Shown here: positions 1-41,075 of the stretch, in pieces
Position numbering within the stretch: position 1 is the first letter of the stretch
How the letters are laid out: every line of letters begins with the position of its first letter
Position numbers and translations under genes: made by a program
From: an uncultured Gammaproteobacteria bacterium
GTDB lineage: Bacteria; Patescibacteriota; Microgenomatia; CAYQLK01
Reading direction: 5' to 3'
DNA: 41,075 nt
Assembly (NCBI GenBank): GCA_964426075.1
Contig: CAYROP010000003.1
Coordinates: 1 to 41,075 of the forward strand
The notes under the pieces: generated by a model
Told to the model about the DNA's origin: nothing
What the model saw: only the letters and a program-made list of their open reading frames with translations
Databases searched by the model: none

Positions 1-132
1 ATGATATTTTTATGTGGGATTCTGTAGTTAAAATTAGTTTTGAAACGTCAGCACTAGCAAACAAATTAAATTCAAAATAGTCTTTTCATAAATAAAGATC
101 TACGATTATGCTTTCTTCGCGCGTTCTGCGCG

Positions 133-160
133 AAAAAATTGCCCGCTATTGCTAGCGGGC
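133..160 (-). terminator. intrinsic terminator of the minus-strand zinc-knuckle operon
   Basis: Perfect 8-bp stem GCCCGCTA/TAGCGGGC (141-160), followed on the minus strand by AATTTTTT (133-140). It starts 9 nt after the stop codon at 169-171. Confidence 0.7.
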
Positions 161-168
161 GTGTGAAC

Positions 169-360
169 TTAGGTTTGTCGTGGACAGCCGAGCAGATGGT
201 GAGTCGTGCTTTGGCAGGTGGGGCAGGGGTCGTTAGGACGACCGCCTTTTGCGTACTTTTTGCGATTTTCCTCTTTCTGCGCGTAGAGTTTGCCGAGAGC
301 AGCAAAGAGTGGATCGAGCAAAGCTTCGTCATCAGATGACTCTTTGGACTGCGTCGGCAT
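169..360 (-). CDS. small CCHC zinc-knuckle protein, paralog 3 of 3
   Basis: C-terminus CPTCQSTTHHLLGC fits CX2CX5HX3C, as in the two upstream ORFs. AQKEENRKK resembles AQMRENHKR of ORF 553-765. A terminator follows directly. The start is ambiguous (ATG 360 or TTG 429). Confidence 0.5.
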   Translation of the reverse strand: MPTQSKESSDDEALLDPLFAALGKLYAQKEENRKKYAKGGRPNDPCPTCQSTTHHLLGCPRQT

Positions 361-368
361 TTGGACTT

Positions 369-560
369 TTAGGTATCCATCGCCAAACAGTCCTGGGTGT
401 GCCAGAAGCAGCCGCCGCAGGCTTTGCAAGCCGAGCCACGGATGAGGCGAGTGCCGATACGGATGCCGAGATCGGTTGTTCTAGTGGGCTGAGGAGGTGG
501 CGGGGGTGTTGAGCTGCCGTTGATTGGGGTCATGATGGACTTGTGCTCCTTTTTACTCAT
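369..560 (-). CDS. small CCHC zinc-knuckle protein, paralog 2 of 3
   Basis: C-terminus CKACGGCFWHTQDC fits CX2CX5HX3C. The ATG overlaps the stop of the upstream ORF by 8 nt (ATGAGTAA), which suggests translational coupling. Confidence 0.5.
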   Translation of the reverse strand: MSKKEHKSIMTPINGSSTPPPPPQPTRTTDLGIRIGTRLIRGSACKACGGCFWHTQDCLAMDT

Positions 561-765
561 CGTATTTGCAGTCGGATGGATGGTAGTAACTCTGCCCGCA
601 TGACGGACAGGGAATGATTTTGTCTACTTCTCCTCGGTCCAGTCGCTTGTGGTTTTCGCGCATTTGAGCGTTGACTCGGTCGCGCTCGACGATGTGGTGA
701 GCCGCTGCAGGCGACACAGTGAGGTTTTGGAATGGGCTCGGTGGCTGATTGCCGAATAGGCTCAT
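553..765 (-). CDS. small CCHC zinc-knuckle protein, paralog 1 of 3
   Basis: AGGAG SD (776-780, minus strand) lies 10 nt before ATG 765. C-terminus CPSCGQSYYHPSDC fits CX2CX5HX3C. Confidence 0.6.
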   Translation of the reverse strand: MSLFGNQPPSPFQNLTVSPAAAHHIVERDRVNAQMRENHKRLDRGEVDKIIPCPSCGQSYYHPSDCKYDE

Positions 766-799
766 GTCTAAAAGACTCCTAATGTTAAGTTACTGGTTA

Positions 800-808
800 A
801 TTATATCA
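800..808 (-). promoter_or_regulatory. extended -10 promoter (TGATATAAT) for the minus-strand operon
   Basis: The reverse complement of ATTATATCA is TGnTATAAT. It lies back to back with the first plus-strand cassette promoter. Confidence 0.45.
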
Positions 809-826
809 TTTTTCGACAAATATAGG

Positions 827-865
827 CCCGTAGTAATTGATTTTAATGCTTAAATATTGTATAAT
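827..865 (+). promoter_or_regulatory. cassette promoter module type I (box CCCGTAGTAA + TTGATT-N17-TATAAT)
   Basis: Box at 827-836, -35 at 837-842, 17-nt spacer, -10 at 860-865. Confidence 0.6.
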
Positions 866-897
866 TTTGGGTTAGTACCCTAAAACGGAGGATTAGC

Positions 898-1164
898 TTG
901 CCCGATAATGATCCCGTCGTCTACTATGTAATCAAGCATTGCGGCGACTGCGACATGATCACTTTCCATGGTACTGCTGAAAAGCGTGACAAGGAAACGA
1001 ATGAGTGGAAGGCCAGATTCTCTGCCTCCCGATCTTTTTGGGTCAACGACTCGGGCCAAATGCCGTTGTCCGAAGCCATCGAATGGTACGAGGACTACTT
1101 CCCGAAGTACGGTGGCATGAACGACCCGCGAACCGTTGTCGAACAGGCTGTCAGCGCAAGCTAA
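898..1164 (+). CDS. hypothetical small protein, family A (copy 1 of 3)
   Basis: GGAGG SD lies 7 nt before the TTG start. Codons are GC3-rich. It shares VVYY, T-x-E/S-x-RD, LSEAIEWYE and NDPR motifs with ORFs 2099 and 3588. Confidence 0.7.
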   Translation: MPDNDPVVYYVIKHCGDCDMITFHGTAEKRDKETNEWKARFSASRSFWVNDSGQMPLSEAIEWYEDYFPKYGGMNDPRTVVEQAVSAS

Positions 1165-1178
1165 CATCCCCAGAACAT

Positions 1179-1208
1179 ATGCGTCTCTACAAAGAGGCGC
1201 ATTTTTTT
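1179..1208 (+). terminator. intrinsic terminator
   Basis: Stem ATGCGTCTCT, loop ACAA, stem AGAGGCGCAT, then T7. Confidence 0.75.
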
Positions 1209-1218
1209 GTCAAAATAA

Positions 1219-1257
1219 CCTGTAGTAATTGACTTTTGAGGCTAAAAATGGTATAAT
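1219..1257 (+). promoter_or_regulatory. cassette promoter module type I (box CCTGTAGTAA + TTGACT-N17-TATAAT, with TGn)
   Basis: Box at 1219-1228, -35 at 1229-1234, 17-nt spacer ending TGG, -10 at 1252-1257. Confidence 0.65.
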
Positions 1258-1317
1258 CAGGGGTAATAGTGGGGTGTGAAAGCCCTTACTAAATATGCAC
1301 TTTCAAAGAGGTGAAGT

Positions 1318-1842
1318 TTGGTTAAGTCTCTGTTTGTGCGGGCGCTTGGTGCCTACGCCGTCCTGGTCGCCGCGATTGTGGCCTTCCTCTGGTTTACCAG
1401 AGAGAAGATCGTCAGTTTCGATCTCGATTGTCTCGAGCTGGACAACTGGGAACACAGGGGTCGTACCTGGTTCTACACCGAGTTCCAATCTGCTGCCGAC
1501 AAGGCAGGAATCCCCGCAAGGCTCTCCCAGTCGATATACCGTGTCAACATCGGGGAGAAGAACGAGTTCGTCGGTGTCGAGCTACTTGGTTCGGATGCAG
1601 ATCAAGGCAGTCTTGCAGTAAAGGAGATCTTTGTCTCCTATCTCTGCGAGACTGGCTGGGAACAGATTGTTCCGACCAAGCAAGGCTACGGCTCGCATGG
1701 TGAGCGCGAGGTTTGGTATTTCCAGACCGAGCATCTCCTTGCGCTCGGCAACAGTCCGGCGGTGTTCGTCGTCAACTTCGGTCGCAAGCTGAAGCATGTC
1801 GAACCGACGATGCCTACCCGACCCCGCCTCAATTTCGTCTAA
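1318..1842 (+). CDS. hypothetical protein, family C, N-terminal TM helix
   Basis: AGAGGTG SD and TTG start. Motifs TWFYTEFQSAADKA, EIFVSYLCETGWE and VFVVNFG are shared with ORFs 4579 and 2645. Confidence 0.7.
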   Translation: MVKSLFVRALGAYAVLVAAIVAFLWFTREKIVSFDLDCLELDNWEHRGRTWFYTEFQSAADKAGIPARLSQSIYRVNIGEKNEFVGVELLGSDADQGSLAVKEIFVSYLCETGWEQIVPTKQGYGSHGEREVWYFQTEHLLALGNSPAVFVVNFGRKLKHVEPTMPTRPRLNFV

Positions 1843-1865
1843 CTCCAAGACGAACCTCTTTCCTT

Positions 1866-1896
1866 AGCCCTCCCTTAAACAAGGAGGGCTTTTTTT
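1866..1896 (+). terminator. intrinsic terminator
   Basis: Stem AGCCCTCCCTT, loop AAAC, stem AAGGAGGGCT, then T7. Confidence 0.75.
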
Positions 1897-2017
1897 GAGT
1901 CTCGAGACAAACCTACGGTTTTTCTCGAGGCCTCTTGGCAAAGCCAAGTTTTGCAAGCAAAAACGGCCGACTCTTTTCCCTTGGAAACAGAGGCTAGAAT
2001 ACCACCTTTCTTTCTAT

Positions 2018-2058
2018 CCTGTAGTAATCTTGTTTTTTAAGAATAAATAGTGTAGAAT
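2018..2058 (+). promoter_or_regulatory. cassette promoter (box CCTGTAGTAA, then TTGTTT-N17-TAGAAT)
   Basis: Box at 2018-2027, -35-like at 2030-2035, -10 at 2053-2058. Confidence 0.5.
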
Positions 2059-2098
2059 TTCCGCCTCAGCTTTTTGAGGCTTAGGGAGGTTTACGGAA

Positions 2099-2386
2099 AT
2101 GTCCAACATCGATACCGACACCGTGATCCACTACCTGCACACGCAGGAAGCACCCGACTGGTACAAGGTTTCGTTCTTCCGCACAGCGTCGGAGCGTGAC
2201 GACCAGGCAGACAAGTGGCGGCTTTCGCACATCAAGTCCGGTTTCGGTCGTCCCGAGACTGGAGAGATCTGCCTCTACCGCGCCATCGAATGGCACGAGA
2301 ACGAGCACTGCCCCAACTGCGTGGTCGACGACCCAAGGTCGTTGTTCCCGAGTTCGTACCCGACTCGTGAGCTGGCATATGCGTAG
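2099..2386 (+). CDS. hypothetical small protein, family A (copy 2 of 3)
   Basis: GGGAGG SD and ATG start. Motifs VIHY, FFRTASERD, YRAIEWHE and DDPR align with ORFs 898 and 3588. Confidence 0.7.
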   Translation: MSNIDTDTVIHYLHTQEAPDWYKVSFFRTASERDDQADKWRLSHIKSGFGRPETGEICLYRAIEWHENEHCPNCVVDDPRSLFPSSYPTRELAYA

Positions 2387-2421
2387 GTCTGCCTAAGGCC
2401 TCGTATCAACAAGTCCGCATC

Positions 2422-2452
2422 GCCCTCTGTAGAATTACAGGGGGCTTTTTTT
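2422..2452 (+). terminator. intrinsic terminator
   Basis: Stem GCCCTCTGT, loop AGAATT, stem ACAGGGGGC, then T7. Confidence 0.75.
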
Positions 2453-2568
2453 GGGTTTCAGTTTTTTAATCTTATAATTACTCGCCAAAACTTTTTCAAA
2501 AACTGCCTCCGACATTTTTGTGCAATATTTTGGCTACGTCTTGCAGAATAGTTTGTTTAACAAACTAT

Positions 2569-2606
2569 CCTGTAGTATTTACTTCTGAAGCTAAATGTGA
2601 TAAGAT
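2569..2606 (+). promoter_or_regulatory. cassette promoter module type I, degenerate (box CCTGTAGTAT, TTTACT-N17-TAAGAT with TGn)
   Basis: Box at 2569-2578. The spacer CTTCTGAAGCTAAATG resembles the spacer of the 1219 module. -10 at 2601-2606. Confidence 0.5.
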
Positions 2607-2644
2607 GGCTGCCAGAACTTTAACGAGATAAGGAGCCCAAGTTT

Positions 2645-3106
2645 GTGGCTGTTGTTATTGACATCCCGTTCTCTCAGCTTCGTGACCTTAATTGGTCCGA
2701 GCTGGAGTTGGATGAACTACAAAGGGTCTTTTCGGAGGCCTGCGACGAACTCCTCAAGCCTCACGGTTTGAGAGTCAGGACTACTTTTGTCCGTCACCCA
2801 ATGGGAGACGGGGACAAGTGGTTCATGGCGGTTCATTTCGCCAACGAAACCGAACGCAAGAGTGCTCTCCTTCGGGAGATGTCGTTTTTCTACCTCAACG
2901 ATCGTGGTATGGAGGACAAGCTCGAGTGGATTCCAGCTCGACGCGCTGACCTTAAGTCTGCTGCTCCGTCGATGGTGTCAACCTTTTCGTATGGACGGCT
3001 CGCCAGAATCAGTGGCCAGATCTTGTTTCTTCGGCTCGACTTCGGTCCGGAGATCAAGTACGGCCTTCGTGAGGGCAAGCGCGGTACTGCTCTCCAGTCC
3101 TTGTAG
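2645..3106 (+). CDS. hypothetical protein, family C
   Basis: AAGGAG SD and GTG start. EMSFFYLNDRGMEDKLEWIP and ILFLRLDFGPE align with ORFs 1318 and 4579. Confidence 0.7.
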   Translation: MAVVIDIPFSQLRDLNWSELELDELQRVFSEACDELLKPHGLRVRTTFVRHPMGDGDKWFMAVHFANETERKSALLREMSFFYLNDRGMEDKLEWIPARRADLKSAAPSMVSTFSYGRLARISGQILFLRLDFGPEIKYGLREGKRGTALQSL

Positions 3107-3129
3107 ATCACCAGAACCAAGGAGTACGG

Positions 3130-3465
3130 ATGACCTTCAGTTTCGAGAGGGATGCGACTAAAATCGCAAAGCCCAAGAAGAAGGCCAAAAGCCAGAAGCG
3201 GCCCTGTTATCACTGCGTACGCTTGACGGCGCGGATTCAGGAGCTGTTCGACGGTCGCAAGGTTCACTTGTGTGGTCGGTGCTGGGCGGAGAATTTTACC
3301 GAACAGCAGAAGACGCGCATTATCAGTGCGAGCGAAGCCCGCGAGACCATCGCTTCTCGTAGCCGTGAACATGCTCGTTTCGGTAATCACGGACTGCAAA
3401 GTGTTCGTGGTTCACGGCCGCATATAGTGTCTGGCGGTTTGCCTTCCTTGGGCAAGCGCCGCTAA
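3130..3465 (+). CDS. basic zinc-ribbon protein (CYHC...CGRC), second gene of a bicistronic cassette
   Basis: AAGGAG SD lies 5 nt before the ATG. Lys-rich N-terminus KIAKPKKKAKSQKRP, then CxxC-N17-CxxC. No terminator separates it from ORF 2645. Confidence 0.65.
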   Translation: MTFSFERDATKIAKPKKKAKSQKRPCYHCVRLTARIQELFDGRKVHLCGRCWAENFTEQQKTRIISASEARETIASRSREHARFGNHGLQSVRGSRPHIVSGGLPSLGKRR

Positions 3466-3481
3466 AGGCTCTTTTTCCTTT

Positions 3482-3518
3482 GCCTCCTCAAAACCAATAG
3501 GTTAGAGGGGGCTTTTTT
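3482..3518 (+). terminator. intrinsic terminator
   Basis: Stem GCCTCCTC, 15-nt loop, stem GAGGGGGC, then T6. Confidence 0.6.
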
Positions 3519-3524
3519 ATTAGT

Positions 3525-3553
3525 TTGATATTTGGTTTGAGGAGGAATAGAAT
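3525..3553 (+). promoter_or_regulatory. cassette promoter TTGATA-N17-TAGAAT (no box)
   Basis: -35 at 3525-3530, -10 at 3548-3553. Confidence 0.5.
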
Positions 3554-3587
3554 ACTCTGTCTAGAACATTGACGAGGAGAGATTTAG

Positions 3588-3875
3588 TTGGCTGAGTCTA
3601 ACCCAATGGTGTATTACTACACCACGATCATTACTGGAAAGGGTCATTCGACGACCTTTTTCGCAACGCCAGAGGAGCGTGATGAAGCCGCTTCTGATTT
3701 CCGCAACCGTTATTTCATGTCGTCGGCGGCTTCGGTTTCGGCCGAGAGTGAGATGGTGTTGTCCGAAGCGGTTCGGTGGTACGAGAAACATCGTGGCGAT
3801 GACGAGAACATGAACGACCCTCGAGCTCTGTTCTCTGACTGCAAACTCCGGGAGGCGGTTGTCTCCGGAGCCTGA
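3588..3875 (+). CDS. hypothetical small protein, family A (copy 3 of 3)
   Basis: GAGGAG SD and TTG start. Motifs MVYYY, FFATPEERD, LSEAVRWYE and NDPR. Confidence 0.7.
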   Translation: MAESNPMVYYYTTIITGKGHSTTFFATPEERDEAASDFRNRYFMSSAASVSAESEMVLSEAVRWYEKHRGDDENMNDPRALFSDCKLREAVVSGA

Positions 3876-3892
3876 AAAGGCGAACTCAATAT

Positions 3893-3925
3893 AGGCACTT
3901 ACACTAGTTGTAGGTGCCTTTTTTT
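3893..3925 (+). terminator. intrinsic terminator
   Basis: Stem AGGCAC ... GTGCCT with a 15-nt loop, then T7. Confidence 0.6.
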
Positions 3926-3937
3926 ATTTGAAAAAGT

Positions 3938-3966
3938 TTGCAAAAATTATCCTAGAGTAATAAAAT
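3938..3966 (+). promoter_or_regulatory. cassette promoter module type II (TTGCAA-N17-TAAAAT, box CCTAGAGTAA in the spacer)
   Basis: -35 at 3938-3943, box at 3951-3960, -10 at 3961-3966. Confidence 0.5.
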
Positions 3967-4007
3967 AGACTTTCAGATTTTGATTTAACAAAACAGAGGA
4001 AAGGATC

Positions 4008-4460
4008 GTGTCTTTGTTCAAGGACATAGTAGTTAGTCTGAAGCCGTGGGTGGTGTTTACTAACGCACGGTATCAGTTCGGACGCGAGCTCGATATTTCT
4101 GGATTGGAGGAATGGATAAGGGATGCATTCTGGTGGCAGAGCCCTGAGATTGTTTGGAGTATTGCTACCACCTCTGATTCGGTAACAATCGAAGTTCCGA
4201 AAACCTGGCTTTCGATTCGGCTTAGGCCGGTGATCGCTAGTTTTGGAGATGATCGATTTTGTCTGATCGACGGCTATGTTGTCGAGGACAGAATGTTCCG
4301 TTTTCGGCTTCCGCAAGGCAAGCAACTCGAACGAATCGCTAACCTTGAAGAACCAGAGATGAGGTTGCGATTTGTCGAGGACCAACACGCCATGGTAATT
4401 CCGGAGTTGATGGCAAGATTGCCAAAGATTTCGGAAGCCGAACCTGGGCACCCATATTAA
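4008..4460 (+). CDS. hypothetical protein (150 aa, Trp-rich, beta-type pattern)
   Basis: GAGGAAAGGA SD and GTG start. Codons are GC3-rich. The terminator overlaps the stop codon. Confidence 0.6.
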   Translation: MSLFKDIVVSLKPWVVFTNARYQFGRELDISGLEEWIRDAFWWQSPEIVWSIATTSDSVTIEVPKTWLSIRLRPVIASFGDDRFCLIDGYVVEDRMFRFRLPQGKQLERIANLEEPEMRLRFVEDQHAMVIPELMARLPKISEAEPGHPY

Positions 4461-4480
4461 ACTGTGGGTGCCTTTTTTTT
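4446..4480 (+). terminator. intrinsic terminator
   Basis: Stem GGCACCCA ... TGGGTGCC, then T8. Confidence 0.75.
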
Positions 4481-4505
4481 GATTACCTAGGTTTGAGCAA
4501 ATTAT

Positions 4506-4544
4506 CCCGTAGTGTTTGATTTGTGCTTAAAAAAATAATATAAT
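4506..4544 (+). promoter_or_regulatory. cassette promoter module type I (box CCCGTAGTGT + TTGATT-N17-TATAAT)
   Basis: Box at 4506-4515, -35 at 4516-4521, -10 at 4539-4544. Confidence 0.6.
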
Positions 4545-4578
4545 TACCGCTTGAACTTTAAGTGGCGAGGGTAAAAGT

Positions 4579-5142
4579 TTGACTGTCTTGGTTACGGTCC
4601 CATTGGGTGATCGTGAGCTTGGCTGGGGGTACGCGGACCGTGTATGGTTCTCGGACAAATTCCGCCAAGCGGCTCGGGAAGCTGATGTCGAGGTCATGCT
4701 TGCACGAGATCTTTTTCAGCCCGTGGTAGGTACCGATAGCGAGTACCTTCACATCAAGTTCGCCCATTTTTACGGCGAAAGATCCTTTCCCATCGTTGAG
4801 CGGCTGTTTATCAGCTACACCGACGAAGAGGGGGTTGAGCGGAAGCTTTTTCCCCGAGTTGCGGATCGAGATCATGGATCCGGTCATCACGCTATTTCGT
4901 GGGTTTTTTCTACAAAAGACCTGCACAGAGCTGGTGGGCGATTCAACAAGTTCGTCGTCGACTTTGGAGACGAGCTGTGCTTTGTTCCGGTTTCCAAAAG
5001 GATGCCGAGGCCGAGCAAGTTCAAGCTTCTGATTGTCGGCTTTGTTGCTGCCGTCGTTTCTCTTCTTTTCACTGAGAGGGTCAAGAAGCGTTCGGGAAAA
5101 GGCAAGAGCAGGCAAAATGTTCGGACTGTGAAGGACGAGTGA
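4579..5142 (+). CDS. hypothetical protein, family C, C-terminal TM anchor and basic tail
   Basis: TTG start. RVWFSDKFRQAAREA, RLFISYTDEEGVE and KFVVDFGDE align with ORF 1318. The TM segment is FKLLIVGFVAAVVSLLF. Confidence 0.7.
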   Translation: MTVLVTVPLGDRELGWGYADRVWFSDKFRQAAREADVEVMLARDLFQPVVGTDSEYLHIKFAHFYGERSFPIVERLFISYTDEEGVERKLFPRVADRDHGSGHHAISWVFSTKDLHRAGGRFNKFVVDFGDELCFVPVSKRMPRPSKFKLLIVGFVAAVVSLLFTERVKKRSGKGKSRQNVRTVKDE

Positions 5143-5168
5143 TGTTTATTAGCAGCTGAAAAACTAAC

Positions 5169-5205
5169 GGCACTCCTAGATTTTATTTAGGGGTGCCTTT
5201 TTTTT
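5169..5205 (+). terminator. intrinsic terminator
   Basis: Stem GGCACTCCTA ... TAGGGGTGCC, then T8. Confidence 0.75.
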
Positions 5206-5212
5206 AACTCTA

Positions 5213-5241
5213 TTGTAATAAATGACCTAGAGTATTAGAAT
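5213..5241 (+). promoter_or_regulatory. cassette promoter module type II (TTGTAA-N17-TAGAAT, box CCTAGAGTAT)
   Basis: The 16-mer CCTAGAGTATTAGAAT (5226-5241) is identical to 6313-6328. Confidence 0.55.
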
Positions 5242-5301
5242 TCTTTTAATTCTGGTCGGTTATATCCTATTCCAATAGGAAGAAAGAAGAAGGTTAGGAG
5301 T

Positions 5302-5682
5302 ATGTCAGGCCTAGAGTTTGACATGGATGTCCACGAGCTGTCTGAAGTGTTGGAGAGCGGAGACGATCTGGTGTTTTGGTTGAACTTGAGGTTTGACCAC
5401 AACAATCGGTATCTTGCAGCCAGAGGTGTGGTTGGGGGACAAGTGACACTTGTTCCTGATCCAATAAACCATGGCAAACGGAAGCTGACTTTTGCGTTTC
5501 CGAGGCTCAACAAGTCGATTTTTCGACTGTCACTCGAGTCTTCTCGCAAGAACACATCAGTTCAGGCCAACTATCGTTTCGTCGACGGGACCGATAAGCC
5601 GTTCCGGTTCTCATTCGACTGGGATGAGTTTGTTACCGCACTGCAACCAGACGCTGTTTTGCGATTCAAGCTTCATCCATGA
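5302..5682 (+). CDS. hypothetical protein (126 aa, beta-type pattern)
   Basis: Purine-rich SD region, ATG start, GC3-rich codons, own terminator. Confidence 0.6.
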   Translation: MSGLEFDMDVHELSEVLESGDDLVFWLNLRFDHNNRYLAARGVVGGQVTLVPDPINHGKRKLTFAFPRLNKSIFRLSLESSRKNTSVQANYRFVDGTDKPFRFSFDWDEFVTALQPDAVLRFKLHP

Positions 5683-5704
5683 TCGGAGCAAGAATGGCTA
5701 GATC

Positions 5705-5733
5705 GCCCCCGAGTAATATCGGGGGCTTTTTTT
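5705..5733 (+). terminator. intrinsic terminator
   Basis: Stem GCCCCCGA, loop GTAATA, stem TCGGGGGC, then T7. Confidence 0.8.
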
Positions 5734-5741
5734 GAGGTTTT

Positions 5742-5770
5742 TTGGTGTACAATAATTGACTAAGTAGAGT
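5742..5770 (+). promoter_or_regulatory. possible cassette promoter TTGGTG-N17-TAGAGT
   Basis: Weak match. The alternative is -10 TACAAT at 5748-5753. The sequence CTAAGTAGAGT is box-like. Confidence 0.3.
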
Positions 5771-5794
5771 TGCGGATCAAAAAACTTTGGTGGG

Positions 5795-6220
5795 TTGGTG
5801 ATGTATCTTCAGGTCATGACTCACTCGTTCGAGCGAGCATTTGTCGAGGGAGAGTTCGAGCTTCGTGGTAAGCTTGTTGAGAGCTTGCTTGCGGGTCATC
5901 TCAACAAAACATTAAGGCGTTCTGGTCTTTATGTCGTTGGGTGTTGTTTTGACAACTCTGACGCTGTTGAACAGTTAACGCTGACTATCCTTGACTGTGA
6001 AGGTCGAGGCGTAAAAATGTCAGAGGCTAAACTGGTCTTTGATGTCGACCCAAACAAGCCGTTTTTTGCGGTGCTAGGTAGGAAGGTTGGATGCGGAATT
6101 TACCAATTCCACATTATGCCTTATCACCAGCCATCTGTTCAAAACTTTTGCAGGCTCGTTTTTGAGTTTGTGCTTCCCGAATCAAGCGAGGCATTAAATG
6201 AGATGGGCGAGCCAAAGTAA
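5795..6220 (+). CDS. hypothetical protein (about 140 aa)
   Basis: TTG 5795, GVG-adjacent GTG 5798 and ATG 5801 are consecutive possible starts, with a weak SD. Codons are GC3-rich and the ORF has its own terminator. Confidence 0.5.
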   Translation: MVMYLQVMTHSFERAFVEGEFELRGKLVESLLAGHLNKTLRRSGLYVVGCCFDNSDAVEQLTLTILDCEGRGVKMSEAKLVFDVDPNKPFFAVLGRKVGCGIYQFHIMPYHQPSVQNFCRLVFEFVLPESSEALNEMGEPK

Positions 6221-6260
6221 TGGTTGTAGCATAATCAAAAATGCTTCGGCTAGTCACATA

Positions 6261-6292
6261 AGACACCTTTTGAGGAAGAGGTGTCTTTTTTT
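6261..6292 (+). terminator. intrinsic terminator
   Basis: Stem AGACACCT ... AGGTGTCT with a 10-nt loop, then T7. Confidence 0.75.
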
Positions 6293-6299
6293 CATCTTA

Positions 6300-6328
6300 T
6301 AGACAAATTAGGCCTAGAGTATTAGAAT
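6300..6328 (+). promoter_or_regulatory. cassette promoter module type II (TAGACA-N17-TAGAAT, box CCTAGAGTAT)
   Basis: Box at 6313-6322, -10 at 6323-6328. Confidence 0.55.
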
Positions 6329-6367
6329 TGCATTCAGCACATTTGCAAAAAAAGCGAGGAATATCTG

Positions 6368-6997
6368 ATGACAAATCGGATCGAGGAACTCAGGTTCCCC
6401 GTGTCTGGGTCTGCCTTGGATAGCTTCCGAAGGGCAGCGAACAACACGAACGAATGGTCAGGAATCTTCGGTAAGATTCTGACTGCGCCATCGGCGGTTT
6501 GGGGACGGAATCAGCCTGCACCTCAGATCTGGGCGCTTATCCGTGTTGACCGGATCAGGAACGATTATCGGCTCCTGTTTCGATTCGTTAACGCGGCCAC
6601 TGGCGATGATCTCCATCTGCAAGGCATCGTCATCGAACACGGACCTTCGAGGGTGGCTGTGCCGATGGTCCATACCAGCATGGCATCGATGGTTGCCGCC
6701 AAAGGCATGTACGGCGTGCGGGGTGAAACCCGTATGCATCATGGGTTTGCGGTAAGCAGTCTTCGGGGTGTTTTTCCGCAGGCTCGCAACCTCGTCGTCA
6801 AGCTCGAAATGCCTTCCGGTGTAACCAGTCCAGTTATTGGTGTTCCGGAGGTGACAGAACCGACGAGCGTAAGCGAGTTCGGCCAGTTTCGCGCGGCAAG
6901 CTCGTCCCGCTTTACCGAAGAGAGGGATTTCCCGCGGAGGGGTACGTTTTCGTACGACCCCCGTCTGGATGGACCCCGACGAGTTTTTCGAAGTTAA
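6368..6997 (+). CDS. hypothetical protein (209 aa), N-terminal ELRF motif
   Basis: GAGGA SD and ATG start. The N-terminus IEELRFPVS...NEW resembles ORF 7630 (VELRFDLS...ANW). Confidence 0.6.
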   Translation: MTNRIEELRFPVSGSALDSFRRAANNTNEWSGIFGKILTAPSAVWGRNQPAPQIWALIRVDRIRNDYRLLFRFVNAATGDDLHLQGIVIEHGPSRVAVPMVHTSMASMVAAKGMYGVRGETRMHHGFAVSSLRGVFPQARNLVVKLEMPSGVTSPVIGVPEVTEPTSVSEFGQFRAASSSRFTEERDFPRRGTFSYDPRLDGPRRVFRS

Positions 6998-7040
6998 CCT
7001 CGAAGAAAACGACTGCAGTTAATGTAGTCACAAGCCTTAT

Positions 7041-7074
7041 GGGCGTCTCTGTAATAAGAGGCGCCCTTTTTTTT
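7041..7074 (+). terminator. intrinsic terminator
   Basis: Stem GGGCGTCTCT, loop GTAATA, stem AGAGGCGCCC, then T8. The stem core matches the terminator at 1179. Confidence 0.8.
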
Positions 7075-7096
7075 ATAAATTTTCTAATGTATTTAT

Positions 7097-7134
7097 CCTG
7101 TAGTATTGGATTTTTATGGATAGACTAGTATAAT
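7097..7134 (+). promoter_or_regulatory. cassette promoter module type I (box CCTGTAGTAT + TTGGAT-N17-TATAAT)
   Basis: Box at 7097-7106, -35 at 7106-7111, -10 at 7129-7134. Confidence 0.6.
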
Positions 7135-7186
7135 TTGCTCCAGCTCGTTAACAGACCATCAATACCAAAGAAATGGGGAATGCGAG

Positions 7187-7624
7187 ATGTCTGAGATTTT
7201 GTCCTTCAGGGCGACTTTCGACCAGCAAGCCAGGTTGAAGCTCGAGAAGGAGCCATTTGCCAATTGGCCGACGATCCTTTGGGATGTCGTGGCTGACGGC
7301 AGACAATTAAGGCATTTTCGTGCCAAGAACTTGACGATTTCGGTCGTCTACAAGCTGTTCTTTCCCTATCGCAAGTGGCTGGTTTTCATGGCCACGAACG
7401 AACAAAATCCTACTGCTGTTCCTGCTGAAATCACAGGGCTTGAGATCCATACTGATCACGCCAATGTTCCTGTGATCAAGTCGAGGGTTTTCCCTGAAGG
7501 GATTGCTGGTGGTGAGGCGTTTGTGGGCTTACGATATTTCGACGCGGTCGATATCAGGGACCAGATCAAGCAACTCACTGGCATCTACTTCACCGTTCGG
7601 GTCCCTGAAACTGTGGAGGCCTAA
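7187..7624 (+). CDS. hypothetical protein, first gene of a 3-gene cassette
   Basis: ATG start and GC3-rich codons. The PFANWP motif parallels LANW and KTWP in the next two ORFs. Confidence 0.6.
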   Translation: MSEILSFRATFDQQARLKLEKEPFANWPTILWDVVADGRQLRHFRAKNLTISVVYKLFFPYRKWLVFMATNEQNPTAVPAEITGLEIHTDHANVPVIKSRVFPEGIAGGEAFVGLRYFDAVDIRDQIKQLTGIYFTVRVPETVEA

Positions 7625-7629
7625 ACAAG

Positions 7630-8061
7630 ATGGAGAGTGTTGAGCTAAGGTTCGATCTCTCGCCTTGGGCTGAGATGTATATCTCCGGCCGAGGTTTGGC
7701 CAACTGGGTCATCGATCTTGAGAACCATCTTGGCGCTCTGCCAACTCTCAAGGAGGGTAGTATCCACGAGGTGTTTTTGCGGGAGTGTATTTTTGCCGGG
7801 GTCAGAAGTGATCTTAAAGCAAAAGACGGTCCTGCTATAGACTTTCGATTCATGCGAGATGGGACAACGGCACAAGTCGGTGTTCAATCGCTTGTATTGG
7901 AAGGTAACGGTTCGCAACCAGAACCCCTTGAAGCGAAAGAGCGGTGGTCGGCTGATTTTCGACAGACGGTTTGGCGATTTGGCCAGGTCGAGTTCGAAGA
8001 AAGAATGGCCAAAGGCAGCAAGACGCTGGTATTGGCTGTTTATCCATTGCAGGGCAAGTAA
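7630..8061 (+). CDS. hypothetical protein, second gene of the 3-gene cassette
   Basis: A GGAGG SD sits inside the end of the previous ORF, 10 nt before the ATG. No terminator lies in between. Confidence 0.6.
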   Translation: MESVELRFDLSPWAEMYISGRGLANWVIDLENHLGALPTLKEGSIHEVFLRECIFAGVRSDLKAKDGPAIDFRFMRDGTTAQVGVQSLVLEGNGSQPEPLEAKERWSADFRQTVWRFGQVEFEERMAKGSKTLVLAVYPLQGK

Positions 8062-8094
8062 GTGCTCTGTTTCAGGTGAGTAAAGGAGGCTGTT

Positions 8095-8553
8095 CTGAAG
8101 CGGTCGTTCGAGATTCCTCTTGCGTCTTGGAAATATTCTTGGACGCGTAAGCCAGTTAAGACTTGGCCCATGGTCATAGCTCAGCTGGTCGACATGTCGG
8201 AGGATACCCAACAGGCATTGGAGGGGATAATGCTCGAAATTATTCCTGCCAACATTGTTGGTCAGGGCGCGGTTTGCTTTGGTTTTGTTCGGACCTCAAA
8301 AACCCGAAAAGCCAAAGTTCGTGTCTATTTCGAGACGGATACGGAAGACACCGGAGTATTCGAAGGTGTTTCTTCCTCTGGAATCGACGGATCTGGTACG
8401 GGAAACCGTATTTTTTTCCTTCGGGAATTGGAGCGGGTTCTGCCGATTGCCAACAAACTCGTTATCGAAGTCGATGACGGGAATGGCGACTCTGCGCCAC
8501 GAAGAAGTTTGTGGCGGCGGATAAATCTTGGTTTCGGGGGTAGAGATAGGTAG
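8095..8553 (+). CDS. hypothetical protein, third gene of the cassette; proposed CTG start (the track calls ATG 8170)
   Basis: The frame is open from 8080. A perfect AAGGAGG (8083-8089) lies 5 nt before CTG 8095, while ATG 8170 has no SD. The added N-terminus SFEIPLASW...KTWP matches the N-termini of the paralogs. Confidence 0.5.
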   Translation: MKRSFEIPLASWKYSWTRKPVKTWPMVIAQLVDMSEDTQQALEGIMLEIIPANIVGQGAVCFGFVRTSKTRKAKVRVYFETDTEDTGVFEGVSSSGIDGSGTGNRIFFLRELERVLPIANKLVIEVDDGNGDSAPRRSLWRRINLGFGGRDR

Positions 8554-8566
8554 TCTGGTCTGACAT

Positions 8567-8598
8567 GGGCGCTCTTTAAAAAGAGCGCCTTTTTTTTT
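8567..8598 (+). terminator. intrinsic terminator closing the island
   Basis: Stem GGCGCTCTT, loop TAAA, stem AAGAGCGCC, then T9. Confidence 0.8.
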
Positions 8599-8653
8599 AA
8601 GCAATTGGAGAGATTTGCTTGCCTGTAAATATTAATATGGTTAATATAAAAGT

Positions 8654-10336
8654 ATGAATGTTAAAAAATTCATAACTAGCGGAGCTGTAGGTATTTGTAT
8701 GCTTGTTTTGACAATTGCTCCCGCTTTGGCTGATTCAGCTGGTGTGGATTTTGAGAGTTATACATTAGGCTCGATTTCTGGTCAGGATGGGTGGAGTAAT
8801 GCGGTGAATCCTGTCTATGATCAGGCGGTGGTGTCAAATACATACGGGTATTCAAGCTTTGGTTTAAAGTCGTTGAGAGTGTCAGATGCTGTAACAAGTG
8901 GGTCTTTTGGTGATTGGATTTTTGCAAAACCTTTGGCAGATTCTGTTGGTGAGACCGCAGCGACAAGTGGGTCTTTTTCTCCAGGCTTGAAGCAGACTCA
9001 CTTTGAAACTCAGTTCGATATCGCATCGACACAACTGGCTCAGCAAACAGGAATGCATGTTTCTATTTCTCCTGATCGTGGTGATGGTTCAAGAATGAGC
9101 TATTTACGTTTTGAAGATGGAGCAGGGGGAATTAATGTGTTTTTTGATGATGTTCAAGGTACATCTAATCCTGCTAACTTTGTTGAGACACAAATCGGAA
9201 CTGATCTCAGTCGAACTGTACCTCACACAATTCGGTTGACGATGGATGTTGTTGAGGGTCCGTCAAACGATGTGGTTAAAGTCTGGATTGATGGAAATTT
9301 GGTTATTACTGGTACAAGCTGGGAAAATTACTATCGATTTGATAGCGAAGCCTCAGCAGAACAGAGTCCAAGGATCGTGAAGACGGTGATAATTCAGGCC
9401 AGGGGTTCGGCAAATCCAGCAAATTTGGGTAAAGGGTATTTATTTGACAATTTTTCGTTAACTTCATCAACATCAACCGCGCCGTCAGTACCAGTTGTTA
9501 CCTTGCCGGCCAATAACGCAGTTGTAACTACTTCAACGCTAACCAAAATTGACTGGACTGATTCAACTGGGGGGACTAATCCGCCGTTTGAATATCGGTA
9601 CGAAGCGTTTAATGATGCGGGTTATACGACAAGTATTTATACAAGTGCTTGGCTTAGTGTGTCTGAGATTCCTACACCAGGGACATCACCGGGGGTTTAT
9701 TATGTCCGTGTTAAAGCAAGGAATGCTTTGGGTGACGAAACAGCTTGGAGTAACGACGCACTTAACCCGTACAAAATCACCGTTATTGCTGATGGGCCGG
9801 TGCTTGTTGGTCCACCGACTGATAAAAACCAGTGTAAGAGAAATGGTTGGAGAGCGTTTAATAATCCGACTTTTAATAACCAGGGTCAGTGTGAAAAATA
9901 TGTTAAAGACCATAAAGACGACGGGAAGGCTGAAGGTGACTTGAGGCTAGTTAATCCAAATCAGAGAATTAAGTTTAAGTTGTCTGAAAAAGATGTATCT
10001 AATTCGAATCATCACAAGTCAGGACATAATTATGTCGAGTACTGGAACTACGAATATCCTGGAATTTTGCATTACAAGGCAAAAGTGATTTGTGCAGAAG
10101 TTGATAAGATTACCAAGGAGGCGAGATTCGTCTTTCAAATCCCCAATGGTTGGCCAGGACTATCAGGTTTGTATGTGGTTGCATATGTTAAAGATATTAA
10201 ACAAAAGGGGGTAGCCGATCTGTATGGTCATGCTGCAACGGCTGATTTAACTATTGCTAATGCTTGGTGCGATACTGGAGTAGGGTTTAGCCCTTCAATG
10301 TACTCGGTGGTGAAGGGTAAAGTAGAGGTTAAATAA
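8654..10336 (+). CDS. secreted protein of unknown function (signal peptide)
   Basis: Signal peptide MNVKKFITSGAVGICMLVLTIAPALA|DS. 560 aa with AT-rich codon usage. There is a possible Fn3-like segment in the middle. No catalytic motif recognised. Confidence 0.8.
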   Translation: MNVKKFITSGAVGICMLVLTIAPALADSAGVDFESYTLGSISGQDGWSNAVNPVYDQAVVSNTYGYSSFGLKSLRVSDAVTSGSFGDWIFAKPLADSVGETAATSGSFSPGLKQTHFETQFDIASTQLAQQTGMHVSISPDRGDGSRMSYLRFEDGAGGINVFFDDVQGTSNPANFVETQIGTDLSRTVPHTIRLTMDVVEGPSNDVVKVWIDGNLVITGTSWENYYRFDSEASAEQSPRIVKTVIIQARGSANPANLGKGYLFDNFSLTSSTSTAPSVPVVTLPANNAVVTTSTLTKIDWTDSTGGTNPPFEYRYEAFNDAGYTTSIYTSAWLSVSEIPTPGTSPGVYYVRVKARNALGDETAWSNDALNPYKITVIADGPVLVGPPTDKNQCKRNGWRAFNNPTFNNQGQCEKYVKDHKDDGKAEGDLRLVNPNQRIKFKLSEKDVSNSNHHKSGHNYVEYWNYEYPGILHYKAKVICAEVDKITKEARFVFQIPNGWPGLSGLYVVAYVKDIKQKGVADLYGHAATADLTIANAWCDTGVGFSPSMYSVVKGKVEVK

Positions 10337-10367
10337 GTGCGTTATTAGTTGGGTTTTGGAACGGGGC

Positions 10368-11039
10368 TTATATTAAATTCAGGATTGTTTGAATGGTTTT
10401 TTGATTGAAGATTATTTTGTGGTGTCCTTTAATCGGAAGAGTAATATTTTCTGAAGCGGAATTGAGTTTGGTTTGTTTAGGGTGCCAAACATGATTGTCA
10501 AAAGTTGGGGTGATTGTGCATATTTTTTTATCAAGATCGCATTTGCTGTTTAAATTTTGGACGGTTTCACTATTAGGATGGAGTTCTTTAAATGGTTTGC
10601 CAATTAAGTATTTGGTTAGGTTTGAACCATGGAATGGGGTAGCAATTGCGATTATTTTTTTGATTTTTGGAGAAACTGGAGAATTGTTAAGTAAGTGTTT
10701 GGCAATTAGACCGCCTTTGGAATGGGCAACAATTACAACATTTTGTAATGAGTTGTCGAGAATTATTTGCTCAATAAGTTTTGCCTGATTTGGAACTGAA
10801 TCGAGATTATGTCCAAGCTCTGGGGCGATATAAACAGGGTGGCCGGCTAATGAAATAGCATCGCCTAGTTTTTTCATAAATCCCCATTTAAGTGTGACGC
10901 CTTGGATTAGGATAACTGGGTTTTTGCCGTTTATTACGTGTCCGAGATAGTGTTTGGGTGGCTTGCGGTGTTGATACATCATTCGCCAGCCGTTGGCCAT
11001 ATACGCGTAATCAATTGCCCAGTCTAATATTTTTCTCAT
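10368..11039 (-). CDS. alpha/beta-hydrolase (lipase/esterase-like)
   Basis: Nucleophile elbow VIVAHSKGG; 223 aa. Confidence 0.7.
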   Translation of the reverse strand: MRKILDWAIDYAYMANGWRMMYQHRKPPKHYLGHVINGKNPVILIQGVTLKWGFMKKLGDAISLAGHPVYIAPELGHNLDSVPNQAKLIEQIILDNSLQNVVIVAHSKGGLIAKHLLNNSPVSPKIKKIIAIATPFHGSNLTKYLIGKPFKELHPNSETVQNLNSKCDLDKKICTITPTFDNHVWHPKQTKLNSASENITLPIKGHHKIIFNQKTIQTILNLI

Positions 11040-11119
11040 ACTCTAAGTACAGTTTATCTTAATTTTAGTAATCAACAAGTCTTGACGAATAAAACCCGAA
11101 TATGTGATACGATAGCATC

Positions 11120-12268
11120 ATGATACCTTTGGCAGCTAAGATTCGACCTTCTGATTTGAGTGGATTTGTTGGTCAAAATCATTTAGTAGGACAAGGTAAA
11201 CCAATTCGGGTTGCGATTGATAAGAAACATTTATTTTCATTTGTTTTATGGGGACCTCCTGGTGTGGGTAAGACCACTTTGGCAAGAATTTATGCTAACT
11301 CTCTTGGGGCTGAAATGTATGAGTTGTCAGCAGTTTCGGCAGGTAAAGAGGATATTCGTAAAATAATTGGCAAAGATAACCTTCAGGAGTCACTAGCACC
11401 TAAGGTTTTGTTCTTAGATGAGATTCATAGGTTTAATAAAAGCCAGCAAGATTTTTTGTTGCCATTTGTGGAGAGTGGAAAATTAACACTAATTGGGGCA
11501 ACAACTGAAAATCCAAGTTTTGAAGTAATTCCGGCGTTATTGTCTAGGTGTCGGGTTTTTGTATTGAATGCTTTATCAGAAAAGGAAATGAACGAAATTA
11601 TTGACCGCACTGGTATAGAGATTGATTTAGAAGCTCGAAAATGGCTAATTGCAATGGCGGACGGTGATGGGAGGCAGGCGATCACAATGCTGGAAAATAC
11701 TCAGAATTTGTATAAAAAAATAACAATTGAGAATCTTAAGAAGGCATTACAAAACAAGTTTTTGCGTTACGACAAAGCTGGTGAAGAACATTACAACACA
11801 ATTAGTGCGTTTATCAAAAGTATGCGGGCAGGTGATGCTGATGCTGCAATCTATTATCTTGCGCGGATGATCGACGCTGGGGAGGATCCTAAATTTATTG
11901 CTCGCCGAATGGTTATTTTTGCTTCAGAGGATGTGGGACTAGCTGTACCAACAGCGTTAGTTGTAGCAAATGAAGTTTTTCGAGCAGTTGAAACTATTGG
12001 TTATCCTGAATGTTCAATTAACCTTGTACACGGGGTAGCTTATTTGGCTAATTGTAAAAAAGATAGGAGTGCATATGATGCCTTGCAGGAGGCTCTGGTT
12101 GATGTAAAAAAATTAGGAAACTTGCCAATACCTCTTAAAGTTAGAAACGCGCCAACGAAGCTTATGAAAGACATTGGCTACGGAAAGGGATATGAAATGT
12201 ACGGAAAGGAATCGCTGTTGCCTGACGAATTAAAAGGAAAGAAATATTTGAAGAAAAAGAAGGATTAG
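11120..12268 (+). CDS. rarA: replication-associated recombination protein A (MgsA/RarA AAA+ ATPase)
   Basis: Walker A GPPGVGKTTLARI, Walker B LFLDEIHRF, and the C-terminal AAIYYLARMIDAGEDP. Confidence 0.9.
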   Translation: MIPLAAKIRPSDLSGFVGQNHLVGQGKPIRVAIDKKHLFSFVLWGPPGVGKTTLARIYANSLGAEMYELSAVSAGKEDIRKIIGKDNLQESLAPKVLFLDEIHRFNKSQQDFLLPFVESGKLTLIGATTENPSFEVIPALLSRCRVFVLNALSEKEMNEIIDRTGIEIDLEARKWLIAMADGDGRQAITMLENTQNLYKKITIENLKKALQNKFLRYDKAGEEHYNTISAFIKSMRAGDADAAIYYLARMIDAGEDPKFIARRMVIFASEDVGLAVPTALVVANEVFRAVETIGYPECSINLVHGVAYLANCKKDRSAYDALQEALVDVKKLGNLPIPLKVRNAPTKLMKDIGYGKGYEMYGKESLLPDELKGKKYLKKKKD

Positions 12269-12759
12269 ACTTTGAGGAGTAGACCGACAGCTATACCGAT
12301 TGTGGCAGCAATTCCTCCCACTAAAAGCATTTCAAGTCCGGAGCGATTGCGGTTGATTTTGACAATTTTACCTTTTGTATAACCAAGTAAATATAGACCA
12401 ATAAAAGCGCAAATTACTGAAATAAATCCAGCTTCAGGAAGAGGGAAAAACATTATGGGTAAGACTGGAATGAGACCAGCTAAGGCGTAAGATCCGAACA
12501 TGATTAGTCCGCCAAAAATAAAATTTTCTGACTTGAGATCATCCTTTTCTAATTGATGAACTGCTCGCTCGGACAAAAATTCACCCGCACCCATACTGCT
12601 TGCTTCAACAGCGATTGTAATAAGAGCAGCAAGCAAAATGAAATCTTTGCTTGGAGAGGCGGCAATTAGTCCGACGATCATTCCTGTGGTAGAAACGAGT
12701 GCATCTTCGACACCAAATAGTGAACTGCGTAGGTAGTCGTCTTCGACGGTTGTAGGCAT
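12265..12759 (-). CDS. VIT1/CCC1-family membrane protein (Fe/Mn transporter-like)
   Basis: FGVEDALVSTTGMIVGL motif and several TM helices. It overlaps the rarA stop by 4 nt, convergently. Confidence 0.7.
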   Translation of the reverse strand: MPTTVEDDYLRSSLFGVEDALVSTTGMIVGLIAASPSKDFILLAALITIAVEASSMGAGEFLSERAVHQLEKDDLKSENFIFGGLIMFGSYALAGLIPVLPIMFFPLPEAGFISVICAFIGLYLLGYTKGKIVKINRNRSGLEMLLVGGIAATIGIAVGLLLKV

Positions 12760-12858
12760 AAGTATATTTTACTCTAAAATGTTTTGTGTTTTTTAATGAT
12801 TGATATAATGTTTATGCATTATCTGTTGAAGTAAAAGTCTGCCTGAATATGTATAAAC

Positions 12859-13443
12859 ATGCTTGAAATTAAGAGAGATGGTGGAGTTACTAGCGATGTT
12901 GAAAATCCTTTAAAAGAAAAAACAGAAATTGAAAGAAAGTTTTTGGTTCGAGATCTAAGTACAGTGGATTTTGAGGGTTTGGAGGGTGTTGAAATAATTC
13001 AGGGGTATTTAGCAATCGGTGAAAATGGTGACGAGTTGAGAGTTAGACAAAAAGGTGAAAAATATTTTTTAACAAAGAAAAGCGGAACTGGAATAACTAG
13101 GGAGGAAGATGAGGGGGAAATTACAGGCGAAGAGTTTGAGTTGTTGTATTCACAAACTGAAGGTTTAAGAGTTGAAAAAACTAGATATGTTATTCCATAC
13201 GGTGATTATCAAATTGAGCTTGATGTGTTTGGGGGGAGTTTAAAAGGAATAGTAACAGCCGAAGTTGAGTTTGGAGAAGGACAAAATGCGATGAGATTCC
13301 GGCCACCGTCTTGGTTAGGGAATGAAGTAACGGAAGGTGGTGTTTATTCCAATCAGCAATTAGCGGGGCTTGCTCAGGAACTAGAAACAGTTGGATTGGG
13401 TAGTGGAGAAGTGCAAGGTGAGGCTGCAGAATTCGGGTTGTGA
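12859..13443 (+). CDS. CYTH-domain protein (triphosphate tunnel metalloenzyme)
   Basis: ExExK signature EIERKFLV near the N-terminus; 194 aa. Confidence 0.75.
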   Translation: MLEIKRDGGVTSDVENPLKEKTEIERKFLVRDLSTVDFEGLEGVEIIQGYLAIGENGDELRVRQKGEKYFLTKKSGTGITREEDEGEITGEEFELLYSQTEGLRVEKTRYVIPYGDYQIELDVFGGSLKGIVTAEVEFGEGQNAMRFRPPSWLGNEVTEGGVYSNQQLAGLAQELETVGLGSGEVQGEAAEFGL

Positions 13444-13449
13444 GAAGGA

Positions 13450-14616
13450 TTGAGCTTATTAGTTGAGAAAACCTCTTTGGATATGGTCACAAATAATGTT
13501 ACGGTTGCTGCAATTGCTGGTGGATCTGCGTCAGGCAAAACTAGTGAGGTTGCAGATAAATTGGTTAAAGTTTTTAACGACAGGTCGGCGCTACTATCGA
13601 TGGATGACTATAGTTTGGGTAGTGAGTATGTTAGACAGTTAGTCGAGGCAGGAGTTGATATTAATTATGACATGCCAAGTTATATTGATATTGATTTGTT
13701 AGCTAGACACATTGCAATGCTAAAAAGAGGTATTGCGGTTTGGGCGCCAGTATTTGATTTTAAGACTGGAGAGAGTTCTTCGAAGAAGAGATTGGTAGAA
13801 CCAAAACCGTTAATTGTGGTTGAAGGATTGTTTGCATTAGACCAGAGAATTGCTGCTCAAGCAGACTCTCGGGTTTTTGTGGATATAAGCATGCATGGTA
13901 GGGCCCTAAGAAGATTGTTTAGAGATGTAACAAGAACCAGCATGGTGCCAAATGATATTTTGAAGTATTTTGCTGAAGTAGTTGATCCAATGCATGAAAA
14001 ATATGTTCAGACTACTCGCAGACAGGCAGATTTGGTCATAGAAAATGAATACGACCCAAGTCTTGAGTCTGGAAATGCTGGGAAAAAAGAGACACAAATT
14101 AAGTTTCAAACAACTGTGTCTGAGGCAGATTTGTTGGGAATGGGTGCGAAATTAATTGGAAGATATAAACAAGAAGATAGTTATTATGAACCGGTGGATA
14201 AGAACTTGCGAGAACGGGGTGAGAGTTTAAGGATTAGACGAGAAAACGGTCGAACATTTTTCACATATAAAGGTCCCAAGGTAGAAGGTGAAGTAAGAAA
14301 AAGGGATAGATTTGACGCTGAAATAGATAAAGCAACGGCAGAAGTTTTTGCACGAAGATACGGGAAATGTGTAATGGATTTGGTTAAAGATCGAATGGTT
14401 TATAAGATTGGTAATATCAGTGTTGCAATTGATTCAGGGATATTAAGAATGTCAGAAGATGGAAGTGAATCCTTACCCGATCATGTTGAAGTTTGTTTCG
14501 ATGGTGATGACATCAAGGATAGTGATAGGATGGTTTTAGAGGAGTTAGGATTCAATATGAATGAAGCGGTTTTGGAATCGTATCAAGATTTATTAACTGG
14601 AAGTGTTGAGTTATGA
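13450..14616 (+). CDS. uridine kinase/PRK-like P-loop kinase fused to a C-terminal CYTH domain
   Basis: P-loop IAGGSASGKTS. The C-terminal half has ETQIKF and SLRIRRENG, which are CYTH-like strands. TTG start. Confidence 0.7.
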   Translation: MSLLVEKTSLDMVTNNVTVAAIAGGSASGKTSEVADKLVKVFNDRSALLSMDDYSLGSEYVRQLVEAGVDINYDMPSYIDIDLLARHIAMLKRGIAVWAPVFDFKTGESSSKKRLVEPKPLIVVEGLFALDQRIAAQADSRVFVDISMHGRALRRLFRDVTRTSMVPNDILKYFAEVVDPMHEKYVQTTRRQADLVIENEYDPSLESGNAGKKETQIKFQTTVSEADLLGMGAKLIGRYKQEDSYYEPVDKNLRERGESLRIRRENGRTFFTYKGPKVEGEVRKRDRFDAEIDKATAEVFARRYGKCVMDLVKDRMVYKIGNISVAIDSGILRMSEDGSESLPDHVEVCFDGDDIKDSDRMVLEELGFNMNEAVLESYQDLLTGSVEL

Positions 14617-15164
14617 AGAGAAAGACTATTGGCGTCAAGATTCATCACATAAATATTAGGCAGAGTATTTCAATAATTTTACTCAAATTAGTTCTGCTTG
14701 AGGTTTTGTTTGCGTCTGGGTTTTTGTTTGTGTATTTTAGTTTTGGTAATGAGTTGGTTGTGAGAAGTGTGATGGGTTTAGTTGAGAGTTTGTTTGGTTG
14801 GATCTTTTTGTTTTTGGTTTTTGTCAAAATTTATATGACGATTTATATAATCCTCGATTGGTTGAATATGTATTACGAGGTGAATGGGGAGTATATCTAC
14901 CTTAGAAAAGGAGTAATTTGGACAACTGAGCAGAAATTTGCGATTGCAAATTTTGGCGATGTGACATTGGAGCAGAATTTGATGGGAAGGATTTTTAACT
15001 TTGGCAATATTAGGATTTTTGATACAGAGTTAAAAAGAGATTTTTTGCTCTATTTAATACACAATCCAAACAAATATTACGAAATTTTAAGTTCGATTTC
15101 TCCATCGGGAGATAAAGAAAAAAAAGTAATTCGTCAGCATTTTAGCTCCGATATTGATCTTTAG
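14613..15164 (+). CDS. membrane protein with bPH_2 (YdbT/DUF304-like) domain
   Basis: TM helices are followed by YYEVNGEYIYLRKGVIW. ATGA overlap with the upstream gene. Confidence 0.65.
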   Translation: MKRKTIGVKIHHINIRQSISIILLKLVLLEVLFASGFLFVYFSFGNELVVRSVMGLVESLFGWIFLFLVFVKIYMTIYIILDWLNMYYEVNGEYIYLRKGVIWTTEQKFAIANFGDVTLEQNLMGRIFNFGNIRIFDTELKRDFLLYLIHNPNKYYEILSSISPSGDKEKKVIRQHFSSDIDL

Positions 15165-15168
15165 AATA

Positions 15169-15197
15169 TTGACACCTAATTGGCACTGTAGTATATT
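15169..15197 (+). promoter_or_regulatory. sigma70-type promoter TTGACA-N17-TATATT of the hsp20 gene
   Basis: -35 at 15169-15174, -10 at 15192-15197. Confidence 0.65.
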
Positions 15198-15206
15198 GAG
15201 TGCTAA
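15180..15206. promoter_or_regulatory. CIRCE-like HrcA operator
   Basis: TTGGCACTG-N9-GAGTGCTAA against the consensus TTAGCACTC-N9-GAGTGCTAA (7/9 and 9/9). It overlaps the -10. Confidence 0.65.
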
Positions 15207-15237
15207 ATAGATAATTAATGCAAAGGAGGTGAAAGAT

Positions 15238-15663
15238 ATGGCGATTGTTAAGTGGAATCCATGGAATTTGTCATCGATGTTGGATGATGATTGGGATATG
15301 CAGACTTTACCAACAAGAGTTGGTCAGGGGTTGAATGTGTATGAAACAGAAGATTCGATTGTTGCAGAAGCGGCAATGCCTGGTATTAGTGAAAAAGACA
15401 TTGAGGTAAGTGTTGATGATGGAGTCGTGCATGTAACCGGGTCGTCCTCTTTGACAAAAGAGAACAAAGATGGGAGAAGATATTTCATGTCCAGTATGGC
15501 TTCGACATTTAATTACTCTTTCAGACTTCCTGAAGGGGTAGCTAGTGATAAAGAGCCAAAAGCAGAAGTTGAACATGGAGTTCTTTATCTGACTTTTCCA
15601 AAAGCAGCAAAAACTGAGCCTAAAAAAATCAAAGTTGGGGTTCGTGGGGAAAAGAAGGCTTAA
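15238..15663 (+). CDS. Hsp20/alpha-crystallin small heat-shock protein
   Basis: Alpha-crystallin domain pattern. The AGGAGGTG SD sits about 7 nt before ATG 15238, and the track start GTG 15229 lies inside that SD. Confidence 0.85.
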   Translation: MAIVKWNPWNLSSMLDDDWDMQTLPTRVGQGLNVYETEDSIVAEAAMPGISEKDIEVSVDDGVVHVTGSSSLTKENKDGRRYFMSSMASTFNYSFRLPEGVASDKEPKAEVEHGVLYLTFPKAAKTEPKKIKVGVRGEKKA

Positions 15664-15695
15664 GGAAATATTAAGTTTGGTTAACTAAAATAAAG

Positions 15696-15735
15696 CCGAT
15701 ACAGTTTTTAATAAGCTGTGTCGGTTTTGTTGTTT
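15696..15735 (+). terminator. intrinsic terminator after hsp20
   Basis: Stem CCGATACAG ... CTGTGTCGG, then TTTTGTTGTTT. Confidence 0.6.
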
Positions 15736-15800
15736 GGTAGCCAAAATTATCACAGCTATCGGGTTGAAATCTTATAAATAGTGAGTTTATATGGAGGTAT

Positions 15801-16607
15801 ATGGAAAATAAAACGCCAACGGATCAGCTAGTTAATTTAAAAGGTAAGACCGCCATTGTTACTGGTGGTGCGGTTGGGATAGGTTTGGGAATTGTTACCC
15901 GACTGGCCGAAGCAGGAGCATCGGTAATGGTCGCTGATTTGAATAAAGAAAATGCCGATAAAGAAGCAAGTGAGCTAACTCAAAAGGGTTTTAAGGTTAA
16001 AGCTTTGGCGTGTGATGTTTCAGCAGAGCAGGCTGTAGAAAATTTAGTTACACAAACCGTGAATGAGTTTGGATCTATAGATATTTTGGTAAACAATGCT
16101 GGCATCTATCCAAATATTCCGTTGTCAAAAATGAATACCGAGGATTTTATGCGGGTTATTGATGTTAATCTTAAGAGTGTTTATCTGACTACTAAACATG
16201 TTTCGGAACAAATGATCAAACAAGCAAATGGTGGAAAAATAATTAATGTGACATCGATTGATGCGATTCATCCATCAATGATTGGTTTGGCTCATTATGA
16301 TGCCTCTAAGCATGGTGTTTGGGGTTTTACAAAAAATTCGGCACTAGAGCTTGCTCAGCACAAGATTTGGGTAAACGCAATTGCTCCGGGAGGAATTGCT
16401 ACCCCAGGTGTTCAGGCTGGTTCAGGCGGCTCGGTTCCACCAGAAGAAATGGCTAAGATGATCGAAGCTTTTATGGCAAATATTCCTATGCGCCGAATGG
16501 GTGATCCGGACGAGATTGGGAAAGTTGCGTTATTTTTGGCCTCAGATATGTCTTCATATATGACTGGTTCGCAGATCGTAGTAGATGGTGGGGCTTTACT
16601 TAGCTAA
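15801..16607 (+). CDS. short-chain dehydrogenase/reductase (FabG-like)
   Basis: TGGAVGIGLGI, NNAG, and YDASK as the YxxxK motif. Confidence 0.85.
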   Translation: MENKTPTDQLVNLKGKTAIVTGGAVGIGLGIVTRLAEAGASVMVADLNKENADKEASELTQKGFKVKALACDVSAEQAVENLVTQTVNEFGSIDILVNNAGIYPNIPLSKMNTEDFMRVIDVNLKSVYLTTKHVSEQMIKQANGGKIINVTSIDAIHPSMIGLAHYDASKHGVWGFTKNSALELAQHKIWVNAIAPGGIATPGVQAGSGGSVPPEEMAKMIEAFMANIPMRRMGDPDEIGKVALFLASDMSSYMTGSQIVVDGGALLS

Positions 16608-16656
16608 GAGAAAAATACCAAAGTAAAATTCAGACTTTTCTGTTATAAATATCGCC

Positions 16657-17736
16657 ATGAATTTAAGTGTGGGTTTGGTTGGGTTTCCTAATGTTGGTAA
16701 ATCGACATTGTTTAATGCGCTTTTAGGGCGGGTAGTTGCTGATGCAAGTAATTATCCATTTTGTACTATTGAGCCGAATGTTGGAATTGTTGAGGTTGAC
16801 GATAAGAGATTGGAAGTTTTGAAAAAAATTACAGAGGAGACAGAAGGATTGGATGGTGGTTTTAAACTGATTCCGGCTGTTGTGGAGTTTGTTGATATTG
16901 CTGGTCTTGTGCAGGGGGCGTCGACTGGTGAAGGGTTGGGAAATAAGTTTTTGTCACATATCCGTGAAGTTGATGCGATCGCTTTGGTTCTAAGGGATTT
17001 TGCTGATAGTAATGTGATTAGATCTGGTTCAACAACGCCAAAAGATGATAAAGAAATATTATTAGCAGAGCTTGCTATTAAAGATTTGGAAACTGTAACA
17101 GATGCAATATCTAGACTGGTAGCAAAAGCAAAATCACCAGCGTTTACTAAAGAAGAGAGGGAAAAATTGACGATCTTGGAAAATGTCCAAGTAAATCTTA
17201 ATCAGGGTAAATCAGCAGTACTCGGTTTAGGGGATGAAGAAAAGTTGACGATTAAAGAGTTTAATTTGTTAACTGCTAAACCAGTAATTGAGGTAATTAA
17301 CTGTGACGAAGCGGAACTGAGTAAACCATTGGAAGCAAATCAGATCAGATTGTGTGCCAAAACTGAGTTTGAATTAACTGAGCTTAGTGAAGAAGAAAGA
17401 GAGATGTTTAGGCAGGATTGGGCTAATTTGGATGGGGTTGGTCTGGATGCTCTGATTACGAAAGCTTATGAAGTTTTAGGATATATTTCATTTTTTACTG
17501 CTGGGCCAAAAGAGGTTAGGGCTTGGACAATACCTAATGGTGCTACTGCACCTCAGGCTGCAGGAGTAATTCATACTGACTTTGAGAAGAAATTTATAAG
17601 AGCTGATGTGGTTAGTTATGATAGTTTTGTGGAATGTCATGGTTATCTGGGATGTAAAGAAAAAGGGAAGTCAAGAATGGAAGGGCGTGACTATGTAGTT
17701 AGTGATGGGGATTTGATGATTTTTCATCATAGTTGA
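16657..17736 (+). CDS. ychF: ribosome-binding ATPase YchF
   Basis: G1 motif GLVGFPNVGKSTLFNAL and C-terminal IHTDFEKKFIRADV. Confidence 0.9.
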   Translation: MNLSVGLVGFPNVGKSTLFNALLGRVVADASNYPFCTIEPNVGIVEVDDKRLEVLKKITEETEGLDGGFKLIPAVVEFVDIAGLVQGASTGEGLGNKFLSHIREVDAIALVLRDFADSNVIRSGSTTPKDDKEILLAELAIKDLETVTDAISRLVAKAKSPAFTKEEREKLTILENVQVNLNQGKSAVLGLGDEEKLTIKEFNLLTAKPVIEVINCDEAELSKPLEANQIRLCAKTEFELTELSEEEREMFRQDWANLDGVGLDALITKAYEVLGYISFFTAGPKEVRAWTIPNGATAPQAAGVIHTDFEKKFIRADVVSYDSFVECHGYLGCKEKGKSRMEGRDYVVSDGDLMIFHHS

Positions 17737-17798
17737 ACTGCTATACTTTTCTTGATATGATGTGCGCCGCTTACATACAAATCTAATTTTTAAGATAA

Positions 17799-18128
17799 AT
17801 GTTATTTAATTACGAACTTACATTGATGACTGCTGGCAGTTTGGCTGAGGCAGAATCTAAAAAGATTATTGAAAAAGTAAAAAAACTTCTTCCGAAAGAA
17901 GTAAATATTGTTAAAGAGGATGATTGGGGTATTCGTGATTTGGCCTATCACATTGATAAAAATGCCAAGGCTAGAATGGTTCAAATTCATTTTGTGTCTG
18001 AATCAGCGCCGATTAAAGATTTAAACAAATCTCTAAATATTGAGGAAGGTTTGATGAGATATTTACTGCTTAAGCACAATCCTGTTAAAGAGGGCAAGGT
18101 TGAACCATTAGCAAAAAAGAAAAAGTAA
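17799..18128 (+). CDS. rpsF: 30S ribosomal protein S6
   Basis: YELTLM and WGIRDLAYHI motifs. It sits in the rpsF-ssb-rpsR context. Confidence 0.85.
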   Translation: MLFNYELTLMTAGSLAEAESKKIIEKVKKLLPKEVNIVKEDDWGIRDLAYHIDKNAKARMVQIHFVSESAPIKDLNKSLNIEEGLMRYLLLKHNPVKEGKVEPLAKKKK

Positions 18129-18189
18129 TTTTAAAAAAACCCTAAAAAGTGATAAAGTACAACAGATTATAAGAAACTAAACAAAAAAT

Positions 18190-18762
18190 ATGGCAGCACG
18201 CGGTTCGCTCAACAAAGTAATGTTAATTGGAAATCTAACTCGTGATCCTGAACTTAGATATACACCTCAGGGTAACGCGGTTTGTAGTTTTTCTGTGGCA
18301 ACTAACCGAAGTTGGCAACCATCCGAGGGTGGAGAGCGCCGTGAAGAGACTGAATTCCACCGTGTTGTCGCTTGGAACAAGCTAGGTGAGTTGTGTTCTC
18401 AGCTTTTGACAAAGGGGCGCAAGGTTTATGTAGAAGGTAGGTTGCAGACTCGTAATTGGCAGACTGCTGATGGACAAAATCGTCAGACAACAGAAGTTGT
18501 GATTACGGATATGAATTTGTTGGATTCTCGAAAGAATTATGAGTCAGGTGGTTCAGGTGCTGGTGAAGTTGAAGAATTTGTGGCAGAAGGTACTGGTGGA
18601 GTTATGGATGATTACAGTCAGTTAGAGGATGTAACTGTTGAAGAGCTTGATGAAACACCTGTCGAAATGGTTGATGAGGGTGGAGATGTTTCAGAGAAGC
18701 CGGCTAAAACAAAAAAAACTAAGCAGGATGTAGTCGAGTCAGATGATGATTTGCCTTTTTAA
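18190..18762 (+). CDS. ssb: single-stranded DNA-binding protein
   Basis: OB-fold N-terminus and an acidic tail ending DDDLPF. Confidence 0.92.
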   Translation: MAARGSLNKVMLIGNLTRDPELRYTPQGNAVCSFSVATNRSWQPSEGGERREETEFHRVVAWNKLGELCSQLLTKGRKVYVEGRLQTRNWQTADGQNRQTTEVVITDMNLLDSRKNYESGGSGAGEVEEFVAEGTGGVMDDYSQLEDVTVEELDETPVEMVDEGGDVSEKPAKTKKTKQDVVESDDDLPF

Positions 18763-18777
18763 GTAAAAGAATAAAAA

Positions 18778-18999
18778 ATGAGACCAAAACCAGAATTTAG
18801 AAAACCATCAAAATCTCCGATTACCGACGATAAGGAAATCGTTTGGAGTAATGTTGATCTTCTGAAAAAATTTGTTTCTGACCGGGGTAAGATTTTTCCT
18901 GCTGCTAGAAGTGGACTTACCGCTAAACAGCAGAGGCTTTTGACTCGTGCTGTAAAGAATGCCCGTTTTATGGCAATGATGTCGTACACAGAAAAGTAG
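18778..18999 (+). CDS. rpsR: 30S ribosomal protein S18
   Basis: VDLLKKFVSDRGKIFPAARSGLTAKQQRLLTRAVKNAR. Confidence 0.9.
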   Translation: MRPKPEFRKPSKSPITDDKEIVWSNVDLLKKFVSDRGKIFPAARSGLTAKQQRLLTRAVKNARFMAMMSYTEK

Positions 19000-19109
19000 A
19001 TTTTTTGAACTTCGCCTTGGCAATATTGCCAGTAATGTTAGGTGATTATTAAGTTTTGACGGTTAAAATTTCTTTACAGTTAATGTAGTATAGTAGGAGT
19101 TCGTTTATT

Positions 19110-20378
19110 GTGAAAACAATGTCTGAAAAGATAAAAAAACTGCCACCAAAGAAGATTTTATTACCTAAGCCAAGAAGTTTTGGGTTACTGAAATATATAT
19201 TTTTTATTGCGGTTGTATCGTTACTTTCGTTCGTTGCAGGATATAAAGCATCCGGTAAAGAAATACAGACAAAACTTTCTCCAGCTATTAGTTCAAGTGA
19301 AATTGCAAATAAATCTAACTCAAGTGGGTTGGATTTTGCGAGATTTTGGGAAGTTTGGGACACCTTAAACAAAACTTACTACGATAAGACTAAAATTGAT
19401 TCAAATAAAATGCTTGAAGGGGCGATTTCTGGTATGGTTCGCTCGCTTGGTGATCCGTACACTTCCTATTTGCCAAAAGAGGACAATCAGGCAATAAATG
19501 AGGATTTGGATGGTAGTTTTGAGGGTGTTGGTATGGAATTGGGTTATTCTGAGGATCAGCAATTGATTGTGGTTTCGCCGATTGAAAATTCTCCCGCGAT
19601 TAGGGCAGGGGTTAAATCAAAAGATAGAATACTAGCTATTGATGGAGCTGATACTTCTGGGATTACTTTGCCTGAGGCGGTTAAAAAAATAAGAGGTAAG
19701 TCAGGCACAAAAGTTAGTCTTAAATTACTAAGTGATGGAGAGATTGTTGCAAAAGATGTTGATTTGGTTAGAGCAACAATTAATATTCCTTCTTTGGTTC
19801 TTAGTTTTAGGGATGGATATGGAATTATCAAGATTAATAAGTTTGGAGAAAAGACTAATAGTGAGTGGGATAAGGCGGTCGGACAGGTTTTGGCCCAAAA
19901 ATCAAAAGGGTTAATTGTCGATGTTAGAAATAATCCAGGTGGATATCTAAATAGTGCAGTTTATTTGGGTTCAGAGTTTACTGATGGAACAGTAGTCATA
20001 CAAGAGGGTATTAATGGTGTTAAGAAAAACTATGACGCGGATAGAAAAGGCAAACTAATTGGCGTGCCGGTTGTGGTTCTTATTAATGAGGGTTCGGCCT
20101 CAGCGTCAGAGATATTAGCTGGAGCTGTCAAGGTACAGGCTAAGGGTAGTTTGGTGGGTAAAAAATCTTTTGGTAAAGGAACAATTCAAGAAGTACAGGA
20201 TTTTGATAATGGTGCTGGACTTCATGTAACGATTGCAAAATGGCTTTTGCCTAATGGTGAATGGATAAACGGTAAGGGTATTACGCCTGATTATGAAGTT
20301 GAGATGACTGCTGAGGATATAAAGGCTGAAAAAGATCCACAATTGGATAAGGCATTGGAAGTTATAAAATCTAAATAA
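19110..20378 (+). CDS. carboxy-terminal processing protease (S41 family, PDZ)
   Basis: VVLINEGSASASEILAGAV and GKKSFGKGT motifs, N-terminal TM helix, GTG start. Confidence 0.85.
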   Translation: MKTMSEKIKKLPPKKILLPKPRSFGLLKYIFFIAVVSLLSFVAGYKASGKEIQTKLSPAISSSEIANKSNSSGLDFARFWEVWDTLNKTYYDKTKIDSNKMLEGAISGMVRSLGDPYTSYLPKEDNQAINEDLDGSFEGVGMELGYSEDQQLIVVSPIENSPAIRAGVKSKDRILAIDGADTSGITLPEAVKKIRGKSGTKVSLKLLSDGEIVAKDVDLVRATINIPSLVLSFRDGYGIIKINKFGEKTNSEWDKAVGQVLAQKSKGLIVDVRNNPGGYLNSAVYLGSEFTDGTVVIQEGINGVKKNYDADRKGKLIGVPVVVLINEGSASASEILAGAVKVQAKGSLVGKKSFGKGTIQEVQDFDNGAGLHVTIAKWLLPNGEWINGKGITPDYEVEMTAEDIKAEKDPQLDKALEVIKSK

Positions 20379-20381
20379 CTT

Positions 20382-21575
20382 ATGGAAGAAAATACTTCTA
20401 ATAATTACACAAAAAAAAGAGCAAACGTCTTGTCTTTTATTAAAAACCCAAGTGCGGTGTTAATAATCGTGGCAGTTGTAGTTGTTGGTCTGGTTATCTA
20501 TTTGCAAAATTCAGGTCGGGTGGATTTTAGATCCTTAGAAAAAAAACAACAAAGCGTATCGGACTCAAGTTCGAAAGAAAAAATAAAAGTTTTGCCTGAA
20601 GAATCATTAGTTATTGATGTGGTTAAACAGACAAGTCCGTCGATTGTTTCAATTGTTGTACAACGATCGGGGGTACCCAATCTTTTTTCACCATTTAGTG
20701 GAGGCCAACCACAAGAGTCGGGCATTGGAACTGGATTTGCAGTTGATAAGAATTTGATTTTGACGAATAAGCATGTAGTGGCGGCTGGTGGAAAATTTAC
20801 GGCTGTAGCTAAAGATAAAGATGGAGAAGAAAAAGAGTATAAGGTAACAGAAATAAACATGGATCCCTTTAATGATTTGGCAATATTAAAAATTGAAGAG
20901 GATAATTTGGTTCCTTTGACTCTAGGAGATTCTGATGGTTTGCAGGTTGGTCAATTAGTTATAGCAGTTGGAAATGCGCTAGGGCAATTTGATAACACAG
21001 TAACGACTGGGGTGGTGTCTGGACTTGGTCGAGGTATAACAGCCTCTGATCCTTTTGAGTCAATAGCTGAACGGCTAGATAATCTTATTCAAACTGATGC
21101 TGCGATTAATCCTGGTAATTCTGGAGGTCCATTACTTAACTCAAGTGGTCAAGTAATAGGAATTAATACTGCGGTTGCTGGTGCCCAGAATATTGGTTTC
21201 GCGATTCCAATCAAAGTCGCTGTTGAACTGTTAGACGGATTTAAGCGAGATGGTGGAAAAATTGTAAGACCATTCTTGGGCGTTTCGTACACGGTAATAA
21301 CAAGAGAAGTTGCAATTCTTAATGAACTCCCAGAGGGAATATATGTTGAGTCGGTAACAATTGATAGTGCCGCCGATAAGGCTGGTTTGGTTGAGGGTGA
21401 CATTATTACTTCAATAGACGGACAAAAACTTGACGATAAAAATCAGTTATCAGAGATCGTTAGAAAGAAAAAAGTTGGAGATACGGTTACAGTTAGTTTG
21501 TATCGTGATGGCGAGAAGTCAGAAATGCAGATAAAACTTGAAGCTGCTCCAGAAGAGATTACTCGATCGAACTAA
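20382..21575 (+). CDS. htrA: HtrA/DegP-family serine protease with PDZ domain
   Basis: Catalytic triad contexts TNKHVV, DLAILKI and GNSGGPLLN. N-terminal TM helix. Confidence 0.85.
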   Translation: MEENTSNNYTKKRANVLSFIKNPSAVLIIVAVVVVGLVIYLQNSGRVDFRSLEKKQQSVSDSSSKEKIKVLPEESLVIDVVKQTSPSIVSIVVQRSGVPNLFSPFSGGQPQESGIGTGFAVDKNLILTNKHVVAAGGKFTAVAKDKDGEEKEYKVTEINMDPFNDLAILKIEEDNLVPLTLGDSDGLQVGQLVIAVGNALGQFDNTVTTGVVSGLGRGITASDPFESIAERLDNLIQTDAAINPGNSGGPLLNSSGQVIGINTAVAGAQNIGFAIPIKVAVELLDGFKRDGGKIVRPFLGVSYTVITREVAILNELPEGIYVESVTIDSAADKAGLVEGDIITSIDGQKLDDKNQLSEIVRKKKVGDTVTVSLYRDGEKSEMQIKLEAAPEEITRSN

Positions 21576-22921
21576 ATATTTTTTAGCTCTTTTCTGGTAA
21601 TTTTTAGTAGTATTAGTTCGATTTTTTCCAGAGTTTTTTCAGCTCTTAGTCCTAAAATTCCACAAATAATTATGGCTGTGCCAACAGCAAATAAAACAGT
21701 TTGAACGCCAAAAATGTCAGAGAGAGTTCCGGCTAGGAATACTGGTAGGGCAGCAACAATTCCCATTACCATGATTTGGGTGGAGAATACTCTACCTCTC
21801 AAGTTGTTTGGTGTGAGTTCTTGAAGTAGTGTTTGTGTTGGAATGATTACAAATGACCCACCAAATCCAAGGATAATTGAGAAGAAAGAGATGAAGTATG
21901 AAAGTTTTACCGCATTAAGAAAAGAAACTGGTTTAGAAAAATTAATATCATGACCGATTATAAATCCGGCAATCATGGGAGCTAAAACTATGCCAGTAAT
22001 ACCTAAACCACTAATAAAAAACCCTGCCGAGATCAAGCTTCTTCTTGGAAGAATTGAGCCAAATTTGCCTATAGAAAGGGCTCCTGTGGCCATACCTAGT
22101 CCAAGTGGTAGGAGAAGAACAATACTGGCACCTTCTGCTCGTATTTTTAAGACTTGTTCCATTAGTCCTGGCCCAACAGTAACAACAAGATTTGCTAGGG
22201 CGTTAGCGATTGCCATTGTTAGGATCGTTGCCCAGACGTAACGATTGCTGGTAATAAATTTAAGCCCTTCAATAATATGTTTATTAGTAAGTTTGATTAA
22301 CCCATGTAGGTTGGCAGTTTTTTCTCTAGTTGTTTCGTTGGGTAGTGGTGGTAAAAATCGACGTAGTACAAAACTAACCAGCAAACTTGTTGAACCGAAA
22401 ATAAATATTACATTATTCCCGAACCTGTCTATTACTGGTCCAGCTATAGCATAGCCTCCGATCATGGCTCCAAAAAGAGTCATTTGGAATAGGGAATTCG
22501 CGGCAAGTAGATCTTTTTTGTTCACTAGCATTGGGATTGTGGCTGATTCAGTTGGTTGGAAAAATTGAAGAATTGAGTTAAGTAGTAATGTTAACAAAAT
22601 TATTTGAATGGGAAGATTGATAAAAAGATATCCAAACATACAGAGACCTACACCAATATCTGTAATTAGTAGGATTTTGCGCCTGTCGAATTTATCGGCG
22701 ACAACACCGGCAAACATTGCTAGGAGTGTTGAGGGGATTAGGTTGGTAAGTAAGAAAAGCGCTGAGATGGTGTTGGAATTAGTTAGTCTGAAGAGTGTGA
22801 CAAGTAGGGTAAATGAAAGCATGTTGTAGGAAATTTGCAGGAGAATTTGGTTTGACCAAATAACGAGAAATGGGCGATTTTTGAGCACATTTACTAATGA
22901 ATTATCGGTGCGACTTTGCAT
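21572..22921 (-). CDS. MFS transporter
   Basis: 449 aa with about 12 TM helices. Confidence 0.75.
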   Translation of the reverse strand: MQSRTDNSLVNVLKNRPFLVIWSNQILLQISYNMLSFTLLVTLFRLTNSNTISALFLLTNLIPSTLLAMFAGVVADKFDRRKILLITDIGVGLCMFGYLFINLPIQIILLTLLLNSILQFFQPTESATIPMLVNKKDLLAANSLFQMTLFGAMIGGYAIAGPVIDRFGNNVIFIFGSTSLLVSFVLRRFLPPLPNETTREKTANLHGLIKLTNKHIIEGLKFITSNRYVWATILTMAIANALANLVVTVGPGLMEQVLKIRAEGASIVLLLPLGLGMATGALSIGKFGSILPRRSLISAGFFISGLGITGIVLAPMIAGFIIGHDINFSKPVSFLNAVKLSYFISFFSIILGFGGSFVIIPTQTLLQELTPNNLRGRVFSTQIMVMGIVAALPVFLAGTLSDIFGVQTVLFAVGTAIIICGILGLRAEKTLEKIELILLKITRKELKNI

Positions 22922-22978
22922 ATCAGTGTTGATTATCCGCTGATATGCCTCTTTGGTGCAATAGAGGAAGGGGAATGG

Positions 22979-24028
22979 TTAGTTTAAGTTGTCAGACAAA
23001 TCTTTTACTATCGGGTCGAGATTACCTGCAAGAATAACTGGTAAGTTGTGCCAGTTTTTTTTGATGCGGTGATCTGTGAGTCTATCCTGTGGGTAGTTGT
23101 ATGTGCGGATTTTTTCTGATCGATCTCCGGTTCCGATTTGTTCTGAACGAGATTTGGCGGTTTCAGCAGCCTGTTTTTCTAACTCTCTTTGATACAGACG
23201 AGATCGTAAAATCTGTAGGGCAATTTCTTTGTTTTGAGCTTGTTTACGTTCGGCTTGAGAAGCAACTACTTCACCAGAGGGGATATGACGAACTCGAACT
23301 GCGGTTGAGACTTTATTAACATTTTGACCGCCAGCTCCACCACTGCGGAAGGTTTCAAATTCCAGATCTTTGGGATCGATGTGAAAGTCTATATCGGTAA
23401 CTTCAGGCATAACAGCAACGGTTGCGGTTGAAGTGTGTATTCTGCCTGAGCTTTCAGTAGCAGGGACTCTTTGGACTCGATGAACTCCTGATTCAAAGCG
23501 ATAAAGTGAGTAAACTTCTGGACCAGAGATTTTGATGATGGCGTGTTTAATGTTGCCAATTGCTCCCTCATTAATTTCGATTTCTTCAACGCTAAAGTTG
23601 TGTAGTTGGGCAAAACGAGTATACATTTTCAGTAGATCGTTACCGAATATTCCAGCCTCGTCACCACCAGCCGCTGCCCTTATCTCGATCATAATTGAAG
23701 GGGAGCCAAAAAGTGCCTTGTCAGGGGAGGTTTCAAAATTAAGCTTGGTTTTGTTATCGGTTAGCTGGTCTTGAAGTGAAATAAGTTCGTCTTTGGCCAT
23801 TTTAATAATCTCTTCGTCTTTTTCAGTTGCGATCATTTTTTCTGTTTCAATAATTTTTGTCGCAATATCTTCGTTTTTTTTAGCCAGCTCTGCAATCGTT
23901 TTAAGTCTTGCGATAGTTGACGAGAGTTCCTTGACCTGTTCTGGGTCGCTGGCAATTTCAGGATCTTCAAGGGATTTTTGCGCACAATAATATTTTTCTA
24001 GTAACTCTGAGATATTTTGTGTGAGCAT
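22979..24028 (-). CDS. prfA: peptide chain release factor 1
   Basis: RVPATES (the PAT tripeptide) and SGGAGGQNVNKV (the GGQ motif). Confidence 0.92.
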   Translation of the reverse strand: MLTQNISELLEKYYCAQKSLEDPEIASDPEQVKELSSTIARLKTIAELAKKNEDIATKIIETEKMIATEKDEEIIKMAKDELISLQDQLTDNKTKLNFETSPDKALFGSPSIMIEIRAAAGGDEAGIFGNDLLKMYTRFAQLHNFSVEEIEINEGAIGNIKHAIIKISGPEVYSLYRFESGVHRVQRVPATESSGRIHTSTATVAVMPEVTDIDFHIDPKDLEFETFRSGGAGGQNVNKVSTAVRVRHIPSGEVVASQAERKQAQNKEIALQILRSRLYQRELEKQAAETAKSRSEQIGTGDRSEKIRTYNYPQDRLTDHRIKKNWHNLPVILAGNLDPIVKDLSDNLN

Positions 24029-24056
24029 ATGAGAAGAGTGTGGTCGTGTAAGAGAA

Positions 24057-24359
24057 TTATTTCTTAGACTGAGCTAACATTTCACGAAGTGACATTGGGG
24101 CATTGGCGCGTCTGATTTCCTGCTCTTTTTTCTTAACAACCTCTTTTTGTCGAAGCTTTGCCTTTTCCTGTAAAGCCTGGAAGCGCTCAACTTTTCCTTG
24201 TGTGTCAACAAATTTCATTTGGCCGGTGAAAAAAGGGTGACATTTTGAGCATATTTCGAGATGGATTTCAGGCTTGGTTGAGCCAGTATTCCATGAATTG
24301 CCGCAGACACAAGTGACTTTGGCGTCGGTGTGGTATTTAGGATGCCCTGTTGGTTTCAT
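24057..24359 (-). CDS. rpmE: 50S ribosomal protein L31 (zinc type) with a Lys-rich C-terminal extension
   Basis: [14 protein letters not shown]...[11 protein letters not shown]. Confidence 0.85.
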
Positions 24360-24412
24360 ATTGGGCTTGAATTCTAGCAGACTCTATGGCTTTATGGCAA
24401 TAGTAATAGTTA

Positions 24413-25339
24413 TTAGTGTCTTAAATGAAACTTGCGTAGAATATGAATATGTTTAGGAATTGGGAAGTCGGCAATAGCTACGCCAAAAAGAATAAAAACA
24501 GCTCCAGCATAAAAGACTATATCTGGCCTTTCGTGAAGAATAATCATTGACGCAATGACGGCAACAATAGGCTGAATATAGCCAAAAATAGATTCGAAAG
24601 AAGTAGTCAGATATTTAAGTGAGCTCTCATATAAAATGTAGGCAAGAATTCCTCCAATTAGGGCATCATAGAGTATAAAAAGAGTAATTTTTGTATTCAG
24701 ATGTTCAAGCCAATTAATACCTGTGGCAATATCAAACATTACAAATGGTAGGCTGGTAAGGCTTGCCATAAAGAACGAAAAAACAATGAAAGTTTGGTAA
24801 TTGTATTGATCAATATATTTTTTGATGTAGATTGTATAAATTGCAATTGTAATATTACTGGCAAAGAGCAAAAGTTGGCCGAATATTTCTGAAGTACTGA
24901 GATCTTTAGGGTCGAGAAAAATAACCATTGTGCCTCCGAGTGCAATCATAGATCCGAATAAAGTTATTCTTTTGATTTTTTCCTTAATAATGACCATTGA
25001 TAGAAAAATTGTAACGATGGGGAAAAGTGCAAATATGACAGCTGCCGTTGAGGCTTCGGTTCTTTGTAGACCTGAGTATGTAAGGAGATTAGATGCAGCT
25101 GGTCCGAGAAAAGTAATAATTAGGATTTTGGGAAGGTGTTTGCGGTCAACAGAAATTAGATAACCCTTAAGGTAGTAAATTGGAGTAATTATTAGTAGTG
25201 CTAAGGAAAACCGCAGGAAAATGAAAGTATATGGTGGTATTGTTTCTACGACTGTTTTAGCAATTGGGGTGCCCAAACCAAAGAAAACAAAACTCATTAT
25301 TGCGCTAACCACAGCAATTTTAGGCAGGTGAGGACGCAT
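24413..25339 (-). CDS. EamA/DMT-family transporter
   Basis: 308 aa, about 10 TM helices, two-halves architecture. Confidence 0.7.
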   Translation of the reverse strand: MRPHLPKIAVVSAIMSFVFFGLGTPIAKTVVETIPPYTFIFLRFSLALLIITPIYYLKGYLISVDRKHLPKILIITFLGPAASNLLTYSGLQRTEASTAAVIFALFPIVTIFLSMVIIKEKIKRITLFGSMIALGGTMVIFLDPKDLSTSEIFGQLLLFASNITIAIYTIYIKKYIDQYNYQTFIVFSFFMASLTSLPFVMFDIATGINWLEHLNTKITLFILYDALIGGILAYILYESSLKYLTTSFESIFGYIQPIVAVIASMIILHERPDIVFYAGAVFILFGVAIADFPIPKHIHILRKFHLRH

Positions 25340-25341
25340 TT

Positions 25342-26622
25342 TTACTTTTTACTTAATTTTTTTATTTGACTTAAAATTGCGGATTTTCTATCTGTAGTTT
25401 GATGTCCGCTACTTAAGTCGCGAAGTGTGTATTTATCTTCCGATAATTCTTTATTGCCGACTATTAATAAGAAGTTAAACTTATTTTTGACTCCGTACGA
25501 TAATATGTCCCGCATTTGAGCTACGAGTGGATAAAAACTAGTAGTGAGATGAGGGTTTTTATCGCGAATTTTTTGAGAAATTTCTAGAGATTTTGAGACA
25601 GCATTTTCGGATAAGGGGGCAATTAATAGTTTTTTATTTTTGTTTAGATCTTTGGGGTAAAGATCATATTTTTTGAGTAAGTTACCAATGACTACATCAC
25701 CCATACCAAAACCAACACCAGTAAGTTTGCGATTCGAAAATTGACCGACTAGGTTATCGTAGCGACCACCGCCTGCCACAGCACGTGAATTAATGTCAGT
25801 TGGAAATACTTCAAAAACAGTTGACGTGTAATAATCAAGTCCGCGAACGATTTTTCTATCGATAACAATATAGTCGTTTAATTTGAGGAATTTAAGATTA
25901 TCGCAGAGATCTTTTAGGTTGCCTGATGGTTCTGAAACACTTGTGTCGATGTAGGAAATAAAATCCTTGACGTTTTTGGCGTGTGGGTAATTTTGTTGAA
26001 TGTCATGAATACTGTTAAGTATGCCGACCTTGGGAAGTCTGTCAATAAATTTGAGGATTAATGCTTGGTTTTTAGTTTCAATACCGGTCCATTTTTCAAT
26101 GTCTTCCTGCAAGTCTTTTTTGTTGTTTAAGTGGATTTTTATTTTGTCAGGACCAAGGCCAATATTTTGGAAAAAGGTACAAAGTACAGCAATACAATCT
26201 GTATCGGAAATCTTTGAATCGCTGCCAATAATATCAACGTTCCATTGGAAATGTTCTCTGAGTCTACCTGATTGTGGTTTTTCGTAACGCCAGAGCACAG
26301 GAATAGAAAACCATTTAATTGGGAAAGTCAGATCGGTTTGGTTGCTGGCAATCATTCTAGCAAGTACTGGAGTCATTTCTGGTCGAAGGGTGACTTCGCG
26401 GTTTCCACGATCCTTGAATCTATAAGACTGTTCGTTAACTAGTTCAGAGCTGGTTTTGGTTTTGTAGGTTTCGATGTTTTCCAGTACTGGTGAATCATAT
26501 TGCTCGAAGCCAAAACTAGTGGCTGCGTTAATCATTTGATTAAATAACCACTGTCTTTTAGCAAAGTTGTTAGGAATAAAATCTCGAGCACCTTTAACTG
26601 GTTGAAGGTCGGTTTTTTTCAT
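25342..26622 (-). CDS. hisS: histidine--tRNA ligase
   Basis: GARDFIP, LRPEMTP, YYTSTVFE and GGGRYDNL. Confidence 0.9.
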   Translation of the reverse strand: MKKTDLQPVKGARDFIPNNFAKRQWLFNQMINAATSFGFEQYDSPVLENIETYKTKTSSELVNEQSYRFKDRGNREVTLRPEMTPVLARMIASNQTDLTFPIKWFSIPVLWRYEKPQSGRLREHFQWNVDIIGSDSKISDTDCIAVLCTFFQNIGLGPDKIKIHLNNKKDLQEDIEKWTGIETKNQALILKFIDRLPKVGILNSIHDIQQNYPHAKNVKDFISYIDTSVSEPSGNLKDLCDNLKFLKLNDYIVIDRKIVRGLDYYTSTVFEVFPTDINSRAVAGGGRYDNLVGQFSNRKLTGVGFGMGDVVIGNLLKKYDLYPKDLNKNKKLLIAPLSENAVSKSLEISQKIRDKNPHLTTSFYPLVAQMRDILSYGVKNKFNFLLIVGNKELSEDKYTLRDLSSGHQTTDRKSAILSQIKKLSKK

Positions 26623-27557
26623 TACTGAAGACTCAATATATTTCTTACGATAAGGTTACCATAGCTGTTGGTGGTGGCATAAAAGAGAATTTTTTGACCT
26701 TTTTGCGGTGGAGTGAATGGGTTATTGCTTTGTGTAGTACTTTTGTCCCAATAATATTTGGTTTTATCATTTGTGAGGGTAAAAGTTTCCCTTTTGCTGT
26801 CAACTGCGGATATTTCCCCCGATTTGAGGCTAGTTGAGATCTTAGTTAGTGGGTCTTTATTAGCATATGAAATTAATTTTTGCGTTGTTTGAACAGAGTC
26901 ATTGATTGTTCCAAAGCCAATTACAATATCGTCGACCTCAAGGCGTTCAATATCTTTAAGGTTCTCGTCTTTGTTGCCATCGTTTTCTTCTCGGGGATTA
27001 ACAAATTCAAAGTCGGTATTATTGTCAGTTGCGAGAGTAAAACTATTTCCACTAATTAAACTTTTTAACTCTATATTGCCTCCAAGGGTTGAAATAACTT
27101 TGCCAAAGATAGCAGTTTCTTTGTTATTTGAATCACTTTCTGTGCGATAGTAAATAAATGGAACTTTTTTGGATGTAGAAAAATCAGTTGGATTTATTTG
27201 GGTAAGGGTAAAAATGTTAACACCTGGAGTAAGAGTAAGTGAGGTTTTGGCTACTGAATTATTTGGTTCGAGTTGGTGAATGGTATTCTCTTTATCTGTA
27301 ATGATGTGGAGGCTATTTTCGTCGAGGTTTTTTATTTCTATTTCGATCGATTCTGTGTTTGTGGTGTATCCACTATCTGGGGTAATATCCTCGATTTCTT
27401 TCTGTGAGGTAAAAATATTAGTCGCAGTTTCTATAATTTGTTTAGGTATTTGGCTTATTTTTTGATTGCGTATCCAAAATCCCGAAATAATTAATCCAAC
27501 TAAGGCAAATAAAAGTAAAAAAAAGAGAACTGGTAAGACTTTTGCAAACAATTTCAT
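26622..27557 (-). CDS. membrane-anchored hypothetical protein
   Basis: N-terminal TM helix followed by an Asn/Ser/Thr-rich domain. The stop overlaps the hisS start. Confidence 0.6.
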   Translation of the reverse strand: MKLFAKVLPVLFFLLLFALVGLIISGFWIRNQKISQIPKQIIETATNIFTSQKEIEDITPDSGYTTNTESIEIEIKNLDENSLHIITDKENTIHQLEPNNSVAKTSLTLTPGVNIFTLTQINPTDFSTSKKVPFIYYRTESDSNNKETAIFGKVISTLGGNIELKSLISGNSFTLATDNNTDFEFVNPREENDGNKDENLKDIERLEVDDIVIGFGTINDSVQTTQKLISYANKDPLTKISTSLKSGEISAVDSKRETFTLTNDKTKYYWDKSTTQSNNPFTPPQKGQKILFYATTNSYGNLIVRNILSLQ

Positions 27558-27629
27558 TGCTTAATTCTACCAAAGCTAAATTATGTTATTATAGTTTTCT
27601 GTTAATAACCTAAATAATCCAAAAAGAAT

Positions 27630-28286
27630 ATGTCAGATATTATTTTTAACGGCCACTCTTGTTTTACTATCAAATCTAATGGCGGACAGATGATTGTGTT
27701 TGACCCATTCGATTCGGAATCGACGGGTCTTAAGTTGCCAAAACTTACAGCTGATTTGACTCTATCTACACATTCACACTCTGATCATAGTAATTTTGAT
27801 GGAGTGGTTGGGGTTTCTGGAGATTCGTTTAGAATTATGGGGCCAGGTGAGTATGAAGTTGGGGGAACTTTAATTCGAGGTGTAAATAGTTATCATGATG
27901 AGAGTAAAGGTAGTGAAAGAGGAAGAAATACTATTTATGTAGTAAATGTTGATGGAATAAATATTTGCCATTTAGGTGATCTTGGACAGAAAAAATTAAC
28001 TGAAACGCAACTTGAGGATATTGGTGATGTTGATGTTTTGATGATCCCTGTTGGTGGAGTATTTACTGTTGATGCTAAAGATGCTGTTGAGATAATTGCA
28101 CAAATTGAACCAAAGATCGTAATCCCGATGCATTATAAAGAAGAAGGTCTTAAATATGATCTTGCTCCACTCGATGAGTTTGTGAAACAGATGGGGCATC
28201 CAAGCGGTGAGCCGACTAAAAAATTGTCGGTTAAAAAGGATAGAATACCTGAGGAACTTCAGGTTGTTGTTATGGAGCGTTCTTAA
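27630..28286 (+). CDS. MBL-fold metal-dependent hydrolase (UPF0173-like)
   Basis: THSHSDHS is the HxHxDH motif; 218 aa. Confidence 0.75.
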   Translation: MSDIIFNGHSCFTIKSNGGQMIVFDPFDSESTGLKLPKLTADLTLSTHSHSDHSNFDGVVGVSGDSFRIMGPGEYEVGGTLIRGVNSYHDESKGSERGRNTIYVVNVDGINICHLGDLGQKKLTETQLEDIGDVDVLMIPVGGVFTVDAKDAVEIIAQIEPKIVIPMHYKEEGLKYDLAPLDEFVKQMGHPSGEPTKKLSVKKDRIPEELQVVVMERS

Positions 28287-28362
28287 AAAAACGTAATCCC
28301 GCTATTTACAAAAAATATCAAACAAACAATAATACTTTTCCAATAAAAGAAAAGGTATTCTT

Positions 28363-29706
28363 ATGTCAAAAGTAGATGATTTGCGACTACCTCCGCACAA
28401 TCTTGACGCTGAAAAAAGCGTGATAGGTGCTTTGTTAATTGACAAAGACGCTGTTTCCGAGGTGGCGGAATTCTTAAGACCTAATCATTTTTATAAAGAA
28501 GGTCATGGTGATATTTTTGAAGCGATCCTTGATTTATTTGAGAAAAGAGAACCGGTTGATTTGATAACTTTGTCCGAGCAATTAAAAAAGAAGAAACATT
28601 TTGAAAAAGCGGGTGGGGCTGCGTATTTAGCAGAGCTAGCGAGTTTTGTTCCTACGTCAGTGCATGTAGTGAAGTATGCACAGATCGTTAAGGATCATGC
28701 GATTAAGAGACAGTTAATAGGTACAGCAAATAAACTATCAGAATTAAGTTTTTCTGAGTCGGGTGATGTTCACGATATTTTGGATGCGGCAGAGCAAGAG
28801 ATTTTTGGTATATCCCAAGCTCATTTAAAACAGAATTTTGTACATGTAAAAAATGTTTTGACTGAAAGCTTTGATAGATTGGAAGAGCTGTCGAGGAGTA
28901 AGGGGGTATTTCGTGGAGTGGCAACGGGTTTTAATGATTTGGACAAGATCCTTTCGGGAATGCAAAAATCTAACCTATTAATACTTGCCGCCAGACCTGG
29001 TATTGGAAAAACCTCGTTTGCACTGAACATTGCTCAGTTTGCGGCTGTGAAGAAGAACGTGCCAGTGGGAATATTCAGCCTTGAAATGAGTAAAGAAGAA
29101 TTGATGGATAGGGTTTTGGCGCACGAATCAGGAGTGAACGCGTCGAGAATTAAAAATGGAGACTTGGATGATGCAGCTTATGAGAGCTTAAGTATGGCAA
29201 TGGGAAGATTAGCTGAAGCGCCTCTTTATATTGACGACACGCCGGCACTTTCGATTATGGAGATGAGGACAAAAGCCAGAAGATTACAAATTGAAAACGG
29301 GTTACAGTTATTGATCGTTGATTATTTACAGTTAGCCAAAGGGCGAAACTTGGAGAATAGGGTTCAAGAAATATCGGAAATATCTCAAGGTTTAAAGAAT
29401 TTAGCCAGGGAGTTGAATATTCCAGTACTGGCACTATCACAGTTATCTCGTGCGGTTGAGCAAAGAGGATCGAAACAGCCACAATTGTCTGATCTTCGAG
29501 AATCAGGTGCAATTGAGCAAGACGCTGATGTAGTTATGTTTATTTATCGAGATGATCAAGACGAAGATGGGGGGCAGAGATCAAAAGAAATTTTAGCAAA
29601 ATTAACTATCGCTAAACATCGTAATGGACCGACTGGTGAAATTGACTTGGTATTTATTGGTGAAAAAGTGGCTTTTTTCCCAAGGGATAAACAGCATAAT
29701 AATTAG
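28363..29706 (+). CDS. dnaB: replicative DNA helicase
   Basis: PPHNLDAEKSVIGALL, Walker A ARPGIGKTSF, SQLSRAVEQR and LRESGAIEQDADVV. Confidence 0.93.
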   Translation: MSKVDDLRLPPHNLDAEKSVIGALLIDKDAVSEVAEFLRPNHFYKEGHGDIFEAILDLFEKREPVDLITLSEQLKKKKHFEKAGGAAYLAELASFVPTSVHVVKYAQIVKDHAIKRQLIGTANKLSELSFSESGDVHDILDAAEQEIFGISQAHLKQNFVHVKNVLTESFDRLEELSRSKGVFRGVATGFNDLDKILSGMQKSNLLILAARPGIGKTSFALNIAQFAAVKKNVPVGIFSLEMSKEELMDRVLAHESGVNASRIKNGDLDDAAYESLSMAMGRLAEAPLYIDDTPALSIMEMRTKARRLQIENGLQLLIVDYLQLAKGRNLENRVQEISEISQGLKNLARELNIPVLALSQLSRAVEQRGSKQPQLSDLRESGAIEQDADVVMFIYRDDQDEDGGQRSKEILAKLTIAKHRNGPTGEIDLVFIGEKVAFFPRDKQHNN

Positions 29707-29762
29707 GAATTTGAGAGGTTTTTGGATATAATCTTGCGGCAAAGATAAGTATTTTGTATTTT

Positions 29763-29846
29763 GCCGGGGTGGCGGAATTGGTAGACGCGCACGTCTCAAA
29801 CACGTGTGAAAGCAATTTCATGTGGGTTCAAGTCCCACTCCCGGCA
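29763..29846 (+). tRNA. tRNA-Leu (anticodon CAA), class II with long variable arm
   Basis: Manual cloverleaf: acceptor GCCGGGG/TCCCGGC, anticodon stem CACGT/ACGTG with loop CTCAAAC, variable arm TGAAAGCAATTTCAT, T-arm GTGGG-TTCAAGT-CCCAC, discriminator A. No encoded CCA. Confidence 0.93.
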
Positions 29847-29955
29847 CAGTTTTTTAATTCCAAAAATTCAATTTAAACAATCATATCGACAGTTATAGGC
29901 TATTGTAGTAGTATTTGTGGCTAGCACTTTAAGCAAAGGAAGGGTGAAACAACTA

Positions 29956-30789
29956 ATGCCTGTACTTCTGAACGAAGGCAAGGACAGGATCATCGTTGCG
30001 CTCGACACTCAAGACGTTGTCGAAGTTTCCCGCTGGGTTCGACTGCTTGCTCCCCATGTAGGGATGTTCAAAGCAGGGTTCGAGCTGACCAACGCGGTCG
30101 GAACTCAGAGGGCTTTGAGAGCAATCAAAGTCGGCGGTGGACAGGATTTCGCGGATGTCAAATTCCACGATATCTCTGAAACTGTCAGCAAGGCAGTTTC
30201 TGCGGTGGCGGGCTTTGGCCCGCACTTCGTGAATATGCATATTCAGTCAGGCGACGAGGCAATGCAGAAGGCAGTTGCGAAAAAAGGCAACAGCCTGCTG
30301 CTGGGAGTGTCGGTTCTGACCTCGCTTACCCCTCAAGAGATTCTTGAGATGTTTGTTGGGCCGTTTATCGCAATGACTGGTCATGACTACGAGTATGGCC
30401 AGGCTATGGCGATCGACAGCCCGGATGTAGAGCTGGCAGATCACGCAAGGGAACTCGCGGCTGAGTACATGAACAGGTTGGTCTTGGGTTTTGCTGAGAA
30501 GGCGGCCCGGAATGGCCTCGACGGTATCATTTGCTCGCCAATGGAACTTCGGTACCTCAAAGAGCACGGTTCTGAGGCGGTATGCAACCTTATCAAGGTT
30601 GTTCCCGGTATTCGTATGCCGGACAACAGCGTCGATGATCAAAAAAGGGTGGGAACACCCTACCAAACGATTAAGGATGGGGCTGACTACCTTGTGATCG
30701 GGCGACCGATTCTCAAGGCGGAAGATCCCGTTCGAGCAGCAAAAGCGATTGCGTCAGAGATCGATCGCGCGCTTGACGACATGGACTAA
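29956..30789 (+). CDS. pyrF: orotidine 5'-phosphate decarboxylase
   Basis: FADVKFHDISET fits the OMP-decarboxylase signature D-x-K-x-x-D-I-x-x-T, and IIVALD is present. ATG 29956 has a GGAAGGG SD, while the track start GTG 29917 has none. Confidence 0.8.
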   Translation: MPVLLNEGKDRIIVALDTQDVVEVSRWVRLLAPHVGMFKAGFELTNAVGTQRALRAIKVGGGQDFADVKFHDISETVSKAVSAVAGFGPHFVNMHIQSGDEAMQKAVAKKGNSLLLGVSVLTSLTPQEILEMFVGPFIAMTGHDYEYGQAMAIDSPDVELADHARELAAEYMNRLVLGFAEKAARNGLDGIICSPMELRYLKEHGSEAVCNLIKVVPGIRMPDNSVDDQKRVGTPYQTIKDGADYLVIGRPILKAEDPVRAAKAIASEIDRALDDMD

Positions 30790-30813
30790 ATCGAGGAGGT
30801 TGGCTTAGAAATA

Positions 30814-31473
30814 ATGCCCAACGAAGAGAGGACTGTTCGCAATATTCTCGAGGCATCTGGTGGACTAATCATTGGAGGACACTTTGTGTTCTCCAATGGT
30901 GGTCATTCAGACAGATACATCGAGAAGACACGATTTTTGAGCCGGGTTGACTACCTTTTGGCTTTGGCCGATTTGGTTGTCAAAGCTTACTCAAAGAAGA
31001 ACATCCAGCTTGTTATTGGTCCTGCAGTTGGAGGTGTCGGTTTCGCAGCAGTAGTTGCTGTGAGAATGATGCAGTCCAGCTTCGGGGCTGGAGCAGAAAT
31101 GCAGTGGGGATTTGCCGAGCCTGTCCGTGACAAAGAAGGCGAGCTGATCCTTTACGAACTCAAGCGTGGATTTGCCCAGATGGTTGAAGGCAAAAGGGTA
31201 CTTGTGGTTGAAGATGTAATCACCTCCGGCAGATCTGCTGCTTTGGTGGTGAAAGCTGTGCGGGCCAACGGCGGAAACGTTGTTGGTTTGAGCGCGATCA
31301 TTAACCGTGGCAGGGTGACATCACTTGATGTTGGTCATCCTGGGTACTTCAAGCCGCTTCTGACTATCGATCTTCCTGTTTATGATCCTGAAAGCTGTGA
31401 GCTTTGCAAGTTCGGAGTTCCTGTTGATCTGGAACATGGACACGGAAGACAGTTCCTTGCTGGTAAGAGCTAG
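30814..31473 (+). CDS. pyrE: orotate phosphoribosyltransferase-like type I PRTase
   Basis: PRPP loop VLVVEDVITSGRS, about 220 aa, adjacent to pyrF. Confidence 0.65.
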   Translation: MPNEERTVRNILEASGGLIIGGHFVFSNGGHSDRYIEKTRFLSRVDYLLALADLVVKAYSKKNIQLVIGPAVGGVGFAAVVAVRMMQSSFGAGAEMQWGFAEPVRDKEGELILYELKRGFAQMVEGKRVLVVEDVITSGRSAALVVKAVRANGGNVVGLSAIINRGRVTSLDVGHPGYFKPLLTIDLPVYDPESCELCKFGVPVDLEHGHGRQFLAGKS

Positions 31474-31505
31474 ATCAAAAGAAAGCGAGGTAAGGTGTCG
31501 AAAGA

Positions 31506-31790
31506 ATGGTACAGTCAAGCAGAAAGATCGGAAGATCTACCTGCGTGAACTGTGGGTTTACGGACTTGCATGCGTTCTTTCAGCTACTTAGAGGCGATGA
31601 GCCAAAATGTCCTGACTGTAAGTCGGCCAATGTGGTTGAAGGCGAGCCAACGCTCAGGTGCACTAGTTGTGAACTCACTGTGGTTCCGCGCAGACACCGA
31701 ATGGGTATGGCGGTGACACCGCTGGCGTGTAATCACTGCCAGTCCGACTCGTTCGAGGTGGTGCCAAAAGTGCCAGCGGGATATATATAA
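31506..31790 (+). CDS. zinc-ribbon protein with four CxxC pairs
   Basis: CVNC, CPDC, CTSC and CNHC. Codons are GC3-rich. It is co-oriented 32 nt after pyrE. Confidence 0.55.
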   Translation: MVQSSRKIGRSTCVNCGFTDLHAFFQLLRGDEPKCPDCKSANVVEGEPTLRCTSCELTVVPRRHRMGMAVTPLACNHCQSDSFEVVPKVPAGYI

Positions 31791-31826
31791 TCCTATGAGT
31801 AATCGTAGGTAGAATAATCAGGTAAC

Positions 31827-31880
31827 GGAGAGCGCCTGAAAAGATCGGTTTTAGAAAAAAAACCGAAAAGCTCTCCATTT
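31827..31880 (+). terminator. nested hairpin, possible terminator of the pyr islet
   Basis: Outer stem GGAGAGC/GCTCTCC and inner stem CGGTTTT/AAAACCG, followed by ATTT only. Confidence 0.35.
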
Positions 31881-31929
31881 AATATTTAAAATTTGTAAAA
31901 AGAGTATAGATTTGTTATTTTTGTCGCTT

Positions 31930-32493
31930 ATGGTTAAACCAGTTACAGAATTAAAGAAAGGTATTGTTTTTCGGGAAGATGGCGAATTGTGGATTGTGGA
32001 GAATTACGAGCACATTAAAGTTGCCAGAGGTTCCGGAACAATTAAAGTTAAGGCACAAAGCATGAGGTCGGAGGCTATTACAGAAAAGTCTTTTATGACT
32101 GGGGCAAGGGTGGATATTGTCGATGTTTTTAAGAAAAAAGCGACATATCTTTATCGAGATGGAAATAAGTATTTTTTTATGGACACTGAGAATTTTGAGA
32201 ACTACGAAATTGACAGTCAAATGATCAGTGCGGCAAAGTTTTTAAAAGACGGTATGGAGGTAAGAGTTTTAGTTGACGATAGGAGTGAAATTGTTGGGTT
32301 GGAGTTACCAAAAAATGAGGTTTATAAAATAACCGAGACAGCAGTTGGAGTAAAAGGTAACACTGTTTCAAATACGAACAAAAAGGCTATGCTTGAAAAC
32401 GGTGTAGAAGTAAGTGTTCCTTTATTTGTTAATACCGGGGATTTAGTCAAGATTGACACAAGGACCGGTGGATATCTAGAGCGAGTAAAATAG
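31930..32493 (+). CDS. efp: elongation factor P
   Basis: The 187-aa length from ATG 31930 matches EF-P. C-terminal GDLVKIDTRTGGYLERVK. The loop reads KVARGSG. Confidence 0.88.
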   Translation: MVKPVTELKKGIVFREDGELWIVENYEHIKVARGSGTIKVKAQSMRSEAITEKSFMTGARVDIVDVFKKKATYLYRDGNKYFFMDTENFENYEIDSQMISAAKFLKDGMEVRVLVDDRSEIVGLELPKNEVYKITETAVGVKGNTVSNTNKKAMLENGVEVSVPLFVNTGDLVKIDTRTGGYLERVK

Positions 32494-32518
32494 CTTTGGG
32501 GTAGAATTAAAATTAATT

Positions 32519-33484
32519 ATGCATCCGATTTTTTATTCATTTGGAGACTTTTCTGTTTATACTTGGGGCGTGATGCTCGCGATTGCTGTATTGGGAGGAG
32601 TATTTATTTTTTGGAAATCGGCAATCAAAGATGATTATGATCCTGAAGAGGCAATAGATATTGCTGTCGCAAGTTTAGTTGGGGGAATTTTGGGTGCTAG
32701 ACTGGTTTGGGTTTTGATGAATTTTGGAGATTTTGGAACAAACTTTATAAAGTGGATTTTGATAAATAGGTTTTCTGGATTAGATTTTTGGGGAGGAATA
32801 TTCGGAGCAGTAATTTTGGGAGGATTTGTAGCTCGAAGAAAAAAGTGGAAACTATTGAGAACATTAGATTTTGCTGCAGTACCATTGTATTTTGGAGCAG
32901 TTTGGGTTTGGTTGGGACATTTTTTTAATGGTTCTGCATATGGTAGTACAACGGAGTGGGCGATTGGTGTTTTGGCTCCAGGTTTAGTTGGTAAAAGACA
33001 TCCTGTCCAAATATATGCAGTTATTTTGTTTATTTTCTGTTACTTTTTTTATAAAGCGTTTGCGAAAAAGAGGAGGTTCGCGGGCGCAAAAATTTTGTTC
33101 AGTTTGGTGTCGGTTGCGATGGTGATTTTTGTAATTGACTATTTTAGAGCAGAAAGAGATTTAAGTTTAAAACTAGTTAGCTTTACACAACTTGAAGCGT
33201 TAGGGTCGATCTTGATCTTAATAATTTGGGGTTATTGGGTTTCTGGTAGAAACGTTTTGTCAGATTTTAAAAGTATTTTAAAGTTCTTTAAAGGGATAAT
33301 AGTTGGAACCGGTAATTTTTTCCTTTCGACTAGGTATCGTAAAAAGATCTCAAAAAAGTTTTTTCGGTCGCCAGCAAAAATTGGACAAAAAGCTATAAAT
33401 GATAGTTTTGAGCTAAAGAGTAGGATCGTTTGGAAACTTACACATCTTAGAAGTACAAAAAAATATCGAAGCAAGAAAAAGTGA
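32519..33484 (+). CDS. lgt: prolipoprotein diacylglyceryl transferase with a basic C-terminal extension
   Basis: YTWGVMLAIAVLGG, GGILGARL and RHPVQIYA. Confidence 0.88.
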   Translation: MHPIFYSFGDFSVYTWGVMLAIAVLGGVFIFWKSAIKDDYDPEEAIDIAVASLVGGILGARLVWVLMNFGDFGTNFIKWILINRFSGLDFWGGIFGAVILGGFVARRKKWKLLRTLDFAAVPLYFGAVWVWLGHFFNGSAYGSTTEWAIGVLAPGLVGKRHPVQIYAVILFIFCYFFYKAFAKKRRFAGAKILFSLVSVAMVIFVIDYFRAERDLSLKLVSFTQLEALGSILILIIWGYWVSGRNVLSDFKSILKFFKGIIVGTGNFFLSTRYRKKISKKFFRSPAKIGQKAINDSFELKSRIVWKLTHLRSTKKYRSKKK

Positions 33485-33939
33485 AAAACTTAAAGTTTTT
33501 CGGCAAGGAATTTTGGTTAATAGTTTTTTTGGTTGTTGGGATTGTTCTGCTCGACCGAATAAGTAAAGAGATAGTATGGAATGTTTGGCGTGAACAGATA
33601 GTTTGGAATAATGGAGTAAGTTTGGGTTTTTTAGCAACTTCAGACTTATTTAGAAAAATAATATTACAGATTGTTATTTGTTTGGCAGTACTTGGGTTTT
33701 TGTATTGGTTGGTCTCGGAATTTAAGAAAAAAGATAAAAATTATTTTGTAATATTGCCATTGGGAATGGTTGTTGCAGGTGGAGTGAGTAATTTAATTGA
33801 TCGGATGCTTTGGGGGAGTGTAATGGATTTTATACCGTTTTTTGGTTTGTGGACATTTAATATTGCTGATTTTTCCATTAGTGTCGGGGTGGTTTTGTTA
33901 CTAGCTAATAAATTAATTTATGATTTCTGGAAACGTTAA
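33481..33939 (+). CDS. lspA: lipoprotein signal peptidase II
   Basis: NNGVSLGF, SNLIDR, VMDFI and FNIADFSISVG. 4-nt overlap with lgt. Confidence 0.88.
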   Translation: MKNLKFFGKEFWLIVFLVVGIVLLDRISKEIVWNVWREQIVWNNGVSLGFLATSDLFRKIILQIVICLAVLGFLYWLVSEFKKKDKNYFVILPLGMVVAGGVSNLIDRMLWGSVMDFIPFFGLWTFNIADFSISVGVVLLLANKLIYDFWKR

Positions 33940-34690
33940 AATACTATACGAAGATGTAGAGCTATTGGTTATGGAAAAGCCGTCAGGTTTGGTGGTCAAT
34001 AGAGCTGATTCGACAAGAACTCGAACCTTGCAAGAGATTTTGGAAGAATATTTTGGATATGAACAGTTTGGCGGGCCGGGCAAACGTGCTGGTATCGTTC
34101 ACCGACTAGATAAAGATACAAGTGGAGTAATGTTGGTAGCAAAATCTGAGGAATCCATGGCGAATCTACAAACGCAGTTCAAGAATCGTGAAGTGAAAAA
34201 AACATACACAGCTTTAACTCATGGATTTGCTAAGCGTGAATTTAATGTAACACTTAGTTTGGCTAGGTCAAAAGCAAATCGGTTGAGATATTCAATACAA
34301 AAGGAAGGAAAAGAGGCGGAAACAGGTTTTGTAACGAAGCAGTATTACCAAATTAATCCAGAAGATGCTCAAAATATTAAGAAAAAATTATCTAAGGATT
34401 TTTGGACAAGTTATGACAGATTTAGCTTGGTTGAGGCGTACCCAAAAACCGGACGTACACATCAGATAAGGGTGCATCTACATAGTGTGTTTGCACCAAT
34501 TGTGAGAGATGAGATATATGGAGGTAGAAAATGGTTAAGGGTTGATCAGATTTGGGCAGATAGAATGTTTTTACACGCTTCAAAAATTAGTTTCAAACAT
34601 CCAAAAACAAACAAAATTGTCGATTTTGAGTCGAAATTACCAAGCGAATTGCAGGGAATTTTGAAAAAATTAATTAAGGTTGAACTTTGA
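33920..34690 (+). CDS. RluA-family pseudouridine synthase (no S4 domain)
   Basis: HRLDKDTSGVMLVAK and GRTHQIRVHL. Confidence 0.85.
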   Translation: MISGNVKILYEDVELLVMEKPSGLVVNRADSTRTRTLQEILEEYFGYEQFGGPGKRAGIVHRLDKDTSGVMLVAKSEESMANLQTQFKNREVKKTYTALTHGFAKREFNVTLSLARSKANRLRYSIQKEGKEAETGFVTKQYYQINPEDAQNIKKKLSKDFWTSYDRFSLVEAYPKTGRTHQIRVHLHSVFAPIVRDEIYGGRKWLRVDQIWADRMFLHASKISFKHPKTNKIVDFESKLPSELQGILKKLIKVEL

Positions 34691-34755
34691 TCCTCTAGAA
34701 CTTAATAATAGAAAGAAGGTCTGCAAAATATTTTTTGATTTGCGGATATTTTTAT

Positions 34756-35820
34756 ATGCAAAAACTTGGTAAGGTTAAGATAAAAAAACCGTCAGAGCTG
34801 ACAAAAAAAAGAAAGCGGAATCGTGCCATTTTTTTTGTGATATTGATTCTGTTTACATTAGCCTTGGTTAACGGAATTTTTAAGTTTGTTAAGTTTAGTG
34901 ATTATGTTTCGAGGCCAATCGATGGAACCGAAAAAAAAGCTTCAGGAAGGTCTTGGAGTGCAGATAGAATAATTACAGTAGCCATAGACTCAAATCCTGT
35001 AATTATGGCGGTTTTTGACCCTTCTACGGGCAAAGTTGGGGTAATTTCAATGCCGAGGGACACATACAGTGTGGTTCCTTCGGATCTGGGGCTTTATCCA
35101 GTTTATTCGATTAGGGAGTTGGGTGAGCTAAAGGGTGTGCCAAGTGGGGAGCTGTTTGAAAATACTTTGTCAAATTTTATCAATGCTCCCGTGGAGAGGT
35201 ATTTGTTTTTCCCAAAATCAGAAGTTGTTTTAGGTCAGGGTAAGGATGAAATTGTTGGAAAAATTAGAAATGCCTTTTCTATTCAAAATTTAATAACTGC
35301 GCCTTTTAAAGTTAATAAAGGGGAAATGGTAACTAATCTTAGTTGGTCTGAATCACTCAAACTTTGGTGGTTTGCCAGAGGTGTACGTAGTGATAGATTC
35401 GAATATTATGATTTAAGTAAAAATGGGGTAATTTCGGAAATTATTTTGGCTGATGGAACCAACGCTTTTGGAGCCGATGAGGTTGGAGTTGCGGATTTTA
35501 CTAGGAAAGTTTTTACCGAAGATAAAATTTTGAAAGAAAAATTAAAGATCGAAATACTAAATGGGACCGATTCTCCGGGGAGGGGAAATAAAATTGCAAA
35601 TATTTTAGATAATATTGGCTGTGATGTTGTTCGGGTTGGTAATTACACTGGCGAAAGACTGGAAAAAACGATGATTAGTCTGAGTAAAGACAGTGAAAAT
35701 AGTTTGACTATCGAAAGACTTGAGGAGATTTTAGACGCCAAAGGAGTAAGTGGAAACTTTACTTCAAGGGATGTTGACATCACGATTGTTCTAGGTCAAG
35801 ATATTCTGAAAAGATTTTAG
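34756..35820 (+). CDS. LytR-CpsA-Psr (LCP) family protein
   Basis: N-terminal TM helix, ISMPRDTY core and a C-terminal LytR_C-like part. ATG 34756 is preferred over the track start TTG 34735. Confidence 0.75.
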   Translation: MQKLGKVKIKKPSELTKKRKRNRAIFFVILILFTLALVNGIFKFVKFSDYVSRPIDGTEKKASGRSWSADRIITVAIDSNPVIMAVFDPSTGKVGVISMPRDTYSVVPSDLGLYPVYSIRELGELKGVPSGELFENTLSNFINAPVERYLFFPKSEVVLGQGKDEIVGKIRNAFSIQNLITAPFKVNKGEMVTNLSWSESLKLWWFARGVRSDRFEYYDLSKNGVISEIILADGTNAFGADEVGVADFTRKVFTEDKILKEKLKIEILNGTDSPGRGNKIANILDNIGCDVVRVGNYTGERLEKTMISLSKDSENSLTIERLEEILDAKGVSGNFTSRDVDITIVLGQDILKRF

Positions 35821-35835
35821 TTTTAATCTAAAAAT

Positions 35836-36243
35836 ATGTTTAGTGTTTGGATAGTTGCAGCAGTTACGGTATTTGCTATTTCGCTGATTGTGGCGATCGT
35901 TAGTGTGGAAAGAGAGAAAAAACAGGAGCCAGAAACCGAGGATTTGCCTGATCGAGGCGATGCGACCTTGCTTTCAAAACCAATCGAGTCGCCCGTTTTG
36001 GGCCATGGTCAGGTCCGCGAACAAATTGAATCTCAGGAAAAAGTAGAAATGCTGGATGATACTAAGCATAGTCACAGCAATATAATTATGGAGAATCATA
36101 GCCAATTAGCCACTGGTGCTGAGATGGCTAACAACTTGGAAAAAGTTGATGAGGATGTAGATGAGATTATTCCTAGGTATTTAGAAGAGGAAATCAATGA
36201 TAAGGAGCAATCCAAAAAACTGGTGGGTGAAATTGATCTTTAG
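35836..36243 (+). CDS. membrane-anchored acidic hypothetical protein
   Basis: N-terminal TM helix and a Glu/Asp-rich tail. Confidence 0.55.
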   Translation: MFSVWIVAAVTVFAISLIVAIVSVEREKKQEPETEDLPDRGDATLLSKPIESPVLGHGQVREQIESQEKVEMLDDTKHSHSNIIMENHSQLATGAEMANNLEKVDEDVDEIIPRYLEEEINDKEQSKKLVGEIDL

Positions 36244-36248
36244 ATATT

Positions 36249-36884
36249 TTATACGGTAAAAGAAGGCTGGTTTGCGAGATCTTTGGCGCGAGTTATTTCG
36301 AACAAAATAACCTGAACCTCTTTTTGGGTAACCGATTTGATGCAGCATTCAAAAGTATTTCCAGCAGTAATTAGCCTTAGTAGTTTAAATGATAGGTCGT
36401 CAGGAAGATTGCCGACATGTTTATTGTCGTAAGTACATAGTTCGATCGAGTGCTTTTTTGGAGAGATTTTTAGTTTGTCGCCCGAGGCTAGTTTTGATAG
36501 AAGATTTTGGTCACCGATTTTGACTAAAGTTACAACCTTGGTCTTGCCTGGCTCTGAAGCCAATTTTTGAAATAGTTCGCGAAAGTTTTGTTTATCACCT
36601 TCAAGTGTTGGAGATTTTTGATCTGAGGATAGTCGGTTGAGTCTGGTAAGGTTTTTTTTGGCAATAACATTAAAACCATCAAGGTCGGTGACTGATTTAT
36701 ATGTTTGGCGAGATTTGGTTATATTGCCGGTTTCAAAATATGCCCTAGCTAATCGATTGAGTGTTTCGATGTCGTTGGGATTGTTTTTTAGAATTTTTTT
36801 GTTTATTTCAATTGCCAGTTCCCAGTTATAGTCAAGTGCGGCTGAGACGGCTTGTCCTTCAAGCGTTTTGTCCTCGTTAGTCAT
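36249..36884 (-). CDS. TPR-like hypothetical protein
   Basis: TPR-like helices in the N-terminus (NPNDIETLNRLARAYFETGN). Confidence 0.55.
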   Translation of the reverse strand: MTNEDKTLEGQAVSAALDYNWELAIEINKKILKNNPNDIETLNRLARAYFETGNITKSRQTYKSVTDLDGFNVIAKKNLTRLNRLSSDQKSPTLEGDKQNFRELFQKLASEPGKTKVVTLVKIGDQNLLSKLASGDKLKISPKKHSIELCTYDNKHVGNLPDDLSFKLLRLITAGNTFECCIKSVTQKEVQVILFEITRAKDLANQPSFTV

Positions 36885-37018
36885 TAAGAGATAGAGTATA
36901 TTGAATAAAAAATAAATGTCAATTTTTTTATCAAACTAGCTACAAAGTTTAACTTTGACAAAAATATAATAATCGACTTTAATTTAGCTCTATCGAAACA
37001 AAAAATTAATAAAGAAGA

Positions 37019-37771
37019 ATGTCTGGACACAGCAAATGGTCAACAATTAAAAGGCAAAAAGGAGCAAATGATGCCAAGAGGGGTGCAACTTTTACACGGC
37101 TAGCCAATGCAATCATGATTGCTGTTAAAGAAGGTGGTGGTGGAGATCCTGATTCTAATTTTCGTCTTAGATTAGTACTTGATCAAGCAAGGGCAGCTAA
37201 TTTGCCGAAAGACAATATCGCTAGGGCAATTGATAAAGCATTAGGTAAGGGTGGCGGTCCGGCTTTGGAGAGTGTGATTTATGAAGGATACGCTCCAAGT
37301 GCAGTGGCAATTTTAGTTGAAACAATTACTGATAACCGTAACCGAACTGCATCGGAGGTAAAAAGTACGATCGAAAAAGCAGGGGGAAGTTTAGGTGGGC
37401 CAGGGACTACACAATGGATGTTTGAGAAGAAGGGAGTAATTGAAGTTCAGACTGATGGTGAAGATGTGGATGAATTTTTTCTTAAAGTGGCGGATTTTGG
37501 TGCTGATGATGTTGTGGTAATTGACAAAAACTCTGTGCAAGTAATAACAAAACAGACTGATTTGAAAAGAGTTGAAGACCAACTAAGGGAGGACGGTTAT
37601 AATGTTATTTCAGCTGATTTTGATTATATTGCAAAGAACTCAACCCATATTGAGGACGCAGACAAAATAAAATCAGTTTTGGGTCTAATCGAAAAACTAG
37701 AAGATTTGGGAGATGTGGTCAAAGTGAGTTCTAATTTGGATGTCCCAGACTCGTTTTACGAATCTTTGTAA
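37019..37771 (+). CDS. yebC: YebC/PmpR-family transcriptional regulator
   Basis: MSGHSKWSTIKRQKGANDAKRG. Confidence 0.9.
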   Translation: MSGHSKWSTIKRQKGANDAKRGATFTRLANAIMIAVKEGGGGDPDSNFRLRLVLDQARAANLPKDNIARAIDKALGKGGGPALESVIYEGYAPSAVAILVETITDNRNRTASEVKSTIEKAGGSLGGPGTTQWMFEKKGVIEVQTDGEDVDEFFLKVADFGADDVVVIDKNSVQVITKQTDLKRVEDQLREDGYNVISADFDYIAKNSTHIEDADKIKSVLGLIEKLEDLGDVVKVSSNLDVPDSFYESL

Positions 37772-37789
37772 AAGACAAGAAAATTTTTG

Positions 37790-38335
37790 ATGCAAGAGTT
37801 AATTATCGGAATTGATCCTGGAACGGCAACGACAGGTTTTGGTGTATTAGACGTAACTTCTGGTTTGCCAAGATTAATTGAATATGGGTGTATTTCTACA
37901 CCGAAAAATTTGCAAATGCCCGACAGGTTACTGATGTTAGCGATGGGGTTGGATGACCTTTTTGGAAAATATATGCCTCAAGCGGTTGTTATTGAAAATT
38001 TGTTTTTTGGAGTAAATGCTAAAACCGCGATCACTGTTGGACAGGGCAGGGGGGTTGTTTTGGTTACTGCAGCCAAATACGGTCTGCCATGTTTTGAATA
38101 TCAGGGATTATCAATAAAAAAAGAGATTACTGGTAACGGCAAAGCAGACAAGGTAATGATCCAGGATGCAGTGGCAAAAATTCTTGATGTGAAAACTTGG
38201 GAAAAACCGAGTCAGGGTTATTTGGATGACGCAGTAGATGCACTGGCGATTGGGCTATTCCATTATCGTCAAATTAATCCAAACGATGAAGGTTTGGCTG
38301 TAAAAAAGGAAAGAAAGCCTAAGAAAAAGAAATGA
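37790..38335 (+). CDS. ruvC: crossover junction endodeoxyribonuclease RuvC
   Basis: IIGIDPGTATTGFGVL, ENLFFG and DDAVDALAIG. Confidence 0.88.
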   Translation: MQELIIGIDPGTATTGFGVLDVTSGLPRLIEYGCISTPKNLQMPDRLLMLAMGLDDLFGKYMPQAVVIENLFFGVNAKTAITVGQGRGVVLVTAAKYGLPCFEYQGLSIKKEITGNGKADKVMIQDAVAKILDVKTWEKPSQGYLDDAVDALAIGLFHYRQINPNDEGLAVKKERKPKKKK

Positions 38336-39189
38336 GACTTTTTAAACGCAAACCAGCGCGACTCAAAAATCCAATGGCGGTTAGAACTAGTAAGATAAAA
38401 GTTGCAGACAGACTTACGGTTTCAAAGAGGCAGATTCTGGTCTTTTTTTCAATTTTGATGACTGGCGGTTTGACTGTATCTTTGTTGTCAGAAGGTCGAA
38501 GTTTGTATTTGCTTTCTCTGCTTTTGGCTATTGCATCAGGACTTGCAACGGTTTGGGTTTTACGAAAAGACTTGGCTGGTATTAAATATTTTGTACTGCC
38601 GATTTTGCCTTTTTTCTTCACATTTGCGATGTCGTTATTTTTTCAACTATTGCCAGAGCGTTGGTTAACAAGATTGCCGTTTATGGTCGTGTATGGAGTT
38701 TCAATTTATTTAATTTTTTTGAATCAAAATGTTTACAATATTGCAGCAATTAGAACGATTGCACTACTAAGGGCAGCACACTCTGTGGGCTTACTGTTTA
38801 CACTTATTTCGGTTTTTATTATTAGTAATGTCACATTTTCTCTAAGGTTTAATTTTGTGATCCTAACGCTAATTCTGACGGTGATTTGTGGGCTAATGAT
38901 TTTTCAAACCCTTTGGTCTTTTGAACTGGAGGACTTGCTAACCAAAAGATTACTTAAGATGACTTTGGTATTAACTTTGATTGTTGGACAGGTGGTACTA
39001 ACTCTTTCTTTTTGGCCGGCAGAACCAACGGTTTCAGCAATTGTAGTAACGACGGCTGTTTATGTTTTGTTGGGGCTAAGTCAAGCGTATTACACGGATC
39101 GGTTATTCAGGCGAACCGCAATTGAGTATATTTCATTAGGAATGGGAGTATTTTTGTTGTTGTTTTTGACAACAAGCTGGATAGAGTAG
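38332..39189 (+). CDS. polytopic membrane protein, unknown function
   Basis: About 7-8 TM helices. ATGA overlap with ruvC. Confidence 0.6.
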   Translation: MRLFKRKPARLKNPMAVRTSKIKVADRLTVSKRQILVFFSILMTGGLTVSLLSEGRSLYLLSLLLAIASGLATVWVLRKDLAGIKYFVLPILPFFFTFAMSLFFQLLPERWLTRLPFMVVYGVSIYLIFLNQNVYNIAAIRTIALLRAAHSVGLLFTLISVFIISNVTFSLRFNFVILTLILTVICGLMIFQTLWSFELEDLLTKRLLKMTLVLTLIVGQVVLTLSFWPAEPTVSAIVVTTAVYVLLGLSQAYYTDRLFRRTAIEYISLGMGVFLLLFLTTSWIE

Positions 39190-39415
39190 GGAAAAATTTA
39201 GCTACAAATTGAAGCTAAAATGTTACTTCGTCATTACCTATTAATTAGACCTATAGTATATTCATTTTTTTGATTAACAAACATAAAATCTAGTGTTAAA
39301 CGATCGTTGTTCTTACAAAAAACTTAAATTCGGTGGCAAAAATAAATTAGTAGAGGAGTAATAAAAAAGAGGAATTAGGTTCAAGAGTAGAGCAAAATGA
39401 TATAGTTTGATACAG

Positions 39416-39494
39416 TGTGAAAACTTGTGAAAATTGTCGTGAAAACTGAATGTTAGTCAAAGGCGGGGAGTGATAGTAGTAAAAATGTGGATAA
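39416..39494. repeat. three phased GTGAAAA repeats (relaxed DnaA-box-like) plus one perfect DnaA box
   Basis: TGTGAAAAC at 39416, TGTGAAAAT at 39426, CGTGAAAAC at 39438 (10- and 12-nt phasing). TGTGGATAA at 39486-39494 is the reverse complement of TTATCCACA. Confidence 0.45.
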
Positions 39495-39693
39495 CTTGTT
39501 TTCGGTTATAAGGTTTTTGGGAGTAGGTATTAATATTTATATTGCCAATACAATACGATATTATTTACTCTTTTAGCTTTGAATGAATGAAAAAAGACTA
39601 TTGTAATAAGCTAAATAGCGACGTAAATATTTATATTATAGGGTCATTTTAGGCTTAAAAAAGTTGAGGTAGCGGTAGTGAGAAAGGAGTAAG

Positions 39694-39712
39694 TGGTCGG
39701 TGATTGGTCGGT
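39694..39712. repeat. tandem 11-nt-phased repeat TGGTCGGT x2
   Basis: TGGTCGGTGAT and TGGTCGGT, read directly from the sequence. Confidence 0.4.
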
Positions 39713-39790
39713 AAGTAATGATGTGTGTTGATTAATTAATAGCTTGTAGGGATATTGCACTACACTGGTCTGTAAGAGTAGAAAAATGAT

Positions 39791-39818
39791 ATGTCGTACA
39801 ATATAACTTTTGCGACAT
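39791..39818. repeat. 28-bp dif-like imperfect palindrome (11-6-11), candidate tyrosine-recombinase site
   Basis: ATGTCGTACAA-TATAAC-TTTTGCGACAT. The arms match 8/11 as inverted repeats. Confidence 0.4.
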
Positions 39819-40093
39819 AAAATAACAAAAACGGGGTGGGGACGAAAACACTAAAAAAATGAAATTTGTTAAAAAAACAAAAAATAAATTTTTAAAAACT
39901 TTGATCTAGTTTGATTTAACCCCCTATGGATTGGCTTAATTATTTGATTAATTTGATATGGTTTGTTATCTTGACCACTTTTTTATTGTTTTTTGCGGTA
40001 TATATGCGGTTATTAGCTATATTTATTGAAATTCGATGATAGATTACCCTACCCAATTAATAAAAAGCCGTTTTAGGACCAATTAGGGGTTTT

Positions 40094-40123
40094 TAGCCTC
40101 AAAATATCGATATTTTGAGGCTA
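40094..40123. repeat. 30-bp perfect palindrome overlapping the -35 region of the mini-cassette promoter
   Basis: TAGCCTCAAAATATCGATATTTTGAGGCTA. Confidence 0.6.
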
Positions 40124-40135
40124 AAGTGATATAAG
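40107..40135 (+). promoter_or_regulatory. cassette-type promoter (TCGATA-N17-TATAAG with TGn)
   Basis: The spacer TTTTGAGGCTAAA is identical to the spacer of the 1219-1257 module. Confidence 0.45.
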
Positions 40136-40179
40136 TGTTGTTTAGATTTCTTGAACATTAACTGTTTGGAGGTTTGGTT

Positions 40180-40401
40180 TTGTTTGTCAAGGGAGTTTGC
40201 TCAGACTTTTTGGGCTTTCTGGCAGAATTGTCGCTGGTAAGGCGGTCGGTTTTGCTGGGGCTTACTATAGCAGTACTTAGTTGTGCTGTTACTTGGATCT
40301 GGACTCAGAATCCTTTCTGGGGCTTTGTTACTTTGGGATTTGGCGCCTTCTGGTGGGCTGTTCTTGGGGCTTCTGTCGCACAAGTCTCTCGGACTGATTG
40401 A
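40180..40401 (+). CDS. small G+C-rich membrane protein (2 TM helices)
   Basis: GGAGG at 40168-40172. TTG 40180 has 7-nt spacing, whereas the track start TTG 40174 has only 1 nt. The sequence is hydrophobic and Trp-rich. Confidence 0.4.
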   Translation: MFVKGVCSDFLGFLAELSLVRRSVLLGLTIAVLSCAVTWIWTQNPFWGFVTLGFGAFWWAVLGASVAQVSRTD

Positions 40402-40484
40402 TCGCTCTTTTCCAGCGTCGGTTTTTGGAAAATAATCTATTTACATTTGTAATAGATTGTATTCGAGAACCGGCTTTTTTTAAG

Positions 40485-40510
40485 AAAAATTATATGTCGC
40501 ACAATATGAT
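40485..40510. repeat. 22/26-nt direct-repeat copy of 39782-39807 (left arm and centre of the dif-like site only)
   Basis: AAAAATTATATGTCGCACAATATGAT versus AAAAATGATATGTCGTACAATATAAC. Confidence 0.5.
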
Positions 40511-40521
40511 AGAGTGGTTAT

Positions 40522-41075
40522 ATGGAGAATGATCAAAAATCGTCGAAAGAAAAATCTGATAAGTTTGGTAAAGAGATCAGTGAGTTTTTGGAATATTTGG
40601 AGGTCGAAAGAAACGTTTCTCCCCTCACCTTACGGGACTATAAACACTATTTAGAAGTTTTTGCTAATTGGGCAAGTGAGAATAATATTGGCGAGATCGA
40701 AAGTATTGATATTAAACAAATTAGGTCGTTTAGGCTGTTTTTGTCGAGAAAATTAACTCAGGATGGTGAGCCAATTAAAAAGATAACGCAGAATTATTAT
40801 GTTATTGCATTGCGGGCAATGCTTAGATATATGGTTAAGAATGACCGCAAGGTTATTTCGCCTGACAAGATAGAGCTAGGTAAACAAGAAGGTAGACAGG
40901 TTAAGTTCTTGACTCAAGATCACTTGAATAGATTACTCAATAGCCCAAATATAAATAATTTAAGTGGTTTAAGGGATAAGGCAATATTGGAGATGCTTTT
41001 TTCTACTGGTTTGCGTGTGTCGGAGATGGTTGGTTTGGATCGCGACTCAATTGATTTAAATACTGGAGAATTTGG
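40522..41075 (+). CDS. XerC/XerD-like tyrosine recombinase, 3'-truncated by the window end
   Basis: My own translation from ATG 40522: ...FLEYLEVERNVSPLTLRDYKHYLEVF... (N-terminal SAM-like domain) and ...LRDKAILEMLFSTGLRVSEMVGLDRDSIDL (catalytic Arg box). It is absent from the ORF track because it runs off the end. Confidence 0.85.
   Translation, partial: MENDQKSSKEKSDKFGKEISEFLEYLEVERNVSPLTLRDYKHYLEVFANWASENNIGEIESIDIKQIRSFRLFLSRKLTQDGEPIKKITQNYYVIALRAMLRYMVKNDRKVISPDKIELGKQEGRQVKFLTQDHLNRLLNSPNINNLSGLRDKAILEMLFSTGLRVSEMVGLDRDSIDLNTGEF

Follow-up and report, generated by a model that had tools for sequence, protein, structure and literature searches.

A G+C-rich array of predicted insulated gene cassettes at one chromosomal locus of Candidatus Curtissbacteria

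Phage morons are independent promoter-gene-terminator units that lie inside prophages. Integrons have an IntI tyrosine recombinase and an attI site adjoining the array, their attC sites are imperfect inverted repeats and their cassettes are mostly promoterless. The Borrelia cp32 families and the phytoplasma mobile units lie on plasmids, prophages and transposon-like units, and are thought to serve host interaction. The locus described here is an 8.5 kb island that encodes a total of 17 proteins and occupies positions 133–8598 of the window, by which we mean the whole stretch of 41,075 nucleotides that was analysed. As in phage morons, the island units have, on sequence evidence, their own sigma70-type promoter and intrinsic terminator, a deviant composition and small products without an annotated function; unlike morons, they form a long tandem array with a common promoter element, outside phage genomes, which is conserved at one chromosomal locus throughout the clade and is, by dS, as old as the host genes. 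With chromosomal integron arrays the island shares its one orientation, small and mostly unplaced genes, a repeated boundary sequence and variation in presence and absence, but it has no IntI, attI or attC, its units carry their own promoter and terminator, and their order is largely kept. Classical horizontally acquired genomic islands are sporadically distributed, lie beside a tRNA gene and have an integrase and flanking direct repeats. Base composition and codon usage deviate here as in those islands; however, the island stands at one locus in all relatives found and there is no integrase. Small divergent paralogs, repeated intergenic DNA and odd composition also recall acquired interbacterial defence or orphan immunity clusters, from which the island differs in that it lacks a recombinase, remnants of toxins and any known immunity domain, and in that its families are clade-confined. 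Defence islands share the fast-evolving content and, in some relatives, the adjoining variable spot with an AIPR gene, but PADLOC gave no match among the ten island proteins scanned, and the island proteins are small and show no enzymatic domains. Clade-specific paralogs of small proteins in a small genome are reminiscent of the Borrelia and phytoplasma families, whereas the island lies on the chromosome, without mobility genes, and its G+C richness contrasts with an A+T-rich genome.

Cluster mates (at least 90% identity) of DnaB, YchF, EF-P, YebC and PrfA are named Candidatus Curtissbacteria, and by these sequences the host is a member of Candidatus Curtissbacteria (Microgenomates, CPR), an uncultivated ultra-small bacterium. 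The initial annotation had called the coding parts of the island compositionally foreign, and when computed, the step in G+C and GC3 near 8.6 kb is present and sharp, at about 8.55 kb. Positions 133–8598 have 46–52% G+C and a GC3 of 0.60, against about 37% and 0.32 in the remainder, and in 1-kb windows G+C is 0.46–0.52 up to about 8.5 kb and 0.33–0.43 thereafter. Windows of 200 nt place the edges near 100–130 and 8500–8600 and reveal a saw-tooth inside the island, with coding parts at 50–60% and intergenic parts at 36–42% G+C. GC3 is 0.60 ± 0.08 for 15 island genes and 0.32 ± 0.04 for 32 host genes; thus, the island does deviate from the rest of the genome.

The island consists of 11 plus-strand promoter-ORF-terminator units and one minus-strand unit of three genes. 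Each plus-strand unit combines a predicted sigma70-type promoter rich in A+T with a Shine-Dalgarno sequence, one, two or three G+C-rich ORFs and a strong predicted terminator of the intrinsic type, and in nine promoters an 11-nt element, CCYRKAGTRWT (the motif in the list below), abuts the -35 or the -10.

141–160, minus strand: intrinsic terminator that closes the minus-strand unit, with hairpin GCCCGCTAGCAATAGCGGGC and then a T-run; marks the island's left edge
169–765, minus strand: family C unit of three genes, from ORF calling; C3 169–429 (true start probably ATG at 360), C2 369–560, C1 553–765
827–1202, plus strand: cassette A1; motif 827–837, promoter TTGATT-17-TATAAT 837–865, ORF 898–1164 (88 aa, family A), terminator 1179–1202
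1219–1896, plus strand: cassette B1; motif 1219–1229, promoter TTGACT-17-TATAAT 1229–1257, ORF 1318–1842 (174 aa, family B, N-terminal membrane helix), terminator about 1866–1896
2018–2452, plus strand: cassette A2; motif 2018–2028, promoter TTGTTT-17-TAGAAT about 2030–2058, ORF 2099–2386 (95 aa, family A), terminator 2422–2445
2569–3518, plus strand: cassette B2+3130; motif 2569–2579, promoter TTTACT-17-TAAGAT 2578–2606, B2 ORF 2645–3106 (153 aa, family B), ORF 3130–3465 (111 aa, basic, pI 10.9, CxxC...CxxC, zinc-ribbon-like), terminator about 3482–3518
3525–3925, plus strand: cassette A3; promoter TTGATA-17-TAGAAT 3525–3553, without motif, ORF 3588–3875 (95 aa, family A), terminator 3893–3919
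3938–4480, plus strand: cassette 4008; promoter TTGCAA-17-TAAAAT 3938–3966, motif 3951–3961 within the spacer, ORF 4008–4460 (150 aa), terminator 4446–4473
4506–5205, plus strand: cassette B3; motif 4506–4516, promoter TTGATT-17-TATAAT 4516–4544, ORF 4579–5142 (187 aa, family B, C-terminal membrane helix), terminator 5169–5197
5213–5733, plus strand: cassette 5302; promoter TTGTAA-17-TAGAAT 5213–5241, spacer motif 5226–5236, ORF 5302–5682 (126 aa), terminator 5705–5726
5795–6293, plus strand: cassette 5795; ORF 5795–6220 (141 aa), terminator 6260–6287
6300–7074, plus strand: cassette 6368; promoter TAGACA-17-TAGAAT 6300–6328, spacer motif 6313–6323, ORF 6368–6997 (209 aa, pI 10.9), terminator 7041–7066
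7097–8598, plus strand: three-gene cassette; motif 7097–7107, promoter TTGGAT-17-TATAAT 7106–7134, ORFs 7187–7624 (145 aa), 7630–8061 (143 aa) and 8170–8553 (127 aa), terminator 8567–8590; right edge of the island at 8598

All 11 plus-strand units of the initial annotation were found again, as were its four TTGAYT/TTGGAT-N17-TATAAT promoters (at 837, 1229, 4516 and 7106), a strong GC-stem/T-run hairpin 3' of every one of these units and the TTG or GTG starts of seven of the 14 plus-strand ORFs. Other details needed amendment: the last ORF starts at 8170 rather than 8095, three of the 17 genes (169–765) form a single minus-strand unit that has a terminator to itself, and the promoter said to precede every unit is there for most but weak or unclear for 5795, upstream of which a clear promoter and an exact motif were looked for and not found. 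Sigma70-like sites number 18, against 7.5 ± 3.0 in shuffled sequence, and terminator-like sites 21, against 10.9 ± 3.5. In six genomes, predicted terminators recur at almost all orthologous positions, although the stems often differ in sequence, and none comparable to those of the island was found in the window's 32 kb of host DNA. The hairpin at 141–160 recurs 3' of the AIPR gene in relative L012. At the level of promoter and terminator signals, the earlier picture of a string of independent transcription units is upheld, and the island can be read as 12 predicted, insulated expression units.

The window contains nine matches to CCYRKAGTRWT where 0.37 are expected, and every one of the nine lies at an island promoter on the plus strand; units 3588 and 5795 are without it. 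Across genomes there are 32 matches in about 40 kb of island DNA and one in about 135 kb of host flanks, and the element is kept at orthologous promoters in L009 and L012 despite protein identities of 35–60%. As it is embedded in promoters at two fixed registers, a regulatory role fits. The repeated intergenic sequence remarked on earlier proved to be real, the repeats being promoter, motif and terminator families. In addition, a repeat of about 110 nt lies upstream of A2 and B2, and an inverted repeat (2544–2572) lies immediately 5' of cassette B2+3130. Motif-bearing promoters like those of the island also precede G+C-rich ORFs outside this group, in one or more unrelated contigs of low GC (L114 being one).

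The three paralog families first proposed were confirmed as A (898, 2099 and 3588), B (1318, 2645 and 4579) and C, the minus-strand trio. Family C comprises three small CCHC proteins with a C-terminal CX2CX5HX3C, related to one another at E=4e-5 (C1–C3) and E=1e-4 (C1–C2), with orthologs in L002, L005, L007, L009, L012 and L013. Most island proteins have no hydrophobic segment, and two have a membrane helix. The description of the products as unplaceable small proteins holds: leaving C3 (169–429) apart, 16 of the 17 had no match at E<0.01 in the libraries searched. Among these, Pfam and the PDB sequences gave no match, nor did NCBIfam for the proteins it covered, PHROGs at E<0.01 for the same 16, 50,697 phage records, 72,556 plasmid records or IMG/VR. 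Families A and B and ORF 3130 were not found outside this clade, for family B after 1.84 billion representative proteins had been searched exhaustively. AlphaFold modelled family B with a pLDDT of 75 and family A with one of 79, and Foldseek returned no significant fold match for either. The predicted topology of family A is beta-beta-alpha-beta-alpha; a GIY-YIG-like fold, whose marks are GIY...YIG motifs and a catalytic Arg/Glu, was considered and rejected, the Foldseek matches being non-significant and Pfam giving none. No recognisable DNA-binding fold was found in any island protein, and neither sequence nor, for families A and B, fold allowed a function to be assigned.

The island lies between cysS and the gene for a 560-aa signal-peptide protein, at the same site in at least five other independent assemblies. 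Synteny was seen in L002, L005/L006, L007, L009, L012 and L013/L014; the right junction recurs in five other assemblies (L002, L007, L009, L012 and L013) and the left junction in L002, L005, L012, L013 and L014. These assemblies were produced by different studies; in one of them the island is flanked by host genes on either side within a 660-kb contig. Next to the locus is a variable spot, with an AIPR gene in L012–L014 and a trypsin-like protease in L002. Comparing relatives for cassette variation, as had been suggested, showed differences in presence and absence with a largely conserved gene order. A1 has a 91% identical ortholog in L002 and is missing from L005, L007, L009 and L012; cassette A2 is missing from L002, cassette 5795 from L005, and ORF 7630 from L002, L007, L009 and L012. 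ORF 3130 is the most conserved island protein, with 70–76% identity even in L009 and L012.

Purifying selection acts on all 15 genes tested (dN/dS 0.08–0.31; 0.18–0.20 for B1 and 0.11–0.19 for C1). Between the window and L002, dS is 0.45–1.7 (about 1.0) in the island, the host median for this pair being 1.22, and dN is about 0.17, compared with 0.045 in host genes. All 17 products are genuine proteins, fast-evolving and subject to purifying selection; given that they diverge about four times as much as host proteins, and that relatives differ in which cassettes they have, the earlier label of accessory rather than core genes is appropriate. Synonymous single-lineage changes (GC>AT:AT>GC) were 153:115 in the island, where host bias would give about 68–75% GC>AT, and 589:799 in the host control, in a parsimony test on four genomes near synonymous saturation that is semi-quantitative only and overestimates the host equilibrium (0.39, observed 0.32). 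This suggests that the G+C richness of the island is maintained, and is neither the residue of recent transfer nor decaying. Recent acquisition from a higher-GC donor, as previously envisaged, is not supported, given the same locus in all relatives, a dS of about 1.0 against 1.2 in the host, directions of synonymous change near balance and the restriction of family B to the clade. The origin of the island may be foreign but ancient.

That the island is an assembly chimera, or a contaminant joined to a Curtissbacteria contig, might be suspected from the sharp G+C step at 8.55 kb and its position at a contig end, but its recurrence at the identical site in at least five other independent assemblies from different studies, with each junction seen in five, refutes this reading, whose chance we put at practically nil. 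It is unlikely, though worth considering, that the array derives from a mobile element, such as a prophage or an integrative element, that became domesticated; its moron-like cargo would have been fixed in the clade ancestor, and its promoters, terminators and composition would still mirror the donor. The own-promoter, own-terminator, odd-composition architecture would fit such a remnant, as would the adjoining variable spot, the insulated G+C-rich single-gene units that occur elsewhere in these genomes and weak, non-significant fold matches of family A to small phage proteins. However, in six genomes neither the island nor its borders contain an integrase or a structural, replication or other phage gene, 16 of the 17 proteins have no PHROGs match, phage, plasmid and IMG/VR records gave none, and the site has no tRNA (the single one in the window is at 29763) or flanking direct repeats; moreover, the island does not differ from host genes in dS, and its substitutions run almost equally in both directions. 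On the same six loci and searches, the earlier suggestion of phage morons is not supported.

Could the array instead be a bank of immunity or antitoxin proteins and orphan modules directed against competitors' polymorphic toxins? Small, diverse, fast-evolving and paralogous proteins, a single orientation, repeated intergenic sequence and strain-to-strain presence or absence of cassettes are in keeping with this, but we consider it improbable: the searches turned up neither a recombinase nor toxin or toxin-fragment genes nor any known immunity domain, the genes keep much the same order from genome to genome instead of being shuffled, and each family is limited to one clade, whereas immunity families usually spread across taxa. 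Still less probable is an integron-like system in which the 11-nt element is the site-specific recombination site of some recombinase. In its favour, the motif, where present, occurs a single time in a cassette, at the 5' boundary; the A1 gain/loss junction is a clean crossover inside the motif/-35 region (the sole such junction), and in L002 the A2 junction, a hybrid of more complex make-up, is close to the motif. Against this, the breakpoint of the 5795 loss in L005 is not at the motif, the motif is embedded at two fixed registers in promoters that the cassettes themselves carry, and no integrase or recombinase lies within ±10 kb, no gene there having a recombinase Pfam family in L002, L005, L009 or L012; nor were attC-like sites seen, so the integron-like array raised initially is not borne out. 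Flanking similarity at cassettes (40–110 nt) suffices for ordinary homologous recombination, which, acting between similar promoters, would account for the junctions and leave the motif no special part to play.

We therefore favour, with somewhat better than even confidence, an old, clade-specific chromosomal accessory array of Candidatus Curtissbacteria, inherited at one locus since before the lineages diverged. In such an array CCYRKAGTRWT would most likely bind one common DNA-binding factor, probably a repressor because the element takes two positions (-35 or -10), and the island's own zinc proteins, ORF 3130 or family C, are candidates. If one factor binds nine promoters, the array would be switched as a single regulon. 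The terminators would stop read-through between units, and the repeated promoter and intergenic sequences would double as crossover points for cassette duplication, gain and loss. The island probably functions in biotic conflict or interaction, the other party being phage or a host cell; for a role in conflict, the AIPR abortive-infection gene at the left border in L012–L014 is circumstantial. A bolder proposal, which we think decidedly unlikely, is that these CPR genomes keep a distinct class of genes as self-contained, stably G+C-rich, individually insulated cassettes, with the 11-nt element of this array as both common operator and crossover point for integrase-free gain, loss and duplication of cassettes. 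The motif-bearing promoters in L114, and the other insulated G+C-rich units scattered through these genomes, are hints in its favour. If true, this would be a new kind of cassette system that gives an episymbiont fast-evolving effector or defence proteins.

Finally, the island also contains large antisense ORFs, for example at 3924–4451 and 7645–8211, which are by-products of its G+C richness.

The initial annotation described the island (133-8598) as a string of 11 plus-strand transcription units, and at the level of sequence signals all of these exist, each ended by a strong hairpin and T-run. Within its gene list, the last ORF in fact starts at 8170 and the promoter of ORF 5795 (ORFs are named by start coordinate) is unclear. 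The leftmost 600 bases are occupied by three genes on the minus strand (169-765), which have a terminator of their own at 160-141. The island scan gave 18 sigma70-like and 21 terminator-like sites, where shuffled sequence gave 7.5 +/- 3.0 and 10.9 +/- 3.5, respectively. The remaining 32 kb of the window (8599-41075), which is host DNA, has no terminators comparable to these and essentially no canonical intrinsic ones (12 against 12.9 expected and 14 against 8.9 expected, all weak). Promoter-like sites between 9 and 28 kb are rarer than in shuffles (31 versus 51.7). Rfam and tRNA scans of the window gave only tRNA-Leu at 29763, which rules out the island as an RNA locus. Predicted terminators stand at almost all orthologous sites in six genomes, and their stems often differ in sequence; after B1 (ORF 1318), for example, the stems are CCCTCC/GGAGGG, GCGCCCCC/GGGGCGC or CCCCCAGCTT/AAGCTGGGGG, depending on the genome. 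That hairpins are kept despite changed stems argues for selection on the hairpin itself.

The 17 small proteins of the array are grouped as follows.

898, 2099 and 3588, plus strand: family A (A1, A2, A3), about 90 aa, acidic, with conserved W..E and DPR motifs
1318, 2645 and 4579, plus strand: family B (B1, B2, B3); B1 has an N-terminal and B3 a C-terminal membrane helix
553-765, 369-560 and 169-429, minus strand: family C (C1, C2, C3), three small proteins that end in CX2CX5HX3C
the remaining eight: singletons in the profile comparison, among them 3130, which is basic, has a CxxC...CxxC pattern and is the best conserved island protein

An all-against-all hhalign comparison of the island profiles gave only families A and B and no sequence support for the idea that all of the 125-210-aa proteins are diverged paralogs. 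Pfam and PHROGs scans of 16 of the 17 proteins gave nothing below E=0.01 (C3, 169-429, lay outside the scan in its own frame), PADLOC and NCBIfam gave no usable match for the 10 proteins submitted to each, and a PDB sequence search with four queries (families A and B, 3130 and 6368) gave nothing below E=0.1. Neither blastn against phage and plasmid records nor an IMG/VR protein scan returned a match. A word-indexed search of 5.8 billion proteins found 15 clusters of family B, 13 of family A and 6 of 3130, and those whose contigs were examined all come from this clade; when 1.84 billion representatives were searched exhaustively by profile, 8 family B clusters were the only result. For the genome scan the wide family B alignment was too divergent, and a narrower one found only two MAGs. 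AlphaFold models, which cover families A and B, are moderately confident. Family B (pLDDT 75) is predicted to be a beta-rich domain with one helix plus the terminal helix, and it is to this combination that its Foldseek matches to Kir channels are due. Family A (pLDDT 79) has a predicted beta-beta-alpha-beta-alpha topology reminiscent of small domains of the GIY-YIG type and of small phage proteins, a noise-level resemblance that may serve as a lead. Foldseek gave nothing with E <= 0.001 for models of both families against the PDB, or for family A against BFVD.

The remainder of the window encodes rarA, rpsF-ssb, ctpA, htrA, prfA, rpmE, hisS, dnaB, efp, lgt, lspA, rluD, a LytR_C protein, yebC, ruvC and a DUF5656 protein. 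The DnaB, YchF, EF-P, YebC and PrfA proteins are at least 90% identical to NCBI proteins named Candidatus Curtissbacteria, and the host is therefore, on the basis of these names, a CPR bacterium of the Microgenomates group. The title 'uncultured Gammaproteobacteria' carried by two island-bearing MAGs (L007 and L008) conflicts with these proteins and is probably a mislabel. The rpsF-ssb-rpsR, LytR_C and DUF5656 gene content also fits CPR.

Through homologs of families A and B, the same array was found in the independent assemblies L002 (CAYOLO010000001.1, a 660-kb contig of GCA_964404855.1), L005/L006, L007, L009 and L012-L014, with neighbourhoods compared over about +/-10 kb around each homolog. 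It is G+C-rich in all of them. Its left border is cysS wherever the contig reaches that far; its right end, where the contig extends (L002, L007, L009, L012 and L013), is an ortholog of the gene for a 560-aa signal-peptide protein, followed by a PGAP1-like hydrolase in L002 and L009 and, in L002, also by rarA. The presence of the array with host flanks at one locus in independent assemblies disposes of the earlier worry about an assembly chimera, and equally of a sporadic island. Wastewater and river water were sampled in at least one related study (SRP286056; PMC9405806). Samples in which the clade is present come from activated sludge or wastewater, for example the SRR149325xx/SRR149326xx runs, SRP286056 and ERZ28615168.

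At the left border, the spot between cysS and the island is variable and is occupied in four assemblies:

L012 7294-8859, L013 88-1698 and L014 4443-6053: AIPR (abortive-infection) gene of host-like low G+C
L002 7402-8937: trypsin-like protease

At the right, the 560-aa protein (window 8654-10336; L002 16787-18400; L012 16286-17977) has a C-terminal half that is 86-91% identical everywhere and an N-terminal half of two forms, one in the window and L012, the other in L002, L007 and L009. BLAST aligns no match between the two forms, and the pattern looks like a domain swap by recombination. Between this gene and the PGAP1-like hydrolase, relatives have an extra G+C-rich gene (L002 18450-19060, minus strand, encoding a signal-peptide protein; L009 10050-10670; L013 10876-11442). 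The window is without it, the gene ending at 10336 being followed directly by 10368-11039.

The step in G+C and GC3 near 8.6 kb, to which hand counts in the initial annotation pointed, proved real. In 1-kb windows G+C is 0.46-0.52 from the window start to ~8.5 kb and 0.33-0.43 thereafter, apart from a second rise at 29.5-32 kb. Windows of 200 nt put the island edges near 100-130 and 8500-8600 and show a saw-tooth profile, with coding segments of 50-60% G+C and spacers of 36-42%. GC3 is 0.60 +/- 0.08 in 15 island genes and 0.32 +/- 0.04 in 32 host genes; GC1 and GC2 are raised as well. This second G+C-rich patch lies directly after tRNA-Leu(CAA), at 29763-31790 (GC3 0.47-0.58):

29917-30789: pyrF
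30814-31473: pyrE
31506-31790: 94-aa zinc-ribbon ORF

pyrF and pyrE are kept in three related genomes, with dS of about 1.15 and balanced substitution directions; the zinc-ribbon gene is called in L119 and in neither L118 nor L120.

Such a step need not signal recent transfer. Between the window and the L002 genome, dS is 0.45-1.7 in the island against a median of 1.22 in 20 host genes, dN is about 0.17 against a median of 0.045, and omega is 0.10-0.25 against about 0.03. At silent sites, then, the island has kept pace with the rest of the genome, while its proteins have diverged about fourfold faster. All 15 island genes tested have dN/dS of 0.08-0.31 against their orthologs, which marks them as real genes under purifying selection. 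In the more distant relatives L009 and L012 the island proteins are 31-76% identical and the flanking hydrolase 78%; for the 560-aa protein, full-length identity is 89% in L012, and in L009 the C-terminal half is 91% identical. For the ten island genes common to four genomes GC3 is 0.57-0.59 per genome. We counted the synonymous changes confined to one genome by parsimony, a crude measure this near saturation.

Synonymous changes confined to one genome and per-site GC>AT / AT>GC rate ratio
Ten island genes, four genomes: 153 GC>AT, 115 AT>GC; ratio 0.96
20 host genes, four genomes (GC3 0.31-0.33): 589 GC>AT, 799 AT>GC; ratio about 1.6
pyrF and pyrE (GC3 0.52-0.56): 72 GC>AT, 63 AT>GC; ratio 1.0

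The island's GC>AT share of 57% is, by our arithmetic, about 4 standard errors lower than the roughly 68% expected under the host bias. This indicates that the G+C-rich genes are near a steady state of their own and are not relaxing toward 0.32; their high G+C has been retained over roughly one synonymous substitution per site. A regional cause, such as locus-wide biased gene conversion, is disfavoured because the A+T-rich 560-aa gene is flanked by G+C-rich genes in relatives, and the cause is thus gene-specific. What, then, maintains G+C-rich genes inside an A+T-rich, reduced genome?

Nine island promoters have an 11-nt motif in common, CCYRKAGTRWT. These nine copies, all on the plus strand, are the only ones in the window, where 0.37 would be expected. 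Across genomes there are 32 plus-strand and no minus-strand matches in ~40 kb of islands, and one match in ~135 kb of host flanks. The final T of the motif opens the -35 element, or lies one base off at most, in units 898, 1318, 2099, 2645, 4579 and 7187; in units 4008, 5302 and 6368 the motif occupies the spacer and its final T opens the -10 element. Orthologous promoters in L009 and L012 retain the motif although the proteins there are only 35-60% identical, and it is thus under stronger constraint than the coding sequence. As it overlaps polymerase contacts in both registers, the reading that fits best is a putative operator for a common repressor; candidate binders of CCTGTAGTAAT in both promoter registers would be 3130 and C1-C3.

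The lone match in host flanks (L005 1232-1242) falls within the spacer of a promoter-like site with TTGACT; the region has 45% G+C, and a thymidine kinase gene is nearby. Scans of IMG/VR for the motif-promoter gave single chance-level matches or none, and a metagenome scan for its class-I form gave seven matches, none encoding an island protein or matching Rfam. On an unrelated 94-kb metagenome contig of ~40% G+C (L114, JADMIO010806422.1), two CCCGTAGTATTTGATT-N17-TATAAT promoters at 1346-3340 drive small ORFs of 55-58% G+C, one encoding a putative lipoprotein. On four other metagenome contigs (L111, L112, L115 and L116) the motif-promoter precedes fairly G+C-rich ORFs (GC3 0.50-0.68) whose products begin with a hydrophobic, signal-like segment.

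The comparison of related genomes proposed in the initial annotation did reveal variation in cassette content: cassette order is conserved, and five cassettes are missing from some relatives.

Cassettes absent from related genomes
A1 (898): L005, L007, L009, L012
A2 (2099): L002
5795: L005
7630: L002, L007, L009, L012
C1 (553): L002

In the genomes without A1, the B1 promoter region is a hybrid, resembling that of A1 in the window upstream of the motif and that of B1 downstream, with the switch point inside the motif/-35. The A2 and B2 promoters have ~110 nt of upstream sequence in common, including an inverted repeat that enters the motif, and in L002, which lacks A2, the junction combines parts of these repeats into a hybrid. 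Terminators, moreover, group into three sequence families. From these repeats and hybrid junctions, the array appears therefore to have gained and lost cassettes through recombination among its repeated control regions, and no dedicated recombinase is required by the data. The ~110-nt repeat (window 2470-2580; L005 7200-7320 and 7870-7990) has at its end an inverted repeat of 9-15 bp (TAGTTTGTT-T-AACAAACTA), the 3' arm of which is the one entering the motif; the arms differ among genomes yet remain complementary, pointing to a hairpin or a site bound by a dimer. In L012 the 7187 ortholog (15341-15556) is apparently truncated: the alignment covers only residues 81-139, and the stretch from 14870 to 15689 is free of called genes. 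This cassette may be in decay.

How does this array compare with known systems? Its architecture works like that of phage morons, but the phage context that defines them is absent. Like integron and immunity-gene arrays, it lines up small genes of no recognised function in one orientation, with repeated boundaries; it differs from them, however, in that its cassettes carry promoters and that it has neither a recombinase nor attC, nor any known immunity or toxin domain. Of the usual marks of a recently acquired island, it fails all but composition. We therefore regard it as a chromosomal, vertically inherited array of motif-sharing orphan-gene cassettes, predicted to be insulated, in a CPR bacterium. 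No account of comparable islands in CPR or Curtissbacteria came up in our literature searches.

CPR bacteria, whose genomes are tiny, are mostly assumed to live in attachment to other cells; to our knowledge, the genes behind this lifestyle are largely unknown. Given the fast protein evolution, clade restriction, cassette turnover and adjacent AIPR hotspot, the most plausible function of the array would be a role in conflict with phage or with a host cell. Its 17 clade-specific proteins, together with naturally occurring cassette variants and a common element that may control them, make it a compact, experimentally tractable set for finding host-interaction or anti-phage functions. Upstream of cysS, L002 has further G+C-rich (up to 58%) single-gene units at 1700-5850, with near-consensus promoters (TTGACA-16-TACAAT), very strong terminators with 12-16-bp stems and no copy of the motif, and insulated G+C-rich genes may be a genome-wide class.

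What the first reader, a model, noticed from the sequence alone, without database searches (positions are those of the whole stretch)
827..7134. Conserved 10-nt box CCYRKAGTAW at nearly every cassette promoter, in two module architectures
Seen: the box occurs as CCCGTAGTAA (827), CCTGTAGTAA (1219), CCTGTAGTAA (2018), CCTGTAGTAT (2569), CCTAGAGTAA (3951), CCCGTAGTGT (4506), CCTAGAGTAT (5226), CCTAGAGTAT (6313) and CCTGTAGTAT (7097). Weaker orphan copies are TCTGTAGTTA at 21-30 and CCTATAGTAT at 39250-39259, neither with an obvious downstream ORF.

In type I modules the box is fused directly to a -35 hexamer, then N17, then TATAAT (827, 1219, 4506, 7097; 2569 is degenerate). These also share spacer similarity of the form TTTnRRGCTWAAA. 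In type II modules the box forms the spacer immediately upstream of a -10 TAGAAT or TAAAAT (3951, 5226, 6313). The 16-mer CCTAGAGTATTAGAAT is identical at 5226 and 6313.

The distance from box to -10 is about 33 nt in type I and about 10 nt in type II. The box keeps its sequence while its promoter position shifts by about 23 nt, which is unexpected for a plain sigma-contact element.

Inference: it could be a shared operator that allows coordinated control of the whole array. It could instead be a cassette-boundary sequence left by the mechanism that builds the array.
Basis: partly seen in the sequence, partly recalled or inferred. Interest (0 to 1): 0.7.

Follow-up and report, generated by a model that had tools for sequence, protein, structure and literature searches.

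The report
Conserved promoter box of ORFan array
A 10-bp sequence (CCYnnAGTRW) sits in the promoters of most genes of a GC-rich array of small unknown genes in an uncultured, apparently small-genome bacterium; its five core bases are unchanged across five related species while neighbouring bases drift, so it is most likely the docking site of a dedicated regulator of the array, which makes it a real but fairly ordinary kind of control element.

Summary
CCYRKAGTAW occurs 10 times in the window against 0.62 expected. Eight copies lie in array promoters, all on the + strand, and a ninth (4506) differs at one base.

Syntenic arrays in four further species-level relatives carry the same box at orthologous promoters (43 instances over the five species). 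The core bases C1, C2, A6, G7 and T8 are invariant. The adjacent sigma70-type hexamer shows 0.77 pairwise identity and the other intergenic positions about 0.47.

The box is array-specific. It lies upstream of 33 of 53 promoter-like sites in arrays but only 3 of 40 in flanking housekeeping DNA. Those 3 are one orthologous small-RNA promoter.

Its distance to the -10 falls into two classes, 27-36 nt and 9-13 nt, so it is not a fixed-register RNA polymerase contact. Strain-level cassette gain/loss and an inversion use terminator or -35 microhomology, not the box. No recombinase lies next to the array. The cassette-boundary idea is therefore not supported.

Best reading, at moderate confidence: an operator for an unidentified array-specific transcription factor, more probably a repressor. 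Candidate binders are a conserved divergent zinc-knuckle protein and the 3130-3465 zinc ribbon; neither was tested, and there are no family or fold matches. This is a new member of a known kind, of moderate interest.

The parts
766..8600 (+). Array of 14 small ORFan genes in 11 transcription units. Most genes have their own sigma70-like promoter, Shine-Dalgarno sequence and intrinsic terminator. GC is about 49%, against about 37% for the rest of the window.
   Evidence: no Pfam, PHROG or PADLOC hits; paralogue families
827..865 (+). Type I module of gene 898-1164: box CCCGTAGTAA 827-836, -35 TTGATT 837-842, -10 TATAAT 860-865. The box also covers about -43 to -34 of the divergent minus-strand promoter.
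   Evidence: conserved in 5 species
1219..1257 (+). Type I module of gene 1318-1842: box CCTGTAGTAA, -35 TTGACT 1229-1234, -10 TATAAT 1252-1257
2018..2058 (+). Type I module of gene 2099-2386 with the box 2 nt upstream of the -35: box CCTGTAGTAA, -35 TTGTTT 2030-2035, -10 TAGAAT 2053-2058
   Evidence: orthologues L001 9919 and L009 1910 keep the 2-3 nt offset
2569..2606 (+). Type I module of operon 2645-3465: box CCTGTAGTAT, -35 TTTACT 2578-2583, -10 TAAGAT 2601-2606. It is preceded by hairpin 2546-2567, which abuts the box.
3938..3966 (+). Type II module of gene 4008-4460: -35 TTGCAA 3938-3943, box CCTAGAGTAA 3951-3960 in the spacer, -10 TAAAAT 3961-3966
4506..4544 (+). Type I module of gene 4579-5142: box CCCGTAGTGT, -35 TTGATT 4516-4521, -10 TATAAT 4539-4544
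5213..5241 (+). Type II module of gene 5302-5682: -35 TTGTAA, box CCTAGAGTAT 5226-5235, -10 TAGAAT 5236-5241
6300..6328 (+). Type II module of gene 6368-6997: -35 TAGACA, box CCTAGAGTAT 6313-6322, -10 TAGAAT 6323-6328
   Evidence: the whole block is conserved in 5 species
7097..7134 (+). Type I module of the three-gene operon 7187-8553: box CCTGTAGTAT, -35 TTGGAT 7106-7111 (shares the last T of the box), -10 TATAAT 7129-7134
3525..3553 (+). Promoter of gene 3588-3875 without a box (TTGATA-N17-TAGAAT). Possibly related promoters in L005 and L009 carry CCTCTAGTAA.
169..808 (-). Divergent left-end operon of three paralogous small CX2CX5HX3C zinc-knuckle proteins (765-553, 560-369, 429-169). Its extended -10 promoter TGATATAAT lies at 808-800 and its terminator at 160-141. 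The 63-aa protein is conserved beside the first box in all five species and is a candidate regulator by inference only.
   Evidence: no family or structure match
3130..3465 (+). It is conserved (75-86% identity) but restricted to this lineage, and its function is unknown.
39250..39259 (+). Orphan exact box CCTATAGTAT in a 1-kb AT-rich non-coding region, with no convincing promoter partner. Status uncertain.

Best explanation
The box (core CCYnnAGT, full form CCYRKAGTRW, often preceded by an A/T-rich flank ending in TA) is the operator of a sequence-specific DNA-binding protein. That protein controls the whole ORFan array, the divergent zinc-knuckle operon at the array's left end, and at least one small-RNA gene outside the array, as a single regulon.

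In every case the site lies inside the footprint RNA polymerase would occupy at the predicted promoter. It either abuts the upstream edge of the -35 hexamer (about -45 to -36) or fills the spacer up to the -10 hexamer (about -22 to -13). The promoters themselves are near-consensus sigma70 promoters. The simplest mechanism is therefore steric repression of intrinsically strong promoters, lifted by some signal.

A dual role is also possible: class-II-like activation from about -41 and repression from the spacer.

Shown here: the element exists, it is under strong purifying selection, it is array-specific and its register is flexible. Inferred: that a protein binds it, the sign of the regulation, and the identity of the binder.
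For: - Enrichment: 10 matches against 0.62 expected, and all array copies are co-oriented with the genes.
- Conservation: 43 promoter instances in five species-level relatives. Flanking housekeeping DNA in these relatives is 77-82% identical to the window. Core columns have pairwise identity 1.00 (30 of 30 columns), against 0.77 for the adjacent hexamer and 0.46-0.49 for other intergenic columns.
- Divergent paralogues: proteins of paralogous cassettes are only 27-35% identical, yet their promoters keep the box.
- Specificity: 33 of 53 promoter-like sites in arrays carry it, against 3 of 40 in flanking host DNA (Fisher p = 3e-8).
- Regulon beyond the cassettes: those 3 host sites are one orthologous promoter of a small RNA of about 90 nt in L001, L014 and L005.
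- Flexible register: the distance from box to -10 is 9-13 or 27-36 nt, and the box lies 4-5 nt further upstream at the small-RNA promoter. This is typical of operators and not of polymerase contact elements.
- Strong promoters: the box-bearing promoters are near-consensus (TTGACT/TTGATT-N17-TATAAT).
- Shared first box: the first box lies between two divergent promoters at a conserved 26-27 nt from the minus-strand -10 in all five species.
Against: - No binder is identified. No protein in or near the array has a recognisable DNA-binding domain.
- The site is short, asymmetric and present once per promoter, which is unusual for bacterial repressors.
- All 43 array copies have the same orientation. 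In both promoter classes the box starts 9, 10, 12 or 13 nt before the neighbouring hexamer. This hints at a direct geometric relation with sigma rather than simple occlusion.
- There are no transcription start site or expression data.
Confidence: 0.55

Rival explanations
1. The box is a third promoter element read by RNA polymerase itself or by a factor riding on it. The reader could be an alternative sigma factor, an extra sigma domain or a sigma-appropriator-like adaptor. The element would raise or redirect initiation at array promoters rather than serve as an operator for a free transcription factor.
For: Orientation is strictly fixed relative to transcription in all 43 array promoters. The box always abuts or nearly abuts the upstream edge of a core hexamer. 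The offsets from box start to hexamer start are 9, 10, 12 and 13 nt at the -35 (with 4 nt in L005 and L009), and 9, 10, 12 and 13 nt at the -10. The box is more conserved than the hexamers.
Against: Distance to the -10 varies from 9 to 36 nt, with two modes 23 nt apart. Known polymerase contact elements (UP element, extended -10, -35) have fixed registers. None of the 18 promoter-like sites in the window's 32 kb of host DNA carries the box. No sigma factor or appropriator homologue is found in the window.
Confidence: 0.15
2. The box is a recombination site or scar that marks cassette boundaries. It would have been left by, or be used by, the mechanism that gains, loses or shuffles cassettes.
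For: Arrays in different species and strains differ by whole cassettes. One strain-level inversion/deletion junction (L002-L004 against L001) lies 2-5 nt 3' of a box. Direct repeats of box plus promoter could support homologous deletion.
Against: The partner breakpoint of that junction has no box; the shared sequence is ATTG(G)ATT of two -35 regions. The cleanest strain-level cassette indel (L009 against L013 and L011) has both breakpoints in similar terminators (cagggggcttttttt), 10-40 nt from the box. In type II promoters the box is inside the promoter, downstream of the -35. All array copies are direct repeats. The only recombinase gene is a Xer-like one 32 kb away. The box also occurs at a small-RNA promoter outside the array. 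Invariance of the core across 5 species while the flanks decay indicates a function still in use.
Confidence: 0.07
3. The box has no function of its own. It is inherited from serial duplication of one ancestral promoter and kept similar by gene conversion among promoters.
For: Several cassettes are paralogous, and type I promoters share more than the box (family D2).
Against: Paralogous proteins have diverged to 27-35% identity while the box core is invariant. Non-paralogous cassettes and two different promoter architectures carry it. The core columns are invariant in orthologous promoters of 5 species, whereas flanking columns are about 47% identical. Gene conversion would homogenise the flanks too.
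Confidence: 0.05

Closest known systems
Operators of dedicated repressors on strong promoters (for example phage immunity operators such as lambda OR, or island-specific regulon boxes)
   Same: A short conserved site overlaps the polymerase footprint at many near-consensus promoters of one co-located gene set. One site is shared by a divergent promoter pair whose other arm encodes small putative regulators. The position within the promoter is flexible.
   Different: The site is asymmetric, about 10 bp long, and present once per promoter in a single orientation. No helix-turn-helix repressor is present and the binder is unknown. The locus is vertically inherited in five species and carries no phage genes.
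Class II activator sites centred near -41.5 (CRP/FNR type), and monomeric asymmetric boxes such as MarA/SoxS marboxes or the phage T4 MotA box
   Same: In type I promoters the box centre is at about -40.5 to -45, abutting the -35. Marboxes and MotA boxes are likewise asymmetric and read by monomers, and marboxes occur in two promoter classes.
   Different: The promoters here already have good -35 hexamers, and the box does not replace the -35 as a MotA box does. The type II position (-22 to -13) is a repressor-type position. No AraC/XylS, MotA or AsiA homologue was detected.
Integron attC sites and gene cassette arrays
   Same: Both are a tandem, co-oriented array of small, mostly unknown genes that varies by whole cassettes between relatives, with a short recurrent sequence between genes.
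   Different: Each gene or operon here has its own promoter and terminator. The box is not an imperfect palindrome and lacks the GTTRRRY core. There is no integrase next to the array. Observed indel breakpoints are not at the box.
Conserved 5' recombination sites of phase-variable surface-gene families in Mycoplasma (vis/vrs sites). This comparison rests on recalled knowledge and was not tested against sequences.
   Same: A conserved short sequence lies upstream of every member of a multigene array.
   Different: Those sites occur in inverted pairs and act with an adjacent recombinase to move one promoter. Here every gene has a promoter, all array copies are direct, and no recombinase is adjacent.

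Membership tests
Transcription-factor operator / regulon box | More conserved than neutral intergenic DNA at orthologous promoters | tested here: met
   Core columns have pairwise identity 1.00, against 0.46-0.49 for other intergenic columns, in 6 promoter groups across 5 species
Transcription-factor operator / regulon box | Confined to a subset of promoters rather than present genome-wide | tested here: met
   33 of 53 array promoter-like sites against 3 of 40 in flanking host DNA, p = 3e-8. Only about 60 kb of host DNA was available, not a whole genome.
Transcription-factor operator / regulon box | Overlaps or abuts the RNA polymerase binding region | tested here: met
   The box lies at about -45 to -36 or -22 to -13 relative to predicted hexamers. 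The promoters are predicted, not mapped.
Transcription-factor operator / regulon box | A cognate DNA-binding protein exists | not testable with these tools
   Candidates only: the 63-aa zinc-knuckle protein (369-560, minus strand) and the zinc ribbon 3130-3465. Neither has a family or fold match.
Sigma70 UP element / extended -10 | Fixed register relative to the -35 or -10; A/T-rich (UP element) or TGn at -15/-14 (extended -10) | tested here: not met
   Distance to the -10 ranges over 9-13 and 27-36 nt. The invariant bases are CC and AGT. The element is absent from host promoters.
Integron attC / cassette array | Adjacent intI integrase and attI site | tested here: not met
   No integrase domain in array ORFs. 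The only tyrosine recombinase is at 40522-end, 32 kb away.
Integron attC / cassette array | An imperfect inverted repeat with a conserved core at each cassette junction; cassettes mostly without promoters | tested here: not met
   The inter-cassette inverted repeats found are intrinsic terminators with T-runs, plus one hairpin at 2546-2567 and the hairpins of the repeated element at 1886-1990. The box is not palindromic. Every unit has its own promoter.
Site-specific recombination site | Structural variants have their breakpoints at the site | tested here: not met
   The L009/L013 indel has breakpoints in terminators. The L001/L002 junction is explained by microhomology between two -35 regions, and its partner breakpoint lacks a box.
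Phage T4 MotA-box middle promoter | An asymmetric box centred at -30 that replaces the -35, with MotA and AsiA proteins present | tested here: not met
   -35 hexamers are present and the box is centred at about -40 or -18. No PHROG hits.
DnaA box / NrdR box (considered because of TTATCC and ATAGTGT resemblances) | TTATCCACA 9-mer (DnaA box); 16-bp palindrome acaCwAtATaTwGtgt, found in tandem (NrdR box) | tested here: not met
   The invariant AGT and the variable 5' flank do not fit a DnaA box, and the window has a canonical DnaA box elsewhere (39486-39494). Most boxes lack a left palindrome arm. The consensus sequences are recalled from the literature.

The most novel reading that the evidence does not exclude
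The box is a register-flexible third promoter element. It would be read by an RNA-polymerase-associated adaptor, for example one of the lineage-restricted small zinc proteins encoded at the array. The adaptor could dock immediately upstream of either core hexamer (-35 or -10). It would thereby switch a horizontally acquired ORFan array and an anti-Shine-Dalgarno-like small RNA on as one unit in a small-genome uncultured bacterium.
Probability: 0.1. Interest if true: 0.7.

Novelty: new member of a known kind. Interest (0 to 1): 0.4.

Why it matters
The literature searches run here found no description of this motif or array, and I know of little published work on gene regulation in uncultured small-genome bacteria of this kind. 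This locus offers a clean, testable regulon:
- a 10-bp element with five invariant bases;
- about ten target promoters per genome;
- a co-regulated small RNA;
- a short list of candidate binders encoded next to the targets.

It also marks the GC-rich ORFan array as one functional unit, maintained in synteny across at least five species. That in turn makes the array's unknown proteins more interesting. One family has a confident predicted fold with no match among solved structures. Beyond this the finding is a conventional cis-regulatory motif.

Tried and rejected
- Phage or mobile-element origin. There are no PHROG, PADLOC or Pfam hits for 14 array proteins. No relatives of the 88-95 aa family were found in IMG/VR. 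The 19 viral hits to CCTAGAGTATTAGAAT are single, chance-like matches.\n- Wider distribution of box plus promoter. A metagenome scan with CCYRKAGTRWTTGAYT-N17-TATAAT gave 97 loci, but only L063 is a related array. The rest have 1-3 copies of the box motif per strand, most of them one; at least one (L048) is phage-like, and several carry tRNA clusters. In viral contigs the pattern (5 hits) is no commoner than a reversed-box control (4 hits). I treat these hits as mostly chance.\n- Recombination breakpoints. I first thought the L002 junction and the L014 'missing cassette' pointed to the box. Closer reading showed -35 microhomology at the junction and paralogous upstream modules of about 100 nt at the missing cassette.\n- Hidden second -10. 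No conserved hexamer lies 17 nt downstream of the type II 'TAGAAT' (reading).\n- Alternative-sigma reading. No conserved partner element lies at a fixed distance from the box.\n- Candidate binders. The AF2 model of the 88-95 aa family (pLDDT 83) is an alpha/beta fold with no helix-turn-helix and no significant PDB match. The AF2 model of the zinc ribbon is weak (pLDDT 65) and has no match. The zinc-knuckle protein has one homologue only.\n- Rfam gave nothing but the tRNA.\n- Literature searches found nothing relevant.\n- The AACTTTAA motif in 5' untranslated regions is not enriched.\n- The near-box after tRNA-Leu (29903, TTGTAGTAG) lacks the invariant CC and is not counted.

Full report
**What the window is.** Positions 1 to about 8600 are 46-52% GC (about 49%), while most of the rest is 33-43% GC. 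The low-GC part is ordinary bacterial chromosome. It encodes ribosomal protein S6, SSB, YchF, RF-1, HisRS, DnaB, EF-P, LspA, RuvC and YebC, and gene 11120-12268 resembles the RuvB_N/AAA/MgsA_C protein called in L001. It also carries a tRNA-Leu and a Xer-like recombinase gene at the far end.

The GC-rich part is a co-oriented array of 14 small ORFs in 11 transcription units. Most units have a sigma70-like promoter, a Shine-Dalgarno sequence and an intrinsic terminator. None of the array proteins matches Pfam, PHROGs or PADLOC. There are two paralogue families: 898/2099/3588, and 1318/4579 with probably 2645. Within them the proteins are only 27-35% identical.

On the minus strand at the left end, an operon encodes three paralogous small proteins. 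Each ends in CX2CX5HX3C.

**The observation.** CCYRKAGTAW has 10 exact matches against 0.62 expected by chance. Eight of these are array promoters, and copy 4506 differs at position 9. An unbiased repeat search and a k-mer count recover the box as the main repeated intergenic sequence apart from terminator T-runs.

Nine of the 11 + strand promoters carry the box. The promoters at 3525-3553 and upstream of gene 5795 do not. The two architectures are real:
- Type I: the box abuts or overlaps by 1 nt, or lies 2 nt upstream of, a -35 hexamer that is followed by N17 and a -10.
- Type II: the box fills the last 10 nt of a 17-nt spacer between a recognisable -35 (TTGCAA, TTGTAA, TAGACA) and a -10 (TAAAAT, TAGAAT).

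The claimed spacer motif holds for only two promoters.

**Comparative evidence.** Homologues of the 88-95 aa family led to syntenic arrays in four further species-level relatives: L001/L012, L005, L009/L013 and L014. The arrays lie upstream of a 537-560 aa protein gene; in three relatives cysS lies upstream of the array (L009's upstream flank is cut off), and a RarA-like (MgsA) gene lies downstream in L001 and probably L014. Flanking housekeeping DNA is 77-82% identical to the window and array DNA is about 72-81% identical. The array is therefore an old, vertically inherited locus and not a recent insertion.

All these arrays carry the box at orthologous promoters. Over 43 instances in the five species, C1, C2, A6 and G7 are invariant and T8 nearly so. 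Positions 3-5 vary (CCYGTAGT, CCTAGAGT, CCYATAGT, CCTCTAGT), even between orthologues.

In six orthologous promoter sets the mean pairwise identities are:
- 1.00 for the five core columns;
- 0.69 for the other box columns;
- 0.77 for the adjacent hexamer;
- 0.46-0.49 for the remaining intergenic columns.

The box core is thus better conserved than the polymerase hexamers, which means it is functional.

**Specificity.** The motif is present at 33 of 53 such sites in arrays and 3 of 40 in flanking host DNA. In the window's own 32 kb of host DNA the count is 0 of 18.

The three host sites are one orthologous promoter in L001, L014 and L005. It drives a GC-rich transcript of about 90 nt, with a conserved CUCUCCCA apical loop, a stem that differs between the three species, and a terminator (in L001 and L014). 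This is probably a small RNA. The box therefore marks a small regulon and not only cassette junctions.

**Geometry.** The distance from box start to -10 start clusters at 32-36 nt (mode 33; 27 nt in two promoters) and at 9-13 nt (mode 10). At the small-RNA promoter the box lies 4-5 nt further upstream of the -35. Such spread is incompatible with a fixed-register polymerase contact (UP element or extended -10). It is normal for operators.

One curious regularity remains. In both classes the box starts 9, 10, 12 or 13 nt before the hexamer it neighbours.

The first box lies between two divergent promoters. It covers about -45 to -36 of the + promoter and about -43 to -34 of the extended -10 promoter of the zinc-knuckle operon. 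Its spacing of 26-27 nt from that promoter's -10 is conserved in all five species (geometry read).

**The recombination idea.** Three strain-level structural variants were examined.
- L009 against L013 and L011: one cassette is present or absent. Both breakpoints lie in nearly identical terminator stems (cagggggcttttttt), upstream of the box.
- L002-L004 against L001: this is an inversion plus deletion whose junction lies just 3' of a box. The partner breakpoint has no box, and the shared sequence is ATTG(G)ATT of two -35 regions. The junction recreates a box-TTGATT-N17-TATAAT promoter.
- L012 against L001: a repeated upstream module of about 100 nt is swapped.

None of these variants uses the box. 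No recombinase gene is in or beside the array. In type II promoters the box is internal to the promoter.

**Breadth.** No viral relatives of the array were found. A metagenome scan for box plus consensus promoter returned 97 loci, of which only one is a related array. The others carry 1-3 copies of the box motif per strand, most of them one; one (L048) is phage-like and several carry tRNA clusters. In viral contigs the pattern is as rare as a reversed-box control, 5 hits against 4. I regard these loci as mostly chance. One phage palindrome among them is recorded separately under things noticed in passing.

**Candidate binders.** Two candidates exist, and neither has been tested.
- The 63-aa zinc-knuckle protein (369-560, minus strand; core LGIRVGTRLIRGxACKACGGxFWHxxxC). 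It is conserved next to the first box in all five species but has essentially no other homologues and no match among solved structures.
- The zinc ribbon 3130-3465. It is conserved but lineage-restricted. Its model is weak (pLDDT 65) and has no fold match.

The 88-95 aa family gives a confident alpha/beta model (pLDDT 83) with no helix-turn-helix. Its best PDB matches are insignificant (E = 0.3, an anti-CRISPR protein and an antitoxin). No binder is identified.

**Mechanism.** The explanation I commit to, with probability about 0.55, is that the box is the operator of an array-specific DNA-binding protein. Repression seems likelier than activation. The promoters are near-consensus and the site always lies within the polymerase footprint, either against the -35 or inside the spacer. 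A dual role (activation from about -41, repression from the spacer) cannot be excluded.

The rivals are:
- a polymerase-associated, register-flexible promoter element (0.15);
- a recombination site or scar (0.07);
- a functionless duplication relic (0.05).

The remaining probability covers mechanisms not considered here.

**Comparison with known systems.** The box works most like a regulon operator on strong promoters, for example phage immunity operators. It also resembles monomeric asymmetric boxes such as marboxes or MotA boxes. It is not a member of any named family:
- integron attC: no integrase, not palindromic, and the cassettes have their own promoters;
- UP element and extended -10: the register is not fixed and the composition is wrong;
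- MotA box: the -35 is present and the position is wrong;
- site-specific recombination sites: the observed breakpoints lie elsewhere;
- DnaA and NrdR boxes: the sequence does not fit.

**Verdict.** This is a real, strongly conserved, array-specific cis-element. Its most likely role is coordinate transcriptional control. It is a new member of a known kind, and its interest is moderate (0.4). Its main value is as a tractable handle on regulation, and on an enigmatic ORFan array, in an uncultured small-genome lineage. The attribution of the lineage to candidate-phyla-radiation-type bacteria is my inference from one relative's 660-kb contig, low GC content and gene content. It was not tested.

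Noticed in passing
window 1886-1990; L001 2355-2459, 3096-3188, 4477-4565; L014 2608-2706: A repeated intergenic element of about 100 nt with three hairpins (ctcgaga...tctcgag, cttggcaaagccaag, ttttgcaagcaaaa) sits just after terminators. Copies are about 94% identical between species whose genes are only 75-82% identical. This suggests a conserved functional element, REP-like or a non-coding RNA.
   Followed up: partly
window 2463-2571; L001 8028-8110, 9723-9821, 10604-10708: A second repeated upstream module of about 100 nt (…ATAATTACTCGCC…CTACGTCTTGCAG) ends in a hairpin of about 9-10 bp that directly abuts the box of two promoters. The module is swapped between strains L012 and L001.
   Followed up: partly
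L001 3868-4003; L014 3417-3563; L005 about 5328-5470: A putative small RNA of about 90 nt is transcribed from a box-bearing promoter outside the array. It has a conserved CUCUCCCA apical loop (anti-Shine-Dalgarno-like) and a stem sequence that differs between the three species; a strong terminator follows in L001 and L014. Folding z-scores are -4.4 and -5.5 in those two species and -1.4 in L005. No Rfam match.
   Followed up: partly
L001 4000-4490; L014 3570-4045: Two more GC-rich, terminator-ended non-coding units follow that small RNA. One is about 120 nt and one is a structured region of about 250 nt. Neither has an Rfam match. The promoter of the first (TTGACActataggtctaatatgaTATACT in L014) contains an inverted box-like sequence that is not conserved in L001.
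   Followed up: no
window 29917-31790: A second GC-rich block (47-52% GC) lies immediately after tRNA-Leu (29763-29847). It encodes an OMP decarboxylase, a phosphoribosyltransferase and a 94-aa multi-CxxC zinc-ribbon protein, and is probably a separate horizontal acquisition. Its promoter has a box-like TTGTAGTAG that lacks the invariant CC.
   Followed up: partly
window 39190-40170: A 1-kb AT-rich non-coding region contains a perfect DnaA box (TGTGGATAA, 39486-39494), a 34-nt perfect palindrome (40092-40125) that includes TTTGAGGCTAAA, and the orphan box at 39250. It lies next to a Xer-like recombinase gene (40522-end). It may be a replication origin or dif-type region.
   Followed up: no
window 169-765 (minus strand): Three tandem, translationally coupled small ORFs (70, 63 and 86 aa) are paralogous in a C-terminal CX2CX5HX3C zinc knuckle. 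The family appears restricted to this lineage.
   Followed up: partly
window 898-6220: Seven of the 14 array genes start with TTG or GTG rather than ATG. This is an unusually high share for genes that have strong promoters and Shine-Dalgarno sequences.
   Followed up: no
L001 5200-8000; L002 5800-8000; L005 7294-8859; L006/L007: The segment between cysS and the array is variable between relatives. It holds defence-type genes (AIPR, KAP NTPase) in L002 and L005-L008 and a HMA/MauE gene in L001; a DndB-like gene lies further upstream in L002. The array therefore borders a variable hotspot.
   Followed up: no
L048 1270-1300; L052; L079 (metagenome phage contigs): A 17-bp palindrome ACACTAT-CCC-ATAGTGA lies between two divergent -35 hexamers in a large tRNA-rich phage. 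Several other chance-level hits also have an ACTAT left arm. In a few array promoters (for example window 2569) the box likewise forms the right half of an imperfect ACTAT-CCY-RTAGT dyad.
   Followed up: partly
window 898-1164, 2099-2386, 3588-3875: The 88-95 aa paralogue family gives a confident AlphaFold model (pLDDT 83, beta-beta-alpha-beta-alpha) with no significant match among solved structures.
   Followed up: yes

What the first reader, a model, noticed from the sequence alone, without database searches (positions are those of the whole stretch)
39782..40510. dif-like 28-bp site and a half-site direct repeat bracket a G+C-rich mini-cassette next to a Xer-like recombinase
Seen: 39791-39818 reads ATGTCGTACAA-TATAAC-TTTTGCGACAT. 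That is two 11-nt inverted arms (8/11 match) around a 6-nt AT-rich centre, the architecture of Xer/dif-type sites.

A 26-nt segment including the left arm and centre (39782-39807) recurs with 22/26 identity at 40485-40510, only 12 nt before the recombinase ATG (40522). It lacks the right arm there.

Between the two copies lie a palindrome-controlled cassette-type promoter and the G+C-rich 75-aa membrane ORF (40174/40180-40401).

Inference: the interval could be a cassette captured or excisable by the adjacent tyrosine recombinase. That would make this a possible mechanistic link to how the large array at 0.1-8.6 kb was assembled. Alternatively the full site is the chromosomal or plasmid multimer-resolution site, and the second copy is promoter duplication.
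Basis: partly seen in the sequence, partly recalled or inferred. Interest (0 to 1): 0.65.

Follow-up and report, generated by a model that had tools for sequence, protein, structure and literature searches.

The report
Xer recombination site plus promoter half-site
The 28-base palindrome is the conserved, single-copy target site of the neighbouring Xer recombinase in a large group of ultra-small uncultured bacteria. The "second copy" is one arm of that site built into the recombinase gene's own promoter, so the DNA between them is an ordinary inherited stretch and not a mobile cassette.

Summary
The site ATGTCGTACAA-TATAAC-TTTTGCGACAT lies at 39791-39818 (arms 9/11 complementary, not 8/11). 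A 22/26 copy of its left part lies at 40485-40510.

The palindrome alone is not statistically remarkable. Its conservation is. The core occurs exactly once per genome in 202 of 401 genomes of the class (Microgenomatia, CPR). Wherever both were located, it lay 0.3-2.5 kb upstream of a conserved Xer-family gene, co-oriented.

Families with a divergent recombinase carry a different palindrome, so site type tracks enzyme type. More than 100 viral contigs carry the site, mostly without an integrase. One integrase-less filamentous-type prophage is flanked by a hybrid and a canonical copy.

The second copy is a lone arm lying over the xer promoter. In this genus that is an extended -10 and a leaderless ATG; elsewhere the arm abuts a -35. 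Autoregulation is the likely role.

The interval, including a 73-aa membrane ORF, is present in three congeners and, where assembled, in a fourth. The motif is absent from the 0.1-8.6 kb array, so the cassette reading fails.

The site is not at the GC-skew switch, so "dif" is not fully met. This scan had already reported the same module on other genomes.

The parts
39398..39415 (+). Tandem motif TGATATAGTTTGATACAG, readable as two overlapping extended -10 elements (TGnTATAGT). It is the upstream element of the module.
   Evidence: Present on the module strand upstream of the site in 28 of 39 distinct loci from many families. The only copy with 1 mismatch or fewer in the own genome.
39416..39446 (+). 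Three phased DnaA-box-like 9-mers: TGTGAAAAC, TGTGAAAAT and CGTGAAAAC.
   Evidence: The only triple cluster of YGTGAAAA in the genome. Conserved in congeners. Similar TTTTCACR copies flank the box in other families.
39486..39494 (-). Perfect DnaA box TTATCCACA (reads TGTGGATAA on the module strand).
   Evidence: One of 11 perfect boxes in the genome. A perfect box in this orientation lies 130-930 nt upstream of the site in 23 of 39 loci.
39791..39818 (+). 28-bp core recombination site: left arm 39791-39801, centre 39802-39807, right arm 39808-39818.
   Evidence: Single copy in 202 of 401 genomes of the class. Lies upstream of xer in the same orientation in every locus where both were found. 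Also found on viral contigs.
39902..39919 (+). Weaker second copy of the tandem motif (TGATCTAGTTTGATTTAA), 84 nt after the site.
   Evidence: 3 mismatches. The block is conserved in congeners (columns about 801-830).
39927..40039 (+). 37-codon hydrophobic mini-ORF, probably not a gene.
   Evidence: In G004 the frame stops after 20 codons, and G003 lacks the ATG (read from alignment A1).
39990..40091 (.). Non-coding block that is more conserved than the neighbouring ORF. Function unknown.
   Evidence: Near-invariant columns in all five congeners. No Rfam family matches.
40092..40125 (.). Perfect palindrome lying over the promoter of the small ORF (probable operator).
   Evidence: I25: 19-nt arms, 100% complementary. 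Conserved in congeners.
40127..40135 (+). Extended -10 TGATATAAG of the small ORF. The Shine-Dalgarno GGAGG is at 40168-40172.
   Evidence: Read from the sequence. Conserved in alignment A1.
40180..40401 (+). G+C-rich orphan gene for a 73-aa protein with two hydrophobic stretches.
   Evidence: The same 73-codon frame, without indels, is found in G000, G002, G003 and G004. No Pfam family. No homologue apart from itself in the 5.8-billion-protein search.
40417..40482 (+). Terminator-like nested stem (CGGTT...AACCG) followed by a T-run, after the small ORF.
   Evidence: Read from the sequence. CCGGTT/AACCGG and the T-run are conserved in all congeners. The simple terminator scan did not call it.
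40494..40504 (+). Solitary Xer-type arm (half-site) ATGTCGCACAA in the xer promoter.
   Evidence: Conserved in congeners. GTCGCACAAT lies next to the xer promoter in most families.
40507..40515 (+). Extended -10 TGATAGAGT of xer. Six nt follow, then the ATG, which predicts a leaderless mRNA.
   Evidence: Read from the sequence. TGnTAGAGT followed by a 6-nt spacing is conserved in all five congeners.
40522..41073 (+). Xer-family tyrosine recombinase gene: the first 184 codons, cut off by the contig end.
   Evidence: Pfam Phage_int_SAM_1 plus the start of Phage_integrase. Full-length 324-aa orthologue in G004: XerC 253 bits and XerD 246 bits; best solved structure XerD 1a0p, E 5.6e-41.

Best explanation
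39791-39818 is the core recombination site of the Xer-family tyrosine recombinase encoded 0.7 kb downstream. Together they form a linked site-plus-gene module that is conserved across much of the class Microgenomatia.

Inferred mechanism: recombinase monomers bind the two nearly identical 11-bp inverted arms (ATGTCGYACAA and AYGTCGCAAAA). Two sites synapse, and strands are exchanged across the asymmetric 6-bp centre. The most likely cellular job is to unlink chromosome dimers, which would make it a dif equivalent. Integrase-less phages exploit the same site.

The copy at 40494-40504 is a single arm placed in the xer promoter. In this genus it occupies about -28 to -18 of an extended -10 promoter (TGATAGAGT) that should start a leaderless mRNA at the ATG. 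A bound recombinase monomer would most likely repress transcription of its own gene.

The DNA in between is a stable, genus-specific insert and not a recombination substrate. It holds a conserved non-coding block, a promoter with a palindromic operator, a 73-aa membrane orphan gene and a terminator.

Shown: the sequence anatomy, single-copy conservation, linkage and co-orientation with xer, co-variation of site type with recombinase type, presence on phages, and one integrated element flanked by a hybrid and a canonical site.
Inferred: binding, catalysis, dimer resolution and autorepression.
For: - Exactly one copy per genome in 202 of 401 class genomes, with none for the reversed-pattern control.
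- xer was always downstream and co-oriented, 0.3-2.5 kb away, wherever both were located.
- The recombinase belongs to the Xer family.
- Site type tracks recombinase type. Families whose linked recombinase is only 30-35% identical carry CTGAGTATAA-N6-TTACACTCAG within about 100 nt of it. The two site types had complementary family distributions, apart from one 2-mismatch hit in a type-A genome. Variant arms occur with intermediate orthologues.
- The core pattern is on more than 103 IMG/VR contigs. 45 of 48 records, and 12 of 14 phages at least 90% complete, lack PF00589.
- L136: a 5.3-kb element (G2P rolling-circle Rep, weak Zot match), with no recombinase match among its ORFs of 110 aa or more, lies next to a murG-like host gene. 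It is flanked in direct orientation by ACGTCGCACAA-TATACC-TTGTATTGCGT and a canonical ACGTCGCACAA-TATACC-TTTTACGACAT.
- The half-site GTCGCACAAT abuts a canonical -35 (TTGACA-17-TAAACT/TATAAT) in many families. In this genus it precedes TGnTAGAGT-6 nt-ATG.
- The interval and ORF are kept in G001, G003 and G004, and in the assembled part of G002.
Against: - No binding or recombination was tested.
- The site is not at the GC-skew switch. In the two genomes with a clean V-shaped skew it lies 72 kb (G157) and 158 kb (G276) before the switch. In G286 and G206 the skew has one sign all round the chromosome, so no terminus can be read.
- Most genomes have a second, unlinked Xer-like paralogue (25% identity). 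It is therefore unknown which protein or proteins act at the site.
- Half of the sampled genomes lack the exact pattern.
- No transcription start data exist for the proposed promoters.
Confidence: 0.7

Rival explanations
1. One reading: the full site and the half-site are the ends of a gene cassette that the recombinase captured or can excise, and the same mechanism built the 0.1-8.6 kb array.
For: A direct repeat of 22/26 brackets a self-contained G+C-rich promoter-ORF-terminator unit next to a tyrosine recombinase gene. Integrase-less elements do insert at this type of site elsewhere.
Against: - The second copy lacks a right arm.
- An attR scar would retain the host right arm, as it does in L136.
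- The half-site is a class-wide feature of xer promoters.
- The interval is at the same spacing in three congeners and, where assembled, in a fourth.
- The motif is absent from the array and from the rest of the genome.
- No genome has two core sites.
Confidence: 0.04
2. The site is a genuine Xer target, but its main cellular role is not terminus-linked dimer resolution. Possible roles include a resolution site independent of terminus geometry (archaeal XerA style), a regulatory or architectural site tied to the DnaA-box promoter upstream, or a docking site kept for other reasons.
For: The site is off the terminus in G157 and G276. It lies 0.20-0.42 chromosome lengths from dnaA, always on the side co-oriented with the module, in the seven single-contig genomes examined; G004 shows the same direction on its contig. 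A conserved DnaA box and a tandem extended -10 motif lie upstream.
Against: FtsK with a gamma domain is present. RuvC is encoded nearby, which points to homologous recombination, and dimers from it would need resolving. No other candidate dif was seen, although none was searched for systematically. In G206 the best two-level change point in skew coincides with the site.
Confidence: 0.2
3. The palindrome and the half-site are operators of a transcription factor other than Xer, which regulates xer and the neighbouring transcripts.
For: The half-site is positioned like an operator at promoters. Palindromes of this quality are common by chance.
Against: xer is the only gene consistently linked to the site. 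The site type switches together with the recombinase clade. The arms resemble XerC-type arms such as the ColE1 cer arm GGTGCGTACAA (from my own knowledge). Phages carry the site, and one prophage is flanked by hybrid and canonical copies.
Confidence: 0.06
4. The 26-nt similarity is only a duplicated promoter: both copies are promoters of the same type.
For: An A-rich flank plus TAYAAT-like sequence is shared by both copies. The 9-nt flank similarity is specific to this genus.
Against: The conserved extended -10 (TGnTAGAGT) follows only the second copy. In other families only the 11-nt arm is shared, not the flanks.
Confidence: 0.04

Closest known systems
XerS/difSL module of streptococci and lactococci (Le Bourgeois 2007, PMC1914069)
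   Same: The recombination site is physically linked upstream of its recombinase gene as one module. Those authors also proposed autoregulation through binding at the promoter.
   Different: That site is 31 bp, not 28 bp. It lies at the terminus. XerS is a different clade (NF003462: 131 bits against a cut-off of 267). Here the full site is 0.3-2.5 kb away and a separate half-site sits on the promoter. A second Xer-like paralogue is common.
Archaeal XerA/dif (review PMC5357621)
   Same: A 28-bp site with near-symmetric arms. Some species have a xerA/dif module. dif is reported at 122-144 degrees from oriC rather than 180. Here the site is 0.20-0.42 of the circle from dnaA.
   Different: These are bacteria with a complete FtsK that includes the gamma domain. 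The XerA model scores 210 bits against a cut-off of 220, so it is not met.
XerCD/dif with IMEX elements (CTX-phi type filamentous phages)
   Same: An 11-6-11 core. Integrase-less phages carry a look-alike site. One rolling-circle-Rep and Zot-like prophage is flanked by a hybrid and a canonical site.
   Different: The site is not at the skew switch. The XerC and XerD equivalog cut-offs are not met. The arms are almost identical, rather than distinct XerC and XerD arms.
Acinetobacter pdif modules and integron cassettes
   Same: Short Xer-type sites next to small self-contained genes.
   Different: Those modules are bounded by two complete sites, occur in many copies and vary between strains. Here there is one full site per genome, one half-site and a fixed interval.

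Membership tests
dif (chromosomal Xer dimer-resolution site) | 28-bp core with two roughly 11-bp inverted arms around a 6-bp centre | tested here: met
dif (chromosomal Xer dimer-resolution site) | Single copy per chromosome and conserved among relatives | tested here: met
   Own genome. 202 of 401 class genomes have exactly one copy each.
dif (chromosomal Xer dimer-resolution site) | A cognate Xer-family recombinase is encoded in the genome | tested here: met
   Site type co-varies with the recombinase clade.
dif (chromosomal Xer dimer-resolution site) | Located at the replication terminus or GC-skew switch | tested here: not met
   G157: switch at about 56 kb, with the site 72 kb before it. 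G276: switch at about 92 kb, with the site 158 kb before it. Undefined in the one-signed-skew genomes G286 and G206; this one-signed skew is a known oddity (PMC7143001).
dif (chromosomal Xer dimer-resolution site) | Recombined by Xer to resolve chromosome dimers | not testable with these tools
   Needs biochemistry or genetics.
XerC or XerD equivalogs (NCBIfam TIGR02224 / TIGR02225) | Score above the curated equivalog cut-off | tested here: not met
   253 bits against a cut-off of 335, and 246 bits against 330. The protein is Xer family, about equally distant from XerC and XerD.
XerS/difSL-type single-recombinase module | The site is linked upstream of the recombinase gene | tested here: met
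XerS/difSL-type single-recombinase module | Only one Xer recombinase in the genome | tested here: inconclusive
   27 of 41 genomes have exactly two PF00589 proteins. The second is about 295 aa and unlinked. The own genome's second copy is on C27.
Mobile cassette bounded by recombination sites (pdif module, integron cassette, IMEX scar) | Two complete sites, or attL/attR hybrids that each keep one host arm | tested here: not met
   The second copy has no right arm. Contrast L136.
Mobile cassette bounded by recombination sites (pdif module, integron cassette, IMEX scar) | Variable presence among related genomes, or multiple copies of the site | tested here: not met
   Present in G001, G003 and G004 and, where assembled, in G002. 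The motif occurs nowhere else in the genome.

The most novel reading that the evidence does not exclude
Microgenomatia may run a bacterial Xer system whose site is deliberately placed off the terminus. It lies about one third of the chromosome from oriC, always on the replichore co-oriented with the module. It is preceded by a conserved promoter gated by a DnaA box. Xer action or expression would then be timed by DnaA and fork passage rather than by FtsK and terminus geometry. This occurs in lineages where some chromosomes show a one-signed GC skew.
Probability: 0.2. Interest if true: 0.8.

Novelty: new variant of a known kind. Interest (0 to 1): 0.55.

Why it matters

- A defined 28-bp site with a cognate enzyme gives a handle for chromosome biology in organisms that cannot be cultured.
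- It is also a marker for host-phage linkage, because phages carry the host site type.
- The system appears to break the rule that dif lies at the terminus, so it is a test case for that rule.
- For this window specifically, the result removes a tempting but wrong link between the recombinase and the orphan-gene array.

Tried and rejected
- GC-skew flip at the site, 40 kb either side, in five genomes: no flip. The whole G286 chromosome has one sign, so the test is uninformative there.
- Idea that the DnaA-box cluster beside the site is the real origin, which would put ori and ter side by side and imply unidirectional replication. Rejected for G157 and G276, where the skew origin is at dnaA. 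In the own genome the strongest cluster of canonical boxes is at dnaA on C7.
- Gene-orientation convergence at the site: suggestive in G286, G029 and G180, absent in G004 and G072. Not used as evidence.
- Step in skew at the site: skew was higher upstream than downstream in all seven genomes examined. The step is within local noise in each single genome.
- RNA hairpin reading of the palindrome: many sites pair C7 with A22, which is a mismatch (by eye). No Rfam family matches.
- Homologues of the 73-aa ORF: none apart from itself.
- KOPS-type oligomer polarity was not attempted, because it is confounded with the GC skew.

Full report
**What is in the sequence**

The 28-mer ATGTCGTACAA-TATAAC-TTTTGCGACAT lies at 39791-39818. 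Its arms are 9/11 complementary. The segments 39782-39807 and 40485-40510 match at 22/26, and the second ends 12 nt before the ATG at 40522. It has no recognisable right arm.

Palindromes of this quality are frequent: 15 in the window against 6.1 in shuffles. The shape alone therefore proves nothing. In the 826-kb genome, where the window is the whole of contig C3, the motif occurs only at these two places. It does not occur at the borders of the 0.1-8.6 kb array.

The recombinase gene is cut at codon 184 by the contig end.

**Conservation within the genus**

Three of the four congeneric species (G001, G003, G004) carry both copies at the same spacing of about 703 bp. They also carry the whole interval: a highly conserved non-coding block, the perfect palindrome over a promoter, and the small ORF. 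In G002 the full site and xer lie on different contigs, and the assembled part of the interval is conserved.

The ORF is a 73-codon frame starting at the TTG at 40180. It has no indels in four species. It has no Pfam family and no homologue elsewhere.

**Conservation across the class**

The full 28-mer pattern, with up to 3 mismatches, hits 138 of 301 genomes. 137 of them have it exactly once, and the reversed-pattern control gives none. The core GTCGYACAA-N6-TTTTRCGAC hits 202 of 401 genomes, always exactly once.

In every genome where both features were located, the site lies 0.3-2.5 kb upstream of a conserved recombinase gene on the same strand.

The full-length orthologue is a Xer-family protein. 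It scores 253 bits for XerC and 246 for XerD, both below the equivalog cut-offs. The best solved relative is E. coli XerD.

**Site type tracks enzyme type**

Families that lacked the pattern fall into two groups.
- Where the orthologue is 44-46% identical to the window's protein, a variant site lies upstream of xer. Examples are ACGTCGTAAAT-TGTATC-TTTTACGACGT in G016 and ATGTCGTATAA-CTACAC-TTTTACGACGT in G019.
- Where the linked recombinase is only 30-35% identical (G007, G017, G023, G031), a different 11-6-11 palindrome lies within about 100 nt of it: CTGAGTATAA-N6-TTACACTCAG.

That second type is found at one locus per genome. It occurs in families f4 and f14 (5 of 5 each) and in some genomes of f18, f20, f28, f31 and f45. 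It is absent from the families that carry the first type, apart from one 2-mismatch hit in G083 (f29) on a different contig from that genome's type-A site.

This co-variation is the strongest computational argument that the adjacent enzyme acts on the site.

**Phages**

- 45 of 48 records have no PF00589 protein. So do 12 of the 14 phages that are at least 90% complete.
- In fragments of tailed phages the site sits just upstream of genes that appear to be terS, terL and portal. The large terminase and portal are matched by PHROGs; terS is inferred from ORF size and order.
- A few small contigs encode a rolling-circle Rep and a Zot-like protein.

L136 is an IMG/VR provirus with a murG-like host flank. 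It holds a 5.3-kb element encoding a G2P-type Rep and a weak Zot match, with no recombinase match among its ORFs of 110 aa or more. Two directly repeated sites bound the element. They share the left arm and centre and differ in the right arm: TTGTATTGCGT in one, the canonical TTTTACGACAT in the other.

That is the footprint expected of an element that integrated through a host recombinase. It also shows what a real integration scar looks like. The window's second copy keeps no host right arm, so it is not such a scar.

**The half-site**

GTCGCACAAT recurs next to the xer promoter in most families. It usually abuts a canonical -35, as in GTCGCACAAT-A-TTGACA-17 nt-TAAACT or TATAAT.

In this genus it is followed by TGnTAGAGT, an extended -10, then 6 nt, then the ATG. 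This is conserved in all five species. It predicts a leaderless mRNA, with the half-site at about -28 to -18.

I infer autoregulation by a bound monomer, probably repression. Le Bourgeois et al. proposed the same for difSL-xerS. This has not been tested.

**Is it dif?**

Architecture, copy number, conservation, cognate enzyme and exploitation by phages all fit. Position does not.
- G157 and G276 have clean V-shaped skews with the origin at dnaA.
- Their skew switches are at about 56 kb and about 92 kb.
- The site lies 72 kb and 158 kb before the switch.
- G286 and G206 have a skew of one sign around the entire chromosome. This oddity has been published for Microgenomates (PMC7143001), so no terminus can be read there.

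In the seven single-contig genomes examined, the site lies 0.20-0.42 chromosome lengths from dnaA. It is always on the side where the module points away from dnaA. G004 shows the same direction on its 661-kb contig.

FtsK with alpha, motor and gamma domains is present.

Most genomes also have a second, unlinked Xer-like protein of about 295 aa. The own copy is on C27 and is 25% identical. Earlier notes called this a "single recombinase" system, and that description is not safe.

**Upstream elements**

Two further elements belong to the module.
- A perfect DnaA box, reading TGTGGATAA on the module strand, lies 130-930 nt upstream of the site in 23 of 39 loci. The own copy is at 39486-39494, with three phased TGTGAAAAY at 39416-39446.
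- The tandem motif TGATATAGTTTGATATAG lies just before the box in 28 of 39 loci. The own copy is at 39398-39415 and is unique in the genome.

The motif reads as two extended -10 elements firing towards the site, with the DnaA box at the predicted transcription start. Its function is unknown.

I tested and rejected the idea that this region is the replication origin.

**Earlier notes and limits**

Earlier follow-ups in this scan reported the same module on other CPR genomes. I re-derived the main points independently here. I add four things:
- the co-variation of site type with recombinase clade;
- the second paralogue;
- the consistent position of the site relative to dnaA;
- the DnaA-box and tandem-motif element.

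Noticed in passing
window 39398-39494: A tandem TGATATAG motif, three phased DnaA-like boxes and a perfect DnaA box lie upstream of the Xer site. The motif and the perfect box recur upstream of the site, in fixed orientation, in many families (motif 28 of 39 loci, box 23 of 39).
   Followed up: partly
G286:C1 and G206:C1 (loci L069-L092, L246-L265): Two complete chromosomes of 1.0 Mb and 0.8 Mb have a GC skew of one sign all the way round (down to -0.49). G157 and G276, in the same class, have classical V-shaped skews with the origin at dnaA.
   Followed up: partly
G000:C27:9607-10500 (L003:1150-2043): A second Xer-like recombinase of 298 aa, 25% identical to the site-linked one, lies about 0.6-1 kb from two tRNA-like genes (read by eye, not scanned). 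A similar protein of about 295 aa is present in most genomes of the class.
   Followed up: partly
L272:2849, L274:2945, L275:2892, L271:1732: A second site family, ACTGAGTATAA-N6-TTACACTCAGT, lies directly upstream of a divergent recombinase clade in families f4, f14, f20, f28 and others. G034 has both recombinase types side by side.
   Followed up: yes
L094, L105, L117, L129, L139, L166, L177 (viral contigs): In fragments of tailed phages, the site sits immediately upstream of a roughly 150-aa ORF, then the large terminase, then the portal. This places it beside the packaging module.
   Followed up: partly
L127:9311-9401: A 15.6-kb phage with direct terminal repeats carries two near-complete sites 67 nt apart on opposite strands.
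   Followed up: no
L095:11620/12322 and L162:2730/3432: A phage has a full site plus an inverted lone arm (GTCGCACAATATA) 700 nt away. This echoes the bacterial arrangement of a full site plus a half-site.
   Followed up: no
window 39990-40091: A non-coding block that is more conserved among the five congeners than the adjacent ORF. It matches no Rfam family.
   Followed up: no
window 41075 (contig end); G002:C62 and G002:C59: The assembly breaks inside xer in this genome. In G002 it breaks between the site and xer. The 3' part of xer is absent from the assembly.
   Followed up: no
G157:C1:589001-609000 (L225): GC skew drops from about +0.2 to about 0 within 2-4 kb after the site. It stays weakly positive for about 70 kb before turning negative.
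   Followed up: no
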